The notes beneath the pieces are model-generated. The model was not told where the DNA came from. It saw nothing but the letters and a program-made list of their open reading frames with translations, and made no database searches. This document shows, one piece after another, positions 1-45,437 of a stretch of DNA of 45,437 bases (the stretch's first letter is position 1; the number at the start of each line of letters is the position of its first letter). The DNA is from Candidatus Kapaibacterium sp. Lineage in GTDB: Bacteria > Bacteroidota > Ignavibacteria > Kapaibacteriales > UBA2268. The position numbers and the translations under genes are program-made. The DNA is taken from assembly GCA_026390675.1 (NCBI GenBank), contig JAPLFM010000187.1, positions 2,012 to 47,448 of the forward strand. Direction: 5' to 3'.

Positions 1-1
1 C

Positions 2-3000
2 CAAACAGTAAATGCACTTTGTCCTGGCACTACATATTACGTTCGAGCTTATGCAACAAATAGTGCTGGTACAAGCTATGGGGCAACTGAAACGTTTAGT
101 ACTACAGCCAATGCAGGTGATATTTGGATACAAAAAGCTAATTTTGGGGGTGGAACAAGAGAAGGAACTGTCGGATTCTCAATTGGTACAAAAGGATATT
201 TTGGTATTGGAGAATCTAATGCAGCTATTAAACAAGATTTTTGGGAATATGATCCAACGACTGATGTTTGGACGCAAAAAGCAAACTTTGGTGGTGGAGG
301 AAGACAATCAGCGGTAGGGTTTTCAATTGGAACTAAAGGCTATGTTGGAACTGGAGGGAATGGAACATATTATAATGATTTTTGGGAATACGATCCATCA
401 ACTAATGTTTGGACATCAAAAGCTACATTTGGTGGTGTTGCAAGAGCTTATGCAGTTGGATTTAGTATTGGATCAAAAGGATATATTGGTACTGGAATTG
501 ATAATAGTACAAACAAATTACAAGATTTTTGGGAATATAATCCTTCAGGAAATACTTGGACACAAAAAACAAACTTTCCAGGTGTAGGTAGGTTTAATGC
601 AGGTGGATTTAATATTGGAACAAAAGGGTATATTGGTGTTGGTCTTGATGGAAGCACCGATTTAAAAGATTTTTATGAATATGATCAAAGTTCAAATTTA
701 TGGACTCAAAAAGCTGATTATTTAGGTGGAGTAAATGAATTATCAGTTGGTTTAAGTATTGGAAATAAAGGTTATTTTGGTATTGGAACTTCGTCATTAA
801 AAGAATTGTATGAATATGATCCAACTCAAAATTTTTGGATACGAAAAACTGATTTTCCTGGAACTGGACGTTGGTTCGGTGCAGGGTTTAGCATTGGTAA
901 TAAGGGCTATATTGGTACTGGAATACTTCAAGGACCTAATACTTATTACCAAGATTTCTACGAATACACACCCAACACAATACCACAATTCATAAGTGGA
1001 AGTGCTGGAAGTATAACAAGTAGTGGAGCAGTAATTAGTGCAACTTATGATGCAAATTACAATGGATGCTCAAGTTCTGCAATAACAGACCATGGCTTGG
1101 TATGGCATACAGCCACAGCACCAACAACAGGTACAAATACAGGAACTGTATCGGCAGGAGCTGGAACAAGTACAATATCGCATACTATTACAGGGCTATC
1201 TGCTAATACCACTTACTATGTTCGTAGCTATTCCACATCAGCTCAAGGTACACGTTATGGCAATGAAGTAAGTTTCACAACATCTGCTGGAGCTCCAACA
1301 GTTACAACAACTGCCATAAGTAATATACTAAGCACAACAGCTGATGGTGGCGGAAATGTAACAGCCAATAATGGAGCAGTAGTAACAGCTCGTGGAGTTG
1401 TTTGGGATATATCAACAAGCCCAACAATAGCTTTATCAACTAAAACAAGTGATGGAACTGGAAATGGAGCATTTACAAGTTCAATTACTGGCTTAAGTCC
1501 AGGTACAACATATTATGTCAGAGCTTATGCAACTAATAGTGCCGGCACAGCCTATGGTAGTGAAGTATCTTTTACAACTTTAGCAGTACCACCCACTTTG
1601 TCAACTACAGCTATTAGTTCAATAGGAACAACCACAGCAAGTAGTGGAGGCAATATTACAGCAAGTGGTGGAGCAAGTGTAACAGCTCGCGGAGTAGTTT
1701 GGGATATTGTAACAAGTCCATCAACTACATTATCAACTAAAACAAGTGATGGAACAGGAACTGGAATATTTACAAGTTCAATTACAGGCTTAACTCCAGG
1801 CACTACATACTATGTGAGAGCTTATGCAACTAATAGTGCTGGTACAAGTTACGGCAATGAAGTATCATTTTCAGCATTACCTGATATACCTACTCTTACT
1901 ACTACAGCAATCAGTAGTATAACATCATCTGCAGCTAGTAGTGGTGGAAATATTACAGCAAATAATGGAGCAGCAGTAACAGCTCGTGGTGTAGTTTGGG
2001 ATATAGCAACAAGCCCAACAATAGCACTTTCAACTAAAACAAGTGATGGCAGTGGAAATGGAGCTTTTGCAAGTTCTATAACAGGTCTTTCACCAGGCAC
2101 AACTTATTATGTTCGTGCTTATGCTACTAATTCTGCTGGTACAGCCTATGGTAGCGAAGTATCTTTTACAACTTTAGCAGTACCACCTACTTTAACAACG
2201 ACAGCAATTTCAGCAATAACTACAATATCAGCAACTAGCGGTGGTAATATAAGTGCAAGTGGTGGAGCAAGTGTAACAGCACGTGGAGTAGTTTGGGATA
2301 TAGCAACAAGTCCAACAATTGCACTAGCAACAAAAACAAGTGATGGAACTGGTATAGGAGTGTTCGTAAGCTCTATTACAGGATTAACTCCTGGCACAAC
2401 ATATTATGTAAGAGCTTATGCTACTAATAGTGCTGGCACTAGTTACGGAAATGAAGTTTCGTTTTCTGCTTTACCTGATGTGCCGACTTTAACAACGACA
2501 GCAATAAGTAGTATTTTAAACACTACAGCAAGTAGTGGTGGAAATATAACAAATAATAATGGTGCAGCAGTAACAGCACGTGGAGTAGTTTGGGATATAG
2601 CATCAAGTCCAACAATAGCTTTAGCAACCAAAACAAGTGATGGAACTGGAAATGGAGCATTTACAAGTTCAATAACTGGCTTGTCACCAGGTACAACATA
2701 TTATGTAAGAGCTTATGCAACTAATAGTGCTGGCACAGCCTATGGTAGTGAAGTATCTTTTACAACTTTAGCCGTACCACCCACTTTATCAACTACAGCA
2801 ATTAGTTCAATAGGAACAACAACTGCAAGTAGTGGAGGAAATATTACAGCAAGTGGTGGAGCAAGTGTAACAGTTCGTGGAGTAGTTTGGGATGTAGCAA
2901 CAAGCCCAACAACAGCATTAGCAACAAAAACAAGTGATGGAACTGGAACAGGCATTTATACTAGCTCAATAACAGGATTAACACACTATACAACCTACTA

Positions 3001-4297
3001 TGTAAGGAGTTATGCTACCAATAGTGCAGGGACAGCTTATGGCAATGAAGTTTCTTTTACAACTTTAGCCGATCTACCTACAATTACAACTTCAGCTATA
3101 AGTAATATAACAATTAACTCAGCAAGTGGTGGTGGTACTGTGTCAAGTGATGGTGGAGCAGCAGTAACTTCTTATGGGTTAGTTTGGAGTGAAACAGCTA
3201 CGCCAACAATTTCTTCTAACCGAGGAATAAGTAATGATGGATCTGGCACAGGTGCTTTTACATCTAGTATAACAAGTTTGGATGATGGTACTTTGTTTTA
3301 TGCAAGAGCCTATGCAACAAATATTGCAGGTACAGCCTATGGTAACACAACTAGCTTTACTACTCTTGCTTTGCCAACAATTGCAGATTCTAGCCAACCT
3401 TTTACAAATGTAACAAATTCAACAGTCAAAGTTTCTGGAAGGATTGTATCTTTTGGAGATGGAGGTCTAATTGAACAAGGATTTGCTTGGGCTACTCATT
3501 CTGGTGTAACTACTTCCGATACTAAAGCACTATCAAGCAATATAGCAATTGGTCCAGTTTCATTCACTGTAAGAAACTTACCAATAGCATCACAAATCTA
3601 TTTTGTTCAATTTGTAACAACTTCTCTGGGTACAGTTTATGGCGAAGAATTTGAGATAAGAACATTGAACTACACCGATACAGATGGCGATGGAATAAGT
3701 GATGAAGTAGAGCAAGCTGGTGGTAATAATGGAGATTCAAATAGAGATGGTATTCCAGATTACTTACAAGGTGGAGTTACAACAGTAGCCACAAATTTAC
3801 CAGTAGGCTCAAATTCAGCAAACTCATTAAGTCCTAGTGGAGTAAATTACATTACGGTCCAAGCATTAGGGTGTAACTCAATATCAGATGTATTTACTAA
3901 TAAAAATTTAGTAGATAAAAATTACCATTATCCAGTAGGTATAGTAGAATTTAAAGTACCATGTGGTACAGCAAGAGTAAAGATTTATTATCATAATTAT
4001 CGTTCACTTCAAGGCTATGTTTACAGAAAGTTAAATCAATATGGCAATTGGATTACTTACTCAGGTGCAGTTTTCGGAACAGAAAACTTTAATGGAAAGC
4101 AAGTAGCAACAGTAATATTAGATTTAAAGGATGGAAGTAATGGTGATAGCGATGGATTAACAGATGGAGTTATAACTGATCCAGGAGGACCTGCTTTATT
4201 AATAGAACCAGCAATCATTCCTGTTTGGGATTGGAAATATGTTGTTTTGCTAATGAGTTTGTTTGGATTTTGGATTTACAAAAGCAAAATTCTGTAG
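2..4297 (+). CDS. Giant secreted/cell-surface repeat protein, 5' end outside the window. It has six Kelch-like propeller blades, about ten ~99-aa Ig/FN3-like modules, an Asp-rich Ca-binding-like segment, a choice-of-anchor-like domain and a C-terminal TM anchor.
   Basis: Frame 2 is open from nt 2. My translation of nt 2-805 reads QTVNALCPGTTYYVRAYATNSAGTSYG..., followed by repeated FWEYDPxxNxWTxKxxFxGxxRxxAVGFSIGxKGYxGxG blades. These run without a stop into the ORF-track entry 806..4297, so the listed Met is internal. Stop at 4295-4297. Confidence 0.9.
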   Translation, partial: QTVNALCPGTTYYVRAYATNSAGTSYGATETFSTTANAGDIWIQKANFGGGTREGTVGFSIGTKGYFGIGESNAAIKQDFWEYDPTTDVWTQKANFGGGGRQSAVGFSIGTKGYVGTGGNGTYYNDFWEYDPSTNVWTSKATFGGVARAYAVGFSIGSKGYIGTGIDNSTNKLQDFWEYNPSGNTWTQKTNFPGVGRFNAGGFNIGTKGYIGVGLDGSTDLKDFYEYDQSSNLWTQKADYLGGVNELSVGLSIGNKGYFGIGTSSLKELYEYDPTQNFWIRKTDFPGTGRWFGAGFSIGNKGYIGTGILQGPNTYYQDFYEYTPNTIPQFISGSAGSITSSGAVISATYDANYNGCSSSAITDHGLVWHTATAPTTGTNTGTVSAGAGTSTISHTITGLSANTTYYVRSYSTSAQGTRYGNEVSFTTSAGAPTVTTTAISNILSTTADGGGNVTANNGAVVTARGVVWDISTSPTIALSTKTSDGTGNGAFTSSITGLSPGTTYYVRAYATNSAGTAYGSEVSFTTLAVPPTLSTTAISSIGTTTASSGGNITASGGASVTARGVVWDIVTSPSTTLSTKTSDGTGTGIFTSSITGLTPGTTYYVRAYATNSAGTSYGNEVSFSALPDIPTLTTTAISSITSSAASSGGNITANNGAAVTARGVVWDIATSPTIALSTKTSDGSGNGAFASSITGLSPGTTYYVRAYATNSAGTAYGSEVSFTTLAVPPTLTTTAISAITTISATSGGNISASGGASVTARGVVWDIATSPTIALATKTSDGTGIGVFVSSITGLTPGTTYYVRAYATNSAGTSYGNEVSFSALPDVPTLTTTAISSILNTTASSGGNITNNNGAAVTARGVVWDIASSPTIALATKTSDGTGNGAFTSSITGLSPGTTYYVRAYATNSAGTAYGSEVSFTTLAVPPTLSTTAISSIGTTTASSGGNITASGGASVTVRGVVWDVATSPTTALATKTSDGTGTGIYTSSITGLTHYTTYYVRSYATNSAGTAYGNEVSFTTLADLPTITTSAISNITINSASGGGTVSSDGGAAVTSYGLVWSETATPTISSNRGISNDGSGTGAFTSSITSLDDGTLFYARAYATNIAGTAYGNTTSFTTLALPTIADSSQPFTNVTNSTVKVSGRIVSFGDGGLIEQGFAWATHSGVTTSDTKALSSNIAIGPVSFTVRNLPIASQIYFVQFVTTSLGTVYGEEFEIRTLNYTDTDGDGISDEVEQAGGNNGDSNRDGIPDYLQGGVTTVATNLPVGSNSANSLSPSGVNYITVQALGCNSISDVFTNKNLVDKNYHYPVGIVEFKVPCGTARVKIYYHNYRSLQGYVYRKLNQYGNWITYSGAVFGTENFNGKQVATVILDLKDGSNGDSDGLTDGVITDPGGPALLIEPAIIPVWDWKYVVLLMSLFGFWIYKSKIL
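119..985 (+). repeat. Six tandem Kelch-like beta-propeller blade repeats (coding, ~144-150 nt period)
   Basis: The peptide motif (F/L)(W/Y)EYDPxxNxW(T/I)xKxxFxGxxRxxxxGFSIGxKGYxGxG recurs six times in frame 2. The closing FYEYTP lies at ~958-975. Confidence 0.75.
1293..3074 (+). repeat. In-frame 297-bp tandem coding repeat: six high-identity copies arranged as three 594-bp A/B super-repeats. More diverged copies flank it at ~990-1292 and 3075-3670.
   Basis: Spurious antisense ORFs in the track recur at 1552, 1849, 2146, 2443 and 2740, exactly 297 nt apart. The module peptide is TTTAISxIxxTxAxSGGNITxxxGAxVTARGVVWDIxTSPTxxLxTKTSDGTGxGxFxSSITGLxPGTTYYVRAYATNSAGTxYGxEVSF. Junctions alternate between TTLAVPPTL and SALPD(I/V)PTL. 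Confidence 0.9.
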
Positions 4298-4306
4298 TAT
4301 AGAATA

Positions 4307-4538
4307 TTACGCAATATCTACACAATATCCACGTCTTATATTATTCTGTTTTGTCCTCTCTCCAGACGTGGAGAGAGTTAGAGAGAGGTCTCTTAGGGAA
4401 GTAGTTTGAACAAACAAAAGTCGTTTTTTGTCACTCCGAATTTGTGAGGAGTCAAGTGTTTCTGGATTTTTTGTTTCACTCAAAATGACCAAAAAATCAA
4501 AAAAACGCTAAATCACTGCAAAAACTGAAATAAATAAA
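4307..4538. repeat. Mosaic intergenic repeat, left copy (22-nt block 4307-4328 plus 127-nt block 4412-4538), upstream of hicBA
   Basis: ttacgcaatatctacacaatat recurs at 5322-5343. Block 4412-4538 (aaacaaaagtcgttttttgtcactccgaatttgtgaggagtcaag...ctgaaat) recurs at 5396-5522 with one mismatch in my reading. Between the two blocks lies an unrelated palindromic module (ccacgtct...agacgtgg, cctctctc...gagagagg). Confidence 0.9.
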
Positions 4539-4827
4539 TTTAAGTAACATATTGAAAATTAATGAGTTGAATTGAAATAAGTCAAAAATATATTTGGAAA
4601 ACTTATTTGGAAAATTTTTCCAAAAAATCACTTTGGTTTTGGTTTCTTCCTCCCATTTCAATGAAAAGAAACTTTGAAAAGATAGAAAATTGCGACATCA
4701 ATTTGTAATTTGTATTCTTGAAGTTAGAGTGAACCATTTTATAGTTTTACTTTATACAACAAAAATAAAAATTATTCGACTTATGTATTAAATTTTACTT
4801 TCAATTTTTAATCAATTAGGATTTAAT

Positions 4828-5028
4828 ATGAATTATTCAGCTATTCTCCAAAAAGAAGATGACTTATATGTTGCATATTGTCCTGAAATTGGAACTGCAA
4901 GTCAAGGAAAAAACATTGAAGAAGCAATCGAAAATCTAAAAGAAGCAACTGAACTATATTTAGAAGAATTTCCAAGTAAAAAAAAGAGTATGGTTCTGAT
5001 GACTACATTTGAGCTTGAAAATGTCTAA
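4828..5028 (+). CDS. hicB: HicB-family antitoxin (UPF0150-like, short form)
   Basis: 66 aa. MNYSAILQKEDDLYVAYCPEIGTASQGKNIEEAIENLKEATELYLEE matches the conserved HicB N-terminal fold signature (YxAxxPExxGxxxQGxTxEEAxxNxxEAxxLxLE). It overlaps the downstream hicA start. Confidence 0.8.
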   Translation: MNYSAILQKEDDLYVAYCPEIGTASQGKNIEEAIENLKEATELYLEEFPSKKKSMVLMTTFELENV

Positions 5029-5257
5029 GCTAAATAGAATTTCTGGTAACAAAGCTATCAAAGTTTTAACAAAATTAGGTTTTTCTTTTGTAAGACAAAA
5101 AGGTAGCCATGTTATTATGAAAAAGAATACTCTAAATGGTGAAATTGGATGTGTTGTACCTTTACATGACGTTTTAGCAATTGGTACATTATCTAATATA
5201 TTGAAACAAGCGAATTTATCTAAAGAAGAATTTTTAGAGACATTAAAAACAATATGA
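5021..5257 (+). CDS. hicA: HicA-family mRNA interferase toxin (YcfA-like)
   Basis: MSKLNRISGNKAIKVLTKLGFSFVRQKGSHVIMKK is the typical HicA core (LxxxGFxxxRxxGSHxxxxK). I prefer the ATG at 5021 over the TTG at 5009 in the track; the ATG overlaps the hicB stop by 8 nt. Confidence 0.8.
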   Translation: MSKLNRISGNKAIKVLTKLGFSFVRQKGSHVIMKKNTLNGEIGCVVPLHDVLAIGTLSNILKQANLSKEEFLETLKTI

Positions 5258-5321
5258 AATGGTCTATTTGCATTATGAGCTTCCCTAGAAGAGATTGCAA
5301 TAATTTAGAAGAGATAAATCG

Positions 5322-5522
5322 TTACGCAATATCTACACAATATATTCGTTATCTTCATATTAATTAAAGTGGTTCTTTTGCAATGCACTTTGGAAAAACA
5401 AAAGTCGTTTTTTGTCACTCCGAATTTGTGAGGAGTCAAGTGTTTCTGGATTTTTTGTTTCACTCAAAATGACCAAAAAATCAAAAAAACGCTAAATCAC
5501 TGCAAAAACTGAAATGAATAAA
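5322..5522. repeat. Mosaic intergenic repeat, right copy, downstream of hicBA
   Basis: Direct-repeat partner of 4307-4538 (blocks 5322-5343 and 5396-5522). Further shared modules follow at 5579-5618 and 5777-5810 (ctttggaaaacttatttggaaaat...). Confidence 0.9.
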
Positions 5523-5934
5523 ATCATAATAAAGCATTGAAAAGTATAGGGTTAAACAGATTTTAACCAAAAAACGTACTTTGGAAAACTTATTTGGAAA
5601 ATTGCGACAGCAATTTGTCTTCCGCCATCTTGATTTTGTATTGTTAAAGTGGGGTTCTTAATTGGATGTATTTTGAAAAGTAAAAGCTGTGCTTTAGCCC
5701 TTAAACAAAAATTTTAGATTCCTGCCTTCGCAGGAATGACATAAAAAAATATCGTCTAAATTTGACAAAAAACAAACTTTGGAAAACTTATTTGGAAAAT
5801 TTTTCCAAACTTTTACAAAATACATAAATTATTACACAAAATTTTTAAAGCATTTAGTTTTTATATGATAGTATATAAACAATAAAATTAGGCAAACTTT
5901 GTTCTTATAATATAAATATTAATAGGAATGAAAA

Positions 5935-6900
5935 ATGTCTTACAAAATTGAACAAATAGAATATTACTTACCAGATAAAATTATTGATAATGACTTTTTA
6001 TCAATTGAATGTGGAATTGACAAAGCATTTACAGAAGATAAAGTAGGTATAAAAGAACGTAGAATTGCTGCACCTTTAGAAACAACATCACAAATGGCAA
6101 TCTCTGCCGGAAAAAAATTAATAGATTCTGGAAAAGTGAACGTAGAAGATATTGATATGCTTCTATTATGCACTCAAAACCCTGATTACAGACTTCCAAC
6201 CACTGCATGTATTGTGCAAGATAGATTAGGTTTGAAAACCTCAGTAATGGCTTTTGATATCAACCTAGGATGCTCTGGTTTTGTTTATTCTTTACCAATA
6301 GCAGGCAATTTTATTTCAAATGGTAAATTCAAAAAAGCAATGCTAATAATGGCAGATCAGTATTCTAAAATAATAAACTACAAAGATAAGAATACAGCCT
6401 CAATATTTGGTGATGCAGCTACAGCTATCATACTATCTCAATGTGAAGAAGGCTATGGTGTAATTGATTCAAATTTTGGTACTGATGGTAGTGGATGGGA
6501 TAAATTAATTGTTCCAAATACTGGAGTAGCTTTTGATAATGAAAAATCAAATGAACTTTATATGGATGGGCGAGAAATTTTTAAATTCTCTGTTCAAGTA
6601 GTTCCTAAAAATGTAAATGATATATTAGAAAAGAATAATTTGAAATCTGAAGACATTAAGCATTTTGTTTTTCATCAAGCCAATAAATATATGCTTGGTG
6701 AATTGAAAAAAAGATTAAAACTAACAGATGAGCAAATGATAATAGATATGGAACTATATGGTAATACAGTTTCATCTACCATTCCAATAGCATTAAAAAA
6801 CTTGATGGAAAAAGGAACTTTGCAAAAAGGCGACTTGCTTTTATTCACAGGATTTGGTGTTGGCTTATCGTGGTCAAGTGTATTATATAGATATATATAA
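5935..6900 (+). CDS. fabH: 3-oxoacyl-ACP synthase III (KAS III / FabH family)
   Basis: 321 aa. It has the active-site Cys context DINLGCSGFVYSL, the His in FHQANKYM and the Asn in YGNTVSSTIP, plus the C-terminal GFGVGLSW typical of FabH-like thiolase-fold enzymes. Confidence 0.85.
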   Translation: MSYKIEQIEYYLPDKIIDNDFLSIECGIDKAFTEDKVGIKERRIAAPLETTSQMAISAGKKLIDSGKVNVEDIDMLLLCTQNPDYRLPTTACIVQDRLGLKTSVMAFDINLGCSGFVYSLPIAGNFISNGKFKKAMLIMADQYSKIINYKDKNTASIFGDAATAIILSQCEEGYGVIDSNFGTDGSGWDKLIVPNTGVAFDNEKSNELYMDGREIFKFSVQVVPKNVNDILEKNNLKSEDIKHFVFHQANKYMLGELKKRLKLTDEQMIIDMELYGNTVSSTIPIALKNLMEKGTLQKGDLLLFTGFGVGLSWSSVLYRYI

Positions 6901-6933
6901 AATATTTATTGCTATAATCGTCCAAACTAGTCT

Positions 6934-7296
6934 ATGGAAATTGAAATTATCAGAAACAAACTACTATCATTTGACTTATGTACCGAAGAAACTCCTTGGG
7001 GCGAAGACACTTTGGTTTATAAATTTATGGGTAAAGTTTTTGCAATCTTGGGAATAGATGATATTCCAGCAAGACTTAATCTAAAATGTGATCCAAATAG
7101 GTCTAGTGAGCTAAGAGAGGAATATTCAAGCATTAGTGGAGCTTTTCACATGAATAAAGTTCATTGGAATAGCTTAATATTAGATGATTCCATACCTCAT
7201 AATTTGATTTTTGAACTAACAAATCATTCTTATGATTTGATAAAAAGTAAAATACCTAAAAAGAAAGTTCAAGAATTTTTAGGGGAAATAAATTAG
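6934..7296 (+). CDS. MmcQ/YjbR-family protein (putative DNA-binding)
   Basis: 120 aa. WGEDTLVYKFMGKVFAIL, NLKCDP and HMNKVHWNSLIL resemble the MmcQ/YjbR signature. Recognised from memory only. Confidence 0.6.
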   Translation: MEIEIIRNKLLSFDLCTEETPWGEDTLVYKFMGKVFAILGIDDIPARLNLKCDPNRSSELREEYSSISGAFHMNKVHWNSLILDDSIPHNLIFELTNHSYDLIKSKIPKKKVQEFLGEIN

Positions 7297-7683
7297 ATGA
7301 GATCTTTGATAATAAGAATTAATTCAGATTACCTTGGCATTACTAGTTCAGTTCTTTGTTTGATACATTGTCTTGCTTTACCAATTATTTTTATTTTTAC
7401 AGGTTATGCAGGTCTAAATAAAACGCATATATTAGGAATTGGTGTAGATTATATTTTTGCAATTCTTGCTTTAGTTGCTGCAGTTTATACAGCTCGCCAT
7501 GCACATTTGCCTTACATAAAATTTTCTTTAATTATAGGTTGGTTGCTTTTTATTTCAGGTATTTTATTAGAAGAATATGGATCTTGGCATTATTTAATGC
7601 ATTTTGGTTCTGCTACTTTAATATTTTCACATTATCATAATATTAGAACTTGCAATAGAATTCATTGTGATAATGAGCATTAA
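7297..7683 (+). CDS. MerC-like small membrane protein
   Basis: 128 aa with about four hydrophobic helices. The N-terminal SSVLCLIHCLALPI (CxxxC within TM1) is typical of the MerC family. Its start abuts the previous stop (TAG ATG). Confidence 0.6.
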   Translation: MRSLIIRINSDYLGITSSVLCLIHCLALPIIFIFTGYAGLNKTHILGIGVDYIFAILALVAAVYTARHAHLPYIKFSLIIGWLLFISGILLEEYGSWHYLMHFGSATLIFSHYHNIRTCNRIHCDNEH

Positions 7684-7747
7684 TATATGGATTTTTGTTA
7701 AATTCCAATAGTTATAAAAACAAAAAACAAAAAACTAAGTAACATTA

Positions 7748-8836
7748 ATGAAAATATTCAAATCAATAGCATTGTTCGTCTTGGTTTTACTTTCTTTGAT
7801 TTTTTATATAAAATATAATCTAAAGCTAGATTTAGATACAATAGAATCCACTCAATCAATTTTAAAATCCAAACTTTTACTAGCAGGGGAACTGCCATAT
7901 TTAGATTTTAAATTGTACCAAGCACCATTATATCTGATTTTGCTAGCTCTATTTATTAAAAAACTAGGAGTAATCTATGGTTTGATTATACTCCACATTA
8001 GTATTAATACTTTAATTTCATATTTGCTTTATAGATTATCTAAAAGATTGATTTTAGAACACAAGATTTTAAATTTATTGATTTTTGTTTTATCTTTCTG
8101 CTTTTTGTTCAAATTTCTACCTTTTTTTTATGACAATCCTATAAATCTGTTTTGGCTATTTTCGATAATAACTATACTTTATTTTTTTAGATATGTAGAA
8201 AGAGCAGAAAAAAAGTATTTAATATATACTTCTTTCTTTTTAACTTTAGTTGTACTTACTAAACACGATTCATTACTATATTTTTATGGCTTTATTTTTC
8301 AAGCTGTTTTATTCCATGAATTATCTTTAAAAGAAACAAATATTCCACTTTTAAAAAGACTTATATCCAGCTTTAGACATCCATTATATTTAGTGGGATT
8401 TACATTACTATTTGCATCACCATTCTTAATTATTCTCTTTTACAAGGTACCTTTTGAGGTTTTAAAGTTTAATCTATACGAGATGTCAATATTAAAATTT
8501 AAAGAGTTCAATAATGTTAATTTTCCTAGTTTTGTCAATTCAGGATTATATAATTTTAAAGCTATTATTTTAAATTCTAATTCATTATTGTTTTATCTTC
8601 CATTATTAGTCTATTTTTATGGCTTAGTATATATTGTAATGAGATATAGAAAAGGTTTGTTACCCTTGAGTAGTTATACCTTTTGGTTAGAAATGACAAC
8701 AATTAATCTAGGAATGAATTTGTTTACTCCTGCTTGGGTTGTATCAAGAGCCGAGATGGTAATTCCATCAGTAGTAATTGGGTTTGTTTTAACTATTTAT
8801 TATATTTTAAGTTTTAAAGAAAAGGAAATAATTTGA
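7748..8836 (+). CDS. Polytopic inner-membrane protein of unknown function (possibly a GT-C/ArnT-like fold)
   Basis: 362 aa, very hydrophobic with at least 9 predicted helices. I recognise no motif. Confidence 0.55.
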   Translation: MKIFKSIALFVLVLLSLIFYIKYNLKLDLDTIESTQSILKSKLLLAGELPYLDFKLYQAPLYLILLALFIKKLGVIYGLIILHISINTLISYLLYRLSKRLILEHKILNLLIFVLSFCFLFKFLPFFYDNPINLFWLFSIITILYFFRYVERAEKKYLIYTSFFLTLVVLTKHDSLLYFYGFIFQAVLFHELSLKETNIPLLKRLISSFRHPLYLVGFTLLFASPFLIILFYKVPFEVLKFNLYEMSILKFKEFNNVNFPSFVNSGLYNFKAIILNSNSLLFYLPLLVYFYGLVYIVMRYRKGLLPLSSYTFWLEMTTINLGMNLFTPAWVVSRAEMVIPSVVIGFVLTIYYILSFKEKEII

Positions 8837-9277
8837 TTATTTTTTTCTATTTAAAGCCAACAAATCATCAATTTCTAGAGCGTTAATCAAATAAGAACGA
8901 ATAATATTCTCATTGATTTGGCTTAAATCTGTATAATCCTTCCAATAAACCTGTTTACGATTTTCCTTGACTAAAAATCCTATTTCATCATTGAGCAAAT
9001 AACCTTTAGCAAAACCTAATCTTACTCCTTCATTCGTTTTTTTGGAACCCCATAAAACTGAGGAAGGCCAAATAAATGCTATGCTATAATGTCTTTTGTA
9101 AAACGGAACATTAAAAGAAAGGAATTCAGTACAGTTAGGGATGGTTTCAAGCAAAATACTTCTTAAAGCTAAGGCAATTTCAAGTTCATTTTCTGGTAAA
9201 AAATCAAAACAATCATTAATTGTTTTAAATTTTACATTTTGCATTTTCCTTTTAGGTTTATCAAAGCTTAGTTCCAT
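8837..9277 (-). CDS. DUF1801 (YdhG-like) domain protein
   Basis: 146 aa. The pattern LSFNVPFYKRHYSIAFIWPSS...GVRLGFAKG resembles DUF1801 family members. Its stop codon directly abuts the stop of the convergent gene at 8836. Confidence 0.5.
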   Translation of the reverse strand: MELSFDKPKRKMQNVKFKTINDCFDFLPENELEIALALRSILLETIPNCTEFLSFNVPFYKRHYSIAFIWPSSVLWGSKKTNEGVRLGFAKGYLLNDEIGFLVKENRKQVYWKDYTDLSQINENIIRSYLINALEIDDLLALNRKK

Positions 9278-9306
9278 TTTTAAATGCCTAATAAAATAGA
9301 AAGATT

Positions 9307-10344
9307 CTATTTCTTCTTAGATTTCAACGTTGCATTAGCTGTAAATATAGACTCATTTATTGCTTTAGGCATTAAATCTATTTTAAAAACTTTATGCTTA
9401 ACTTTACTATTAATAACTGCTGTTGGCATTGATGGAGCAACTGCTGTTGTAGGATCTTGTACTAAGATTTTCCCACCTAACATTGCAATATGAGAAGCCC
9501 CATTAACTCCATCTCTTCCAAGACCAGTTAATACTACTCCAATACAATATTCACCAAATGCTTCGGCTGCACTTCTAAAAAGTGGATCAGCAGATGGTCT
9601 AACAAAATTCTCTTTAGGTCCTGCATCCAAAGAAAGAGTAAAATCAGATGAATTTATTCTAATATGAAAATCTCCAGGTGCAAGATAAATAGCACCAGCT
9701 TTACTTTCCATACCCTCTTCAACTAAAAAAACATCTAATTCTGTTTCTTTTTTAATTCTTTGAGCAAAAGTTTCTAACATCCATGGAGGTCCATGTTGCA
9801 CTAGGTAAAACGCCGCTGTTGAATTTGAATTTATGTTTTTAATTAATTCTAAAATTGTAGGAGGTCCACCAGTAGAAGTAGCAATTACTACACACACAAA
9901 TGGAGGCAAGTTGTTATTTTTTTTAATTAAATTACTTTCTTTGTCCACCTTGTAAATTGGTTTTTGACGATGTTTTAAAAGACCATCTTTAACAATACCC
10001 AAAAGGTCATGAACATTTATAGGTTTGGCTATATAATCATCAGCACCAGCTTCTAAAGCATATTCTTTACTATCTCGAGAAACTAAAGCAGTAATCATAA
10101 CAATATAAGGTGCTGGCTTTTCCTTTTTTTCTCTTACTCTTCTAATTAATTCAATACCATCAACTTTTGGCATCATCCAATCTGTCAGAATTACATCAAA
10201 TGTTTCTTTTTCTAAATGGAGAAGAGCATCATGCCCGTTATTCGCAACTACTACTGAGTAACCTGCATTAGATAATACTCTTTTTAATAGAATCGAATTT
10301 GTTAGTTCGTCTTCAACAACTAATATTTTGGCAGTTGTATTCAA
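9307..10344 (-). CDS. cheB: Protein-glutamate methylesterase/glutaminase CheB (REC + CheB methylesterase domains)
   Basis: N-terminal receiver (ILVVEDE, ILTDWMMPKVDG, IAKP). C-terminal domain with catalytic contexts ATSTGGPP (Ser), LVQHGPPWM (His) and LTGLGRDG (Asp). Confidence 0.85.
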   Translation of the reverse strand: MNTTAKILVVEDELTNSILLKRVLSNAGYSVVVANNGHDALLHLEKETFDVILTDWMMPKVDGIELIRRVREKKEKPAPYIVMITALVSRDSKEYALEAGADDYIAKPINVHDLLGIVKDGLLKHRQKPIYKVDKESNLIKKNNNLPPFVCVVIATSTGGPPTILELIKNINSNSTAAFYLVQHGPPWMLETFAQRIKKETELDVFLVEEGMESKAGAIYLAPGDFHIRINSSDFTLSLDAGPKENFVRPSADPLFRSAAEAFGEYCIGVVLTGLGRDGVNGASHIAMLGGKILVQDPTTAVAPSMPTAVINSKVKHKVFKIDLMPKAINESIFTANATLKSKKK

Positions 10345-10441
10345 TGTTTATTTCACTTTTTATTAAAATATTTATATAAATTAACTAAAAATATAATTTA
10401 ATAATAATTTTAAATGTTAATTCATAAAATTATTTGCTATT

Positions 10442-12493
10442 TTACTCATTTGGCTCGAAAACTGAATTTTCAATACTTGAATTTAAAATATAATCGAAAT
10501 CAAAATTTGATATGAAAAATGGAGTTTCTGAACGGTAGATTTTAGGAAGTTTGATATTTCCATAAGTACCATATTCTTCAATATAAGTAAGAGTAGCAAT
10601 TGGACCTTGAGAAGTTTCTTCTACTTGTTCAATTTTAGAAATCAAAAAAGATGTTTCATTATAAAAATAAGTAAATGTAGAACCATTCTTGTTGATTGCT
10701 TTCAACATTATCAAACCATCTCTTTTGCCTAATACTTCACACTGGAAACCATTTTCTAGTAATAAATAATCTTTAAAAAGGGTAGCTTCTTGCTTGGTTT
10801 TTTCAAGATCATTATCTAAGATTTCAATTTTTTCAGAATTACTAATGTTCCAACCTTTATTTCCATTGTAAAGTACTGTAGTCTTAAAAATACCAAAGTC
10901 AGAGACTTGTTTGTATTTTTTATCTTTAGTTCTTATTTCAATATATGTACCTGGATACTGTTTGCCACCAGAATTTAGTTCAGCTTTCGCATTTGAACTA
11001 ATATTAGTTACAGCTTCAATATTTGCTCTTCCACCAATTGCATCAATTGCTTTATTTAACAATTCTTTAGCAGAAATATCTACTTTTTCAGCTAAGCTAG
11101 TTGGTTTCATTTCTACATCATAGTCAAAGATATTTCCAAATTTTTCTAAGCTTTTTCTTACAGACAAATCACCTACCACTATAATATATGAAGTCAAAGG
11201 GCTAAAATAAGTTTGTGCTGCTTTTTGAACTTCAAAATTTGTAGATGATAGCAATCTTGATGTATAATTCTGAACATATTCAACTGGCATATTATAAAAA
11301 TCAGCCGTTTGGACTAATCTTGTGATGTTTCCAACATCTTCAAAACCTAATGAATAATTACCGATTTTATACTGTTTCACAACATTAAAATCTTCTTCCA
11401 ACATACCTTTTTGAGCAATATTATTCATTTCTTTAACCATTACTGAAATTGTAGAATCAGTTACTGAATTTCTAACTTCTGCATTTAAAACAATTTTGTT
11501 AATAAACTTGTTTTCAGTTACATAAGAGTAAGGAGAATATGTAAACGAATGTTTTTCTCTTAAAATTTTAAACAGAATTCCCGAGAATCCGCTTCCCATA
11601 ACATTTGACAACATTTCAGCATTTTCAAAATCAGGATTGGCTCTACCAACAATTGGTGCAACATATTGAACAACTGACTGCACTGAAGCTGGACGATTAA
11701 CAAAATAAACACCTGCAGGCATTGGTTTTACAATTGGTACATCAAAGTCAAAAACATTTCCTTTTTTCCATAGACCAAACATATCTTCAAGTTTGGATAG
11801 TATTTCTTTTTCATCAATATCTCCACTTACTGCCAAAGTTACATTTGAAGCATTGAAAAGAATGTCGTGATATTGCTTTAAATCTTTTGTTTCAATAGCA
11901 TCTAAATCTTTTTCGGTAGTTAATTTCGAATAAGGGTGTTCTTTCCCATACAATGCAATTTTTGACATTTGACCAGCAAGGTAATCGCCATCAGTTTTTC
12001 TTTCTTGTAATTCAGCTCTTTTAACGTCTATAATTTTTGATAATTCATCTTTAGGAAATGAAGGATTAATTATTGCCTCTGCAAATATTTTTAATAGCTT
12101 ATCTTGGTTTTTTGTTAAACAGCCAGCATAAATCATATTGTATTCTGTTAAAGCAGAGCAGAATATACTTGCCGAAATAAAGTCCAATTCATCATTGATT
12201 TTTTCGGCAGTCATTTTGTTTGTGCCTTTAGTAAGCATAGACATTGTAATTCCTGCAAGTCCAGCTTTTTCTGAAGCAATTGCCCCACCTTTTATCAACA
12301 TAGAAAATTGAATGAGTGGTTGCTCATTATCTTTCATCAAATACACTTTCATTCCATTAGTTAAATATTTAATTGAAATATTTGGGAATATAGCTTTTTG
12401 TTCAGCCAATGGTATGGGTTTAGTTTTTAGCAATTCTGCATTTGCAAAATTTGAAAAACTTATAAAAAGTAATATTAAAAACAATTTCTTCAT
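10442..12493 (-). CDS. M16-family (pitrilysin/insulinase-like) peptidase, non-catalytic-type subunit with a ~230-aa C-terminal extension
   Basis: 683 aa with a signal peptide (MKKLFLILLFISFSNFANA). It has the M16 two-domain architecture but no HxxEH motif. It lies directly downstream of, and co-oriented with, the HxxEH-containing partner. Confidence 0.7.
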   Translation of the reverse strand: MKKLFLILLFISFSNFANAELLKTKPIPLAEQKAIFPNISIKYLTNGMKVYLMKDNEQPLIQFSMLIKGGAIASEKAGLAGITMSMLTKGTNKMTAEKINDELDFISASIFCSALTEYNMIYAGCLTKNQDKLLKIFAEAIINPSFPKDELSKIIDVKRAELQERKTDGDYLAGQMSKIALYGKEHPYSKLTTEKDLDAIETKDLKQYHDILFNASNVTLAVSGDIDEKEILSKLEDMFGLWKKGNVFDFDVPIVKPMPAGVYFVNRPASVQSVVQYVAPIVGRANPDFENAEMLSNVMGSGFSGILFKILREKHSFTYSPYSYVTENKFINKIVLNAEVRNSVTDSTISVMVKEMNNIAQKGMLEEDFNVVKQYKIGNYSLGFEDVGNITRLVQTADFYNMPVEYVQNYTSRLLSSTNFEVQKAAQTYFSPLTSYIIVVGDLSVRKSLEKFGNIFDYDVEMKPTSLAEKVDISAKELLNKAIDAIGGRANIEAVTNISSNAKAELNSGGKQYPGTYIEIRTKDKKYKQVSDFGIFKTTVLYNGNKGWNISNSEKIEILDNDLEKTKQEATLFKDYLLLENGFQCEVLGKRDGLIMLKAINKNGSTFTYFYNETSFLISKIEQVEETSQGPIATLTYIEEYGTYGNIKLPKIYRSETPFFISNFDFDYILNSSIENSVFEPNE

Positions 12494-12528
12494 TTTATCT
12501 ACTATTTAATTTTATTTGATTTAATTAA

Positions 12529-13851
12529 TTATTTTTGGTGCTGATAGTAATACAAAACTACCCTATTCTTTTTGCCAAAATACTTTTCAGCTGCTTTTTT
12601 TATGTCTGCTTTAGTAACTGCCAAATATTTTTTTATCTCGTTATTAATCAATTGTGCATCTCCATAATATGTATGGTATGATGCTAACATTGATGCTTTT
12701 GACCATACATTTTTTGTTTGCTGTATGCTTTCAGTCTCTTTTAAGTTTTTAGCTTTTTCAAGTTCTCTATCAGTTACTCCTTTTTTAATTAAAAGAGCAA
12801 TTTCATCATCAAACATTTCAAGCATATCTTCTAATTTTTTCCCTTGATTAGGTAAAGCATTTAAAACAAATGCACCTGATTTTTCCATTTGATCATAATA
12901 CATAGATACTTGAACAGCAATTCTCTCTTCTTCAACCATTTTTTTGTTAAGTCTTGAACTAGCTCCTGATGAAAGAATATCAATTAAAAGTTCTGCTGCA
13001 TAAGCATCATTATCAGTTTTATTTGGAGCTCGATAAGCTACAAAAACAGCTGGTAATTGAATCTTTGGATCAATTACATCTTCTTTGATTTCACCTAAGG
13101 TGTAATCTGAAACAGGTAATTCAAATCTAACTGGTTCTTTTGATTTTGGAATACTACCAAAATATTCTTTAACATATTTTTTAACAGAATCAACATCAAT
13201 ATCACCAGAAATAGCTAATGTTGCATTGTTTGGTTGGTAGAAATTATTATAAAAATTTTGAAATTCCTTAACTTCTGACTTATTTATATGGTCAGCAGAT
13301 CCTATCGTTTGCCATTCATAAGAACTACCTTTAAAAAGCTTTGAGTAAAGTTTTTCATTAGCATCACCATAAGGTTGGTTATCCAATCTATTACTTCTTT
13401 CTTCTTTTACTATTGCTCTTTGAGTTTCTACGCCTTCTTTTTCAACTTGCAAATTTCTCATTCTTGAAGATTCAATCCAAAGTGGTAGTTTGATTTGGTG
13501 AGCTGGCACCATATTTTCAAAAACAGTTTCATCAACTGAAGTATGAGCATTCAATTCTCCACCTACTTCATTGATATACTTACCTATAGATGACCTAGGT
13601 ATTTCATTGGTTGCTTCAAACATTAAATGTTCAAAAAAATGAGCAAATCCTGTTCTTTGTGGATTTTCATCTTTTGAACCTACTTTGTAATGCAAAATAA
13701 CTGCACAAACTGGAGCTGACTTATCTACATTATATATTACATGAAGACCATTTTCTAAGGTTTCTTGCTCTATTTTTATCACATTACTTTGTGATAAACC
13801 AAAGTTAGAAGCTAAAAATAAAACAAATAAGCTTAATATAATTTTTTTCAT
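12529..13851 (-). CDS. M16-family zinc peptidase (catalytic subunit type)
   Basis: 440 aa with a signal peptide. The inverted zinc motif HFFEH lies in GFAHFFEHLMFE, followed by the downstream Glu region typical of M16B. Confidence 0.85.
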   Translation of the reverse strand: MKKIILSLFVLFLASNFGLSQSNVIKIEQETLENGLHVIYNVDKSAPVCAVILHYKVGSKDENPQRTGFAHFFEHLMFEATNEIPRSSIGKYINEVGGELNAHTSVDETVFENMVPAHQIKLPLWIESSRMRNLQVEKEGVETQRAIVKEERSNRLDNQPYGDANEKLYSKLFKGSSYEWQTIGSADHINKSEVKEFQNFYNNFYQPNNATLAISGDIDVDSVKKYVKEYFGSIPKSKEPVRFELPVSDYTLGEIKEDVIDPKIQLPAVFVAYRAPNKTDNDAYAAELLIDILSSGASSRLNKKMVEEERIAVQVSMYYDQMEKSGAFVLNALPNQGKKLEDMLEMFDDEIALLIKKGVTDRELEKAKNLKETESIQQTKNVWSKASMLASYHTYYGDAQLINNEIKKYLAVTKADIKKAAEKYFGKKNRVVLYYYQHQK

Positions 13852-14303
13852 ACTTTAAAATCTATTATTATTCGAAAAATACTAAAATGTGAATGTTAAA
13901 TTAAACAAAAATTGAATTTTTAGATTAATTCCCTGCAAAAATACACAAAAATCAAATTGTGGTTACACAATAATTGGTGAAAGACAAAAATATACTTGAA
14001 ATATTTGAAAGTTGATAGATTTAAATTTGAAATAACATTATTGTAAATTGTAATGAGATTGTATTCTAACTCTTTACATTGCAACAAAATAAGTTGTATT
14101 TTGAATTCGAATACCAACTAGTAGTAATTCAACTTTTTGAAAATTAATTTGTAACAGCTTATTTGTGTGGAAATAATTCAACACTTTTAAAAAAATCAAA
14201 GCTAATTTGTCTTTATACCCAATCAATTTAAAACTTGAATAAGATTAACTGTATAGTTAAATTGCAAGTTCAAAAATTCAAAAATAAATTAATTTGGTAA
14301 AAC

Positions 14304-17159
14304 ATGAAAAAGCATATTCTCTCATATCTAATAGTAATTTCACTTTTGATTTCATTTAATATTGGCAAGGCTAGTGAAATTCAAGAAGGAAACTTTATCT
14401 CTAATGTTAGACAACTTATTTATGAAGGTAAACGCTCTGGTGAAGGATATTTCTCTCAAGATGGGAAAAAACTGATTTTTCAAAGTGAAAGAATTGATGA
14501 TAATCCCTTTTATCAAATTTTTATGTTAAATTTCGAAACAGGTGACATTAACCAAGTTTCAAATGGTACTGGCAAAACTACTTGTGCCTATTTCCAATGG
14601 AATGGTACAAGAGTACTTTATTCTTCTAGTTATTTAGATCCCAAAGCTAAACAAAAACAAAAAGATGAATTAGATTTTCGTGCTTCAGGTAAAAAGAAAA
14701 GATACTCTTGGGATTATGAACCAGAAATGGACATCTTTTCTGCAGATCAAGATGGTAAAAATATTAAGAGATTAACTTCTGAATTTGGTTATGATGCAGA
14801 AGGTTCATTTTCACCTGATGGGAAAACTATTGTTTTCTCTTCAAATCGAAGTGCTTATGCTAAAAATATGACTGATAAAGATAAAAAACAGCTTGAACTT
14901 GATGCTTCTTATTTCTGTGAACTTTACACTATGAATGCGGATGGCTCTAATGTTAGGCAGTTAACTAATACTCCCGGATATGATGGTGGTCCATTTTTCT
15001 CTCAAGATGGTACAAAAATAATTTGGAGAAGATTTTCTCCTGATGGACACTCAGCAGATATTTATACTATGAATGCAGATGGCACTAATGAAAAAAAGAT
15101 TACAGATTTTGGTGCAATGTCTTGGGCTCCTTTCTTTGACCCAACTGGAGAATACATAGTATTTGCTTCTAATAAATTTGGTTTTGGAAATTTTGAAGTT
15201 TTTTTAGTTGATAAAAATGGTGAAAAAGAACCTGTAAGAGTTACTAACACCGATGGATTTGATGGTTTGCCAGTTATATCGCCAGACGGTAAAAAATTAT
15301 GTTGGACTTCTGGTCGTTCCAAAGATGCTTCAAACCAACTATTTATTGCTGATTGGAGCAATGCTGGCGCTTTAAAAGCATTAGCTGAAGCACCAAAACG
15401 AAATCAAACTGCACTAATGAATTTTACTTCTGAAATATTAACAAGTGAATTAAAAGCTAAAGTTTCTTACTTTGCTTCAGAGGAATTGGAAGGTAGAATG
15501 ACTGGAAGCGAAGGTACAAGACTTGCTGCAAACTATATCAAAACTCAAATTGAAAAGTTAGGTTTGAAACCTCTTGGCGAAACATTTGATTACAAATTTG
15601 ATTTCGTTCAAGATATTGTGATTAATGATTCAAAAAATTCTTTGTCATTTAATGGACAAAATTGGAAATTATATGATAGTTTCATTCCAGATTTATCAAG
15701 CAATAATGGAGAAATAAGTGGTAATGTAGCTTTTGTTGGGTATGGAATTAAAACTGGAACTAATAGTGAAAAAGAATACAATTCTTACAAAGGATTGGAT
15801 GTAAAAGGCAAAATAGTAATGATGCTTTCAGGTATGCCTGATGGTTTGAAGGAAGAAGAAAAGAAATCTATGTTACATTACTCTGATAAAATGTTCAAGA
15901 TAATGGTAGCAAGAGAGCTTGGAGCAGTAGGAGTAGTTTTTATTTCAAATAGGCAATATTTTTCTAAGCCAAAAGCAGGCTCAATTCCAGCAAAAGCAGG
16001 ATTGGTAATTGGAAATGTTAACTATCAAATTGCAAATCAAATTCTAAAATCAATGGAAACAAATGTTGATACTTTGATTGCTCAACTCAAAGATTCTAGC
16101 CCACATTTTAGTGGTTCTTTTGATATAAAAAGTGCAAAATTAGAAATGAAAGTTGATTTGAGCAAAAAAATTGGTCAAGACAATGATGTATTGGCTTATA
16201 TACCTGCTAGTAAAGCTACAGATGATTATATCTTGATAGGTGGGCATTATGACCATCTTGGAAAAGGAGAAACTAGCTCACTATCTGATGATGAACATAA
16301 AAACTTTATCCATAATGGTGCTGACGACAATGCTTCTGGTACTTCAGCTGTACTTGAACTTGCAGAATATTTTGCTAATTTGAAAAAAGACAAACCTGAA
16401 CTATTTACTAAAAATGTGATTTTCGGTTGGTGGTCTGGTGAAGAATTAGGTTTAGTTGGTTCCGAAGCATTTTGTGACAAACCAAGCATTGATATAAAGA
16501 AAATCAAAGCATATTTTAATTTTGATATGGTTGGTATGCTAAAAGAAAACAAACTTTCTGCTCAAGGCTTAGGTTCATCACCGGGTTGGAAAAAAATTCT
16601 TGAAAAGAAAAATATTGTTGCAGGTTTTGATTTGAAAATGCAAGATGATCCATATTTACCAACTGATGCTATGGCATTCTATAAGAAAGGTGTTCCTGTA
16701 ATAGCTTTCTTTACAGGGCTTCACGAATACTACCATAGATATAATGATGATATAGAGAATTTGAATTTTGAAGGAATGGGAAAAATTACAAAATTCGCTG
16801 CAAATGTAATTACTGAAGTAATGAAAACTGATAGCAATTTGGCTTATGCAAGTGTTGCTATGTCAAGCAATCAAGCAAGTGCAAAAAGTTTTGGAGTTGC
16901 TCTTGGTACTATACCAGACTACACTGCTGATGTGGAAGGAATGAAACTTTCTGGTGTTAGAACTGGTGGTGCTGCGGAAAAAGCAGGTATAAAAGGTGGA
17001 GATATTATAATCAAACTTGCTGGGAAAGATATTAAAAATATTTATGATTACACTAATATGCTATCGGAGCTTAAAGCAGGAGAAAAATATAAAATTACAA
17101 TCATAAGAGATAAAGTTAATATGGAATTGGAAATTATTCCAGCTTTACCAAATCATTAA
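14304..17159 (+). CDS. Secreted multidomain peptidase: TolB-like PD40 beta-propeller, PA domain, M28 aminopeptidase and C-terminal PDZ
   Basis: 951 aa. The N-terminal half has repeated FSPDGKxIxFxSxR PD40 motifs. M28 metal-ligand contexts are GGHYDHLG, GADDNASGTSAVLELA, GEELGLVGS and FNFDMVG. The PDZ-like tail is GVRTGGAAEKAGIKGGDIIIKLAGKDI. Confidence 0.85.
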   Translation: MKKHILSYLIVISLLISFNIGKASEIQEGNFISNVRQLIYEGKRSGEGYFSQDGKKLIFQSERIDDNPFYQIFMLNFETGDINQVSNGTGKTTCAYFQWNGTRVLYSSSYLDPKAKQKQKDELDFRASGKKKRYSWDYEPEMDIFSADQDGKNIKRLTSEFGYDAEGSFSPDGKTIVFSSNRSAYAKNMTDKDKKQLELDASYFCELYTMNADGSNVRQLTNTPGYDGGPFFSQDGTKIIWRRFSPDGHSADIYTMNADGTNEKKITDFGAMSWAPFFDPTGEYIVFASNKFGFGNFEVFLVDKNGEKEPVRVTNTDGFDGLPVISPDGKKLCWTSGRSKDASNQLFIADWSNAGALKALAEAPKRNQTALMNFTSEILTSELKAKVSYFASEELEGRMTGSEGTRLAANYIKTQIEKLGLKPLGETFDYKFDFVQDIVINDSKNSLSFNGQNWKLYDSFIPDLSSNNGEISGNVAFVGYGIKTGTNSEKEYNSYKGLDVKGKIVMMLSGMPDGLKEEEKKSMLHYSDKMFKIMVARELGAVGVVFISNRQYFSKPKAGSIPAKAGLVIGNVNYQIANQILKSMETNVDTLIAQLKDSSPHFSGSFDIKSAKLEMKVDLSKKIGQDNDVLAYIPASKATDDYILIGGHYDHLGKGETSSLSDDEHKNFIHNGADDNASGTSAVLELAEYFANLKKDKPELFTKNVIFGWWSGEELGLVGSEAFCDKPSIDIKKIKAYFNFDMVGMLKENKLSAQGLGSSPGWKKILEKKNIVAGFDLKMQDDPYLPTDAMAFYKKGVPVIAFFTGLHEYYHRYNDDIENLNFEGMGKITKFAANVITEVMKTDSNLAYASVAMSSNQASAKSFGVALGTIPDYTADVEGMKLSGVRTGGAAEKAGIKGGDIIIKLAGKDIKNIYDYTNMLSELKAGEKYKITIIRDKVNMELEIIPALPNH

Positions 17160-17266
17160 TATTCTTAGTTATCTGTTAAAGGTATGTATGAATCTCAGTT
17201 ATAAAACACCAAACTTTTTTCTGTCATACCTTAGAAACAAGAGATCTGAATTATGAATTATAAATT

Positions 17267-19987
17267 ATGAATTATAAAATGAAACTTATGAATACATTTA
17301 AAATATTAATATTGTTTTTTATTTTCCAAATTAAATTAGTTTCAAAAGAATTTGAAATTACACCCTTAAATATTAATTTTAAGGGTGTTGTTTGCAATGA
17401 TTCAAATGTTATTTCTTATGGAGATTATGGATCAATTCTATTAAGCACAAACAATGGCAATACTTGGAAACAAATAAGAGTATTTGAAAATGGTTCTATA
17501 ATTAACTGTATATATGAAAAAGATAGAATAGTTACATTTAGTTCAAATGGTGAAATTAGTATTTCTAAAAATAATGGTTTCAATTGGGAACTTATAAGTA
17601 AGATTAACGATAACATAGTTGGAGTAATTATTCATCCAAAAGGTTATGCTATAAGAAGTGAAAATAAATTAAGAATATTAAATCCAAATTTCAGTGTTTA
17701 TAGTTCAAAAGCAATCTCATCAATAAGAGGATTTTACAAAAATTATATTTGGCAATTATATCAAGATACTATTGATTTTAATCAAACAATGACAATTCAT
17801 AAAAACGATCTTGTTATTTCAATAGATTATCCAGTAAAATATGTTAAATACAATGAGAATTTGACACCAATTGATACTCTAAATGTAGATAAAGTGAATA
17901 ATTGTACAGATTGTTTAAGAAATTACTATATTTATTCTGATTCAAATTATATCTATTTTACTAATTTAGATAGTATATTTAAGTGTAGCGATTTTATAAA
18001 TTTTGATAGTTTTTTAAAATTGAATAATGGATTTTTAAGATTACAAAGTAAAAGTAATAATATTAATATTTTAGAAGGTAGAATCTGGGGAGCAGATAAC
18101 CAATTTATAAATTTTTCAAAAATTGTTAATGACAATTATAAATACGTTATTGGAAACGTTGATTTTATAATTAATTCATTAGTATTTGATTCGCGAATTT
18201 TGAAAGGATTTGACTTTAATGAAAAGTATCTATTTTTGGTTAAAGATAATAAAGTTATAATAAAAATCAACTTTATTTCTTCACAAGTTGAAATAATATC
18301 AGAATTTTCTCAAAGTTCAAAATTAATTAACCCAGACTTTTTAAAAGATAACAATTCTATTTATTATACTGCTGACAATGAAAACGGAAAAATATTTTTA
18401 GGTGCATTTAATTATAATATAATATATAAAACACATGATGAAGGTATTACTTTTCATAGGGTATGGGGTAACCATGATTACACAAAAAGCGGTTTTACAT
18501 ATTTTAAAAATTTTAATAACAAGTTAAATCTATTGACATTATATCAATTTAATAGTTCTTTTCCTTTAATTCAACCTGAAATAAGTGGATTGTATATTTC
18601 AAATGACAATGCTGAAAGCTTTAAATATAATAGAACTGAAGCATATACATTCCCAATTTTATTGAATAATAGAGCAAATTGTTATAAAAATGAATTAGGA
18701 TATGTTATCCCATATAATTTTAATTCTTTTAATAGCAAGACATTAAATTTTACACGAACATCTGATAATAATTTTAAGCCAATAAGTCTTTTTCAAGATT
18801 CAAATTATACAATATTTTATACAAACTCTAAAGATACTAATACTTTTTTATTTCAAACTTATGATGATATAGACTCGACAATTATAATAAAATACACAAA
18901 AAATAAAGGTCGAAATTGGGAGACAATAAAGGAATTTCCGTTTAAATATGATTTATTTTATAATATAGAAATTGAATTAAATGATACAAATTATTTAGCA
19001 TCTGCTTATATAAGTGAAACAGAAAAAAAGCTCGAATTCGGTATTTTGAATTTAGAAAGTAGAAGATATCAATATTTGTATACTTATAATTATTTAGATA
19101 CAAATTTAAGACATTACACTGCAATCACAAGTGATAGTAATAAAATATATTTAGCAGTAAAAGATACAATATTTGAGATATTTGATTACCTAAACCCCAA
19201 TACTTGGAAACAATTCATATTGCCTAATAATGGAAGAATTAGAAAAACTTTTAGAAAGAATAACGATAAATTCTTAGCAAGATATTCTGATTTAAATAAT
19301 GAAGATAATTTATATTGGATTAAGATTACTAATAAACCCAAACTCATCCCAGAAATACTTGCAGTTGATAATGATTTTGGAAATGTAGATATAAAAGATA
19401 AAATATCAAAAACCCAAGTTTTGAATATAGGTAATACTTCCAAAAATGCTGATTTAATAATTACAGGGTATTCAAAATTAAATCAAAGTGTTTTTTTAAC
19501 TGATTTACCAAAAGTAGATTTACAGAACCCTATAATAATTCAGCCAAATACATATTATCATTTTCAAGTACAATTCAAACCATCTGCAGTAAAAAAATAT
19601 ATTGATAGTATTGTTTTCTATTCAAATGCTGTTATTTCAGATAGTGTAACATTTCTTAAAGGTGAAGGTATAGATACTATCAAATCTTCTGTAATTGAAG
19701 ATCAAACTTATTTCTATTCATATCCTCCTTTCCCAACTCCTTCTATGTATGAGCTAAAGTCGTTAATCTATTGGGACATGAGCTATAATATAGATGATTC
19801 GGATATTGATGTATATGATATTTACGGAAATAAAGTAGCTGATAAAGATAAGATAAGTATTAACAAGCTAAATACTTATTCAGGTTATCTTTCTTGGGAT
19901 TGCTCAGGAGCTTCCACTGGTGTTTATATGATACAGATCAAACATGGAACTAATACTCATAATATTAGAGCTGTAGTGGTGAGATAA
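17267..19987 (+). CDS. L0: secreted BNR/Asp-box-repeat (Ycf48/sialidase-like propeller) protein with an ASH/choice-of-anchor-D-like Ig domain and a T9SS C-terminal sorting domain. It is a solitary paralog of L1-L3.
   Basis: 906 aa. BNR-like motifs include STNNGNTWKQ, SKNNGFNWEL, THDEGITF and TKNKGRNWET. An Ig-like segment reads DFGNVDIKDKISKTQVLNIGNTSKNADLIITG...FQVQFKP. The final 97 aa are nearly identical to the tails of L1 and L2. An alternative start is the ATG at 17279. Confidence 0.8.
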   Translation: MNYKMKLMNTFKILILFFIFQIKLVSKEFEITPLNINFKGVVCNDSNVISYGDYGSILLSTNNGNTWKQIRVFENGSIINCIYEKDRIVTFSSNGEISISKNNGFNWELISKINDNIVGVIIHPKGYAIRSENKLRILNPNFSVYSSKAISSIRGFYKNYIWQLYQDTIDFNQTMTIHKNDLVISIDYPVKYVKYNENLTPIDTLNVDKVNNCTDCLRNYYIYSDSNYIYFTNLDSIFKCSDFINFDSFLKLNNGFLRLQSKSNNINILEGRIWGADNQFINFSKIVNDNYKYVIGNVDFIINSLVFDSRILKGFDFNEKYLFLVKDNKVIIKINFISSQVEIISEFSQSSKLINPDFLKDNNSIYYTADNENGKIFLGAFNYNIIYKTHDEGITFHRVWGNHDYTKSGFTYFKNFNNKLNLLTLYQFNSSFPLIQPEISGLYISNDNAESFKYNRTEAYTFPILLNNRANCYKNELGYVIPYNFNSFNSKTLNFTRTSDNNFKPISLFQDSNYTIFYTNSKDTNTFLFQTYDDIDSTIIIKYTKNKGRNWETIKEFPFKYDLFYNIEIELNDTNYLASAYISETEKKLEFGILNLESRRYQYLYTYNYLDTNLRHYTAITSDSNKIYLAVKDTIFEIFDYLNPNTWKQFILPNNGRIRKTFRKNNDKFLARYSDLNNEDNLYWIKITNKPKLIPEILAVDNDFGNVDIKDKISKTQVLNIGNTSKNADLIITGYSKLNQSVFLTDLPKVDLQNPIIIQPNTYYHFQVQFKPSAVKKYIDSIVFYSNAVISDSVTFLKGEGIDTIKSSVIEDQTYFYSYPPFPTPSMYELKSLIYWDMSYNIDDSDIDVYDIYGNKVADKDKISINKLNTYSGYLSWDCSGASTGVYMIQIKHGTNTHNIRAVVVR

Positions 19988-20004
19988 TTATGAATTATGA
20001 ATTT

Positions 20005-20035
20005 AAAGCTGTCTGAAAAGACAGCTTTTTTTTTT
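20005..20035 (+). terminator. Rho-independent terminator downstream of L0
   Basis: Stem aaagctgtc (20005-20013), loop tgaaaa, stem gacagcttt (20020-28), followed by a T run to 20035. Confidence 0.8.
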
Positions 20036-20108
20036 AAATTTTTCAAAAATACTTAAATCGTTGTTTTTTCGTTTATTATAATAGAATTTTAATAAAAATT
20101 AAGAATAG

Positions 20109-21101
20109 ATGAAAAAAACAATATTCGTTATACTATTTTTTTCAGTTTGTTTATCAAAAGCTGAAACAGTTGAGTATAAAAAAATATTAATTGCAAATAT
20201 AACTATTGCGAAAAATATAGATTCTATAAGTGACTATAAAGCAATGGCAGCACTCACTTATGCTACAATGCTAACAGATAAATATCGAATAATTAATAAT
20301 AAATTAATTGATTCGATTACAGAATTTGCAAAAACAAATGGTGAGAAATTATCAGCAAAACAAATTGCAGAAAGGCTTGGTGCAGATTACATCTTGTTTG
20401 AAAGCATTAATAAGTTTCAAAATATGCTTAGATTGGAAATAGCATTAAGAGATGTTAAAAATGAAAAAGACAAAAAATCTGGAATTGGTTATGGTCTGCT
20501 CAATTATAGAAAAATCAATAACGACCTACCACTTTATGACCCAATCATATTGAAAGCTACTCAAAGAGCTTTAGCTTTAGCTTTTGGAGATAGTCTATTA
20601 TATCAAAATGTGAAAGACAAAAAATTACAGGTATATCCTGCTTTTGCAACAATTGTTGGTGGAATTGAATATGAAGACAATTCTAGATATCCTAATTGGC
20701 GAATGTTCCAAGACAAAGTTTTGAGTTCGTATGATGGTTGTGAAGTTATGTTTGAAGAATCAAAAGACTCACCAACTTTAGCAGTATATGATTTGGCAAG
20801 CAGAGATTCTATTTTTACAAGATTCAAACTTTATGGATTTGAAAATTATAATGCAGCAAATATTACAGAATTGGCTGTGCTAGAAAAATTTGATGTAAGA
20901 TATTATATTTGTGGCAAACTTGAAAGAAATGAGGAAGGAGCACTATTTGTTGCGTATTTACTTGAGATAAATAAGAGCAAAGTAAACATTGTCAAAAGTA
21001 ATGGTGAGCAAATACTAGAAGATAGCACAGATAAATTCAGAGAAGCGATTCGAAAAGCTACACAAAGGTTAGTTGGAAAACAGCAAAGCAAAAATGATTG
21101 A
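20109..21101 (+). CDS. Hypothetical secreted protein or lipoprotein
   Basis: 330 aa with an N-terminal signal sequence (MKKTIFVILFFSVCLSKA). I recognise no family. Confidence 0.6.
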   Translation: MKKTIFVILFFSVCLSKAETVEYKKILIANITIAKNIDSISDYKAMAALTYATMLTDKYRIINNKLIDSITEFAKTNGEKLSAKQIAERLGADYILFESINKFQNMLRLEIALRDVKNEKDKKSGIGYGLLNYRKINNDLPLYDPIILKATQRALALAFGDSLLYQNVKDKKLQVYPAFATIVGGIEYEDNSRYPNWRMFQDKVLSSYDGCEVMFEESKDSPTLAVYDLASRDSIFTRFKLYGFENYNAANITELAVLEKFDVRYYICGKLERNEEGALFVAYLLEINKSKVNIVKSNGEQILEDSTDKFREAIRKATQRLVGKQQSKND

Positions 21102-22452
21102 TACAAGCAAATTAATTATAGCAAAATTTGGTGGTACTTCTGTAAAATCAGCAGAAGAAATGAAATTAGTCTATAATATCCTACAAAAACAGAAAGAGAA
21201 AAAAATAGTTGTATTATCTGCTTGTGGAGGTATAACCAATTTGATAATAGATTGTTTGCAAATGTCTTTAAAAGGTAAACTATCTGAATCTGAGTTGCTC
21301 TTAAATAAATTTGAAACCCACCACAGAGAATTAATTGAAAATTTGATTTTAGACATTGAATTAAAATCACAAGCTCATTTAATAGCAGATATGTCTTTTG
21401 AAATTTTAAGAAACAATTCCAAAGGTACTTTGCTTTTAAGAGATTTGCCAAAAATTGTAGAAGATAAATGTGTAGCTCAAGGTGAATTATTATCTTCAAT
21501 GATTTTTTATTATTACTGTTTGTCTAAAAAAATAAAGTCACATTTGTTGGATATTAGAAGTATAATTTCTAAAAGAGAGTTTGATCATAGCAAAATTGAA
21601 GTTATGGTGGATTCTGACAAACTTCAAATTGCTTTAGCTGAATTTAATACTAATGATGTGATTATTACTCAAGGTTTTATTTGCAATGATGAATTTGGTA
21701 ATACTTCAAATCTTGGGAGAGGAGGCTCAGATTGGACAGCTTCAATTTTAGGTGGAGAATTAAATGTAAAGGAAATTCAAATTTGGACTGACGTTAATGG
21801 AATATTGACTACTGACCCCAGATTAATTTCCACTTCTGAAACAATTAAATCAATTAGCTTTAAAGATGTTCAAGCATTATCTTTTTATGGTGCTAAGGTA
21901 TTACATCCAGAAACAATTAAACCAGCAATAGATAAAAATATTCCAATTATAATTTTAAATACATTTAATCCTGAAAGTAAAGGAACTAAAATATCGAATA
22001 TTTTTATTGAATCTGAAAAACTCATCAAAGCAGTGGTATTGAATGATGATTGTATATTGTATGAGTTTGAATTAAATCTCAATCAAAATATCAAAAATAA
22101 TCAATCCAAAGATATTTTAACTCGTTTTAGTTCATTGCATGCAATTATTTATCTATATGAATTAAGAGATAATAAATTGTTGGTGGTAATTAAAAAGGAT
22201 GAAATACTTCAAAAATATTTTGAAATGGATACTTTTGGATCAAGTTTTAATGCAATTGAAGTTGATTTAATAGCTTGTATTGGTGTTAATAATAATGTCT
22301 TTAATGAGTCAGATAAAATATTGTCTTTTTTAAGTGCCAAAGATTGTTTAATTTTCAACTACAATATTGAAACTAAGATATTATTTTCACTTTTTATGCC
22401 TGAAAAAGGCAATGATTTTTACAATTTTATACATCAGTTCACAATAGAATAA
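21094..22452 (+). CDS. lysC: Aspartate kinase
   Basis: Contains the KFGGTSV nucleotide-binding motif, GRGGSDWTASILG, IWTDVNGILTTDPR and YGAKVLHPETI, with an ACT-like C-terminal half. I prefer the ATG at 21094 (MIDTSKLIIAKFGGTSV), which overlaps the upstream stop as ATGATTGA; the track start at 21073 is a TTG. Confidence 0.85.
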   Translation: MIDTSKLIIAKFGGTSVKSAEEMKLVYNILQKQKEKKIVVLSACGGITNLIIDCLQMSLKGKLSESELLLNKFETHHRELIENLILDIELKSQAHLIADMSFEILRNNSKGTLLLRDLPKIVEDKCVAQGELLSSMIFYYYCLSKKIKSHLLDIRSIISKREFDHSKIEVMVDSDKLQIALAEFNTNDVIITQGFICNDEFGNTSNLGRGGSDWTASILGGELNVKEIQIWTDVNGILTTDPRLISTSETIKSISFKDVQALSFYGAKVLHPETIKPAIDKNIPIIILNTFNPESKGTKISNIFIESEKLIKAVVLNDDCILYEFELNLNQNIKNNQSKDILTRFSSLHAIIYLYELRDNKLLVVIKKDEILQKYFEMDTFGSSFNAIEVDLIACIGVNNNVFNESDKILSFLSAKDCLIFNYNIETKILFSLFMPEKGNDFYNFIHQFTIE

Positions 22453-22455
22453 AAA

Positions 22456-23607
22456 ATGGATTCTTCATTCACACATGGCATTTTAATAGTTGATGATGAT
22501 ATAATGATTTTGAAATTGATTAAAAACATTTTTCAAAATCATTACGAAGTAAAGATTTCTGTATCTGCAGAAGAAGGACTAAAGACTCTTAGGAATGGCT
22601 TTAGACCAGCAGTTATTGTTGCAGACCATGTTATGCCTAAGATGACAGGCTCTGAATTTTTGAAACAAGCAGCACAATTTTCTCCAAACTCAACTCGTGT
22701 GCTTCTTGTAGGACATAACGAAACTAAAGACATTGTATCAGCAGTAGGTGAGGCAAGTGCTTATATGTATTTGACCAAACCATTTATGGAAACTGAACTT
22801 CTGCAGGCTATTAAAATTGGAATAGATTACCACAAGCAAAAATCAATATTAAGTTCTTATCAAGAAAAAGAAGTAAAATTAGTAACTGAATTAAAAAGAT
22901 TAAATCAAATGGTTCAATCTTTGAATAATGAGAAATCAGCTATTTTTGATGAAAGTATGAAGGCAATTGCTTCTATAATTGCTGTAAATGAAAAGTTTTA
23001 TTTTACTGGACATACCAAATATGTAAATGCAATTTCTAGAGGTATTGGAGAATTGATGAGGCTTAGGTCGGATATAATGACTTCAATTTATTTAGCAACA
23101 CAAGTGCATAATATTGTAACAATTAAAATGCCAGAAAGATTTAAACTTTTTAGCCCTTATGACATTGTAAATGAAAATGATTTGGGTGCATACATCAAAT
23201 TTTTTAATGAAAGTTTGAATATATTAAAAAACATTTCTGCTTTTAAAGATATTACTCCAATTGTTGGTCAGATATACGAGCATTCAGATGGAACTGGCTT
23301 GCCAAGTGGCTTGCAAAAAGGTCAGTTTTTAATAGAAGCACAAGTAGTATCTATTGCAAATATATATCATAATAAAGTATATCAATTGGAGCCAGCACAT
23401 TATGCACATCTAACTATGGAAGGGCAATATGTTCAAAGCAAAGACCACACAGCTCGTAGACATAAAAAAGCAATTCAATTTATTGAGAACAAGAAATCTT
23501 GGTTTGATGAAAAAATACATTCTAGATTTATGGAGTTAGTTGAAAGTGAAAAATGCCCAGAGCTAAAACCTATACCTGAAGATTTAGTTTTAAACTATGT
23601 TGAGTAA
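22456..23607 (+). CDS. Response regulator with a degenerate HD-GYP-like output domain
   Basis: REC domain: ILIVDDD, VIVADHVMPKMTG, LTKPF. The C-terminal domain has the HD-GYP layout, but HNIV replaces the HD(I/V)GK motif and HSDGTGLPSG replaces HExxDGxGYP. Confidence 0.7.
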   Translation: MDSSFTHGILIVDDDIMILKLIKNIFQNHYEVKISVSAEEGLKTLRNGFRPAVIVADHVMPKMTGSEFLKQAAQFSPNSTRVLLVGHNETKDIVSAVGEASAYMYLTKPFMETELLQAIKIGIDYHKQKSILSSYQEKEVKLVTELKRLNQMVQSLNNEKSAIFDESMKAIASIIAVNEKFYFTGHTKYVNAISRGIGELMRLRSDIMTSIYLATQVHNIVTIKMPERFKLFSPYDIVNENDLGAYIKFFNESLNILKNISAFKDITPIVGQIYEHSDGTGLPSGLQKGQFLIEAQVVSIANIYHNKVYQLEPAHYAHLTMEGQYVQSKDHTARRHKKAIQFIENKKSWFDEKIHSRFMELVESEKCPELKPIPEDLVLNYVE

Positions 23608-23610
23608 TTA

Positions 23611-24099
23611 ATGGTTAAATCAATATATATATTCATACTTATTCTTTTGGTTAGTTGCAATGCAGGGTTAGAACCACCTCAAGCTGTTACTGTATTTAGC
23701 CCAGCAATATCCGGAAAGATAGTATATACTAATGGTTTAAATAATTGGCCTCCAATAGATTCTTTAAAAGGGATGCGAATTTTCTTTTTTAAAGAGTTCC
23801 CTGATACTGCAAGTATTTTAAATGATATAACTAAAGGAAATGTGATATTTTCTGATAGTACTTTACCAATTAATGTAAGTCAAACAAATTTTATACAATA
23901 TCTAAAAGAAACACCTGTAACATTTAAATATATTGCTGTAGGTCAAAACTTTAGTTCCTCATTGCTTGATTGGAGAGTTGTTGGTTTATATTCAGATGAC
24001 AATAAAACTCCTAAAGCAATTATAATTGGAAAAGATAGCAGTGCAAAGAATATAATAATTAATGTAGATTTTAAAAATTTGCCACCTCAACCTTTTTGA
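23611..24099 (+). CDS. Hypothetical lipoprotein
   Basis: 162 aa with lipobox LLVSC at residues 12-16. It lies 3 nt upstream of the TonB-dependent receptor gene. Confidence 0.6.
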   Translation: MVKSIYIFILILLVSCNAGLEPPQAVTVFSPAISGKIVYTNGLNNWPPIDSLKGMRIFFFKEFPDTASILNDITKGNVIFSDSTLPINVSQTNFIQYLKETPVTFKYIAVGQNFSSSLLDWRVVGLYSDDNKTPKAIIIGKDSSAKNIIINVDFKNLPPQPF

Positions 24100-24102
24100 T
24101 TT

Positions 24103-26228
24103 ATGAAGAAAATCATTTTACTATTTCTAATAATGTTTAGTTTCAATTATTCTAATGCCCTTGATTTTGGTGGTAGGATTTTAAGTATTGATAGTAAAAA
24201 ACCAATATCAGGTGCTACAATTAAATTAGAAGGTACATCAAAAGGTTCAATTTCCAATAAAAGTGGTGAATATATAATTACAAACATCAAAAGTGGAAAA
24301 TATAGAATTTTAGTTAGTTTCGTTGGTTATGAATTAATCGCTAAAGAAATTGAAATTAAGGAAGGGATTAAACTTGATTTTGAGATGGTAGAGACTGTAT
24401 TAAATATGAATACTATTACTACAATTGGTAGAAAAGACCTTCAAGCAGTACAGGAAGTACCAATTTCAATTTCAAATATTAGCAGCGAAGAAATAAATGT
24501 TAGAGGGACTAAATCTATAGAAAAAGCGTTGGAATATGTGTCAGGAGTAGAAGTAAATAGAGATAATATTAGTATTAGAGGTACGAGTGGTTTTACTTTT
24601 GGAATTGGATCTCGAGTTGCATTATTACTTGATGGTTCGCCATTACTTTCAGGTGATAATGGCGATATGAAATTTGATGCTTTGCCACTTTTTAACATAG
24701 AAAGAATTGAAATAATAAAAGGTGCTTCATCTGCTTTGTATGGTACAAGTGCTATTGGAGGAGTAGTAAATATTGTTACTCAAACACCAAAAGAAGAAGG
24801 AGAATTAAATATTCGTTTATTAACTGGTTTTTATTAGATATTTCTTATTCCAAAAAATTTGACAATATAAGTTTAACTACTTCGGCTGGTTATTATGATA
24901 GAGATAATTTCAGATATTTTAATAAACAAAAGCAATTAAATCTGTATTCTAAAATTGGCTATCAAGTTTCTGATAATTTCAGTTTTAACTTATCTGGCAA
25001 TGCTACTATCGTTAGTTATGATGATTGGGTTTTTTGGCGTTCATTATCTCAACCATTTCTACCACCTTTAGGATCTGATTCTATTACTTTAAATTCAGAT
25101 AAATATAATATTATGTTTGATGGTAAGTATTTGTTTGATGAAAATAATTTCTTAATAATTAAGTCAGGTGCATTTTTTACTTCAATGACAAATAATCTGT
25201 CATTAGATAATACTGAGGTAAGAAAGTCAGATGCATTATCTTTAAATAATGATTTCCAATTTTCTTCCAAATTAGATAAAACCTTTTTTCTAACTTATGG
25301 ATTTAATATTGCAAATAACAAAGTTCGTTCTATAACATTTAAAGACCATGACCAATCAATATTTTCTTTTTATACTCAAGGAGAATATTCAGGAATTGAC
25401 AAATTAAATATTACATTTGGTGCAAGACTTGATAAAGAACAAACAGATGCAATTAGTTCAAAATTAGTTGTTTCTCCTAAACTAGGGCTTTCATATAAAC
25501 CAAGCAACAAACTAAATCTGCGAGCTTCTGTTGGAGCTGGCTTTAGAGCTCCTGTTATTGCTGAAAGATTTAGCTCTGTTAAATTTTTGGGTTTTTTGGT
25601 TAGACCTGATTCCACTCTTAGACCAGAAAAAAGCACATCGTATGAAATAGGAACAAACTATGAATTTAAAATTTTGAATACACCAATATATTTAGATTTA
25701 GCTTTATTTCAAAATGATTTGATTGATTTGATAGATCCTGATTTCCCAGATAAAACTAAAGCTGAAGTGCAGTTTAGAAATATTACAAAAGCAAGAATTA
25801 GGGGTTTGGAGATAAATATTAAAACATTTCTTTTTGATTTTTTAGGATTGGAAACTGGTTTAACTGCCATGGAACCTAGAGATTTGGATTTGAATCAAAC
25901 ATTAAAATATAGATCTAAATTTGTTTGGACAAATAAATTATTACTTCCATTAAGCAATAATTTGCAAGTACAAGCCGACTATAGATTCAAAGCTAGAAAT
26001 GAAACTATAGATGATAGGCTTGCTTTTGGAATTAAAGATACTGAAGCTAGAGTAGATGTTCACGTTGTTGATTTAAGATTAATCTACAAAGCTCAAAATG
26101 ATTTTAATATGCCAATTTCTTTTATATTTAGCTGTAATAATTTGCTAAATTATTATTATACTGAACTTGTAGGAAATATGGCAAGTACTAGATTTCTAAA
26201 TTTACAAATTGATTATAAATTGAATTAA
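24103..26228 (+). pseudogene. TonB-dependent receptor (CarboxypepD_reg domain + plug + beta-barrel) interrupted by one frameshift at a T5 run
   Basis: ORF 24103..24837 encodes the CarboxypepD_reg-like segment (GRILSIDSKKPISGATIKLEGT...) and the plug (ISIRGTSGF, ALLLDGSPL, IEIIKGASSALYGTSAIGGVVNI). Frame 3 is open from before 24834 through 26228 and continues the barrel (DISYSKKFDNISLTTSAGYYDRDNFRY...). Adding one T to the run at 24828-24832 would fuse both parts as ...LTGFLLDISYS.... Confidence 0.8.
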
Positions 26229-26239
26229 AAGGGTTGTTT

Positions 26240-27283
26240 ATGTTTTTAAGAATTATGATATTAGTTACTTTTTGTTTTACACTCAAAACATTTGCTTTAG
26301 ATGATAAAGATAAAGCAATTATTACAGCAAAAAGAGCAATTGAATTAATGAACAAAGGTGAATTTCAAGAATCAATTGACAGTTTGAATGTATGTATTGA
26401 TTTAGATGATAAAAATATTAATTATAAATATGAAAAAGCTCTAGCATACACAAGGTTGAAAAGATATCAAAAATCTATAGATATTTTAACTCCTTTAATT
26501 AATGAAAAAGATGCTAATGATAAATTTTATCAATTACTAGGAAATAGCTACGACAATTTATCATCAAGAAAAGCAGCTTTTCAAGTATATAAAGATGGAT
26601 TGCAAAAGTTCCCTAGTTCTGGAAGGTTATATCAGGAATTAGGTCTTAACAAACTTAATGATACAAATTTGAAAGCTGCTATAGATTATTGGAAGCAAGG
26701 AATAAAAGCAAACCCAGAATTTGGAAATAATTATTATTTAATAGTTATAAATTATCAAACAAAAGATAGCTTACTCTCTCTTGGAAGTTTACTAATTGCC
26801 GAAGAGTATATTAATGTTTCTGCCAACCCCAAAAGATCTAAAGAAATATCACAGCTATTAATTAATACGTTCAATAAATTTTTTAGTTATACAAATGAAG
26901 AATTTGATAGGTATGAAAAAAATTCTGAGTTTATTATGTCTGATGATAGAGAATTTATTAATTCATTCTCATCAATTATAAAAAAAAATGTATTGGGTAA
27001 AAGGAGTAATAATAAATCTTTTTCTTACGACTTTTATTCTTGTAGAGAAAACATATTAAACGAATGGAACAAAAAAGAATTAAATGTAAAATTTCAAAGG
27101 AAAATTTTAGAATATTTTGATTTAATGAGAAAAAATCAAGTTTTTGAAGCTTATAATTTTCTTCTGTTTAATGACCAATTCCCAAAGGAAGTAAATACTT
27201 GGCGAGAACAAAATATTGATAAAGTTAAAGACTTTACAAGTTGGCTTCCAAAAAATATTTACTCTGTTTTTGTAAAAGAATAA
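26240..27283 (+). CDS. Hypothetical secreted protein with a TPR-like N-terminal half
   Basis: Signal-like N-terminus (MFLRIMILVTFCFTLKTFA) and helical-repeat-like segments (AYTRLKRYQKSIDIL, GNSYDNLSSRKAAFQVYKDGL). ATG at 26240; the track start at 26234 is a TTG. Confidence 0.55.
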   Translation: MFLRIMILVTFCFTLKTFALDDKDKAIITAKRAIELMNKGEFQESIDSLNVCIDLDDKNINYKYEKALAYTRLKRYQKSIDILTPLINEKDANDKFYQLLGNSYDNLSSRKAAFQVYKDGLQKFPSSGRLYQELGLNKLNDTNLKAAIDYWKQGIKANPEFGNNYYLIVINYQTKDSLLSLGSLLIAEEYINVSANPKRSKEISQLLINTFNKFFSYTNEEFDRYEKNSEFIMSDDREFINSFSSIIKKNVLGKRSNNKSFSYDFYSCRENILNEWNKKELNVKFQRKILEYFDLMRKNQVFEAYNFLLFNDQFPKEVNTWREQNIDKVKDFTSWLPKNIYSVFVKE

Positions 27284-27290
27284 CTGTTTT

Positions 27291-28325
27291 ATGAGTACCG
27301 AAATAAATACAAATTTAAATGTGTTAGTGTTGGGTGGTAATTCTGGTAGATGGAATTATAAAGATTCATTGCATAATGAAAAATACATGAATGGTGTTGA
27401 AAGTTGGGTTTTTGCATTTAAAGGAGACTACATTTGCTCTTTAGAAGCGAGTGTTAAAGACATTTCAAGATATGATATTATCATTGCCAATTCAAATTAT
27501 AATAATAATTTTTTTTCGCATTTAATTAAACTTCAAAAAGCAAGACCAATCCATACTAAATGGGTAACTCTACTTGAAGGTAATGCTTCAGATTATTTCA
27601 AAGTTAACCCACTTCTATCAGAATTATTTGATAATTCAGATTTGATTAATATTATAAATAAATTTACCTTACCTTTTTTTCAAAAACTTACTACTGCTAA
27701 AGTAGAATTTATCGGAATTCCATATCCGGTAGATTCTATTTCAAAAATGTCCTTGCCAATTGAAAAAAGAGATAAGACTATATTTCTCTGCCCTTGGCTC
27801 CTTAGCCGTCAAACTGAATATCTTGTTGCAAAAGAAATAGGTTTAAATTGCTATGGATATGAAAAAAGAATTTCAAGAAAACTTAAAAATATTGTATCTA
27901 ATTATAGGATTTATGGTTCCAATTCTCCAAATTACAATTTTAATAAAGTTCAAAAATTATATAATGACCAAAAGTTAAAAGTATTAAAAGAAGTGTATTT
28001 AGGTGACTATTTTGAGGTTAACAGGAAATCGTTTTTATGGCTGAATCTTGATGATAGATTTACTTGGGGAAGATATGTTCTAGATGCCGCTGCATTACAA
28101 ATACCAATCATTACTACCAAATCAACTGGCCACGCCGACGAACTTTTCCCATTTACTTATTTAGAAAATGAATTTGAATTAGATAAAGCTATTGAGCTTG
28201 GAAAAAGACTAGTTGAAGATAAAGATTTTTATAAACAAGTAGCTGAATATCCTATTGGTAAAATGGAACATTTGAAGCCAGAGGTTATGAAAGCTAAATT
28301 GTTGAAAGCATTGGGTTTAGCTTGA
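27291..28325 (+). CDS. Hypothetical protein, possibly glycosyltransferase-like (GT-B C-terminal half)
   Basis: 344 aa, cytoplasmic-looking. GRYVLDAAALQIPIITTKSTGHADELFP resembles the GT1/GT4 C-terminal nucleotide-sugar-binding region. The match is weak. Confidence 0.35.
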   Translation: MSTEINTNLNVLVLGGNSGRWNYKDSLHNEKYMNGVESWVFAFKGDYICSLEASVKDISRYDIIIANSNYNNNFFSHLIKLQKARPIHTKWVTLLEGNASDYFKVNPLLSELFDNSDLINIINKFTLPFFQKLTTAKVEFIGIPYPVDSISKMSLPIEKRDKTIFLCPWLLSRQTEYLVAKEIGLNCYGYEKRISRKLKNIVSNYRIYGSNSPNYNFNKVQKLYNDQKLKVLKEVYLGDYFEVNRKSFLWLNLDDRFTWGRYVLDAAALQIPIITTKSTGHADELFPFTYLENEFELDKAIELGKRLVEDKDFYKQVAEYPIGKMEHLKPEVMKAKLLKALGLA

Positions 28326-28342
28326 AAATACTAAGTTTTATA

Positions 28343-31300
28343 CTACTTAACTACTTTCAATTCTCTAATAATTGTCTTGTTATTTTGTTTAATAATAACA
28401 AAATAGCTACCAGATCCTAAATCATTTAAATCCAAATTGATTTTGTTATTGCCAATTGTAATAAATTGTTGAAACTCTTTTATAGAATTTCCTCTAACAT
28501 CAATTATTACAAAATTTAACTTAATTTCATTATTGGAATTTATTTCTATAAGAGCATTATGATCTGCAGGGTTAGGACTTATTTGCATTATATCAATACC
28601 TTCTATCTTGTCTTCTACCATTGTACCATCCCAAATAGTAAAGGGTTTGGTTCTATCAAACTCTACTGAAGGATCATTTTCTAGAACAGCTCTTAACATT
28701 ACATTATTAGATAAAGCTGTTGGTACAACCCAAGGAACATATCCCAAAATTACATCTACGTATTTTAGTTCATCTACCCAAGAAATCCCATTGTTATAAC
28801 TTATTTGAATATCAAATCTTTTCAAATTAGTAGAATTCCATCTAACTCTATAAGTTGAACCTGCTAATACAGATTCGTTAGCAACTGGGTTTTTAAATTT
28901 TACTGTACCAGTTATAATTTTAAAGACATCTGAAATAGCTATTTCTTGACCATTGTCTATGTCAGCCATTCTGATTCGAGCATTTTTAGTATTTATTAAT
29001 GGTATATTCCATTCAACACTGGTCAAATTACCATCAACAGAGCTTAAAAGTTGGTACCATTTTACTCCATCTTCTGTAAATTCGAATTTAACCTTAGGAT
29101 AGCCTTTTGCAACAAACTGAATATATGCTTTGTTCCCACCTTTGTATATTGGTTCTGAAGCATTAGGAGAAATGATTTTAGCAAATCCAGCTTGTATTGA
29201 CCAAAACGCATCACTTCTATCTAGCTCTGCACCACTTGCCAAATCAACCAATCTTACTAAGCAGTTTGATGATGGGAAATTTGGTAATTGCATAGTAGCA
29301 GTTTTAACATTTACATTAAATGTGCCTGATGTTTGCCAATTTGTTCCACCATTTATTGTAAGATCTAATCTAACTTTTTGGCTTCCATCAGTAGTCCAGT
29401 TTACATTTATAACTCTACTTGGAAGGTATGATTCGCCACCATTTGGAGTTGTAATTTTAGCTGAGTATTGTAAAATTGGAGAAATGGTATCAAATTCGCC
29501 ATAAGGAGTTACAATCTCATTATCAACTGAATGCAAACTTGTAGAATTATGCCAATTGAATTTAATTACTTTCTCTTTACTTAAAATTTTGAATTTTAAA
29601 GTACCTAGATATGTATCTTTATAAGGTACATTGATTCCACCATTAATAAAGTTTTTGTCATAGTCAATTTCAATTGTTCTAACACCTGTTAGTTTGTTAT
29701 CTACATCATCTGTAGGAGCAGATCTAAGTTTTGAATAATAACCTAATTGTGGTTTGTTTGCAAATATAATAGTATCTATTTGATTTAAAGATTCAAATTT
29801 TACTGCAGAAGTATCATAACTTATAGCAAAAGTACTATTTGCTAATTTGAAATTTGTTGAAATATTTCTAATATAAAAATCAACTGTTGCAAAATCACCA
29901 TTTTTCTTAGTAACTGCATTAACTTTATAATTTAAAGCACCAGCTTGTATTTCATTTTCTTTTTTAGGTTTTGAAACAACATAATTTTTGAAATCGCTTT
30001 CAATAACACCCTTTGGTTCAGCATATAATGACGAAACTTTTCCAAAATTTCTATCAACTATAGTTCTATCATCTGCATTAACAAATCCATCTCCAGTTAC
30101 ATCTGAGCTAGGATTGTTTGTTCCATCATCTACCCTAACTTGTACTCTATCAGCTGCATTTATTTGACCATCTTGGTTTACATCTCCACCAACCATTGCA
30201 GCAATAGCAATAGTTTTGGAACCAGCTGGACCATTATTAAATATCAATCCAGTAGTATTATAATTAGGATCTGAGACTGTAGTTTTAGCATCACCCTTGG
30301 CATTAAAATATTTCAAACTAATAGCGTCATCAGTTTCAAATTTCATTATATTATCTTCTACACCGTCCCAAGTTGCAAAATCCCAACCAGATTCTATAGC
30401 CCAAGTAGATTTGTTATCACCATCATATTTGAAAGAAACAGGGAATCTGCTCATGATTGGCAAATGGTTTTGTTGCTCAACCATAACCCAATACTTACCA
30501 TCACTAATATCTGTTATAAGGTAATTTACATTTGCAAATTTTTTATTACCAGCATTTCTATTTAAAGGGTCTCGTTCTTCATACTTAAATCTTGAAAGTT
30601 CTGAAAGTAATCTTTTGCCCCTCACACCTGCATTTTCTTCAAATAAAGTAATTCTAATTGCTCCTTGAGGGTACAAAGTTCCAATATCTCTCATATTGAA
30701 ACTATTTCGTAAGCCATCGTGATGACCTTCTAATAATACTCTAATTGTAAAATTATCAATTGGAGTAATTGTAAACAAAGGACTTTCAGATACTAAAGGT
30801 TGTTTTACATTCTCAATTGTATAGCTTAAGTTCAGTCTTAATCTAGCGTTAGTCAAAGCAGGGTTTAATGGACCTTGGTCATTTGTAATACCATCATTAT
30901 TAACATCTGGGTTTGCTAAAGAAGCATTTAATTTTAATGCATATACTATATCACTGGTTCCACCCTTAAATACAAAGTTTGTACTATCGGGAATTGTAGA
31001 AGAATTAGTCGAATTGCCAAGATAGTATGTAGAGCCAATGTATTTGTATAATTGACTTAGACCACCTCCACCTCTTGATGAATATTCTAATGATGGTGCC
31101 ACTCCAAAACTACCATTGCTTATTGCAAGTCCATCATAATCAAATCCAACCCACCTAACTTTAACATCTGTACTAGTATTCGAAACTTTTTGTCTAAATA
31201 CAGGCTCTACTAGTTTAATAAATGGAATAGCAGCAATATATGATATTGTATCAATTCCAAACCTTGCATATATGCTAGGATTGTTTATTGCAGGAACTGT

Positions 31301-34267
31301 ATTAGTTTTACCTTTATAATTAAATGTTGTACCATTAAAAGGAAAAGCTGCAAATAAGTTGCCTTGATTTGAAGGTTTCAAATCTTGAGTTCTAACAGTT
31401 AAAGAACCCTGAATGAATTCAGTAAGTCGTGTTGGTTCATCACCAATATATGATAAATTGTTTGGAACACCATTCCAAAATCTTAATTCTCTTAATTCAC
31501 CCAAAAAAGGACCACTTTTATTAAAAGGCGAACTTCCAATATAGGTAGGAAATGTATTGGAAGAATTTAACTGTAAATCAAGTCCAAGTTGATTGGTGAT
31601 AGATGTATCATTTTGAACAGTTCCATTTATATAAAACAATATTTTGGACTGCCCATTACCACCATTATTATCTATAAATACTCCAATATGTGTCCAAGCT
31701 GTATCAAGTGCTACTTTATTTGGAGCTAATATTTTATGTAAAGTATCACTTATTGCTGTTCTAATTGTGTCTTTAATATCTACAGTTGAAAATTTTAATT
31801 GACCAGTTGAAAGCAGTGCCAAATTAAAATGAGCTTTACTTGAATCATTTCCAACTTTACTTAATATTGTGTATGATGCTGAAGGCAAACTGTATGGTCT
31901 TATCCAAGTTTCAAAGTAAGCATTGTTCTTAGTTAAGTTCATACCAAGTTTACCATTTATAGTAAGTACTTGAAATGAATCCCTTTTAAAAGACAAATAC
32001 CTAGCTACTGTAAATGGTCCTTCAACAGCAGAAATTTCTTGCATACCATAAGTCGAAGCACCTTTGATTCTTATACTTACATCTTTTTTAAAAGGCAAAG
32101 CAGAACGCAAATTTGCACTTGGATTATTGTTATTATAAGGTACCCAATTTGAAGTAGTTTTTTCAGCATCAACTGCTATTGTATCACCTTTATCGGTCTT
32201 TATACCATACCAATTTACTTGGTCTGTTGAATATTGCAATTCCAAATCTTTAGAATTAGGTGTAAAAGCCTCTGCCATACCAAAAGCCAACCAACGTACA
32301 TCATAAATATCTGTTGGATTATTTGTCAATCCAACATTTTTTGTTGGTGATGTAATCCGTATATGAGGTCTATCTGGTCTATAAAATACTGAATCCACAT
32401 TTGGAGTTTTCACAGAAGTATAATAAATCAGATTGTTTGAACCATTTTGAGCTGGATTTGAAGCCAAATCCAAATCATTACCTTCGAAATCATAATAGCT
32501 TTCAAGACTCTTTTTAATGTCGTTAGGTTGAGTTATTATTGATGGTTCTACCACACCATTTACCAAAGATCTAATTTGATTTTGGCTTAATGCAGTTTTC
32601 CATACTTTTACTCCTTTAAATCCAGCTTTTAAAAAATTGTTTTTAGCAAAAGTTGAATTAGGATTGACACCTACCCAAATTGGATGATTTGTTGTTTGCA
32701 TACGAATATCGGCTGCATTGGTATTAATTGATTCATCTACCAATTCTCCATCTACATAAAGTCTAACTATATTATTTTCAACTGTAGCTGCTAAGTGTGT
32801 CCAATTAGTAGAATGAGCTGGAACAATATAAGGTAATGTATCTAAAACTACTCTCAAAGGATAAATAGCTGTAACTTTACCAATATAACCACCTACACCT
32901 CTGCCTAATATTTCTTTTGCTCTAAAAGCAGGTGTTGCTCCATTTTCTAAATAAAGCATCCATGCACCCTCGGACTTTGGATCTGTTCCAGAGCTACTTG
33001 CTATAATTGCTGGTGTTCCAGATTGCACACTGTCATTTAAATTAACCCAAGCCTCTACTGTTAATTGAGTTGAATTGCTATAGGGCTTTTCAGTTTTAAA
33101 AAATTGATTTTTGCCATTTAACTGTGCAAAAAAGAGTCTTCCTAAAACAAAAGATTCTTTGCTTGAATCTGCTAGATTTGATTTTGGTCTTAAAACTAAG
33201 TCTGTAGTGTTATTACCATCAAGCTGTGTAACTCTAATCCTCGCATTTTCAGATCTTTCTGTAAAATAGTTATTGTTTGCCCAAATTACACGAGTTGGTT
33301 TTCTATAATTAGAAGTATTTAATTGTACTGAATCTTGAGAGGTAATGTAAAATCTAGCTGGAGGATTTGATATTTCTCCAGATCTATATTTTGGATTGTT
33401 ACCATCATTATTAGCCGATGTATTTCGCTCGGCAGCTCTTCCTATTTCTTTCCAAGTCAATCCATCATCTAATGAGTATTCATATAAAAAAGCTACATTG
33501 TCATCTACTATACCTGCTGCATTTGGCACTCTATACTTAGTAGGATTCACACTTCTTTCAATATATATTGGATGTCCTAATTTTGCAAATCCACCATTTA
33601 CTCCCAATGGTGCTTTATCTCTATCTACAGTTTGACCTTTGTAACCAGGGTTTAATAAGGTTACACCTACAACTGTTAAGTCACTTGGATTTTTAAAAGC
33701 AACTTTACTTTCAATATCTGTACTATCTGAAGCAAAAATACGAATATCACCCGGCAACTTGCTTGAGCTCCATTTAATATCTGTATTGCTAGTATTTGTA
33801 GGGTTGTTTATTATATCAAAAGTTACTTTACCTATAAAAGTTCCTCTAAAATTTGAATCTACTATAAAACTAGTATTTCCTAAATTTCCAAGACTAAGCT
33901 CTAATGAATAATATTTTGAAGTAATCTGAGTTGAAACTAGCTTTGCATAACCATTTTGTGCATCGAAAGGTGATGAAATTTGGTCAAATATTACCGATTT
34001 TGATAAATTTCTATTTATACTATCAGTTAGATTAAGTTTTTGAATCAAACTCGGTTTGAGAAAAGTTGAATTAAATTCAATTACTAAAGAAGCATAACCT
34101 AACTTTGGTGCATCGAAAGTTTTTCTTTTCACCCAAATTTCAGCTTCAATTTGGTCAAATCTACGCCTTTGGTTAATAGTAAACTCATAACTCTGCGCAT
34201 TCAAATCGATTGCAAAAATCGAAATAAATGTTAAAAGGAAATAAGCTATTTTCTTTATATTTAACAT
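28343..34267 (-). CDS. Giant secreted T9SS substrate with two LamG/ConA-like lectin domains, a dockerin-like double EF-hand, cohesin-like modules and Ig-like repeats
   Basis: The likely start is MLNIKKIAYFLLTFISIFAIDLNAQ (ATG at 34267; the track uses a GTG at 34300). LamG-like segments: LTVEAWVNL...WTHLAATVENNIVRLYVDGELV (~32700-33130) and YFETWIRPYS...WTHIGVF...ILFYINGTVQ (~31560-31930). Dockerin-like segment: GDVNQDGQINAADRVQVRVD...DVTGDGFVNADDRTIVDRNFG (~30040-30192). The C-terminal ISPNPADHNALIEINS...GSGSYFVIIKQNNKTIIRELKVVK is a typical Por_Secre_tail. Confidence 0.85.
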   Translation of the reverse strand: MLNIKKIAYFLLTFISIFAIDLNAQSYEFTINQRRRFDQIEAEIWVKRKTFDAPKLGYASLVIEFNSTFLKPSLIQKLNLTDSINRNLSKSVIFDQISSPFDAQNGYAKLVSTQITSKYYSLELSLGNLGNTSFIVDSNFRGTFIGKVTFDIINNPTNTSNTDIKWSSSKLPGDIRIFASDSTDIESKVAFKNPSDLTVVGVTLLNPGYKGQTVDRDKAPLGVNGGFAKLGHPIYIERSVNPTKYRVPNAAGIVDDNVAFLYEYSLDDGLTWKEIGRAAERNTSANNDGNNPKYRSGEISNPPARFYITSQDSVQLNTSNYRKPTRVIWANNNYFTERSENARIRVTQLDGNNTTDLVLRPKSNLADSSKESFVLGRLFFAQLNGKNQFFKTEKPYSNSTQLTVEAWVNLNDSVQSGTPAIIASSSGTDPKSEGAWMLYLENGATPAFRAKEILGRGVGGYIGKVTAIYPLRVVLDTLPYIVPAHSTNWTHLAATVENNIVRLYVDGELVDESINTNAADIRMQTTNHPIWVGVNPNSTFAKNNFLKAGFKGVKVWKTALSQNQIRSLVNGVVEPSIITQPNDIKKSLESYYDFEGNDLDLASNPAQNGSNNLIYYTSVKTPNVDSVFYRPDRPHIRITSPTKNVGLTNNPTDIYDVRWLAFGMAEAFTPNSKDLELQYSTDQVNWYGIKTDKGDTIAVDAEKTTSNWVPYNNNNPSANLRSALPFKKDVSIRIKGASTYGMQEISAVEGPFTVARYLSFKRDSFQVLTINGKLGMNLTKNNAYFETWIRPYSLPSASYTILSKVGNDSSKAHFNLALLSTGQLKFSTVDIKDTIRTAISDTLHKILAPNKVALDTAWTHIGVFIDNNGGNGQSKILFYINGTVQNDTSITNQLGLDLQLNSSNTFPTYIGSSPFNKSGPFLGELRELRFWNGVPNNLSYIGDEPTRLTEFIQGSLTVRTQDLKPSNQGNLFAAFPFNGTTFNYKGKTNTVPAINNPSIYARFGIDTISYIAAIPFIKLVEPVFRQKVSNTSTDVKVRWVGFDYDGLAISNGSFGVAPSLEYSSRGGGGLSQLYKYIGSTYYLGNSTNSSTIPDSTNFVFKGGTSDIVYALKLNASLANPDVNNDGITNDQGPLNPALTNARLRLNLSYTIENVKQPLVSESPLFTITPIDNFTIRVLLEGHHDGLRNSFNMRDIGTLYPQGAIRITLFEENAGVRGKRLLSELSRFKYEERDPLNRNAGNKKFANVNYLITDISDGKYWVMVEQQNHLPIMSRFPVSFKYDGDNKSTWAIESGWDFATWDGVEDNIMKFETDDAISLKYFNAKGDAKTTVSDPNYNTTGLIFNNGPAGSKTIAIAAMVGGDVNQDGQINAADRVQVRVDDGTNNPSSDVTGDGFVNADDRTIVDRNFGKVSSLYAEPKGVIESDFKNYVVSKPKKENEIQAGALNYKVNAVTKKNGDFATVDFYIRNISTNFKLANSTFAISYDTSAVKFESLNQIDTIIFANKPQLGYYSKLRSAPTDDVDNKLTGVRTIEIDYDKNFINGGINVPYKDTYLGTLKFKILSKEKVIKFNWHNSTSLHSVDNEIVTPYGEFDTISPILQYSAKITTPNGGESYLPSRVINVNWTTDGSQKVRLDLTINGGTNWQTSGTFNVNVKTATMQLPNFPSSNCLVRLVDLASGAELDRSDAFWSIQAGFAKIISPNASEPIYKGGNKAYIQFVAKGYPKVKFEFTEDGVKWYQLLSSVDGNLTSVEWNIPLINTKNARIRMADIDNGQEIAISDVFKIITGTVKFKNPVANESVLAGSTYRVRWNSTNLKRFDIQISYNNGISWVDELKYVDVILGYVPWVVPTALSNNVMLRAVLENDPSVEFDRTKPFTIWDGTMVEDKIEGIDIMQISPNPADHNALIEINSNNEIKLNFVIIDVRGNSIKEFQQFITIGNNKINLDLNDLGSGSYFVIIKQNNKTIIRELKVVK

Positions 34268-34467
34268 AGTTATGTTTGTTTTATATATGTCATACACCAC
34301 TTATATCGGCACTATTGACAAATACTTTAATAATTTTAATTAATTTAAACTGCACAATATTAGACAATTGTTACAAGTTCTCTTTAATATATTACATAGA
34401 TTATGCCAAAAAAATATTACTTACTTTAAATACTTGATTTTACAACTTGAGATACAAAAGCACCTTT

Positions 34468-34897
34468 CCGTCATTCTGAACGAAGTGAAGAATCAAGTGT
34501 TATCTTTGTCCTCCGCTGGCGTGAGGTGTCAGTCTATGACTGACGGAGGTGGTTCTTGCATTCGCATTCGTAGAGACAGGATTCAATCCTGTCTTAAAAC
34601 ATTTAGTAGCACAGACCTTCTTGTCTGTTTCTTATTTATATTCTGTATTCGTAGGGGCCAAAGCTTGCTCAACCCTTGTTAATTCTTGCATTTGTAGAGA
34701 CAGGATTCAATCCTGTCTCAAAACATGTAGTAGCACAGACATTCTTGTCTGTTTCTTATCTATATCCTATTTTCGTAGGGGTTGAGCTTGCTCAACCCTT
34801 TTTATTATCCCATAAATACAGGGTAGAGCAAGCTCTACCCCTACAACCTCAAATTCATCCGATCAGGCAATCGCCTGTGACTTTAAGTTATCGGATG
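34468..34897. repeat. Cluster of REP-like palindromic units, including a ~130-bp tandem duplication (34553-34675 and 34683-34798)
   Basis: Hairpin-forming units:
- cgtcattctgaacgaagtgaagaatc.
- cctccg...gtcagtctatgactgac...ggagg.
- agacaggattcaatcctgtct (twice).
- acagac(c/a)ttcttgtctgt (twice).
- gggttgagcttgctcaaccc.
- gggtagagcaagctctaccc.
- catccgat..caggcaatcgcctg..atcggatg. Confidence 0.85.
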
Positions 34898-35045
34898 AAT
34901 TCTCCAACCGTCTTTTAAAGCAGGTCAAATCTAGATTTAGTTAAACAAATTGCTAGCTATTTTGTTAAAAACTTTATTATGAATTATGAGTGTTTTTTTA
35001 TAGATTGTAAAAGAGTAAGTATCGAATAAGTAAAAATAAATTTAA

Positions 35046-36008
35046 ATGAATAGCAGTAAAATCAGAGTTGCTTTAATAGATGATGGGTTATTTGTAAACG
35101 AATCTTTTGAAACTATGTTAGGTTTACAATTTCCTATAGTTGAAGTTGTTTGTAAAGCTGAGTCTGTGTATGAAGGAATTATGACTATTAAGGCTTTTAA
35201 ACCAGAACTAGTATTTCTTGATATAAAATATCCTGATGGTACTGGTTTTGATATTTTGAAGAATACAAAAGATGTTCCTTTTAAAACAATTTTAGTTACA
35301 GATTATAATGAATATGCAAAAGAAGCTTTTGAGCATTCAGTTTTACATTATATTAAAAAACCTTATAGGGTTGAAGATATTTCAAATTGTTTAGAATTAT
35401 ATGCAAACGATAAGGAAAACAATAAATTTAAAAAAACTAATGACAATGTAACTACTGATTATCAAAATTTTAAAGATTTAGATTATAAAGATATTGATTT
35501 AAATAAACTTAGTTTTATAGATCTTGAAAAAGAATTTATAGAAAGAAGAAAAAATGTAACCACTGTATTTGAAAATGAAACATTGTTATATAAATATGAA
35601 ATGCTTAATCTAAATAGGAAAATAGCTATTTCAACTCAGAATTACAATAACATTAAAAACGAGATTGAAAGTGATAAAATAGTAATAAATACAAAAGGAG
35701 AAGCTATTGAAATTAATAAATCAGATATAGCATATTGTGTTGGTGATGGTAACTATACAGATTTTGTTTTATCTGATTCTAAAACTCATACTGTTTCAAA
35801 AAAATTAAAATCTATTGTAAAATTAATCAACTCAAATAAATTCATTAGAATTAGTAAAAAACACCTCGTGAATTTTGATTTTGTGAAAGAACATAAAATT
35901 GGAATGATTCATAAGGTAATTATGAAGTGTAATACAGTCTTACAGATAGGCAGAATCTACAAAGAAGAGTTTATTCAAAAGTATAATATCTTCAAATCTA
36001 AAAAGTAA
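35046..36008 (+). CDS. Orphan response regulator of the LytR/AlgR family (REC + ~95-aa Asn/Lys-rich linker + LytTR DNA-binding domain)
   Basis: REC domain: IRVALIDDG, VFLDIKYPDGTGFDIL, ILVTDY, IKKPY. LytTR-like tail: IAYCVGDGNYTDFVLSDSKTHTVSKKLKSIVKLINSNKFIRISKKHLVNFDFV. No histidine kinase gene is adjacent. Confidence 0.85.
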   Translation: MNSSKIRVALIDDGLFVNESFETMLGLQFPIVEVVCKAESVYEGIMTIKAFKPELVFLDIKYPDGTGFDILKNTKDVPFKTILVTDYNEYAKEAFEHSVLHYIKKPYRVEDISNCLELYANDKENNKFKKTNDNVTTDYQNFKDLDYKDIDLNKLSFIDLEKEFIERRKNVTTVFENETLLYKYEMLNLNRKIAISTQNYNNIKNEIESDKIVINTKGEAIEINKSDIAYCVGDGNYTDFVLSDSKTHTVSKKLKSIVKLINSNKFIRISKKHLVNFDFVKEHKIGMIHKVIMKCNTVLQIGRIYKEEFIQKYNIFKSKK

Positions 36009-36097
36009 TCAAAATTCCTTTCAATGTATTTTGTGAAATAGTTATGTATTTTGTGAAATACCTATTTTTTTATTTGGTATTTTCATTTATGTTTGAA
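35971..36097 (+). repeat. Element A, copy 1: a 127-bp segment (last 38 nt of the LytTR gene plus 89 nt downstream), duplicated at 42681-42807
   Basis: Reading both copies base by base, I found no mismatch (offset 6710 nt). Confidence 0.95.
36024..36060 (+). promoter_or_regulatory. Pair of 17-nt direct repeats (ATGTATTTTGTGAAATA x2, 20-nt period): candidate LytTR-regulator binding site
   Basis: Identical 17-mers lie at 36024-36040 and 36044-36060, about two helical turns apart and immediately downstream of the LytTR gene. A TAnnTTTG-like motif (TATGTTTG, 36088-36095) sits at the very end of the duplicated block. Function is inferred. Confidence 0.4.
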
Positions 36098-36156
36098 TTA
36101 AGAAAATCGCTGAAATGATTTATTAAAATTTTAAATGGAGTGAAATGATGAAACCT

Positions 36157-36257
36157 ACATAAAAAAAGAAGTCAAAGCAAAATGCTATGACTTCAATACT
36201 CGATAAACAAAGATTCATACCGTCAAAAGATCAATCTTTGCTTGCAGGTAACTGCAA
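36157..36257 (+). repeat. Element B, copy 1: conserved inter-cassette non-coding element with three hairpins
   Basis: Hairpin 1: gaagtca-a-agca-aaa-tgct-a-tgacttc (36168-36194), preceded by an A7 run. Hairpin 2: caaagatt-N17-aatctttg (36208-36240). Hairpin 3: ttgcag-gtaa-ctgcaa (36242-36257). Homologous copies lie at 39441-39542 and 42808-42880. Confidence 0.85.
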
Positions 36258-36349
36258 AAATAATATTTTATATGCAATATACCAAATAAAATCAAAATGT
36301 ATATTGCTTTCTTTAATGTTCAATGAGCAAAGTGCTTAAAGAACTAAAA

Positions 36350-36357
36350 TATTTTTG
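36350..36357 (+). promoter_or_regulatory. Candidate Bacteroidota-type -7 promoter element (TATTTTTG) proximal to S1
   Basis: It matches TAnnTTTG and ends 23 nt before the S1 ATG. The same octamer sits at the equivalent place before S3. An AAGGA Shine-Dalgarno-like sequence follows. Confidence 0.3.
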
Positions 36358-36380
36358 TAACGAATTAAGGAAACTAAAAA

Positions 36381-36998
36381 ATGAAAAAAATAATATTAAG
36401 TGCATTGCTATATGTAATGCTAATATCTGTGAATTGTGATAATTTGGTGGCAGATTGTCCACCAAATTACATCCAACAAATAATTTTGTACTCAATACCT
36501 GGAACAAATTGTGTAGCAAAAGTAGAAGTTTGTTATCAATGTACACCAACAAATAGTGGTAATGTAAATATTGGTGCGATTGAAATATATGATTGCGACG
36601 ACAGACAAAATGCTTGGGGTGTTCTTAACGCAGATAATAGAAGTGCATTAATAAAATATGCTATTTTACATATTAATTATGGCAATTGCACTCCACCTCC
36701 TTGTGATCAAGGTGTTAAACAGTTTGTAGTAAGATCTAGTGCTTGTAACTATTATCAAAATGTTGTTGTAAATGGTGTAAAAATAGTTTCAAAATTGATT
36801 CCATGTAGTTCAGATGGCGCTTATTGTGAAAAAACTTATAATTTATGTTGGGATGGTACAACTATGTTAGTTACTTTAACAGGTTCTTATTTAATAGGTA
36901 TACCTAATTGTTCAACTATTCTACCGGAAATTGGTTCTTATCCATATAATTGGGATCAAAACTGGGAAACATATTGCTTTACAGCTGGCTGCAATTAA
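36381..36998 (+). CDS. S1: secreted cysteine-rich protein (14 Cys in the predicted mature part), unknown family
   Basis: 205 aa with signal peptide MKKIILSALLYVMLIS. Cys positions are colinear with S2 and S3, with motifs CPxx(Y/F), CxxC, CxxxPC, PCxxxGAYCExxYxxC(W/V)D and a C-terminal CFTxGCN. Confidence 0.85.
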   Translation: MKKIILSALLYVMLISVNCDNLVADCPPNYIQQIILYSIPGTNCVAKVEVCYQCTPTNSGNVNIGAIEIYDCDDRQNAWGVLNADNRSALIKYAILHINYGNCTPPPCDQGVKQFVVRSSACNYYQNVVVNGVKIVSKLIPCSSDGAYCEKTYNLCWDGTTMLVTLTGSYLIGIPNCSTILPEIGSYPYNWDQNWETYCFTAGCN

Positions 36999-37014
36999 TA
37001 AATAGGATTATATT

Positions 37015-39402
37015 ATGAAAAAATTAGTTTTAGCATTTCTTATTTTAACAAGTGTTGCTATTTCATCACAAAATTTACCTTTTAAAATGGAAAGATTAAA
37101 TACTGATTTTAAGGGAGTAATTTATTTCAATAACACCATTTTTGCCTATGGCGATTATGGTGTTATTCTTTCAACTAAAGATTTTGGAAAAAATTGGAAA
37201 CAAAATGATATTGATGAAGATTCAGATATAAAAAATATAATTGAAATAAATGGTAGGTTAATAGGTATAGCTGGTTCGAATATTATTGAATATGATAATA
37301 TCAGAGATGTTTGGAATAAATATTTTATTAAAGATTCAATTATGTACAAAGATATTGCTTATGCAAATAGTCAAATTTTTTTAATTTCTGATAATAAAAT
37401 AAAGTCTTTTGATTTAAATTTTAATTTAATCATCGAAGATTTTATTAAAGATAACTCAAAATTTAAAGCTATTGAAACTAAAGATAATGAATTAAATATT
37501 CTAACTACAAATCTAAAATTGATAAAATATGATACTCAGAATAATTTCATTAAAGATTCAATAAATCTAAATAGTAAAATAAATTTTATAAGTACAGATA
37601 ATTTAGAATTTAAGATCATAGATAATGATTATTACTTAGGTTTAATTTCTGGATTACATAAAAGTATTGATGGTGGTTTTAATTGGAATAAAATTGATAC
37701 TATTTATAATACCTTTGAAGTAAAAAATAAAATAATTTATGAAATTTCTTCATTAAATAATCTTAAAACTCCTTCAGAAATTAATTTTAATAAATTTGAA
37801 CAAAATGTTAAAAAGAATATAAATCAAAATTATAAAAATAAAGATAGTACACGTTTAGTTTTCTCTTATGACTTCAAAGGATTTATTTTTATTTCAAATG
37901 ATACTATAGTTTCTGTTGGAGCAGATAAATTAATTGCTATGTCTATTGATGGAGGAAAAGACTGGGAAGTCATTTCTTATTTCAATACTTATTATGCTCA
38001 GCATGGCAATCAATTGCATATTGTAAACGATAGTTTGATATTTGCTTTAAATAGAAATTTTTGTATTAATAAATCTACTAATGGTGGTTTGACGTGGCTT
38101 CCCCAATATTTTAAATATAGGAATTCAAGTGATTATAAAATATTTAACGCTAACTACAATAATAATTGGGGTGAAAACAATACTTATTTTGATAATAAAG
38201 GAAATGGGATTTGTGTTTTAACTTCACGAGATTATATACAAGGGCAAGACTCAATAAATTTTATGAGAACCTTTGACTTTGGAAATACATACGAATATGG
38301 ATATAATAAAGGATTGGATATTGGAGATGGATTAATTGGAGCAAATTTTGTGAAATTTGATTCTAACCTAATTCTGCTCAGCTCAGACTATAATAGATTT
38401 GCACCTTCATATCAGAACACAAACTATATTAGATTGTCTAAATTTGATAATAAATTAAATTTTATTGAAAATATAAAAATTAATTATCAAAAAATACTTA
38501 AAATAATTTCTGATGAAAGTCAAAATTCATTTTTCTTAATAAAAGATAGTACTGGTATTAATTTATGTGAATATACAAGCGGAATAGACACATTTAGAAT
38601 ACTTTATAGTAAATTAAACTTTTTAGAAAATCAACAAATTAAAAGAATTCGATTATTAAATAATAATAAAAGAAAATATCTATTGTATTTCACTGATTCT
38701 ACATCAGGAGGGGAAGTTTTTGATGTACAAAGTGGTAAGTTTATAATAACAAAAAGAACTGTAATTGATACTTTGTTTTTTTATAATTTAGATACTAAAG
38801 AAACAATTGTTTCCTATGTAACTACTGATACAAACTCTCATTTGAGGAATTCTATTTATGGAGAGTCTTTTTTTAAAATAGATGATTCTTGTTTTCTTAG
38901 CACTTCTGATGGTATCATATTTAATGATAATATTTTTATTGATTGTAAAAATTGGGAGGAAATAAATGTTTCTACCTATTCTTTTTGGGGCATATTAAAA
39001 GGTAATAAATATATATTTTGTGTAAATAGTAATAAGGATTTTAGTGAAAGAAAATATGGAGGTGTTTTTAGGTTGTCTTTTTTAGAAAGTAAATCTTCAA
39101 TTGAAACTATTGAAGACCAAACATATTTCTATTCATATCCTCCATATCCTTTACCAGCAAGAAATGAGTTGAAATCATTAATTTATTGGGATATGAGTTA
39201 TAATATAGATGATTCTGATATTGGAGTTTATGATATTTATGGAAATAAAATAGCAAATAGAGAAAAGATAAGTATAAACAAATTAAATTCTTATTCAGGT
39301 TATCTTTCTTGGGATTGTACTGGGGTTGGTACTGGAGTTTATATAATACAGATTAAGCATGGCACTAATACACATAATATTAGAGCTATGGTGGTGCGGT
39401 AG
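37015..39402 (+). CDS. L1: secreted BNR/Asp-box-repeat propeller-like protein with a T9SS C-terminal sorting domain
   Basis: 795 aa, starting 16 nt after the S1 stop. It has a signal peptide and the BNR-like motifs STKDFGKNWKQ, KSIDGGFNWNK, MSIDGGKDWEV, KSTNGGLTWLP and RTFDFGNTYEYG. The tail EDQTYFYSYPPYPLP...GVYIIQIKHGTNTHNIRAMVVR is shared with L0 and L2. Confidence 0.85.
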   Translation: MKKLVLAFLILTSVAISSQNLPFKMERLNTDFKGVIYFNNTIFAYGDYGVILSTKDFGKNWKQNDIDEDSDIKNIIEINGRLIGIAGSNIIEYDNIRDVWNKYFIKDSIMYKDIAYANSQIFLISDNKIKSFDLNFNLIIEDFIKDNSKFKAIETKDNELNILTTNLKLIKYDTQNNFIKDSINLNSKINFISTDNLEFKIIDNDYYLGLISGLHKSIDGGFNWNKIDTIYNTFEVKNKIIYEISSLNNLKTPSEINFNKFEQNVKKNINQNYKNKDSTRLVFSYDFKGFIFISNDTIVSVGADKLIAMSIDGGKDWEVISYFNTYYAQHGNQLHIVNDSLIFALNRNFCINKSTNGGLTWLPQYFKYRNSSDYKIFNANYNNNWGENNTYFDNKGNGICVLTSRDYIQGQDSINFMRTFDFGNTYEYGYNKGLDIGDGLIGANFVKFDSNLILLSSDYNRFAPSYQNTNYIRLSKFDNKLNFIENIKINYQKILKIISDESQNSFFLIKDSTGINLCEYTSGIDTFRILYSKLNFLENQQIKRIRLLNNNKRKYLLYFTDSTSGGEVFDVQSGKFIITKRTVIDTLFFYNLDTKETIVSYVTTDTNSHLRNSIYGESFFKIDDSCFLSTSDGIIFNDNIFIDCKNWEEINVSTYSFWGILKGNKYIFCVNSNKDFSERKYGGVFRLSFLESKSSIETIEDQTYFYSYPPYPLPARNELKSLIYWDMSYNIDDSDIGVYDIYGNKIANREKISINKLNSYSGYLSWDCTGVGTGVYIIQIKHGTNTHNIRAMVVR

Positions 39403-39440
39403 TGAGGGGCATTTTGATATAATAGGGAAATATGACACCA

Positions 39441-39542
39441 ACATAAAAAAAGAAGTCAAAGCAAAATGCTCTGACTTCCAAACTGAAAAAAACAAAGATT
39501 GAGACCGACAAAAGTTTAATCTTTGCTTGCAGGTAACTGCAA
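39441..39542 (+). repeat. Element B, copy 2 (hairpins at 39452-39478, 39493-39525 and 39527-39542)
   Basis: It has the same three hairpins as copy 1. The stems are conserved while the 17-nt loop of hairpin 2 differs. There is no element A in front of this copy. Confidence 0.85.
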
Positions 39543-39621
39543 AAATAAGTTTTTTTAATCAAATAATAAGCTATATAAATGTTTTTGTATAGTATTTTTA
39601 AACAATTTTTGGAGTTTTTTT

Positions 39622-40254
39622 ATGAAAAAGATATTTTTAAGTGCATTGCTTTTTGTAATGCTAATCTCAATGAGTTATGAGTTGTCATACGCTTCTTGTC
39701 CAAGTGGATATTACTCAGGATTTGTTTATAAAAACATCTCAGGCTGTAACTTTAAAGTTACTTATTGTTATAAATGTGATCCAACAGGAGTAACTGATAT
39801 ACAATTAGATACTATTACTATTCCATTAGGTTGTAGCCTTTCTTTAGCACTAAATAATTTACAAGCAATAAGTGAAGCAGCAGTATATAACATTATTTCA
39901 ACTGGAGGCTGTACTACCCAACCTTGTGGCACTATACCACCTACAGTATATTCTATCAAAGTATCGACAAATATATGCAATAGAGTAGTCAATACTGTTT
40001 ATTTTAATGGAGTAGATTCGCTACATCTAAACACATTACTAATTCCTTGTGACCCAGGAGGGGCTTATTGTGAAAGACGATATGCAGTCTGTGTGGATAA
40101 TAACCAAACTCCACCTGTTTATTATACTAATTATTTGGGTAGTACTCCTTATGGTTCTCCTTCTTGTACAGCTGGTGTACCTACTTTACCACCTTCAGGT
40201 AAATCTATGGATGAATATTGGGATACTGGATGTTTTACAACTGGTTGTAATTAA
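39622..40254 (+). CDS. S2: secreted cysteine-rich protein, paralog of S1 and S3
   Basis: 210 aa. The signal peptide MKKIFLSALLFVMLISMSY is nearly identical to that of S1 and S3 at the nucleotide level. It has 14 colinear Cys and ends in CFTTGCN. Confidence 0.85.
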   Translation: MKKIFLSALLFVMLISMSYELSYASCPSGYYSGFVYKNISGCNFKVTYCYKCDPTGVTDIQLDTITIPLGCSLSLALNNLQAISEAAVYNIISTGGCTTQPCGTIPPTVYSIKVSTNICNRVVNTVYFNGVDSLHLNTLLIPCDPGGAYCERRYAVCVDNNQTPPVYYTNYLGSTPYGSPSCTAGVPTLPPSGKSMDEYWDTGCFTTGCN

Positions 40255-40269
40255 TTATAGGAAAGTATT

Positions 40270-42639
40270 ATGAAAAAGTTAGTTTTAGCCTTTCTTATTT
40301 TAGCAAGCATTGCTATTAATGCACAAACCTTACCTTTCAAAATGGAAAGGATGAATACTAATTTTAATAGTATTAGTTGTTTTAATAACACCATATTTGT
40401 CGGAGGCAAATATGGTGTTATTCTTTCGTCAAAAGACTTTGGTAAAAGTTGGAAAAAACAATTTATTGATGAAAACTTAACTATATATAAGTTTTTAAAA
40501 GTTGAAGATAGATTATTAGGTTTAGCATCAAATAAACTAATTGAGTTTGATAAATTAAGTGAAAATTGGAAAGTAGTTAATATGATTGATTCTACTCCAA
40601 TTCTAAACATTGAGTATTCAAATAATAATTTAATTGTATTATATCAAAACAAAGTAAAATTGTATGATAAAAATTTGAATTTGATAGAAGAAGATTTAAT
40701 AAAATCAGATTCAAGTTTTGTAAATTGTTCTTTAGATAAAAGTTTATTATATGTGATTTTAAAAGATTATATATTAATTAAATATGATTTGAATAATAAA
40801 AACATTACCCAAACTAATTTGAAAGATAGACTTAATTGTGATGCTTGCAAAGTATCAAAATTTGAAATCAAAGATAGTATTATTGTTTTTAAAACAAACA
40901 AAGGAATGTATATTAGTAAAAATAAAGGAACAGATTTCTTTGTAATAGGAAACACACTTACAACTTTTGAAATATTCAATAATGATATTTATGAGATTGA
41001 AAATAGTATTAAACCTTTAATTACAAAAGCTATTAGTACTATAGACTTTAATAAAATAACAAATAACCTAAGAAACAAACTATCAATTATAAATGAAGAT
41101 AGTTTGAGATTAAGTCATAGTTATCAATTTGAAGATTTGTGTTTTATGAATAAAGATATTATAATCGGAGTAGGAAATAATAATTTAATTTCTATTTCAT
41201 ATAATGGTGGAGTTACTTGGAAAGTGATATCTTATTTAGATAATAATCCAATTGAACAAAATAGATATGCAAAAATGTATTATGTTAACGATAGCTTAAT
41301 GTATGTGATGGGTGAAAATTTTGTTATATATAAGTCTCTAGATGCTGGCAATACATGGTTACCTCAATATTATACTTCAAATAAAATATACTTGGATTCA
41401 TATAATGATCTATTCCCAAATCAACACAATCTTTATTTTGATGAAAAAGGCTATGGAATTATTATTAACAATTCTTATGCAGTTAGAGATACATTTAAGA
41501 ATAAAAATAATATTAATTATATGATTACAAAAGACTTTGGAAATACTTATGAATATGGGTATAGTAGGAATATAGATAACTTAGGAAATATAGGGAATTA
41601 TTTTATTCCATCGGATAATAATATAACAATGTTTTGTACAAGTTCTTTTAAATTTCAAGGAGTTGATACATTAACTACATATTTAATATATTATATATTT
41701 GATAAAAATATGAAATATCTTTCAAAAAAAGTAGAAATTGGCAGACTATTAGATAAAGTAATTTTTGATGAATATAAAAATTGTTATATAGTTTTAAAAG
41801 AACAAAATGAGAAAAATATTTATAAATTTTCTCAATTAAATGGGAATTTAGAATTAATAAGAAAAAACATTGATTATTCTGATTTTGGTACTCAAATAAT
41901 AAACAATAAAGACAAATCACTTTCATTAATGTATTATAAGGAAATAGCTTCAGGTGGTCCAATAATAGTAAATAAGGAAGTTGTTATTACCCCAAGAAAG
42001 CTCATTGACACCTTATTCAACTTTAATTTAAGCGATAATACTAAGAAAGTTGAATATATTAATACGGACACTTTATTTAATATTTTTGATACTGGGTATG
42101 GAAATACATTTCATATAGTTGATAATTCATTTTATATTAATTGTGTAAATGGATTAATTAGAAAAAAAGATATAAATAATAGTAATAGTTGGGAAAAAAT
42201 ACCTATTCCAGGTTATATTTTATGTAGTGTATTTTACGGAGATAAATATAATTTATGCTATAATAAAGGTGATGCTTATGGGTCTGTTCAAGCTGGACTT
42301 TTCAAAATTATTCCAAATAATCCTATAACAACTGTCGAAATTCAAACAGAAGATTTTACATACTTTTACTCCTACCCACCTTTCCCAACACCTTCGATAA
42401 ATGTTGTGATGAGTTTGATTTATTGGGATATGAGTTATAATATAGATGATTCTGACATTGGAGTTTATGATATTTACGGAAATAAAGTAGCTGATAGAGA
42501 TAAGATAAGTATAAATAAACTAAATTCATATTCAGGTTATCTTACTTGGGATTGCTCAGGTATTGCTACTGGTGTTTATATGATACAAATCAAACATGGA
42601 ACTAATACTAATAATATCAGAGCTATGGTGGTGAGGTAA
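40270..42639 (+). CDS. L2: secreted BNR/Asp-box-repeat propeller-like protein with a T9SS C-terminal sorting domain
   Basis: 789 aa, starting 15 nt after the S2 stop. The N-terminal ~65 aa (MKKLVLAFLILASIAINAQTLPFKMERMNTNF...YGVILSSKDFGKSWKKQ) and the C-terminal ~97 aa closely match L1. The core is diverged. Confidence 0.85.
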   Translation: MKKLVLAFLILASIAINAQTLPFKMERMNTNFNSISCFNNTIFVGGKYGVILSSKDFGKSWKKQFIDENLTIYKFLKVEDRLLGLASNKLIEFDKLSENWKVVNMIDSTPILNIEYSNNNLIVLYQNKVKLYDKNLNLIEEDLIKSDSSFVNCSLDKSLLYVILKDYILIKYDLNNKNITQTNLKDRLNCDACKVSKFEIKDSIIVFKTNKGMYISKNKGTDFFVIGNTLTTFEIFNNDIYEIENSIKPLITKAISTIDFNKITNNLRNKLSIINEDSLRLSHSYQFEDLCFMNKDIIIGVGNNNLISISYNGGVTWKVISYLDNNPIEQNRYAKMYYVNDSLMYVMGENFVIYKSLDAGNTWLPQYYTSNKIYLDSYNDLFPNQHNLYFDEKGYGIIINNSYAVRDTFKNKNNINYMITKDFGNTYEYGYSRNIDNLGNIGNYFIPSDNNITMFCTSSFKFQGVDTLTTYLIYYIFDKNMKYLSKKVEIGRLLDKVIFDEYKNCYIVLKEQNEKNIYKFSQLNGNLELIRKNIDYSDFGTQIINNKDKSLSLMYYKEIASGGPIIVNKEVVITPRKLIDTLFNFNLSDNTKKVEYINTDTLFNIFDTGYGNTFHIVDNSFYINCVNGLIRKKDINNSNSWEKIPIPGYILCSVFYGDKYNLCYNKGDAYGSVQAGLFKIIPNNPITTVEIQTEDFTYFYSYPPFPTPSINVVMSLIYWDMSYNIDDSDIGVYDIYGNKVADRDKISINKLNSYSGYLTWDCSGIATGVYMIQIKHGTNTNNIRAMVVR

Positions 42640-42680
42640 TTGTGAATTACGAATTATGAATTATAAACAAACAAAAAAAC

Positions 42681-42807
42681 TTATTCAAAAGTATAATATC
42701 TTCAAATCTAAAAAGTAATCAAAATTCCTTTCAATGTATTTTGTGAAATAGTTATGTATTTTGTGAAATACCTATTTTTTTATTTGGTATTTTCATTTAT
42801 GTTTGAA
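42681..42807 (+). repeat. Element A, copy 2 (includes a 38-nt fragment of the 3' end of the LytTR gene)
   Basis: Exact duplicate of 35971-36097. Here it is fused directly to a 5'-truncated element B. Confidence 0.95.
42734..42770 (+). promoter_or_regulatory. Second copy of the 17-nt direct-repeat pair (candidate LytTR box), upstream of cassette 3
   Basis: ATGTATTTTGTGAAATA at 42734-42750 and 42754-42770, within element A copy 2. Confidence 0.4.
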
Positions 42808-42880
42808 CTCTGACTTCAATACTCGAAAAACAAAGATTATGACCCTACAAAGTACAATCTTTGCTTGCAGGTAACTGCAA
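42808..42880 (+). repeat. Element B, copy 3 (left arm of hairpin 1 deleted; hairpins 2 and 3 intact)
   Basis: Only the right arm ctgacttc of hairpin 1 remains. Hairpin 2 is caaagatt (42831-38) N17 aatctttg (42856-63). Hairpin 3 is ttgcag gtaa ctgcaa (42865-80). Homology with copy 1 continues down to the S3 start codon. Confidence 0.85.
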
Positions 42881-42970
42881 AAATAAGTATTTATACGTAA
42901 TATACCAAATTAAATCAAAATGTATATTACTTTCTCTAAAGCTCTATAAGTTTAGAGCTTAAACAACTAA

Positions 42971-42978
42971 TATTTTTG
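42971..42978 (+). promoter_or_regulatory. Candidate -7 promoter element (TATTTTTG) proximal to S3
   Basis: It is the same octamer, with the same spacing to the ATG, as before S1. Confidence 0.3.
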
Positions 42979-43002
42979 TAAAAAAATTAAGGAAACTAAA
43001 AA

Positions 43003-43623
43003 ATGAAGAAAATAATATTAAGTGCATTGCTATTTGTAATGCTAATTTCGATGAGTTATCAAAGTGCAGAGGCTACATGTCCGACAGGATTTACTGAATA
43101 TACTCAAACAATTACTTATGGTGGATGTGAATGGACAGTAATATTTTGTGTGAAGTGTGGTGTCACTACTGGTTACAATGAAGTTTGGATTCAACAATTT
43201 TCAATTCAAAATTCATCTTGCTATACTTACTTCACGGCACATTCACAAGAAGTTATAGATGCAATAGCAGCAAATGTAACTTTATTGACTGCCGATATTT
43301 GTGGAATTAAACCACCTTGTGGTAGTGGAATAAGATATACTTATGTTTACCTTGCAACATGTTGGCAAAATATGCATGTTGTTAATAGTACTGAAGATTA
43401 TTTTGTACAAAGATTTTGTAGCGATATTGAATTTTGTAAGTCAACATATTCGACTTGTTGGGATTATTCAGTAACGCCTGCTACACCTGTTTTGACTTTA
43501 ATAGGCAAACAGCATTACGGTACTCCACAATGTGCACGAAATAATAATAAACCAAGTGATTTTGATAATCCAACTCCTCCAAATAATTGGTCTTCTTGTT
43601 GGGAAGAATTTCTTTGCAAATAA
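43003..43623 (+). CDS. S3: secreted cysteine-rich protein, the most diverged paralog
   Basis: 206 aa with signal peptide MKKIILSALLFVMLISMSYQSAEA. It has 14 colinear Cys and a C-terminal CWEEFLCK instead of CFTxGCN. Confidence 0.85.
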   Translation: MKKIILSALLFVMLISMSYQSAEATCPTGFTEYTQTITYGGCEWTVIFCVKCGVTTGYNEVWIQQFSIQNSSCYTYFTAHSQEVIDAIAANVTLLTADICGIKPPCGSGIRYTYVYLATCWQNMHVVNSTEDYFVQRFCSDIEFCKSTYSTCWDYSVTPATPVLTLIGKQHYGTPQCARNNNKPSDFDNPTPPNNWSSCWEEFLCK

Positions 43624-43643
43624 TTTATATATAAAAGGTATTT

Positions 43644-45437
43644 ATGAAAAAATCAACTTTATTAATTGCATTACTATTATTGAATTTTAGTTTAATATTT
43701 TCCCAAGCAAATAGTGACAATTTGCTTTGGGAAAATGATATTAAAAGTATTGATTTTAGTGGTACTTTGGCTATTGGAAATAATGTATTTGCTTATGGTA
43801 CTAAAGGGATGTACTTTTATTCAAGTGATAAAGGAGTGGGCTGGGAGCAGAAAAAAGTTGAGAATGCTTCCAGTATTATAAAACTCCTAAATATTGATAA
43901 CAAAATAATTGGATTTACAGCAAGCGGTCAGCTTCTGCAAAGTGAAGACTTTGGTAAAACTTGGCAAATAAGTAAGTTAGAAAATGTTGAACTAATTTGT
44001 TTTGTTGATACTTACTTAAGTAATATATATATAAGAACAAATAAATCAATTAATTTATATAATAATAAATTAGAATTAATTTCTTCATATAAAAATGATG
44101 CTTTAAATGATTTTTCAATTTATGAAATTGAATCAGATGTTTCATCAATTTCTTCTTGGCATAATATTATTTTTCATAAAAATGAATTATATTTTTATAT
44201 TGCTAATAATCCAAAGCTTTATAAAATAAATATAAATAAATTTCTAAATAATGAAATTAAGATTGATACTATTACTCCTTGTGATACTTGTCAAACAGGT
44301 AATATTGGTGATTTAAGCAAATATAACAACACAATTACTTTTTATTTAAGTAGATTTAATGACAAGTATGAAAGTCGAGATTACAAGTACAATTTAGATT
44401 CTAATAGTATTTCTGAAAATTCATACGATGAAAAGAGAAAATATAGTGGAAAATATTTTAATTTAAATGGAATAAATTATAGATTTTATGATTTTGCACC
44501 ATATTGGATATCTAACTACCCAACTAATTATTTTAAATTAGGTGTGGATATTTTAAACACTTCTGATAGTTTGACAAATAAAGGTAATTCAGATTTTATT
44601 GGAGTAAATCGTTCTCCAGTAATTAGTGATGTATGTCAAGTATCAGATAGTACTTTTATAGCTGTTTCTGGATATAAGTTTTTAATAATTTCAAATGATA
44701 AATGCAAGACTTGGAAAGTAATTAGCTCAAGAGGAGATTTGGCTCAAACTAAACCTGATTTGATAAGTAAAAATTATAGATATTTTGCTAATAATTTAAC
44801 AAATATATCTTCTTCAATTGATAATGGATTGACTTATAAATTTATTGAAAGAGATTTGAATGAATCAGAATTAGTTAAGTTTTATAAAAATTCACAGACA
44901 AAAATTACAGCCAAATATTTAGATACAAATGGGACTTTTATTTATTTAATGACAAGTAATTTGAGCAATTACAATAATATTGCAGTTAGCAAAGACTATG
45001 GCAAAACAGCCACTTATTTTAAAAATAATTCAGTTGCATATTCAACTTCTGATGTAATCAATTTTAGCAAAATAGATAATAAACTTATTTACTTGTTTAA
45101 TTATCAAACAATCAATAAAAATTATTTCATATACTGTAATTTTGATTTGAATATGAATATTACAAGAAGAATAGTTGATTCTATTAATATTGCAAAATTT
45201 GTTTCATTTAAAAATTTGAATGAGGGATTTATGATTACTGCAATTCGTAATCCAACTCCAACAAAAATTGAAGCATTAACTTGGAATGCTAAGGATTCGA
45301 ATTGGATTAGATCTAAATCTTTAGATTTAGTTTATACAGATTTAAAAGTATTTTCTTATGGTAAAAATAAAGATAGTGCTATAGTTTGCGTTATTAATTT
45401 TAATGCTGGAATAAGTAACAATAAGATTTATATTTAT
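43644..45437 (+). CDS. L3: secreted BNR-repeat propeller-like protein, 3' end outside the window
   Basis: It is absent from the ORF track because no stop codon is reached. My translation from the ATG at 43644 (20 nt after the S3 stop) is open for 598 codons to the window end: MKKSTLLIALLLLNFSLIFSQANSDNLLWENDIKSIDFSG...YSSDKGVGWEQ...QSEDFGKTWQI...ISNDKCKTWKV...VSKDYGKTATYF. Confidence 0.8.
   Translation, partial: MKKSTLLIALLLLNFSLIFSQANSDNLLWENDIKSIDFSGTLAIGNNVFAYGTKGMYFYSSDKGVGWEQKKVENASSIIKLLNIDNKIIGFTASGQLLQSEDFGKTWQISKLENVELICFVDTYLSNIYIRTNKSINLYNNKLELISSYKNDALNDFSIYEIESDVSSISSWHNIIFHKNELYFYIANNPKLYKININKFLNNEIKIDTITPCDTCQTGNIGDLSKYNNTITFYLSRFNDKYESRDYKYNLDSNSISENSYDEKRKYSGKYFNLNGINYRFYDFAPYWISNYPTNYFKLGVDILNTSDSLTNKGNSDFIGVNRSPVISDVCQVSDSTFIAVSGYKFLIISNDKCKTWKVISSRGDLAQTKPDLISKNYRYFANNLTNISSSIDNGLTYKFIERDLNESELVKFYKNSQTKITAKYLDTNGTFIYLMTSNLSNYNNIAVSKDYGKTATYFKNNSVAYSTSDVINFSKIDNKLIYLFNYQTINKNYFIYCNFDLNMNITRRIVDSINIAKFVSFKNLNEGFMITAIRNPTPTKIEALTWNAKDSNWIRSKSLDLVYTDLKVFSYGKNKDSAIVCVINFNAGISNNKIYIY

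Follow-up and report, generated by a model that had tools for sequence, protein, structure and literature searches.

A conserved two-gene module that pairs an undescribed family of cysteine-rich secreted proteins with tandem beta-propeller T9SS cargo in Kapaibacterium and its relatives

A regulator gene followed by three tandem pairs of genes for secreted proteins raises the question of which of these components belong together, and what the paired products may do at the cell surface. Such a locus is found in a 45,437-nt stretch of DNA from Candidatus Kapaibacterium sp. (GCA_026390675.1, contig JAPLFM010000187.1, forward strand 2,012-47,448), hereafter referred to as the window; all coordinates are window positions, position 1 being the first letter of the stretch (Table 1). 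The original prediction described a LytTR-headed array of three plus-strand pairs, each comprising a gene for a small 14-cysteine protein (S) and a gene for a large propeller protein (L), with gaps of 16 nt (S1/L1), 15 nt (S2/L2), and 20 nt (S3/L3), and the open reading frames (ORFs) lie exactly where it had placed them.

Table 1. Features of the regulator and the three S/L cassettes in window coordinates.
Feature	Position	Strand	Basis
REC+LytTR response regulator, 320 aa	35046-36008	+	ORF, Pfam
127-nt repeat, copy 1	35971-36097	+	100% identity to copy 2
D9 hairpin	36168-36194	+	Repeat comparison, folding
D5 element, copy 1	36205-36277	+	Repeat comparison, folding
S1, 205 aa, secreted, Sec signal peptide	36381-36998	+	ORF
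L1, 795 aa, signal peptide, tandem BNR/Asp-box beta-propellers and C-terminal T9SS-type beta-sandwich	37015-39402	+	ORF, homology to L2
Second D9 hairpin, past L1 stop codon	~39451-39479		87% identity between D9 copies
D5 element, copy 2, L1-S2 intergenic region	39490-39562	+	Repeat comparison, folding
S2, 210 aa, 14 Cys	39622-40254	+	ORF
L2, 789 aa, tandem beta-propeller T9SS cargo	40270-42639	+	ORF, Pfam, AF2, Foldseek
127-nt repeat, copy 2	42681-42807	+	100% identity to copy 1
D5 element, copy 3	42828-42900	+	Repeat comparison, folding
S3, 206 aa, 14 Cys	43003-43623	+	ORF
L3, N-terminal 598 codons, cut by window end	43644-45437	+	ORF, L profile

The S proteins constitute a real, undescribed family. 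S1-S3 are homologous to each other, as had been claimed, with pairwise identities of 32-37% and aligned cysteine columns, and a profile search retrieved 746 cluster representatives (E<=1e-3), all of approximately 200 aa. Every mature S contains the predicted 14 cysteines, a 15th in S1 being located inside the signal peptide; across the family, 13 are invariant and the 14th alternates between two nearby positions, and together they probably form seven disulfides. The signal peptides carry cleavage sites of the AxA type, and no C-terminal sorting domain was found in S. Mature S is a Sec-exported protein of ~185 aa, and its fold, as represented by a confident AF2 model of S1 (pLDDT 84.3, pTM 0.76), is predicted to be that of a soluble-looking, disulfide-rich beta/alpha protein with no outer-membrane barrel and has no structural neighbor in the PDB or BFVD. 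Profile searches of Pfam, NCBIfam, and PADLOC returned zero matches, and neither Sortilin_C nor any other Pfam family matched 25 S members, in agreement with the earlier statement that S could not be assigned to a family.

The architecture predicted for L has been shown: L is a tandem BNR/Asp-box beta-propeller protein with a T9SS C-terminal domain, exported first through Sec and then through the T9SS. L1 and L2 share 42% identity, and L3, although only 21% identical to L1, reaches 429 bits with the L profile, which confirms the mutual homology of the L proteins. L2 matches PSII_BNR in Pfam above the cut-off (39.8 bits), and L relatives match PSII_BNR, Sortilin-Vps10, and BNR. Within the window, the T9SS tail of L is sub-threshold (Por_Secre_tail in L2, 21.7 bits vs. 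a cut-off of 27; not reported in L1); the same domain exceeds the threshold in five L relatives, and a bona fide T9SS cargo gene adjoins (36.9 bits). The AF2 model of L2 is all-beta and of moderate overall confidence (pLDDT 63.6), residues 30-240 and 700-789 being confident, and its confidently modeled C-terminal beta-sandwich backs the assignment of the tail. The top ten Foldseek matches of this model all have E < 1e-12 and are led by BT4663/BT4673 and PorZ (5M11), with E-values of 2e-16 to 2.5e-15. No recognizable enzyme family signature was identified in L, nor, as originally noted, a catalytic motif, and L has no PADLOC match.

The pairing of S and L extends far beyond this contig. An S gene is followed by an L-type gene on the same strand in 17 of the 17 pairs read as DNA (gaps, -34 to 109 nt) and in 8 further called-gene contexts, and no S was seen without L in any locus with downstream DNA available. 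The paired loci belong to bins labeled Ignavibacteria, Kapaibacterium, and related MAGs, and their S sequences are 21-47% identical to S1. The S/L pair is a real two-gene module conserved across Ignavibacteria/Kapabacteria relatives. The distance matrices of S and L co-vary (Mantel r = 0.85, 0/5000 permutations), as is expected from co-inheritance alone. Conversely, L-type paralogs lacking S are common (window positions 17267-19987 and loci L012, L013, and L015), and thus L does not generally need S.

We tentatively regard S as a putative cognate binding subunit of the secreted surface propeller L, a reading that falls short of being probable. S and L would be made in fixed proportion from a single transcript and would associate, either in the periplasm or on the cell surface, into a surface or extracellular binding module that recognizes a polymer or another cell, as a receptor or adhesin does, with no enzyme function, and the paralogous pairs may differ in specificity. 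In its favor are the constant pairing, the covariation of S and L, the coherence of the S family with its confident model, and the fold matches of L to PorZ and to the ligand-binding BT4663/BT4673 domains. Against this reading stand the many L-type genes without S, the moderate model of L, and a covariation explicable by co-inheritance; moreover, S has no T9SS domain and could equally be periplasmic.

In an unlikely alternative, S would be a periplasmic accessory for its own L, such as a holdase, an inhibitor, or a secretion or anchoring factor, and would remain outside the final surface structure; the logic would resemble that of the PorP/SprF-like partners encoded beside type B CTD cargo. 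The strict adjacency with S first, the Sec signal without a T9SS domain, and the co-divergence of every paralog pair suit such a role, and cognate partner genes beside T9SS cargo have been described before (PMC9143113). However, S is modeled as a soluble-looking disulfide-rich beta/alpha protein with no outer-membrane barrel, and S is missing next to many L-type paralogs whose tail is the same as that of L. The tail of L is also of the type A-like Por_Secre_tail kind, and we know of no type A T9SS cargo that needs a private partner.

Somewhat less likely still, S and L would share no more than their expression: they would be extracytoplasmic proteins with independent, related roles and no contact, for example in one surface or matrix program, and the pairing would reflect operon inheritance. 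Co-inheritance would explain the covariation, and L-type genes do occur alone; however, adjacency persisted in all contexts examined, even at 21-47% identity to S1, S was never found without L where downstream DNA was available, and the fixed order and short gaps exceed what is usual for loose operon membership. A rather improbable reading makes L a glycan-active enzyme of the BNR type (sialidase- or GH74-like) and S its carbohydrate-binding or substrate-presenting accessory. GH74 enzymes also show a tandem-propeller layout, and L carries BNR/Asp-box motifs together with weak matches to BNR_2 and to "F510_1955 family glycosylhydrolase." By contrast, every enzyme-family match is far below its cut-off (23-29 bits vs. 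175), no catalytic motif was identified in L, and the best structural matches, BT4663/BT4673 and PorZ, are non-catalytic binders.

The regulator that precedes the array scores above the Pfam cut-offs for both Response_reg (40.8 bits) and LytTR (32.7 bits). Its receiver domain contains the canonical residues D12/D13, D59, T85, and K104, as read from the sequence, and is separated by a linker of ~100 aa from the C-terminal LytTR DNA-binding domain; its best NCBIfam similarity, to BtsR/LytR, is far below the equivalog cut-off (64 vs. 246). Its description as an orphan holds within the window, where no histidine kinase was found among the scanned ORFs of at least 100 aa, and the label is limited to the window. 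The idea that a LytTR regulator heads the system is not supported: the neighborhood search that found L-type genes always adjacent to S rarely found LytTR nearby (2 of ~25 contexts, i.e., this array and one other contig with a kinase, a LytTR regulator, S, and L), and no LytTR regulator lies within 6 kb of S/L in any of 11 genome loci. The link between regulator and S/L is local to the source lineage, and the unit of the module is the S-then-L operon rather than the regulator plus array. The bacteriocin and quorum-sensing connotation of LytTR is likewise not borne out, as the window holds no kinase, pheromone, or exporter gene. Finally, an antagonistic locus (effector with immunity protein or inhibitor, or bacteriocin-like) under LytTR quorum control, which the adjacent regulator, the tandem diverged pairs, and the secreted products might suggest, is very improbable given that the window has no toxin, immunity, peptide-pheromone, C39-exporter, or kinase gene, that neither S nor L matches PADLOC, that the LytTR link is missing in 11/11 genome loci, and that, of the three paralogs, two are not hypervariable but closely related to sequences from other samples.

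The exact repeat of the end of the regulator gene ahead of cassette 3 was recovered as claimed: copy 1 of the 127-nt segment covers the final 38 nt of the gene and the 89 nt that follow it. Two perfect 17-bp direct repeats, ATGTATTTTGTGAAATA, lie in this copy at 36024-36040 and 36044-36060 (period 20) and recur in copy 2 at 42734-42750 and 42754-42770; these four boxes, all inside the two copies, are the sole perfect matches in the window. They are LytTR-box-like, and the segment may represent a putative portable LytTR-dependent promoter module. Each copy also holds a TAnnTTTG motif, TATGTTTG (36088-36095 and 42798-42805), which is weak evidence as this motif is frequent in the AT-rich DNA here (~1.1 per kb).

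A hairpin element shared by every pair had also been proposed, and this is correct for D5, a 73-nt element with 82-86% identity among its three copies, but not for D9, of which an intact copy precedes only S1 and S2. D5 copy 1, 104-176 nt ahead of the start codon of S1, consists of an 8-bp stem (CAAAGATT/AATCTTTG), a variable loop, and then TTGCAG-GTAA-CTGCAA. D5 folds into two hairpins (z -2 to -3), and its core palindrome, TTGCAGGTAACTGCAA, occurs in the window only at the three D5 sites (0.04 expected). In three other samples, S3-type genes also have a conserved D5 upstream, in which only the first loop varies. D9, which follows an A-run, is a strong stem-loop (z -5.6 and -4.9), and the copy at 39479-39451 is terminator-like if read on the minus strand. 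In the L2-S3 intergenic region, copy 2 of the 127-nt repeat replaces the left half of D9, whereas the related S3-type loci L016-L018 lack the repeat and keep the hairpin intact. Since its two copies show 100% identity and it breaks up a hairpin that is intact in those related loci, the repeat is a recent patch and not a founding scar. Synonymous divergence among the cassettes is saturated everywhere (pS 0.4-0.8), so that dN/dS among them is not readable, and the closest relatives of S2 and S3 in other samples share 83% (P0004) and 89% (P0003) identity in the mature part; the cassettes are therefore ancient paralogs. Neither the proposed growth of the array by duplication of a regulator-proximal unit nor its description as diversifying is supported by these data.

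The regulatory part of the binding-subunit reading would operate as follows. On input from a kinase whose gene lies elsewhere, the regulator would drive cassette 1 via the two direct repeats just downstream of its gene and, after the recent copy event, cassette 3 as well, and the D5 double hairpin ahead of every S would be a second, lineage-specific control site. The rarity of LytTR near S/L, the frequency of TAnnTTTG, and the spacing between direct repeats and D5, which is not conserved (95-180 nt), count against this part.

Among known systems, LytTR response regulators of the AgrA, ComE, and BtsR/YpdB type likewise combine REC and LytTR domains and have paired direct repeats beside regulated genes. 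Known LytTR sites have a repeat unit of ~9 bp and a spacer of ~12 bp, whereas the array has a 17-bp unit and a 3-bp spacer. LytTR proteins bind paired direct repeats immediately upstream of promoters (PMC4227749). The array regulator further differs in its extra linker and in having no cognate kinase, pheromone, or exporter nearby.

PorZ (PG1604) of Porphyromonas gingivalis (PDB 5M11) resembles L in layout, with a signal peptide ahead of two beta-propellers and a T9SS beta-sandwich at the C-terminus, all within ~780 aa, and it gives the best TM (0.38) of the top ten matches of L2 (E = 2.5e-15). PorZ is single-copy, whereas L is present in several diverged paralogous copies per genome, arranged in arrays with an S gene ahead of each; L carries BNR/Asp-box motifs, and no sequence-level PorZ match was seen for it. 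PorZ is a surface protein whose propellers are proposed to bind ligand (PMC5121618), and it is reported to be a T9SS component delivering A-LPS to PorU (PMC8545088). The top structural matches of L (E 2e-16 to 4e-14) are the periplasmic sensor domains BT4663/BT4673 (PDB 4A2L, 3OTT, 3VA6), dimeric N-terminal modules of membrane histidine kinases in Bacteroides hybrid two-component systems. BT4663, with which PorZ has been compared, binds disaccharide ligands at the entry faces of both propellers (PMC5121618). L differs in that it lacks a transmembrane or kinase part and terminates with a T9SS tail, and the Pfam search of L gave neither Reg_prop nor Y_Y_Y.

Similar to S/L, the SprB-SprF system pairs a T9SS cargo with a dedicated neighboring partner gene, and such pairs of type B CTD cargo and cognate partner recur for several paralogous cargos within a genome (PMC9143113). 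The known PorP/SprF-like partner, however, is an outer-membrane protein, whereas S is a small, disulfide-rich, soluble-type protein encoded upstream, and the type B CTD contrasts with the type A-like tail of L. Sortilin/Vps10, in which the cysteine-rich 10CC module caps an Asp-box propeller, likewise combines such a propeller with a disulfide-rich module; L relatives reach Sortilin-Vps10 near the cut-off (up to 34.6 bits vs. 33), and SorCS2 is among the fold matches of L2. This is a resemblance only, as sortilin has its ten-bladed propeller within a single polypeptide and the array has two genes and two propellers, and S has no Sortilin_C or PDB fold match. The tandem-propeller scaffold of L has the architecture of PorZ and of the glycan-sensing BT4663/BT4673 domains, and S is the undescribed half of the module.

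[quoted passage not shown] Every coordinate of the array in the original prediction was reproduced by the six-frame ORF list, including the gaps of 16, 15, and 20 nt between S and L in the three cassettes. The S proteins share 32-37% identity with all mature cysteines aligned in register, and the mature forms of S1-S3 each contain the 14 cysteines claimed for them, to which the signal peptide of S1 adds one. The L proteins are likewise mutually homologous, with 42% identity between L1 and L2 and 21% between L3 and L1.

Positions of the cassette array and of two further genes in the window
Feature	Position	Strand	Length	Basis or remark
Regulator	35046-36008	+		six-frame ORF list
S1	36381-36998	+		six-frame ORF list
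L1	37015-39402	+		six-frame ORF list
S2	39622-40254	+		six-frame ORF list
L2	40270-42639	+		six-frame ORF list
S3	43003-43623	+		six-frame ORF list
L3	43644 to beyond window end	+		open frame running off the window
1985-aa protein	28343-34300	-	1985 aa	two Laminin_G_3 (ConA-like lectin) stretches; divergent from the regulator
S-less L-type paralog	17267-19987		906 aa	238 bits against the L profile

The main expectation of the original prediction, that S always lies beside an L-type gene, held in contigs with called genes and in genomes. In the called-gene contigs that carry S relatives, a gene for 730-910 aa is always found directly downstream on the same strand, many of these contigs carry two or more consecutive S-L units, and searches starting from L relatives led to an S gene upstream. 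Species-representative genomes were scanned with a pattern derived from a seven-member subset of S, which yielded 11 S loci with labels including Ignavibacteria, a Bacteroidetes/Chlorobi-group MAG, and Candidatus Kapaibacterium, the last with two sites in one complete 2.66-Mb genome. A profile search of all ORFs placed an L-type gene immediately after S in 11/11 of these loci, and the S-L gaps range from -34 to 109 nt (17 pairs). Furthermore, the pairwise distances of S and L are correlated (Mantel r = 0.85, 0/5000 permutations), indicating that S and L are passed on and duplicated together, although contact between the proteins does not follow from this correlation alone. The S-L pair is a fixed, co-diverging unit. 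L-type paralogs without S are frequent, including the 906-aa protein in the window. Literature searches found no publication that links cysteine-rich proteins to type IX secretion in Ignavibacteria, and for Kapabacteria and T9SS together they yielded nothing beyond an unrelated CAZyme survey.

Three observations were made in individual loci. Two MAG bins labelled 'uncultured Hyphomicrobiales' (CAZOOR010000026.1 and CAZDXB010000013.1; L005 and L006) carry S-L pairs of a kind typical of relatives in Ignavibacteriota, with tails of T9SS type at 33.5 bits (above the cut-off) and 26.8 bits (just below it); these bins or contigs are probably mislabelled taxonomically. At approximately 380-520 of locus L003, a short S-like start (MKNKILLTILAIAIILLSPISTYSDMCPDNTEGCTNCW...) precedes the first L and stops after approximately 46 codons, apparently a decayed S gene ahead of an intact L. 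In two contigs of one sample (carrying the S relatives P0015 and P0016), a 256-aa protein without a recorded Pfam match comes after the last S-L unit and could be a third conserved component.

As originally predicted, S could be assigned to no family, and profile searches and structural modelling agree on this point. S has no match in Pfam or NCBIfam, 25 diverse members gave zero matches against Pfam (E ≤ 0.01), Sortilin_C included, and neither S nor L is matched in PADLOC; the S profile found a single insignificant match among PDB sequences (E 0.055), and no relatives were found in viral contigs. A word-indexed search returned only 20 S relatives, and a profile search run exhaustively over 1.84 billion cluster representatives recovered 746 at E ≤ 1e-3, of which 451 remained at E ≤ 1e-10. 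The 150 matches listed all measure 150-250 aa, indicating single-domain proteins. A cluster look-up of distant members led to metagenomic proteins only. The proposed family definition, which includes a place directly upstream of an L-type gene, was borne out: members are secreted proteins of approximately 190-250 aa with 13 invariant cysteines and a further cysteine found at either of two nearby positions. Their motifs are C-P-x-G-[YW] on the N-terminal side, PPC in the centre, and, on the C-terminal side, the proline-rich P-x-x-PP-x-G-x-x-W-x-x-x-W-x-T-x-C-[FY]-x-x-x-C (in a narrower form, G-K-x-W...W-x-T-x-C-F...C), the last being degenerate in S3. The AlphaFold2 model of S, based on a 21-sequence alignment, is confident (pLDDT 84.3, pTM 0.76) and consists of three strands, one helix, and five strands; Foldseek retrieved no structural neighbour for it from the PDB (TM at best about 0.13) or from BFVD. 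S belongs to an undescribed family, is disulfide-rich, and bears no T9SS-type tail. Its signal peptide, read from the sequence, ends in an AxA-type site one residue ahead of the first cysteine. Two other assignments were rejected: S is not a lipoprotein, since Q, T, S, or D precedes the first cysteine after the AxA-type site, which does not form a lipobox, and a metal-binding or CxxC protein is not indicated because the second cysteine of CxxC moves to an adjacent position in many members.

The S leader, MKKI[IF]LSALL[FY]VMLIS, is nearly invariant over 21 proteins (36381-36434, 39622-39675, and 43003-43056 in the window). Pairwise identity among the 21 closest S sequences is 72% over the first 18 residues, in contrast to 28% for the mature part; the DNA encoding the leader is less conserved (66-79% between the window copies, repeat D4), and distant family members have ordinary, unrelated signal peptides. 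This pattern suggests selection on the S leader peptide in this lineage.

The description of L as a BNR-propeller T9SS protein was supported by partial BNR matches, propeller matches in Foldseek, and Por_Secre_tail (PF18962) in its relatives. L begins with an N-terminal Sec signal peptide, recognised by inspection (MKKLVLAFLILTSVAISSQ / MKKLVLAFLILASIAINAQ), and its Pfam matches consist of partial PSII_BNR/BNR and a sub-threshold T9SS tail, L2 reaching 21.7 bits for Por_Secre_tail against a cut-off of 27 and L1 having no reported score. The tail is above the cut-off in five of ten L relatives (33.5, 39.6, 31.4, 29.2, and 28.6 bits in L005, L007, L008, L012, and L015, respectively), and Sortilin-Vps10 matches near threshold occur among the relatives, which were gathered through synteny with S; word-index searches for L, capped at 8000 candidates and swamped by AT-rich low-complexity words, returned only 3-7 proteins. 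The L2 model is of moderate confidence overall (pLDDT 63.6) and confident at residues 30-240 and in a C-terminal β-sandwich at 700-789; the best Foldseek matches of the L model are the tandem-propeller sensor domains of the Bacteroides hybrid two-component sensors BT4663 and BT4673 and the T9SS component PorZ (E 2e-16 to 2.5e-15). L probably combines a T9SS-type tail with a predicted binder-like tandem-propeller fold. Use of T9SS by the host is indicated by the neighbouring 1985-aa protein (Por_Secre_tail, 36.9 bits), the 906-aa paralog having a lower score for the same domain, and no core T9SS genes were found within the window.

Further genes lie elsewhere in the window. The 906-aa L paralog (Por_Secre_tail, 24.6 bits) directly follows a 951-aa protein with PD40, M28 peptidase, and PDZ domains (14304-17159). 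A TonB-dependent receptor appears split into 24103-24837 (CarboxypepD_reg and Plug) and 25113-26228 (β-barrel), 275 nt apart; a frameshift that made it a pseudogene, or an error in the assembly, could account for this. A 1163-aa FN3/Ig-repeat protein at 806-4297 contains six tandem 297-nt repeats (1347-3135) with 76% identity.

A common hairpin element had been predicted before each pair. This holds for a 73-nt element (D5), present three times with 82-86% identity, but not for a 60-nt hairpin segment, which lies before S1 and S2. The 16-nt palindrome of D5 occurs at only three sites in 45 kb, compared with 0.04 expected; D5 folds as two hairpins (z -2 to -3), and the hairpin upstream of it (D9) is stronger (z about -5). 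The stems of D5 are invariant and only its first loop varies, a pattern compatible with a role as RNA or as DNA. Only sub-threshold chance matches were obtained from Rfam on 34000-45437, and no D5 was seen ahead of S in the genome loci L002-L015, which are more distant; the D5 core had no match in the scanned metagenome collection and is present in the JGI contigs L017 and L018, which that collection evidently lacks. D9 and D5 are features of the region 5′ of S and not of that 3′ of L: a role as the 3′ end of an upstream L was rejected because both precede an S3-type gene that has no upstream L in L016 and L018.

The exact 127-nt repeat consisting of the 3′ end of the regulator gene and downstream DNA was recovered by the repeat finder (35971-36097 and 42681-42807), and its interpretation as a trace left by the duplication from which the array arose was overturned. 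Synonymous differences between the paralogs are saturated throughout the genes, their conserved ends included (pS 0.4-0.8), which also renders dN/dS uninformative on diversifying selection and on gene conversion in the coding regions. Relatives in other samples share 83% identity with S2, 89% with S3, and 45% with S1, indicating that at least S2 and S3 had split before those organisms diverged. The two copies of the 127-nt segment, by contrast, share 100% identity, compared with 78% in the flanking 205 nt, and it is absent from three S3-type loci of other samples (L016-L018), in which D9 is intact and D5 is present; the segment is therefore a recent copy. Before S3, the right edge of the patch falls inside D9, the left arm of which is deleted. 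Most simply, the DNA next to the regulator was the source of the patch and the sequence ahead of cassette 3 its target, where it places this cassette under the same direct repeats, removes the hairpin, and may bring the cassette under the same regulatory control. Lying 6.7 kb apart in direct orientation, the two copies might also allow cassettes 1 and 2 to be deleted or amplified.

The promoter-proximal region of approximately 100 nt before S is of two types. One is shared by S1 and S3 (36278-36380 and 42901-43002) and contains TATTTTTG approximately 24 nt before the ATG, and the other is shared by S2 (39563-39621) and the S3-type genes of three other samples (L016-L018); because these types cut across the S types, the cassettes have swapped upstream regions without their coding sequences. 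In addition, the 746-nt intergenic region between the divergent genes for the 1985-aa protein and the regulator is GC-richer than its surroundings (34440-34850) and holds a 124-nt tandem duplication (34564-34657 / 34688-34781, 91% identity) densely filled with perfect hairpins (AGACAGGATTCAATCCTGTCT, ACAGAC..GTCTGT, and GTAGGGGTTGAGCTTGCTCAACCC / AGGGTAGAGCAAGCTCTACCCC). L016 and L018 have almost identical GTAGGGGTAGAGCTTGCTCTACCC hairpins ahead of their S3-type gene, and the hairpins therefore look like a dispersed REP/MITE-like element of the lineage and a possible rearrangement hotspot.

The regulator matches the Pfam receiver (40.8 bits) and LytTR (32.7 bits) families above threshold, with canonical receiver residues (D12/D13, D59, T85, and K104) and an unusually long linker. 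No histidine kinase was found among the other window ORFs of at least 100 aa that were scanned, and no pheromone precursor, C39 ABC exporter, or cognate kinase was found near the regulator among the window ORFs scanned. The original prediction also expected S to lie often near a LytTR gene. This was seen in one other contig, where a 568-aa kinase, an 84-aa ORF, and a REC-LytTR regulator precede S and L, and whose near-identical S signal peptide indicates a close relative; a regulator homolog lies within 6 kb in 0/11 genome loci, and other S-L units adjoin unrelated housekeeping genes. The LytTR gene is part of the S-L system only locally, and the framing of the locus as a diversifying, regulator-headed array fails on this point and on the close relatives that two of the three paralogs have elsewhere. 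Two perfect 17-bp direct repeats (ATGTATTTTGTGAAATA, period 20) start 15 nt after the regulator stop codon, and the only other perfect copies in the window are inside the second 127-nt repeat. The segment ends in a TAnnTTTG motif, which we take to be the Bacteroidetes-type -7 box and which is common in this DNA, at about 1.1 per kb. AgrA-type LytTR proteins bind paired direct repeats just upstream of the promoter (PMC4227749). By analogy, the paired repeats and the TAnnTTTG motif suggest that the 127-nt segment may be a LytTR-dependent promoter module, a reading weakened by the commonness of the motif.

Both S and L are predicted to be extracytoplasmic. We tentatively prefer, without considering it probable as a whole, a reading in which S and L would be co-transcribed, S would be the cognate subunit of L in a complex serving as a surface or extracellular binding module, and the LytTR regulator would control this module in this genome. 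A partner role of S would mean either a new class of cargo accessory or the export of folded hetero-complexes, and would offer a first way into the function of the expanded surface proteins with tandem BNR propellers in Ignavibacteria/Kapabacteria, a sister lineage of Bacteroidota that has been little studied. T9SS cargo is usually regarded as single polypeptides, each with its own C-terminal signal. It is a rather bold extension, and a doubtful one, that S, with a new fold, seven disulfides, and no T9SS signal, crosses the outer membrane through T9SS as a passenger bound to its cognate CTD-bearing L; if so, Ignavibacteriota would possess heterodimeric surface receptors with one specificity per paralog pair. 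Among the alternatives, S, which has a signal peptide and no such tail, might instead act as a periplasmic accessory or inhibitor, which is unlikely although the strongest competitor. That S and L do not interact at all, compatible as it is with their correlated distances, appears less likely still; S, with hundreds of sequence clusters, no described domain, and no structural neighbour, would then be a new domain-of-unknown-function family and a useful synteny marker. L as an enzyme with S as its accessory is a poor candidate beside the binder-like fold of the model. An antagonistic effector-immunity locus, which the LytTR gene had brought to mind together with quorum sensing, is very improbable: genes for toxins, immunity, or quorum sensing did not turn up, the association with LytTR is not conserved, and close relatives of two of the three paralogs occur in other samples.

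Among known systems, L resembles PorZ in having two β-propellers and a CTD (5M11, E 2.5e-15, TMq 0.38, for a model of moderate confidence), whereas PorZ is a single orthologous T9SS core component that binds A-LPS and PorU and L is multi-copy (three tandem paralogs here and arrays elsewhere), each copy paired with S; L is not a PorZ ortholog. The tandem-propeller fold also resembles the sensor domain of BT4663, which binds disaccharides on the propeller entry faces (PMC5121618), although L gave no Pfam match to Reg_prop, Y_Y_Y, a histidine kinase, or a receiver and ends in a probable T9SS-type domain. L differs from the full-length seven-bladed propeller of Ycf48/HCF136 in that the best stretch of the L2 PSII_BNR match (39.8 bits) covers only profile positions 13-94 of 303 and its score for the NCBIfam Ycf48 equivalog is 30 bits, the cut-off being 326; the partial match indicates shared BNR-propeller ancestry only. 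An Asp-box propeller with a cysteine-rich cap recalls Sortilin/Vps10, a resemblance only, because 25 S members gave no Sortilin_C match and S has no fold or significant sequence match in the PDB. The regulator has the REC domain, with its phospho-acceptor Asp, and the LytTR domain of LytTR regulators, whereas the Agr/Com/Blp quorum-sensing and bacteriocin regulons differ in the kinase, pheromone, and C39 exporter, none of which was found in the scanned window ORFs. Polymorphic toxin/immunity systems differ in that no toxin or immunity family was found in Pfam, NCBIfam, or PADLOC and in that the small gene, S, lies upstream and encodes a signal peptide. The closest operon logic is that of type B CTD cargo, which pairs with cognate PorP/SprF-like partners (PMC9143113), although S is another kind of protein and the tail of L is type A-like.

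Follow-up and report, generated by a model that had tools for sequence, protein, structure and literature searches.

A putative LytTR-dependent promoter segment, recently copied intact ahead of a third secreted-protein gene pair in Candidatus Kapaibacterium sp.

The window (the whole 45,437-nt stretch of Candidatus Kapaibacterium sp. DNA that we analysed, with 29% G+C) contains a gene for a response regulator followed by three cassettes, each composed of an S gene and an L gene (Table 1). L1 is a BNR/YCF48-like protein with a T9SS C-terminal domain (CTD). The S family, with 525 cluster representatives, has no counterpart in Pfam. The S1 model has a confidently predicted fold, and when searched against the PDB its best match reached only E = 8e-3 and TM ~0.14. 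Both S and L proteins have diversified strongly, although leader segments, signal-peptide regions and the CTD-coding ends are 76-87% shared among these otherwise diverged genes, giving a mosaic array. Neither recombinase genes nor a histidine kinase gene were found in the window, and no plus-strand terminator-like sites were found between the cassettes. A locus search with the S alignment in the metagenome_contigs and genome_contigs collections retrieved no related loci, and signal-peptide pattern searches yielded at least 600 candidates. As cues to the host lineage, the best match of L outside the window came from an Ignavibacteria MAG and T9SS CTDs are present; a survey of upstream regions within the window was uninformative.

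The regulator encoded at this locus combines a receiver with a LytTR domain (Pfam Response_reg, E 2.8e-10, and LytTR, E 8.7e-08, both over the gathering scores). Its translation shows an intact acidic pocket, D59, T85 and K105 in the receiver, and the linker is ~70 aa longer than usual. The best NCBIfam match was BtsR, with 64 bits as compared with an equivalog cutoff of 246. Homologues of the regulator were too distant to serve as a source of operator sequences, the best one showing 40% identity in the receiver only and residing in an ordinary HK-RR pair (locus L003). We also discarded an autoregulatory half-site, TATTTTGTTAAA at 34958, since its five one-mismatch matches were within chance (2.4 ± 1.7 expected).

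Table 1. Features of the regulator and S/L region, in window coordinates
Feature	Coordinates	Strand	Remarks
Regulator module (short leader, regulator gene, twin repeats, -7 box)	35009..36102	+	Absent as one unit from L004/L006
Response regulator gene, 320 aa	35046..36008	+	Receiver, residues 8-114; LytTR, residues 221-311
127-nt block, source copy	35971..36097	+	Regulator 3' end, twin repeats, T-rich spacer, -7 box
Final 12 codons of the regulator with stop, inside block copy 1	35971..36008	+	Direct sequence reading
Distal repeat ATGTATTTTGTGAAATA, candidate LytTR site	36024..36040	+	About -76 to -60
Proximal repeat ATGTATTTTGTGAAATA, candidate LytTR site	36044..36060	+	About -56 to -40
TATGTTTG, candidate -7 box	36088..36095	+	44 nt past ATGT of the proximal repeat, as in L007; predicted start ~36100
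Hairpin 3 (GAAGTCAAAGCAAAATGCTATGACTTC), leader of cassette 1	36168..36194	+	A7 ahead; second at ~39452-39478; cassette 3 keeps only the 3' arm, 42808-42817
Element B, a pair of hairpins (GUAA loop in the second)	36208..36264	+	Further copies at ~39493-39549 and ~42831-42887
Cassette 1 (S1 36381-36998, L1 37015-39402)	36381..39402	+	S1, 205-aa Cys-rich secreted protein
Cassette 2 (S2 39622-40254, L2 40270-42639)	39622..42639	+	Without upstream block
127-nt block, derived copy	42681..42807	+	41 nt past the L2 stop; abuts the 3' arm of truncated hairpin 3
Regulator's final codons and stop as a non-coding relic, block copy 2	42681..42718	+	Marks copying direction
Distal repeat, block copy 2	42734..42750	+	Exact 17-mer match
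Proximal repeat, block copy 2	42754..42770	+	Exact 17-mer match
TATGTTTG, copy 2, candidate -7 box	42798..42805	+	Predicted start ~42810
Cassette 3 (S3 43003-43623, L3 43644 onward)	43003..45437	+	L3 runs off the window

The 3' end of the regulator gene opens a 127-nt block that occurs twice, in direct orientation and 6710 nt apart, with the phasing and copy number of the intervening 6.7-kb unit taken as assembled. A previous sequence-only reading had described both blocks as identical, each with a 17-mer repeated at a 20-nt period; both claims held, and every coordinate that it gave was correct. A repeat search and direct reading showed 127/127 identical positions, making the block the longest exact repeat of the window, ahead of one of 120 nt (4412/5396) and others of at most 44 nt. 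Both edges are abrupt: on the left, the regulator coding sequence before copy 1 and the 3' flank of L2 before copy 2 share no homology, and on the right cassette 3 lacks 36098-36177, after which homology returns at 78% identity, the edge of copy 2 falling within hairpin 3 of cassette 3. By hand arithmetic, the chance of 127/127 identity by parallel descent, with neighbouring sequence at 78%, is ~0.78^127, or roughly 2e-14. The block thus shows identity far above that of the flanking paralogous sequence, sharp breakpoints and an inferable direction, as would a segmental copy.

The direction can be read from the first 38 nt of the block, which are the coding end and stop of the regulator gene and are functional in copy 1 only. 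Copy 2 carries them as a dead relic, indicating that the regulator-proximal copy is the original. The adjoining leader, homologous between cassettes, is 78% identical, and L3 and L1 share 21% identity. As judged from these alignments the copy is recent, and its identity is not due to constraint, because the coding end of the regulator has no role in copy 2. Of the origins initially proposed for the identity (recent duplication, gene conversion or strong constraint), a recent copy agrees with the 78% flank and the regulator tail, and constraint is not needed. The left flank of copy 2 showed no significant similarity to the A-run preceding hairpin 3 (p = 0.05-0.29), and we propose no reconstruction of the insertion site on that side. 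Together, these comparisons show that the 127-nt stretch was copied recently, and intact, before the third secreted-protein gene pair.

The first repeat begins 16 nt after the regulator stop. Allowing 0 mismatches, ATGTATTTTGTGAAATA occurs in the window at 36024, 36044, 42734 and 42754 only. Exact two-copy direct repeats of at least 15 nt with a period of 12-30 nt number three in the 45-kb window (both block copies and a heptamer microsatellite), and repeats of this type are otherwise virtually absent from the 107 kb of DNA surveyed. The degenerate core ATGTNNTTNGNNAANT appears five times in the window, versus 0.62 expected. The exact twin-repeat pattern had no match in the genome_contigs or viral_contigs collections, and neither had the degenerate composite pattern in viral_contigs; the predicted composite signature consists of ATGTNNTTNGNNAANT twice with a 20-nt period, 28 nt, and then TANNTTTG. 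LytTR sites are made of two 9-11-nt repeats, 11-13 nt apart and with a start-to-start distance of 20-24 nt (PMC4847170), and the 20-nt step from 36024 to 36044 agrees with this rule. The repeats had been put forward as a candidate LytTR operator, a proposal supported, at the sequence level, by this geometry, by the adjacent REC+LytTR gene and by a counterpart in a second genome (see below).

Each block copy ends in TATGTTTG, previously interpreted as a -7 element of the TAnnTTTG type. The -7 box spans positions -12 to -5 relative to the start site (PMC9723704); if TATGTTTG does so, the repeats would lie at about -76 to -40 and the block at about -129 to -3, for a predicted start and an assumed promoter type. 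In Chlorobi, the sister lineage, promoters follow a Bacteroidetes-like pattern, TTG-N17-23-TAnnTTTG (10.1101/172254). A -33 TTG, sought 17-23 nt upstream of the box, is absent, the interval 36061-36072 having no G, and the promoter should therefore depend on the activator. The interpretation of TATGTTTG as a -7 box fits its sequence and its offset, which is the same in the second genome. However, TAnnTTTG alone is weak evidence, with 117 occurrences in the window and none upstream of most window genes, and its weight comes only from the conserved offset. We discarded an extended -10 (TGgTATTTT, 36075-36083) as core promoter, since the second genome does not preserve it. Proximal TATTTTTG boxes occur at 36350 and 42971, and a proximal T-rich box is found 24-31 nt ahead of the ATG in all three S genes; these T-rich boxes could be the real S promoters.

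Hairpin 3 and element B lie between the predicted start and S1. Element B is kept in contigs L007 and L004-L006, with one compensatory pair. The sequence-only reading had noted that cassette 2 has element B without the block, which is indeed so, and hairpin 3 is present there as well. Its proposal of long structured leaders gains support from the comparison with the related contigs L004 and L006, because leader homology resumes ~3 nt past the predicted start, at 36103. Rfam covariance models gave no match at gathering thresholds in the whole window, and only chance-level matches at E<=1 in 34300-36400, while a scan of metagenome_contigs with the element B core retrieved a single match (L001), due to chance and in an unrelated coding context. 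A minus-strand sRNA from element B was dropped as a candidate, since the putative minus-strand TATTTTTG would start transcription within the invariant hairpin. The small leader ORFs were likewise rejected, being unconserved between cassettes.

The one independent locus whose DNA we could compare is L007, a contig from an unrelated MAG, with the order LytTR regulator, hairpin 3/element B, S and L. Its regulator is 38% identical to that of the window in the LytTR domain. The contig contains a twin repeat, ATGTCATTCGGAAACTT, with a 20-nt period, and TATTTTTG at the matching 44-nt offset; a TTG at 458-460 leaves a 20-nt spacer to the box. This repeat, AATGTCATTCGGAAACTT twice with a 20-nt period, is the sole short-range direct repeat of the contig and sits 90-129 nt upstream of the regulator ATG, whereas the repeats of the window lie between the regulator and S. 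Both loci share the TTCAATGT start of the repeat and a related core, ATGTnnTTnGnnAAnT. From TTCAATGT to TAnnTTTG they align without gaps, with 46/76 identical positions, the top score of 205,870 background positions (mean 23, sd 4.4), although the highest chance matches, at 44 and 42, lie not far below. Among the fetched loci, the composite of repeat, 4 nt, repeat, 28 nt and TAnnTTTG matches L007 alone. The related contigs either have both the regulator gene and the repeat/-7 region or lack both. The box thus appears to co-vary with related regulators, through the diverged core of L007 and the joint loss in L004/L006, on the basis of one independent locus. In a third genome, GCA_041447055.1, the genes are arranged as HK, RR(LytTR), S, L, with a spacer of 332 nt between RR and S. 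Relatives also differ in cassette order, and in L004 a distal leader resembling that of cassette 1 is fused to a proximal leader resembling that of cassette 2, together with an S2 orthologue. These comparisons support the earlier proposal that cassettes 1 and 3 would be controlled by the adjacent regulator and show that the architecture is conserved in a second genome.

We consider it reasonably probable that the block is a regulator-dependent promoter module, recently copied before cassette 3. Binding, activation, the start sites and any activity or selection of copy 2 are what we infer in the following scheme. The twin 17-nt repeats would be the sites for a dimer, or for two protomers, of the adjacent phosphorylatable LytTR regulator, and TATGTTTG, 44 nt past the proximal repeat, would act as the -7 box of a Bacteroidota/Chlorobi-type sigma-A promoter. 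A start near 36100 would produce an S1-L1 mRNA with a leader of ~280 nt that holds hairpin 3 and element B. Transcription would probably read on into S2-L2, because no plus-strand terminator-like site separates the cassettes. The last 127 nt of the regulator module were recently copied in one step into the L2-S3 spacer, replacing the 5' arm of hairpin 3. Cassette 3 would thereby have gained its own promoter copy, from which a transcript starting near 42810 would have a ~190-nt leader.

The most serious competitor, which we nevertheless regard as unlikely, is a neutral by-product of recombination, with the 17-mers arising as a 20-nt slippage duplication, the block copy as a further illegitimate or templated repair event in an array highly prone to recombination, and the real promoters being proximal or upstream of the regulator. 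The repeat units are about 17-18/20 identical, and their 17-nt identity is longer than a typical LytTR site of 9-11 nt needs, which a recent slippage could explain; the array is clearly mosaic, cassette orders vary among relatives, the window has the second long exact repeat of 120 nt, and TATTTTTG boxes precede S1 and S3. Conversely, slippage does not account for the twin repeat of L007, different in sequence but with the same period, start and offset to TAnnTTTG, and also beside a LytTR regulator. The scarcity of comparable repeats in the 107 kb surveyed further weighs against it, as do the end of the block, at most 3 nt from the predicted start and at most 5 nt from the boundary of the regulator module, and the TA of the proximal box, unconserved in cassette 2, L004 and L007.

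Cassette switching appears less probable still. Here, RecA-dependent deletion or amplification of the 6.7-kb unit (cassettes 1 and 2) would place cassette 3 behind the regulator, generating population heterogeneity, and the recombinants would re-form the repeat and maintain its identity. The perfect direct repeats, the strong diversification of S and L, and the gain or loss of cassettes in related contigs, with joints inside conserved leader repeats as in the L004 fusion, are all in line with this process. However, the window encodes no recombinase, 127 bp of homology would support ordinary low-frequency homologous recombination only, and the internal twin repeats and their conservation in L007 are left unexplained; moreover, switching is compatible with a promoter function of the block rather than an alternative to it.

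We find it very improbable that another DNA-binding protein, such as a dimeric helix-turn-helix protein, recognizes the small 5+5 dyad (TATTT-N4-AAATA) held by each 17-mer while the LytTR regulator acts elsewhere. The twin units are also able to pair with each other as RNA or ssDNA, but at 29% G+C a 5-nt A/T dyad is nothing unusual, it is missing from the L007 repeats, which keep the direct-repeat geometry, and the repeats are gained and lost along with the LytTR gene. Least credible of all is an assembly artefact in which the contig threads a loop or joins strains through one shared 127 k-mer: 127 is the largest k-mer of common metagenome assembly settings, the edges are abrupt and metagenomes contain, side by side, related strains that differ in cassette arrangement, yet the non-homologous junctions (L2 flank/regulator tail and block/truncated hairpin 3) must exist in reads, de Bruijn assemblers do not collapse near-identical copies with different flanks, the 120-nt exact repeat of the same contig is not a k value, and under either phasing each block copy precedes an S/L cassette.

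A LytTR box next to a weak promoter is a textbook mechanism, and the block would be a tidy case of promoter copying rather than a new type of system. In Staphylococcus aureus, AgrA binds a pair of direct repeats directly upstream of the weak core promoters P2 and P3 of agr (PMC4227749). The window repeats, at about -76 to -40, are comparable to the AgrA sites, and the regulator gene also adjoins its predicted target; in L007, the regulator gene seems to follow its own operator, suggestive of autoregulation as at P2. The window differs from agr in phylum and in promoter type (a TAnnTTTG -7 box versus -35/-10), in repeats identical over 17 nt versus imperfect 9-mers, in the lack of genes for an autoinducing peptide, AgrB/D or a kinase near the regulator, and in its predicted targets, T9SS-linked secreted proteins. 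The YpdB/BtsR operators of Escherichia coli (GGCATTTCAT direct repeat, PyhjX) have a similar period of 20-24 nt (PMC4847170). Unlike those proteins, the window regulator is not an equivalog, has the extra linker of ~70 aa and lacks an adjacent LytS-type kinase. The site sequences are unrelated save for a possible short ATTTCA on the opposite strand.

ComE/BlpR/PlnC-type regulons of Firmicutes include several operons, each with the same LytTR direct-repeat box. Similarly, a single LytTR regulator would drive neighbouring operons of the window through repeated box-plus-promoter units; the second unit, however, is a very recent verbatim copy of 127 nt with a piece of regulator coding sequence, not an independently maintained one, and the cargo consists of large secreted protein pairs instead of bacteriocins or competence genes. 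With respect to Bacteroidota/Chlorobi sigma-A promoters, the window and L007 share a perfect TAnnTTTG at a conserved offset, and L007 has a TTG 20 nt upstream; the -33 TTG is missing from the window, and this promoter type is not evident upstream of most window genes. Our literature search found nothing on LytTR control of T9SS cargo or on LytTR control in Ignavibacteria.

If correct, our interpretation predicts an operator composed of ATGTnnTTnGnnAAnT twice with a 20-nt period and TAnnTTTG 44 nt downstream, and would provide an operator of a LytTR regulator outside Firmicutes and Proteobacteria, home of almost all known sites. It would also link a large, uncharacterised family of paired secreted proteins with a two-component regulator. 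The copy before cassette 3 would be regulatory rewiring caught in the act, a promoter without transcribed sequence and with zero substitutions placed before an old, diverged paralogue. More speculatively, and with rather low confidence, the locus may represent a portable regulator-operator module of ~1.1 kb whose promoter end (-129 to -3) is copy-pasted within a hypervariable S/L array, which, along with recombination at leader repeats, would amount to phase or antigenic variation by promoter shuffling under two-component control. If true, such a portable module would give Ignavibacteria-like bacteria a dedicated way to switch or re-weight the S/L variant, surface or secreted, that they express.

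The longest exact repeat of the window is a block of 127 nt, and direct comparison of its copies, at 35971-36097 and 42681-42807, gave 127 of 127 identical positions, as the sequence-only reading had reported. Its further observations were also reproduced: each copy contains the 17-mer ATGTATTTTGTGAAATA twice, 20 nt start to start, and ends with the -7-like motif TATGTTTG (at 36088 and 42798), and cassette 2, the middle of three S/L gene pairs, is without the block. The four zero-mismatch matches of the 17-mer in the window are confined to the two copies. Such repeats are otherwise almost absent: exact direct repeats present in two copies, 15 nt or longer and with a period of 12-30 nt, number three in the window, one in each block copy and one in a heptamer microsatellite. 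A second long exact direct repeat, of 120 nt (4412-4531 and 5396-5515), flanks a HicB/HicA-like toxin-antitoxin pair (4828-5257), with more copies of TTTGGAAAACTTATTTGGAAAATT at 4593, 5578 and 5778.

The regulator gene that overlaps the first block copy encodes a canonical phospho-acceptor pocket, as read from its sequence, and its linker exceeds that of homologues by about 70 aa; neither histidine kinase nor recombinase genes are encoded within the window (G+C, 29%). Downstream lie the three S/L cassettes. The S proteins (about 205 aa; 30-37% mutual identity) are Cys-rich and carry signal peptides, and the L proteins (about 790 aa; L1 42% identical to L2 and 21% to L3) are BNR/YCF48-like with a T9SS C-terminal domain (CTD), their best relative outside the window being from an Ignavibacteria MAG. 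A profile search returned 525 cluster representatives of the S family at E<=1e-3, a large and unannotated family matching no Pfam or NCBIfam family, with eight invariant Cys and a BNR-like L gene always next. AlphaFold modelled S1 with confidence (pLDDT 89.6, pTM 0.82), yet the model had no fold match in the PDB at E<=1e-3. About 230 nt of T9SS-CTD-coding DNA are about 87% identical across 19740-19987, 39150-39402 and 42390-42639, in the gene for an otherwise unrelated 906-aa protein, L1 and L2, and (AATTATG)n heptamer runs at 17247, 19986, 34978 and 42638 lie after or before several of these genes. Genes for T9SS cargo may therefore have recombined or exchanged modules. Elsewhere in the window, a TonB-dependent receptor is seemingly split into a Plug-domain and a beta-barrel ORF (24103-24837 and 25113-26228; 275-nt gap); either a pseudogene or a frameshift introduced by sequencing may account for the split.

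Coordinates of the main features (window positions unless a contig is named; promoter elements relative to the predicted start)
Feature	Coordinates	Predicted start	Content
Response regulator, 320 aa	35046-36008		receiver and LytTR domains
S1	36381-36998		
S1 paralogues	39622-40254; 43003-43623		
A7/hairpin 3/element B unit	36168-36264; 39452-39549; 42808-42887; L007 1380-1485; L004 541-645		
1094-nt unit missing from L004/L006	35009-36102		regulator short leader, regulator gene, twin repeats, -7 box
Candidate promoter in block copy 1		~36100	repeats -76 to -60 and -56 to -40; block -129 to -3
Candidate promoter in block copy 2		~42810	repeats and block span as copy 1, by identity
Candidate promoter in L007		~493	repeats as copy 1; TTG at -35 to -33

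The regulator gene ends inside the block, whose nucleotides 1-38 (35971-36008) comprise its codons 309-320 and stop. Their counterpart in copy 2 begins 41 nt past the L2 stop and has no reading frame of any length; because this regulator tail sits in non-coding DNA, copy 2 derives from copy 1. No homology between the two loci exists left of the block, where similarity at the insertion site of copy 2 is not significant and the site is not reconstructable. To the right, cassette 3 is without an equivalent of 36098-36177, and homology restarts in the 3' arm of the conserved leader structure hairpin 3 (CTCTGACTTC), the 5' arm of which was destroyed by the right edge of the copy event. Past this arm the cassette-3 leader shows only 78% identity, a background at which, by our own arithmetic, 127 of 127 matches have a chance of about 2e-14. 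This difference rules out shared descent of the block with its flank, and purifying selection fails as the cause of the identity because the regulator codons serve nothing in copy 2. With both excluded, the block stems from a copy event of its own that was very recent; of the explanations first offered for the perfect identity, recent duplication therefore stood and strong constraint did not. We consider it probable that the block is a promoter module dependent on the LytTR regulator, copied recently from the 3' flank of the regulator gene to a position ahead of cassette 3. It is unlikely that the block is a neutral by-product of recombination, and less likely again that it serves mainly in cassette switching, as a substrate for recombination, a role compatible with that of a promoter module.

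Genome and metagenome collections, scanned directly for S relatives as well as for the repeat pair, yielded nothing useful, and related loci were reached through look-ups of some of the 525 S representatives; the comparison rests on one independent locus with DNA, contig L007 (GCA_043743005.1). Its 278-aa REC+LytTR regulator is 38% identical to that of the window in the LytTR domain, and the regulator stop is directly followed by A7, hairpin 3, the leader structure element B, an S homologue and an L gene, with no twin repeat between regulator and S. The sole short-range direct repeat of the contig, AATGTCATTCGGAAACTT twice with a 20-nt period, lies instead 90-129 nt upstream of the regulator ATG. 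Both loci align without gaps from TTCAATGT across both repeats to the TAnnTTTG box (TATTTTTG), which in each starts 44 nt past the ATGT of the second repeat. This ungapped 76-nt match, with 46 identities, ranked first among 205,870 background positions (mean 23, sd 4.4), followed by scores of 44 and 42. The core shared by the two loci, ATGTnnTTnGnnAAnT, was counted five times in the window, where 0.62 occurrences are expected, and the composite pattern matches only L007 among the fetched loci. A FabH-like gene has a single extra match to the degenerate core about 270 nt upstream (ATGTATTTTGAAAAGT, 5666-5681); as it lacks a partner at 20 nt, it is probably due to chance. The palindromic motif CAAACGGTTTG forms runs ahead of the twin repeats of the L007 regulator (313-362) and, on contig L011 of the same MAG (163-195), ahead of a second S gene without twin repeats; these runs may be the site of another S/L-gene regulator.

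The flavobacterial TAnnTTTG box spans -12 to -5 (PMC9723704), and in Chlorobaculum, of the sister class, the housekeeping promoter is Bacteroidetes-like, TTG-N17-23-TAnnTTTG (10.1101/172254). TAnnTTTG alone is weak evidence, because it occurs 117 times in the window and is not seen upstream of most of its genes; only its conserved offset carries weight. The -33 region of the proposed window promoter has no G, which fits an activator-dependent promoter. The repeat geometry agrees with the general form of LytTR sites, two repeats of 9-11 nt with 11-13 nt between (PMC4847170), and with AgrA, whose sites adjoin weak promoters on the upstream side (PMC4227749). The two repeat units are alike at 18 of 20 positions, a similarity beyond what LytTR binding calls for, and may therefore have arisen by recent slippage. 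That the repeats are an operator for another protein we regard as very doubtful. An extended -10 alternative, TGgTATTTT (36075-36083), was rejected as not conserved in L007. Each S gene also has a proximal T-rich box 24-31 nt before its ATG that could be a promoter, although cassette 2, L004 and L007 do not conserve its TA.

In contigs L004 and L006, hairpin 3 and element B precede an orthologue of S2, and L004 432-478 and 486-545 match window 34963-35008 and 36103-36165, respectively; since these matches bracket 1094 window nt, replaced in L004 by 7 nt (479-485), the unit that holds the regulator gene, the twin repeats and the -7 box is absent whole from L004/L006. Its left boundary directly follows a conserved TAGATTGT box (35001-35008; L004 471-478), which could be the promoter of the window regulator and of the S2-like cassette of L004. 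The block right edge (-3), the boundary of the regulator module (36102) and the onset of L004 leader homology (36103, about +4) all lie no more than 6 nt from the predicted start, a pattern expected if promoters were swapped upstream of a fixed transcribed leader, and one that supports the long structured leader proposed from sequence. In L005 the L-to-S2 junction is that of the window; in GCA_041447055.1, known from gene order alone, the order is HK, 84-aa gene, RR(LytTR), 332-nt spacer, S and L; and the S/L loci of L002 and L011 lack element B, twin repeats and a neighbouring regulator. About six tandem copies of the 13-nt unit TTTAATTTTTTCT (8906-8990) fill part of the 613-nt spacer before the single L002 cassette (Ignavibacteria MAG). 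Between a 1985-aa T9SS protein gene and the regulator, and also upstream in L004 and L006, lies a GC-richer hairpin cluster (34480-34850; L004 120-330; L006 1-240), about 90% conserved in related contigs, in which terminator-like stems accompany a tandem duplication of 124 nt (34564-34657, 34688-34781); a small-RNA locus and a REP-like element are both possible identities.

Across genomes, every S gene is preceded by a conserved and structured leader unit about 100 nt long. It consists of hairpin 3, in which an 11-bp stem follows an A7 run, and of element B, a pair of hairpins of which the second has a GUAA loop. Both elements are kept in all cassettes, L007 and L004-L006, with one compensatory pair, and match no Rfam family. 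They fold well on either strand (z-scores -4.3 to -5.2); read on the minus strand, hairpin 3 with the T7 run behind it resembles an intrinsic terminator. No terminator-like sites separate the cassettes on the plus strand, which makes read-through from cassette 1 into cassette 2 plausible.

An assembly artefact is the least credible origin of the duplication: 127 is a common assembler k-mer, but the block junctions must exist in the reads; the phasing and copy number of the 6.7-kb unit are those of the assembly. Recent copying of a LytTR-dependent promoter would be a mechanism of a known kind; new here are the lineage, the target gene family and a freshly duplicated module consisting of the promoter only.

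Follow-up and report, generated by a model that had tools for sequence, protein, structure and literature searches.

An undescribed family of exported fourteen-cysteine proteins encoded directly upstream of predicted T9SS-sorted β-propeller proteins in Candidatus Kapaibacterium sp.

In the conotoxin superfamilies and in the variable lipoproteins of Mycoplasma and Borrelia, a conserved signal peptide precedes a divergent mature region. AprA with AprI/Inh, and lipase with Lif, illustrate another arrangement, in which a secreted enzyme shares one operon with a periplasmic inhibitor or a private foldase. In sortilin, the Vps10 domain consists of a β-propeller followed by a cysteine-rich module, the so-called '10CC'. 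[quoted passage not shown] We analysed a stretch of 45,437 nucleotides from Candidatus Kapaibacterium sp. (the window), which encodes three cysteine-rich exported proteins, S1, S2 and S3, each followed by a gene of a second family, B (Table 1).

Table 1 Features of the window (positions count from its first nucleotide)
Feature	Position	Strand	Description
B4	17267–19987	+	fourth B-family gene, 906 aa; no S gene ahead
Response regulator	35046–36008	+	receiver and LytTR DNA-binding domains; directly upstream of S1
127-nt block, copy 1	35971–36097	+	100% identical to 42681–42807; includes the regulator gene's final 38 nt
Leader element of S1	36157–36262		conserved, structured; hairpins 36168–36194, 36208–36240, 36242–36257
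S1	36381–36998	+	205 aa, Cys-rich, exported; signal peptide codons 36381–36452
B1	37015–39402	+	795 aa, BNR/Asp-box β-propeller, T9SS C-terminal sorting domain (predicted); starts 16 nt after S1
Leader element of S2	39441–39547		same structured element as that of S1
S2	39622–40254	+	210 aa, Cys-rich, exported; signal peptide codons 39622–39693; AlphaFold2-modelled
B2	40270–42639	+	789 aa, 40% identical to B1; starts 15 nt after S2
127-nt block, copy 2	42681–42807	+	upstream of S3; boxes 42734–42750, 42754–42770
Leader element of S3	42808–42885		same element; first hairpin cut at the 127-nt repeat junction
S3	43003–43623	+	206 aa, Cys-rich, exported; signal peptide codons 43003–43074
B3	43644–45437	+	third B paralog, runs past the window end; starts 20 nt after S3

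Open reading frames, alignment and a family HMM agree that S1–S3 are genuine, related genes. The HMM matched the three proteins with E = 1e-46 to 1e-57 and found nothing else in a six-frame translation of the window, so their homology is not a matter of chance. After residue 24 each protein has 14 colinear cysteines (S1 carries an additional one, Cys19, within the signal region), and cysteine makes up 6.7–7.3% of the S proteins versus 0.64% of the other 23 ORFs in the window. In the alignment identity to S1 is 37% for S2 and 32% for S3, and the mature parts are mutually 30–37% identical; the signal peptides are near-identical, with near-identity over residues 1–16 and an invariant Ala24. The original prediction had read these features correctly from the letters. 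It also had the order of the cysteine motifs right, but not the exact spacing of several: in S1, CPxG(Y/F) is CPPNY, which lacks the Gly, and 'GxC' is GxxC; in S2 the latter is GC; and S3 has one residue more in the C...PC motif and likewise in the C-terminal C...C motif. All three C-termini consist of C-x4-5-C plus one residue.

Clustered at 50% identity, the S family numbers 772 clusters that match with E < 1e-3, 451 of them with E < 1e-10. The best 150 matches listed are 151–249 aa long, with one matched stretch each, and include no S–B fusion. The cysteines are kept in the homologues so gathered: 12 of the 14 positions are conserved in at least 93% of 147 distant relatives, and the total cysteine count is even in 121 of the 147. 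Losses are paired, C52 being absent from all 29 relatives that lack C97, and C42 and C71 being lost jointly in 2 of 2 cases. These patterns support the disulfide scaffold envisaged earlier, in which seven disulfides most likely lock the mature part of about 180 residues.

The earlier statement that no named family has this pattern was borne out. S1–S3 gave no match better than E = 0.04 in Pfam, NCBIfam, PADLOC and PHROGs; 146 of the 147 relatives had no match in Pfam and one had a chance-level match; and a profile search of PDB sequences reached a best E of 0.09. Structure prediction, suggested at the same time, yielded a confident AlphaFold2 model of S2 (pLDDT 83.2, pTM 0.77), for which Foldseek found no fold match in the PDB (best E = 0.017, TM 0.11) or in BFVD (best E = 0.02, TM 0.15). 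S1–S3 are old paralogs in a large, undescribed bacterial family without a recognisable fold.

Signal peptides were assessed by rules (basic N-terminus, hydrophobic core, small residues at −3/−1). By these rules S1–S3, which begin with MKK and a 14-residue hydrophobic core, qualify as Sec/signal peptidase I substrates, with predicted cleavage sites LVA|D, SYA|S and AEA|T. A hydrophobic h-region precedes the first Cys in all 147 representatives, and A-x-A plus one residue plus Cys obeys the (−3,−1) rule in S1–S3 and in 100 of the 147. The residue directly N-terminal to this Cys is most often Gln (39/147), which fits the Bacteroidetes 'Q-rule' that describes signal peptidase I substrates (PMC5837995). 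Lipoprotein processing by signal peptidase II was considered and rejected: a lipobox-like motif [LVI][ASTVI][GAS]C occurs in just one of the 147 relatives, and polar or charged residues separate the core from the Cys in most relatives as well as in S2 and S3, and to a lesser degree in S1. S1–S3 were likewise rejected as T9SS cargo, having no match to a C-terminal sorting domain (Por_Secre_tail/TIGR04183). The family thus carries the signals of Sec and signal peptidase I exports, and cleavage after Ala24, as originally proposed, is supported.

The strongest clue to the function of S is its unvarying downstream partner gene, which the original prediction had overlooked. In all 15 S genes with a readable neighbour (three in the window and those of P0005, P0018 and its neighbour, P0011, P0010, P0045, P0100, P0008, P0002, P0027, P0044 and P0015) a same-strand B-type gene follows within 5–112 nt. 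These neighbours are 756–910 aa long, or are fragments ended by a contig edge, and their Pfam matches, where recorded, are to BNR, Sortilin, PSII_BNR or Por_Secre_tail. Eight aligned B proteins, three from the window and five from other loci, are mutually homologous, and a C-terminal domain of about 90 residues is kept in all four that reach the C-terminus (B1, B2, L002 and L005). In B2, PSII_BNR scores above the cutoff and Por_Secre_tail, at 21.7 bits, just under its 27-bit cutoff; in partner proteins the latter gave unmarked matches in L011 and L012 and weak ones in L005 and L013, and some B proteins have faint Sortilin-Vps10 matches. The nature of B rests on these weak BNR and C-terminal-domain matches, since the structure model of B2 is poor (pLDDT 51). 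Used as a Foldseek query despite this pLDDT, that model gave PorZ (5m11, ranked second) and the BT4663/BT4673 sensor ectodomains as top matches with TM of about 0.25, whereas a B profile found no PorZ match among PDB sequences. No catalytic domain was detected in B by family and PDB profile searches. A polymorphic toxin/immunity pair was also considered and rejected, as neither B nor S has a toxin domain detectable in Pfam, NCBIfam, PADLOC or PDB profile searches.

The S–B arrangement resembles type B cargo and its PorP/SprF-like partners in that a T9SS surface protein, predicted in the case of B, lies beside its own partner gene, and in that the pairs duplicate and co-diverge within one genome. 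It differs in that PorP/SprF-like proteins are outer-membrane β-barrels, whereas S would be soluble, Cys-rich and about 180 residues long, without sequence or fold similarity to them; S lies upstream of the cargo gene; and B matches the Por_Secre_tail model (B2 just under the cutoff), which we take to represent the type A C-terminal domain. Any likeness to PorZ, an A-LPS-binding protein with two seven-bladed propellers and a retained C-terminal domain, would be one of architecture and concern B, not S; B, however, is present in four divergent copies within the window, and we know of no S-like neighbour of PorZ. With AprA/AprI-Inh and lipase/Lif the locus shares a small Sec-exported protein encoded beside a larger one that would cross the outer membrane by a dedicated system, but S is not homologous to these proteins, B has no identified enzymatic domain, and seven disulfides would be unusual for inhibitors or chaperones of the AprI-Inh or Lif type. 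As in sortilin Vps10, a BNR/Asp-box propeller is associated with a small conserved-Cys module; S differs in being a separate polypeptide with 14 Cys, and no sortilin chain was found among the 50 fold matches listed for the S2 model or among the S sequence matches.

We favour, with a probability of roughly 0.55, the reading that S, itself exported, is B's cognate partner. In a conserved module of two genes S would be the smaller member, and the second gene, 15–20 nt downstream in the window, probably encodes a BNR-type double β-propeller of about 790 aa with a T9SS C-terminal domain. Each S may bind its own B once both have reached the periplasm. Its part there could be that of an accessory subunit, of a chaperone or holding factor private to that B, or of an inhibitor, between which the data do not discriminate. 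Against this reading, S lacks a T9SS C-terminal domain by which it might follow B to the cell surface, the 150 best matches include no S–B fusion, and B4, which has no S partner, indicates that B-family proteins do not in general need an S. Adjacent, co-inherited genes would diverge in the same correlated way whether or not their products bind.

Selection on the pairs is purifying. Between orthologs the mature parts have dN/dS of 0.22 (S3 versus P0008) and 0.20 (S2 versus P0002), with 0.53 in the highest 30-codon window; in these two ortholog pairs the diversifying selection postulated earlier, which would raise dN/dS above 1 overall or in segments, finds no support. B orthologs have pN/pS of 0.08/0.36 and 0.05/0.18, so that the two families change at comparable rates between orthologs. 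Paralog comparisons are uninformative for dN/dS because synonymous sites are saturated, and the low identity among paralogs accordingly reflects old duplication, not a current arms race. The favoured reading takes the three S–B pairs to be specialised modules, with purifying selection acting on each.

The signal peptide of S is conserved per lineage, not per orthologous group, and is uncoupled from the mature part. Between S2 and its ortholog P0002, identity is 83% for the mature part but 46% for the signal; for S3 and P0014 the figures are 59% and 25%. Conversely, in the 144 pairs whose signals are at least 70% identical, the median mature identity is 26%. Signal types recur in seven groups (18, 9, 7, 5, 4, 3 and 3 members), and in ortholog pairs the mature part has significantly fewer substitutions than the signal region (p = 0.004 and p = 5e-9). 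S3 and its ortholog also have swapped types of proximal leader. The B signal peptide shows no such uncoupling: it matches its ortholog at 83% identity, as the remainder of B does. This suggests concerted evolution or 5' exchange: within a lineage, either process could give the S genes a common signal peptide and leader, and the alike 5' ends may also reflect a common regulatory unit, with a structured leader ahead of all three genes and LytTR-type boxes ahead of S1 and S3. The nucleotide-level conservation of the signal noted originally is real, but 60-nt windows place it in a larger leader-plus-signal block; in the signal codons synonymous differences are not clearly under saturation (pS 0.34–0.48 over about 14 sites). 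That the signal peptide follows lineage and not orthology had gone unremarked. The family shares with conotoxins and variable lipoproteins a signal far more conserved than the mature part among paralogs, a fixed Cys framework and a conserved 5' untranslated region; it differs in the purifying selection on the mature part (ω ~0.2), in its size of about 180 residues, in not being a lipoprotein and in its tie to a partner gene.

The DNA ahead of S1 and S3 contains the two 127-nt repeats. Copy 1 holds two perfect 17-nt ATGTATTTTGTGAAATA boxes (36024–36040 and 36044–36060) with a 20-bp period, 27 nt upstream of a TATGTTTG box (36088–36095). Such paired boxes occur ahead of S1 and S3 only. LytTR-regulated promoters have paired direct repeats upstream, spaced by about two helical turns; the period here is 20 bp versus 21 bp in studied LytTR sites. 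Together with the adjoining regulator gene they point to possible LytTR control of S1 and S3. A LytTR association was seen at only two of the examined loci, the other being the P0005 contig, where genes for a histidine kinase and a LytTR regulator, together with an 84-aa ORF, lie ahead of the S–B pair.

Other readings assign S a role without, or against, B. Inhibitors encoded beside secreted proteases and the periplasmic immunity proteins of exported effectors offer an analogy for S as an inhibitor or 'immunity' protein that would keep a hydrolytic or glycan-binding B inactive until secreted. S lies upstream of B and tightly coupled to it, each B has its own divergent S, the divergent pairs form tandem arrays, and a Sec signal without a T9SS domain leads one to expect a periplasmic location; nevertheless we regard this reading as rather unlikely, given that B has no detectable catalytic or toxin domain, that selection is purifying and not arms-race-like, and that B4 does without S. 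It is also unlikely that, much as the original prediction implied, S works on its own as a binder, inhibitor or toxin, its disulfide scaffold displaying loops that diversify under selection against an external target, independently of B. Several divergent copies per genome, exported and only 30–37% identical around fixed cysteines, would suit such a protein, but not the low ortholog dN/dS throughout, the strict synteny with B even for single-copy modules amid unrelated housekeeping genes, or the absence, in the family and fold searches above, of any resemblance to known toxins and inhibitors.

Two further readings draw on the DNA around the genes. The array could be a surface-variation system, modelled on the variable lipoprotein families of Mycoplasma and Borrelia, with the leader-plus-signal block as a recombination or expression cassette switching S–B pairs. 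The identity of the 127-nt copies, the proximal leader type swapped between S3 and its ortholog, the lineage-wise signal peptide and the different array order in the related contig L008 all lend it something, yet we hold it to be quite improbable: no gene for an invertase or a recombinase was seen, nor were inverted repeats around a promoter; S1, S2 and S3 are all complete with a leader each, and single-copy modules are common at other loci. Highly improbable, finally, is S as a quorum-sensing-controlled, bacteriocin-like antimicrobial with B as accessory or receptor protein. The regulator adjoining S1 and the gene order on the P0005 contig, which resembles the peptide-pheromone loci of Gram-positive bacteria, speak for it; most S–B loci, however, have no regulator gene, S has a Sec signal and not a double-glycine leader, a dedicated transporter and immunity gene are absent, and S is absent from plasmid and phage collections.

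The S leader gave nothing at gathering score against Rfam covariance models, and a permissive search returned only chance-level matches. On the minus strand of the S2 leader, an intrinsic terminator is scored at 39479–39451, formed by the first hairpin and a T7 run.

The three genes for small exported Cys-rich proteins (S1, S2 and S3; 205, 210 and 206 aa) lie where the original prediction had placed them, all on the plus strand. Each protein carries 14 Cys residues past residue 24 in identical order, which bears out the colinear framework proposed for the mature parts; S1 has an additional Cys at position 19, within the signal region. Cys accounts for 6.7–7.3% of residues in S1–S3, compared with a mean of 0.64% for the 23 remaining ORFs. 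The signal peptides are alike and the mature parts diverged, as had been noticed: residues 1–16 are near-identical and Ala24 is invariant in the alignment, and S2 and S3 share just 37% and 32% identity, respectively, with S1. The short motifs described around the cysteines fit broadly, but were drawn slightly too strictly, as S1 reads CPPNY, without the Gly, and S3 has one residue more in two of the Cys spacings. Only S1–S3 were matched by the family HMM in a six-frame translation of the window (E = 1e-46 to 1e-57).

Coordinates of the S-B modules, their upstream elements and other features (positions in the window unless a contig is named)
Feature	Position	Strand	Remarks
S1	36381-36998	+	ORF
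S2	39622-40254	+	ORF
S3	43003-43623	+	ORF
B1	37015-39402	+	gene behind S1
B2	40270-42639	+	gene behind S2
B3	43644 to window end	+	gene behind S3
B4	17267-19987		906 aa
Leader element, S1	36157-36262		about 100 nt, conserved
Leader element, S2	39441-39547
Leader element, S3	42808-42885
Leader element, contig L008	L008 535-640
127-nt repeat, S1 copy	35971-36097		copies 100% identical
127-nt repeat, S3 copy	42681-42807
Response regulator	35046-36008		320 aa; receiver and LytTR domains; adjoins S1 upstream region
REP-like cluster	34460-34900		GC-rich hairpin repeats
94-nt copies in cluster	34564-34657, 34688-34781
REP-like repeats, contig L008	L008 60-340		upstream of S3 ortholog
TonB-dependent receptor, plug ORF	24103-24837
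TonB-dependent receptor, barrel ORF	25113-26228
Laminin_G_3 protein	28343-34300	-	1985 aa
FN3-rich protein	806-4297		1163 aa

Word-indexed searches returned about 20 close relatives of S, three of which carry the organism labels of Kapabacteria, Ignavibacteria or Bacteroidota MAGs. A profile search among 1.84 billion cluster representatives detected 772 clusters at E < 1e-3 (451 at E < 1e-10), so that, at 50% identity, the family comprises 772 clusters or more; the best 150 of these are 151–249 aa long, with one matched stretch each. Peptide-pattern scans of genome and metagenome contigs, seeded with the lineage-specific signal peptide alone, gave no match. Among 147 family representatives, most of them 22–34% identical to S2, five Cys are invariant and a further seven are conserved in at least 93%, hence 12 of the 14 positions hold across homologs, as anticipated. 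The remaining two, C52 and C97 (S2 numbering), are kept in 61% and 80%. All 29 sequences without C97 also lack C52, and both sequences without C42 also lack C71; such joint losses are expected of disulfide partners. The number of Cys is even in 121 of the 147.

The statement that no named family has this Cys spacing held throughout: S1–S3 had no match among Pfam, NCBIfam, PADLOC and PHROGs models, none of the 147 relatives had a meaningful Pfam match, and the family profile found no sequence match among PDB chains. A confident AlphaFold2 model of S2, built from 22 sequences (mean pLDDT 83.2, pTM 0.77), consists of two helices and long antiparallel strands and has no structural neighbour among PDB and BFVD folds (best PDB TM 0.11, E = 0.017). 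Literature searches yielded no description of the family. A phage or plasmid origin was rejected, S being absent from plasmid and phage collections, and so was membership in a defence system, given the lack of a PADLOC match. Judged from sequence and model, S is without known relative, both as a protein family and as a predicted fold, and what it offers structural biology is probably a new seven-disulfide fold.

Export of S, also predicted, is supported. A hydrophobic core precedes the first conserved Cys in all 147 representatives, and 100 of them conform to the (-3,-1) rule for cleavage one residue before that Cys, with the pattern A-x-A↓x-C-P-x-G-[YFW]. The residue predicted to become the new N-terminus is most often Gln (39/147), in agreement with the ‘Q-rule’ that has been reported for SPase I substrates of Bacteroidetes (PMC5837995). 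A lipoprotein nature was rejected, as a lipobox-like SPase II motif occurs in a single sequence of the 147, and no T9SS (type IX secretion system) C-terminal domain was found in S1–S3. S is therefore taken for a protein that is exported by Sec, cleaved by SPase I and brought to the periplasm.

Each S gene of the window is followed, after 15–20 nt, by a gene for a protein (B) of about 790 aa with matches to BNR/Asp-box and Ycf48-like families and a putative T9SS sorting tail. The same arrangement recurs at other loci, where every S with a readable downstream neighbour has a same-strand next gene 5–112 nt away, encoding a product of 756–910 aa unless the end of the contig cuts it to a fragment; Pfam matches on record for these neighbours are BNR, Sortilin, PSII_BNR or Por_Secre_tail. 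The linkage extends to distant single-copy modules amid unrelated housekeeping genes. Eight B proteins, three of them encoded in the window and five at other loci, were aligned and are mutually homologous; in the four whose sequence extends to the C-terminus, the last ~90 residues are conserved. With B2 as query, a word-indexed search for homologs gave B2 itself and B1 only. As judged from gene order and homology, S-B is a conserved two-gene module. B4, which hhalign aligned to the B profile at E = 8.5e-68, is a fourth gene of the B family; as it lacks a preceding S gene, S is not needed by every B. B4 begins 107 nt downstream of a gene encoding M28 peptidase, PD40 and PDZ domains. On two contigs of one metagenome (P0018 and P0010), a 256-aa ORF without Pfam match comes after the one or more S-B pairs and may be a third component of the module in that lineage; the window ends before the equivalent position.

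The conserved signal, fixed cysteines and divergent mature part recall conotoxins and variable-lipoprotein families, in which these three traits go together, and diversifying selection had been suggested for S. It was not supported at the DNA level in two ortholog pairs. Between S3 and P0008 (mature identity 88%) dN/dS is 0.22, with 0.47 in the top 30-codon window; between S2 and P0002 (83%) the values are 0.20 and 0.53. The mature parts of S differ from the conotoxin-like pattern in being under purifying selection. The adjacent B genes gave similar pN/pS values for the ortholog pairs (0.05/0.18 and 0.08/0.36). Paralog comparisons of S are uninformative on selection, as synonymous sites are saturated (pS 0.54–0.60). 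The three S-B pairs are therefore old, specialised duplicates maintained by purifying selection. Recent gene conversion was likewise rejected as the source of the similarity between the C-terminal domains of B1 and B2: with 82% amino acid identity but a pS of 0.56, the constraint acts purely at the protein level.

The signal peptide has a different history from the mature part. The mature parts of orthologs S2 and P0002 are 83% identical, but their signals 46%; for S3 and P0014 the values are 59% and 25%. Conversely, 144 sequence pairs with signal identity of at least 70% have a median mature identity of 26%, equal to the family background, and within seven recurring signal-type groups (18, 9, 7, 5, 4, 3 and 3 members) identity is 0.60–0.77 for the signal and 0.25–0.32 for the mature part. 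The excess is also visible in codons: synonymous changes between S3 and P0008 amount to 9/14 in the signal versus 27/111 in the mature part (p = 0.004), and nonsynonymous changes between S2 and P0002 to 24/58 versus 41/429 (p = 5e-9). No such excess divergence from the rest of the protein was seen in B’s own signal peptide. On these comparisons, the signal peptide of S tracks the lineage and not the gene, for which the most economical explanation would be that the 5′ ends of S genes evolve in concert, or are replaced by recombination, within a lineage. Recent conversion was not demonstrated in the signal codons of S1–S3 (pS 0.34–0.48 on ~14 sites); since synonymous differences are not low, either the conversion, if there was one, is not recent, or protein-level selection contributes too.

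The DNA upstream of the S genes is conserved as well. A 25-nt core of the leader element occurs three times in the window, once before each S gene. The leader folds into three hairpins, the middle one with an invariant stem and a variable loop, and folding is strong on both strands (z-scores -4 to -6). On its minus strand, a TATTTTTG box is followed by a hairpin with variable loop and then by a 13-bp terminator with T7 run, an order that recalls a small RNA gene. No Rfam family matched the leader, exact DNA-pattern scans of public collections with the leader motif gave no match, and the consensus fold, its stems being invariant, shows no covariation. In contigs L008 and L009 the S3 ortholog has a proximal leader of the S2 type; leader types were therefore exchanged among paralogs.

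Upstream of the leader, S1 and S3 have a 127-nt repeat in common. The final 38 nt of the LytTR regulator gene lie in it, together with two perfect 17-nt ATGTATTTTGTGAAATA boxes 20 bp apart and a TATGTTTG box. The latter fits the Bacteroidetes -7 consensus TAnnTTTG, which we assume to be used in this lineage. The coding parts of the two cassettes are only ~30% identical, and the repeat suggests that a regulatory block was recently duplicated or converted between them. In the related P0005 contig, the S-B pair is preceded by a LytTR regulator gene that has a kinase gene and an 84-aa ORF directly upstream, and control of S-B by the LytTR regulator is plausible; the regulator of the window has no adjoining histidine kinase gene. 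An otherwise AT-rich intergenic region contains a cluster of GC-rich, REP-like hairpin repeats with terminator-like stems, including two 94-nt copies. It is homologous to repeats upstream of the S3 ortholog in L008 and matched no Rfam family.

S and B are strictly linked in operons, have been duplicated in parallel and evolve at matching rates, which makes S the likely cognate exported partner of B. S would be a candidate partner of a T9SS-secreted double-propeller protein, be it as one of its subunits, as its private chaperone or as its inhibitor. The nearest known arrangement is the pairing of T9SS cargo genes with cognate accessory genes, as in type B C-terminal-domain proteins and their PorP/SprF-like partners (PMC9143113); S is a different kind of protein and matched no family against which it was tested. 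As to the fold of B, an AlphaFold model of B2 from the window sequences was poor (pLDDT 51), and its best Foldseek matches, at TM ~0.25, were the sensor ectodomains BT4673/BT4663 and PorZ, all of them double-propeller proteins. PorZ is a T9SS surface component with two propellers and a C-terminal domain (PMC5121618). A PDB search with the B profile gave no sequence match to PorZ, and with such TM and pLDDT values the resemblance is a lead only. A more far-reaching reading, to which we give a probability of about 0.3, is that S would define a new disulfide-locked fold and serve as dedicated partner of a PorZ-like double-propeller T9SS cargo, forming a hitherto unrecognised accessory layer of T9SS in Ignavibacteria, Kapabacteria and related Bacteroidota, with signal and leader kept uniform per genome by recombination as one export and regulatory handle for all S-B modules.

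If true, T9SS biology would gain a candidate cargo-specific accessory protein. A sizeable family without annotation or recognisable fold, strictly operon-linked to secreted propellers, provides a concrete, testable hypothesis on the function of hundreds of ‘hypothetical proteins’ in these poorly studied groups. For evolution, S would represent a clean bacterial case in which concerted evolution acts on signal and leader within each lineage, whereas the mature proteins retain their orthology under purifying selection.

Among the other genes of the window, a TonB-dependent receptor is apparently split into plug and barrel ORFs with ~275 nt between them, and may be a frameshift or a pseudogene. 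The Laminin_G_3 protein also has a clear T9SS sorting tail and a dockerin-like segment; with the FN3-rich protein, it shows an organism heavily invested in large surface proteins.
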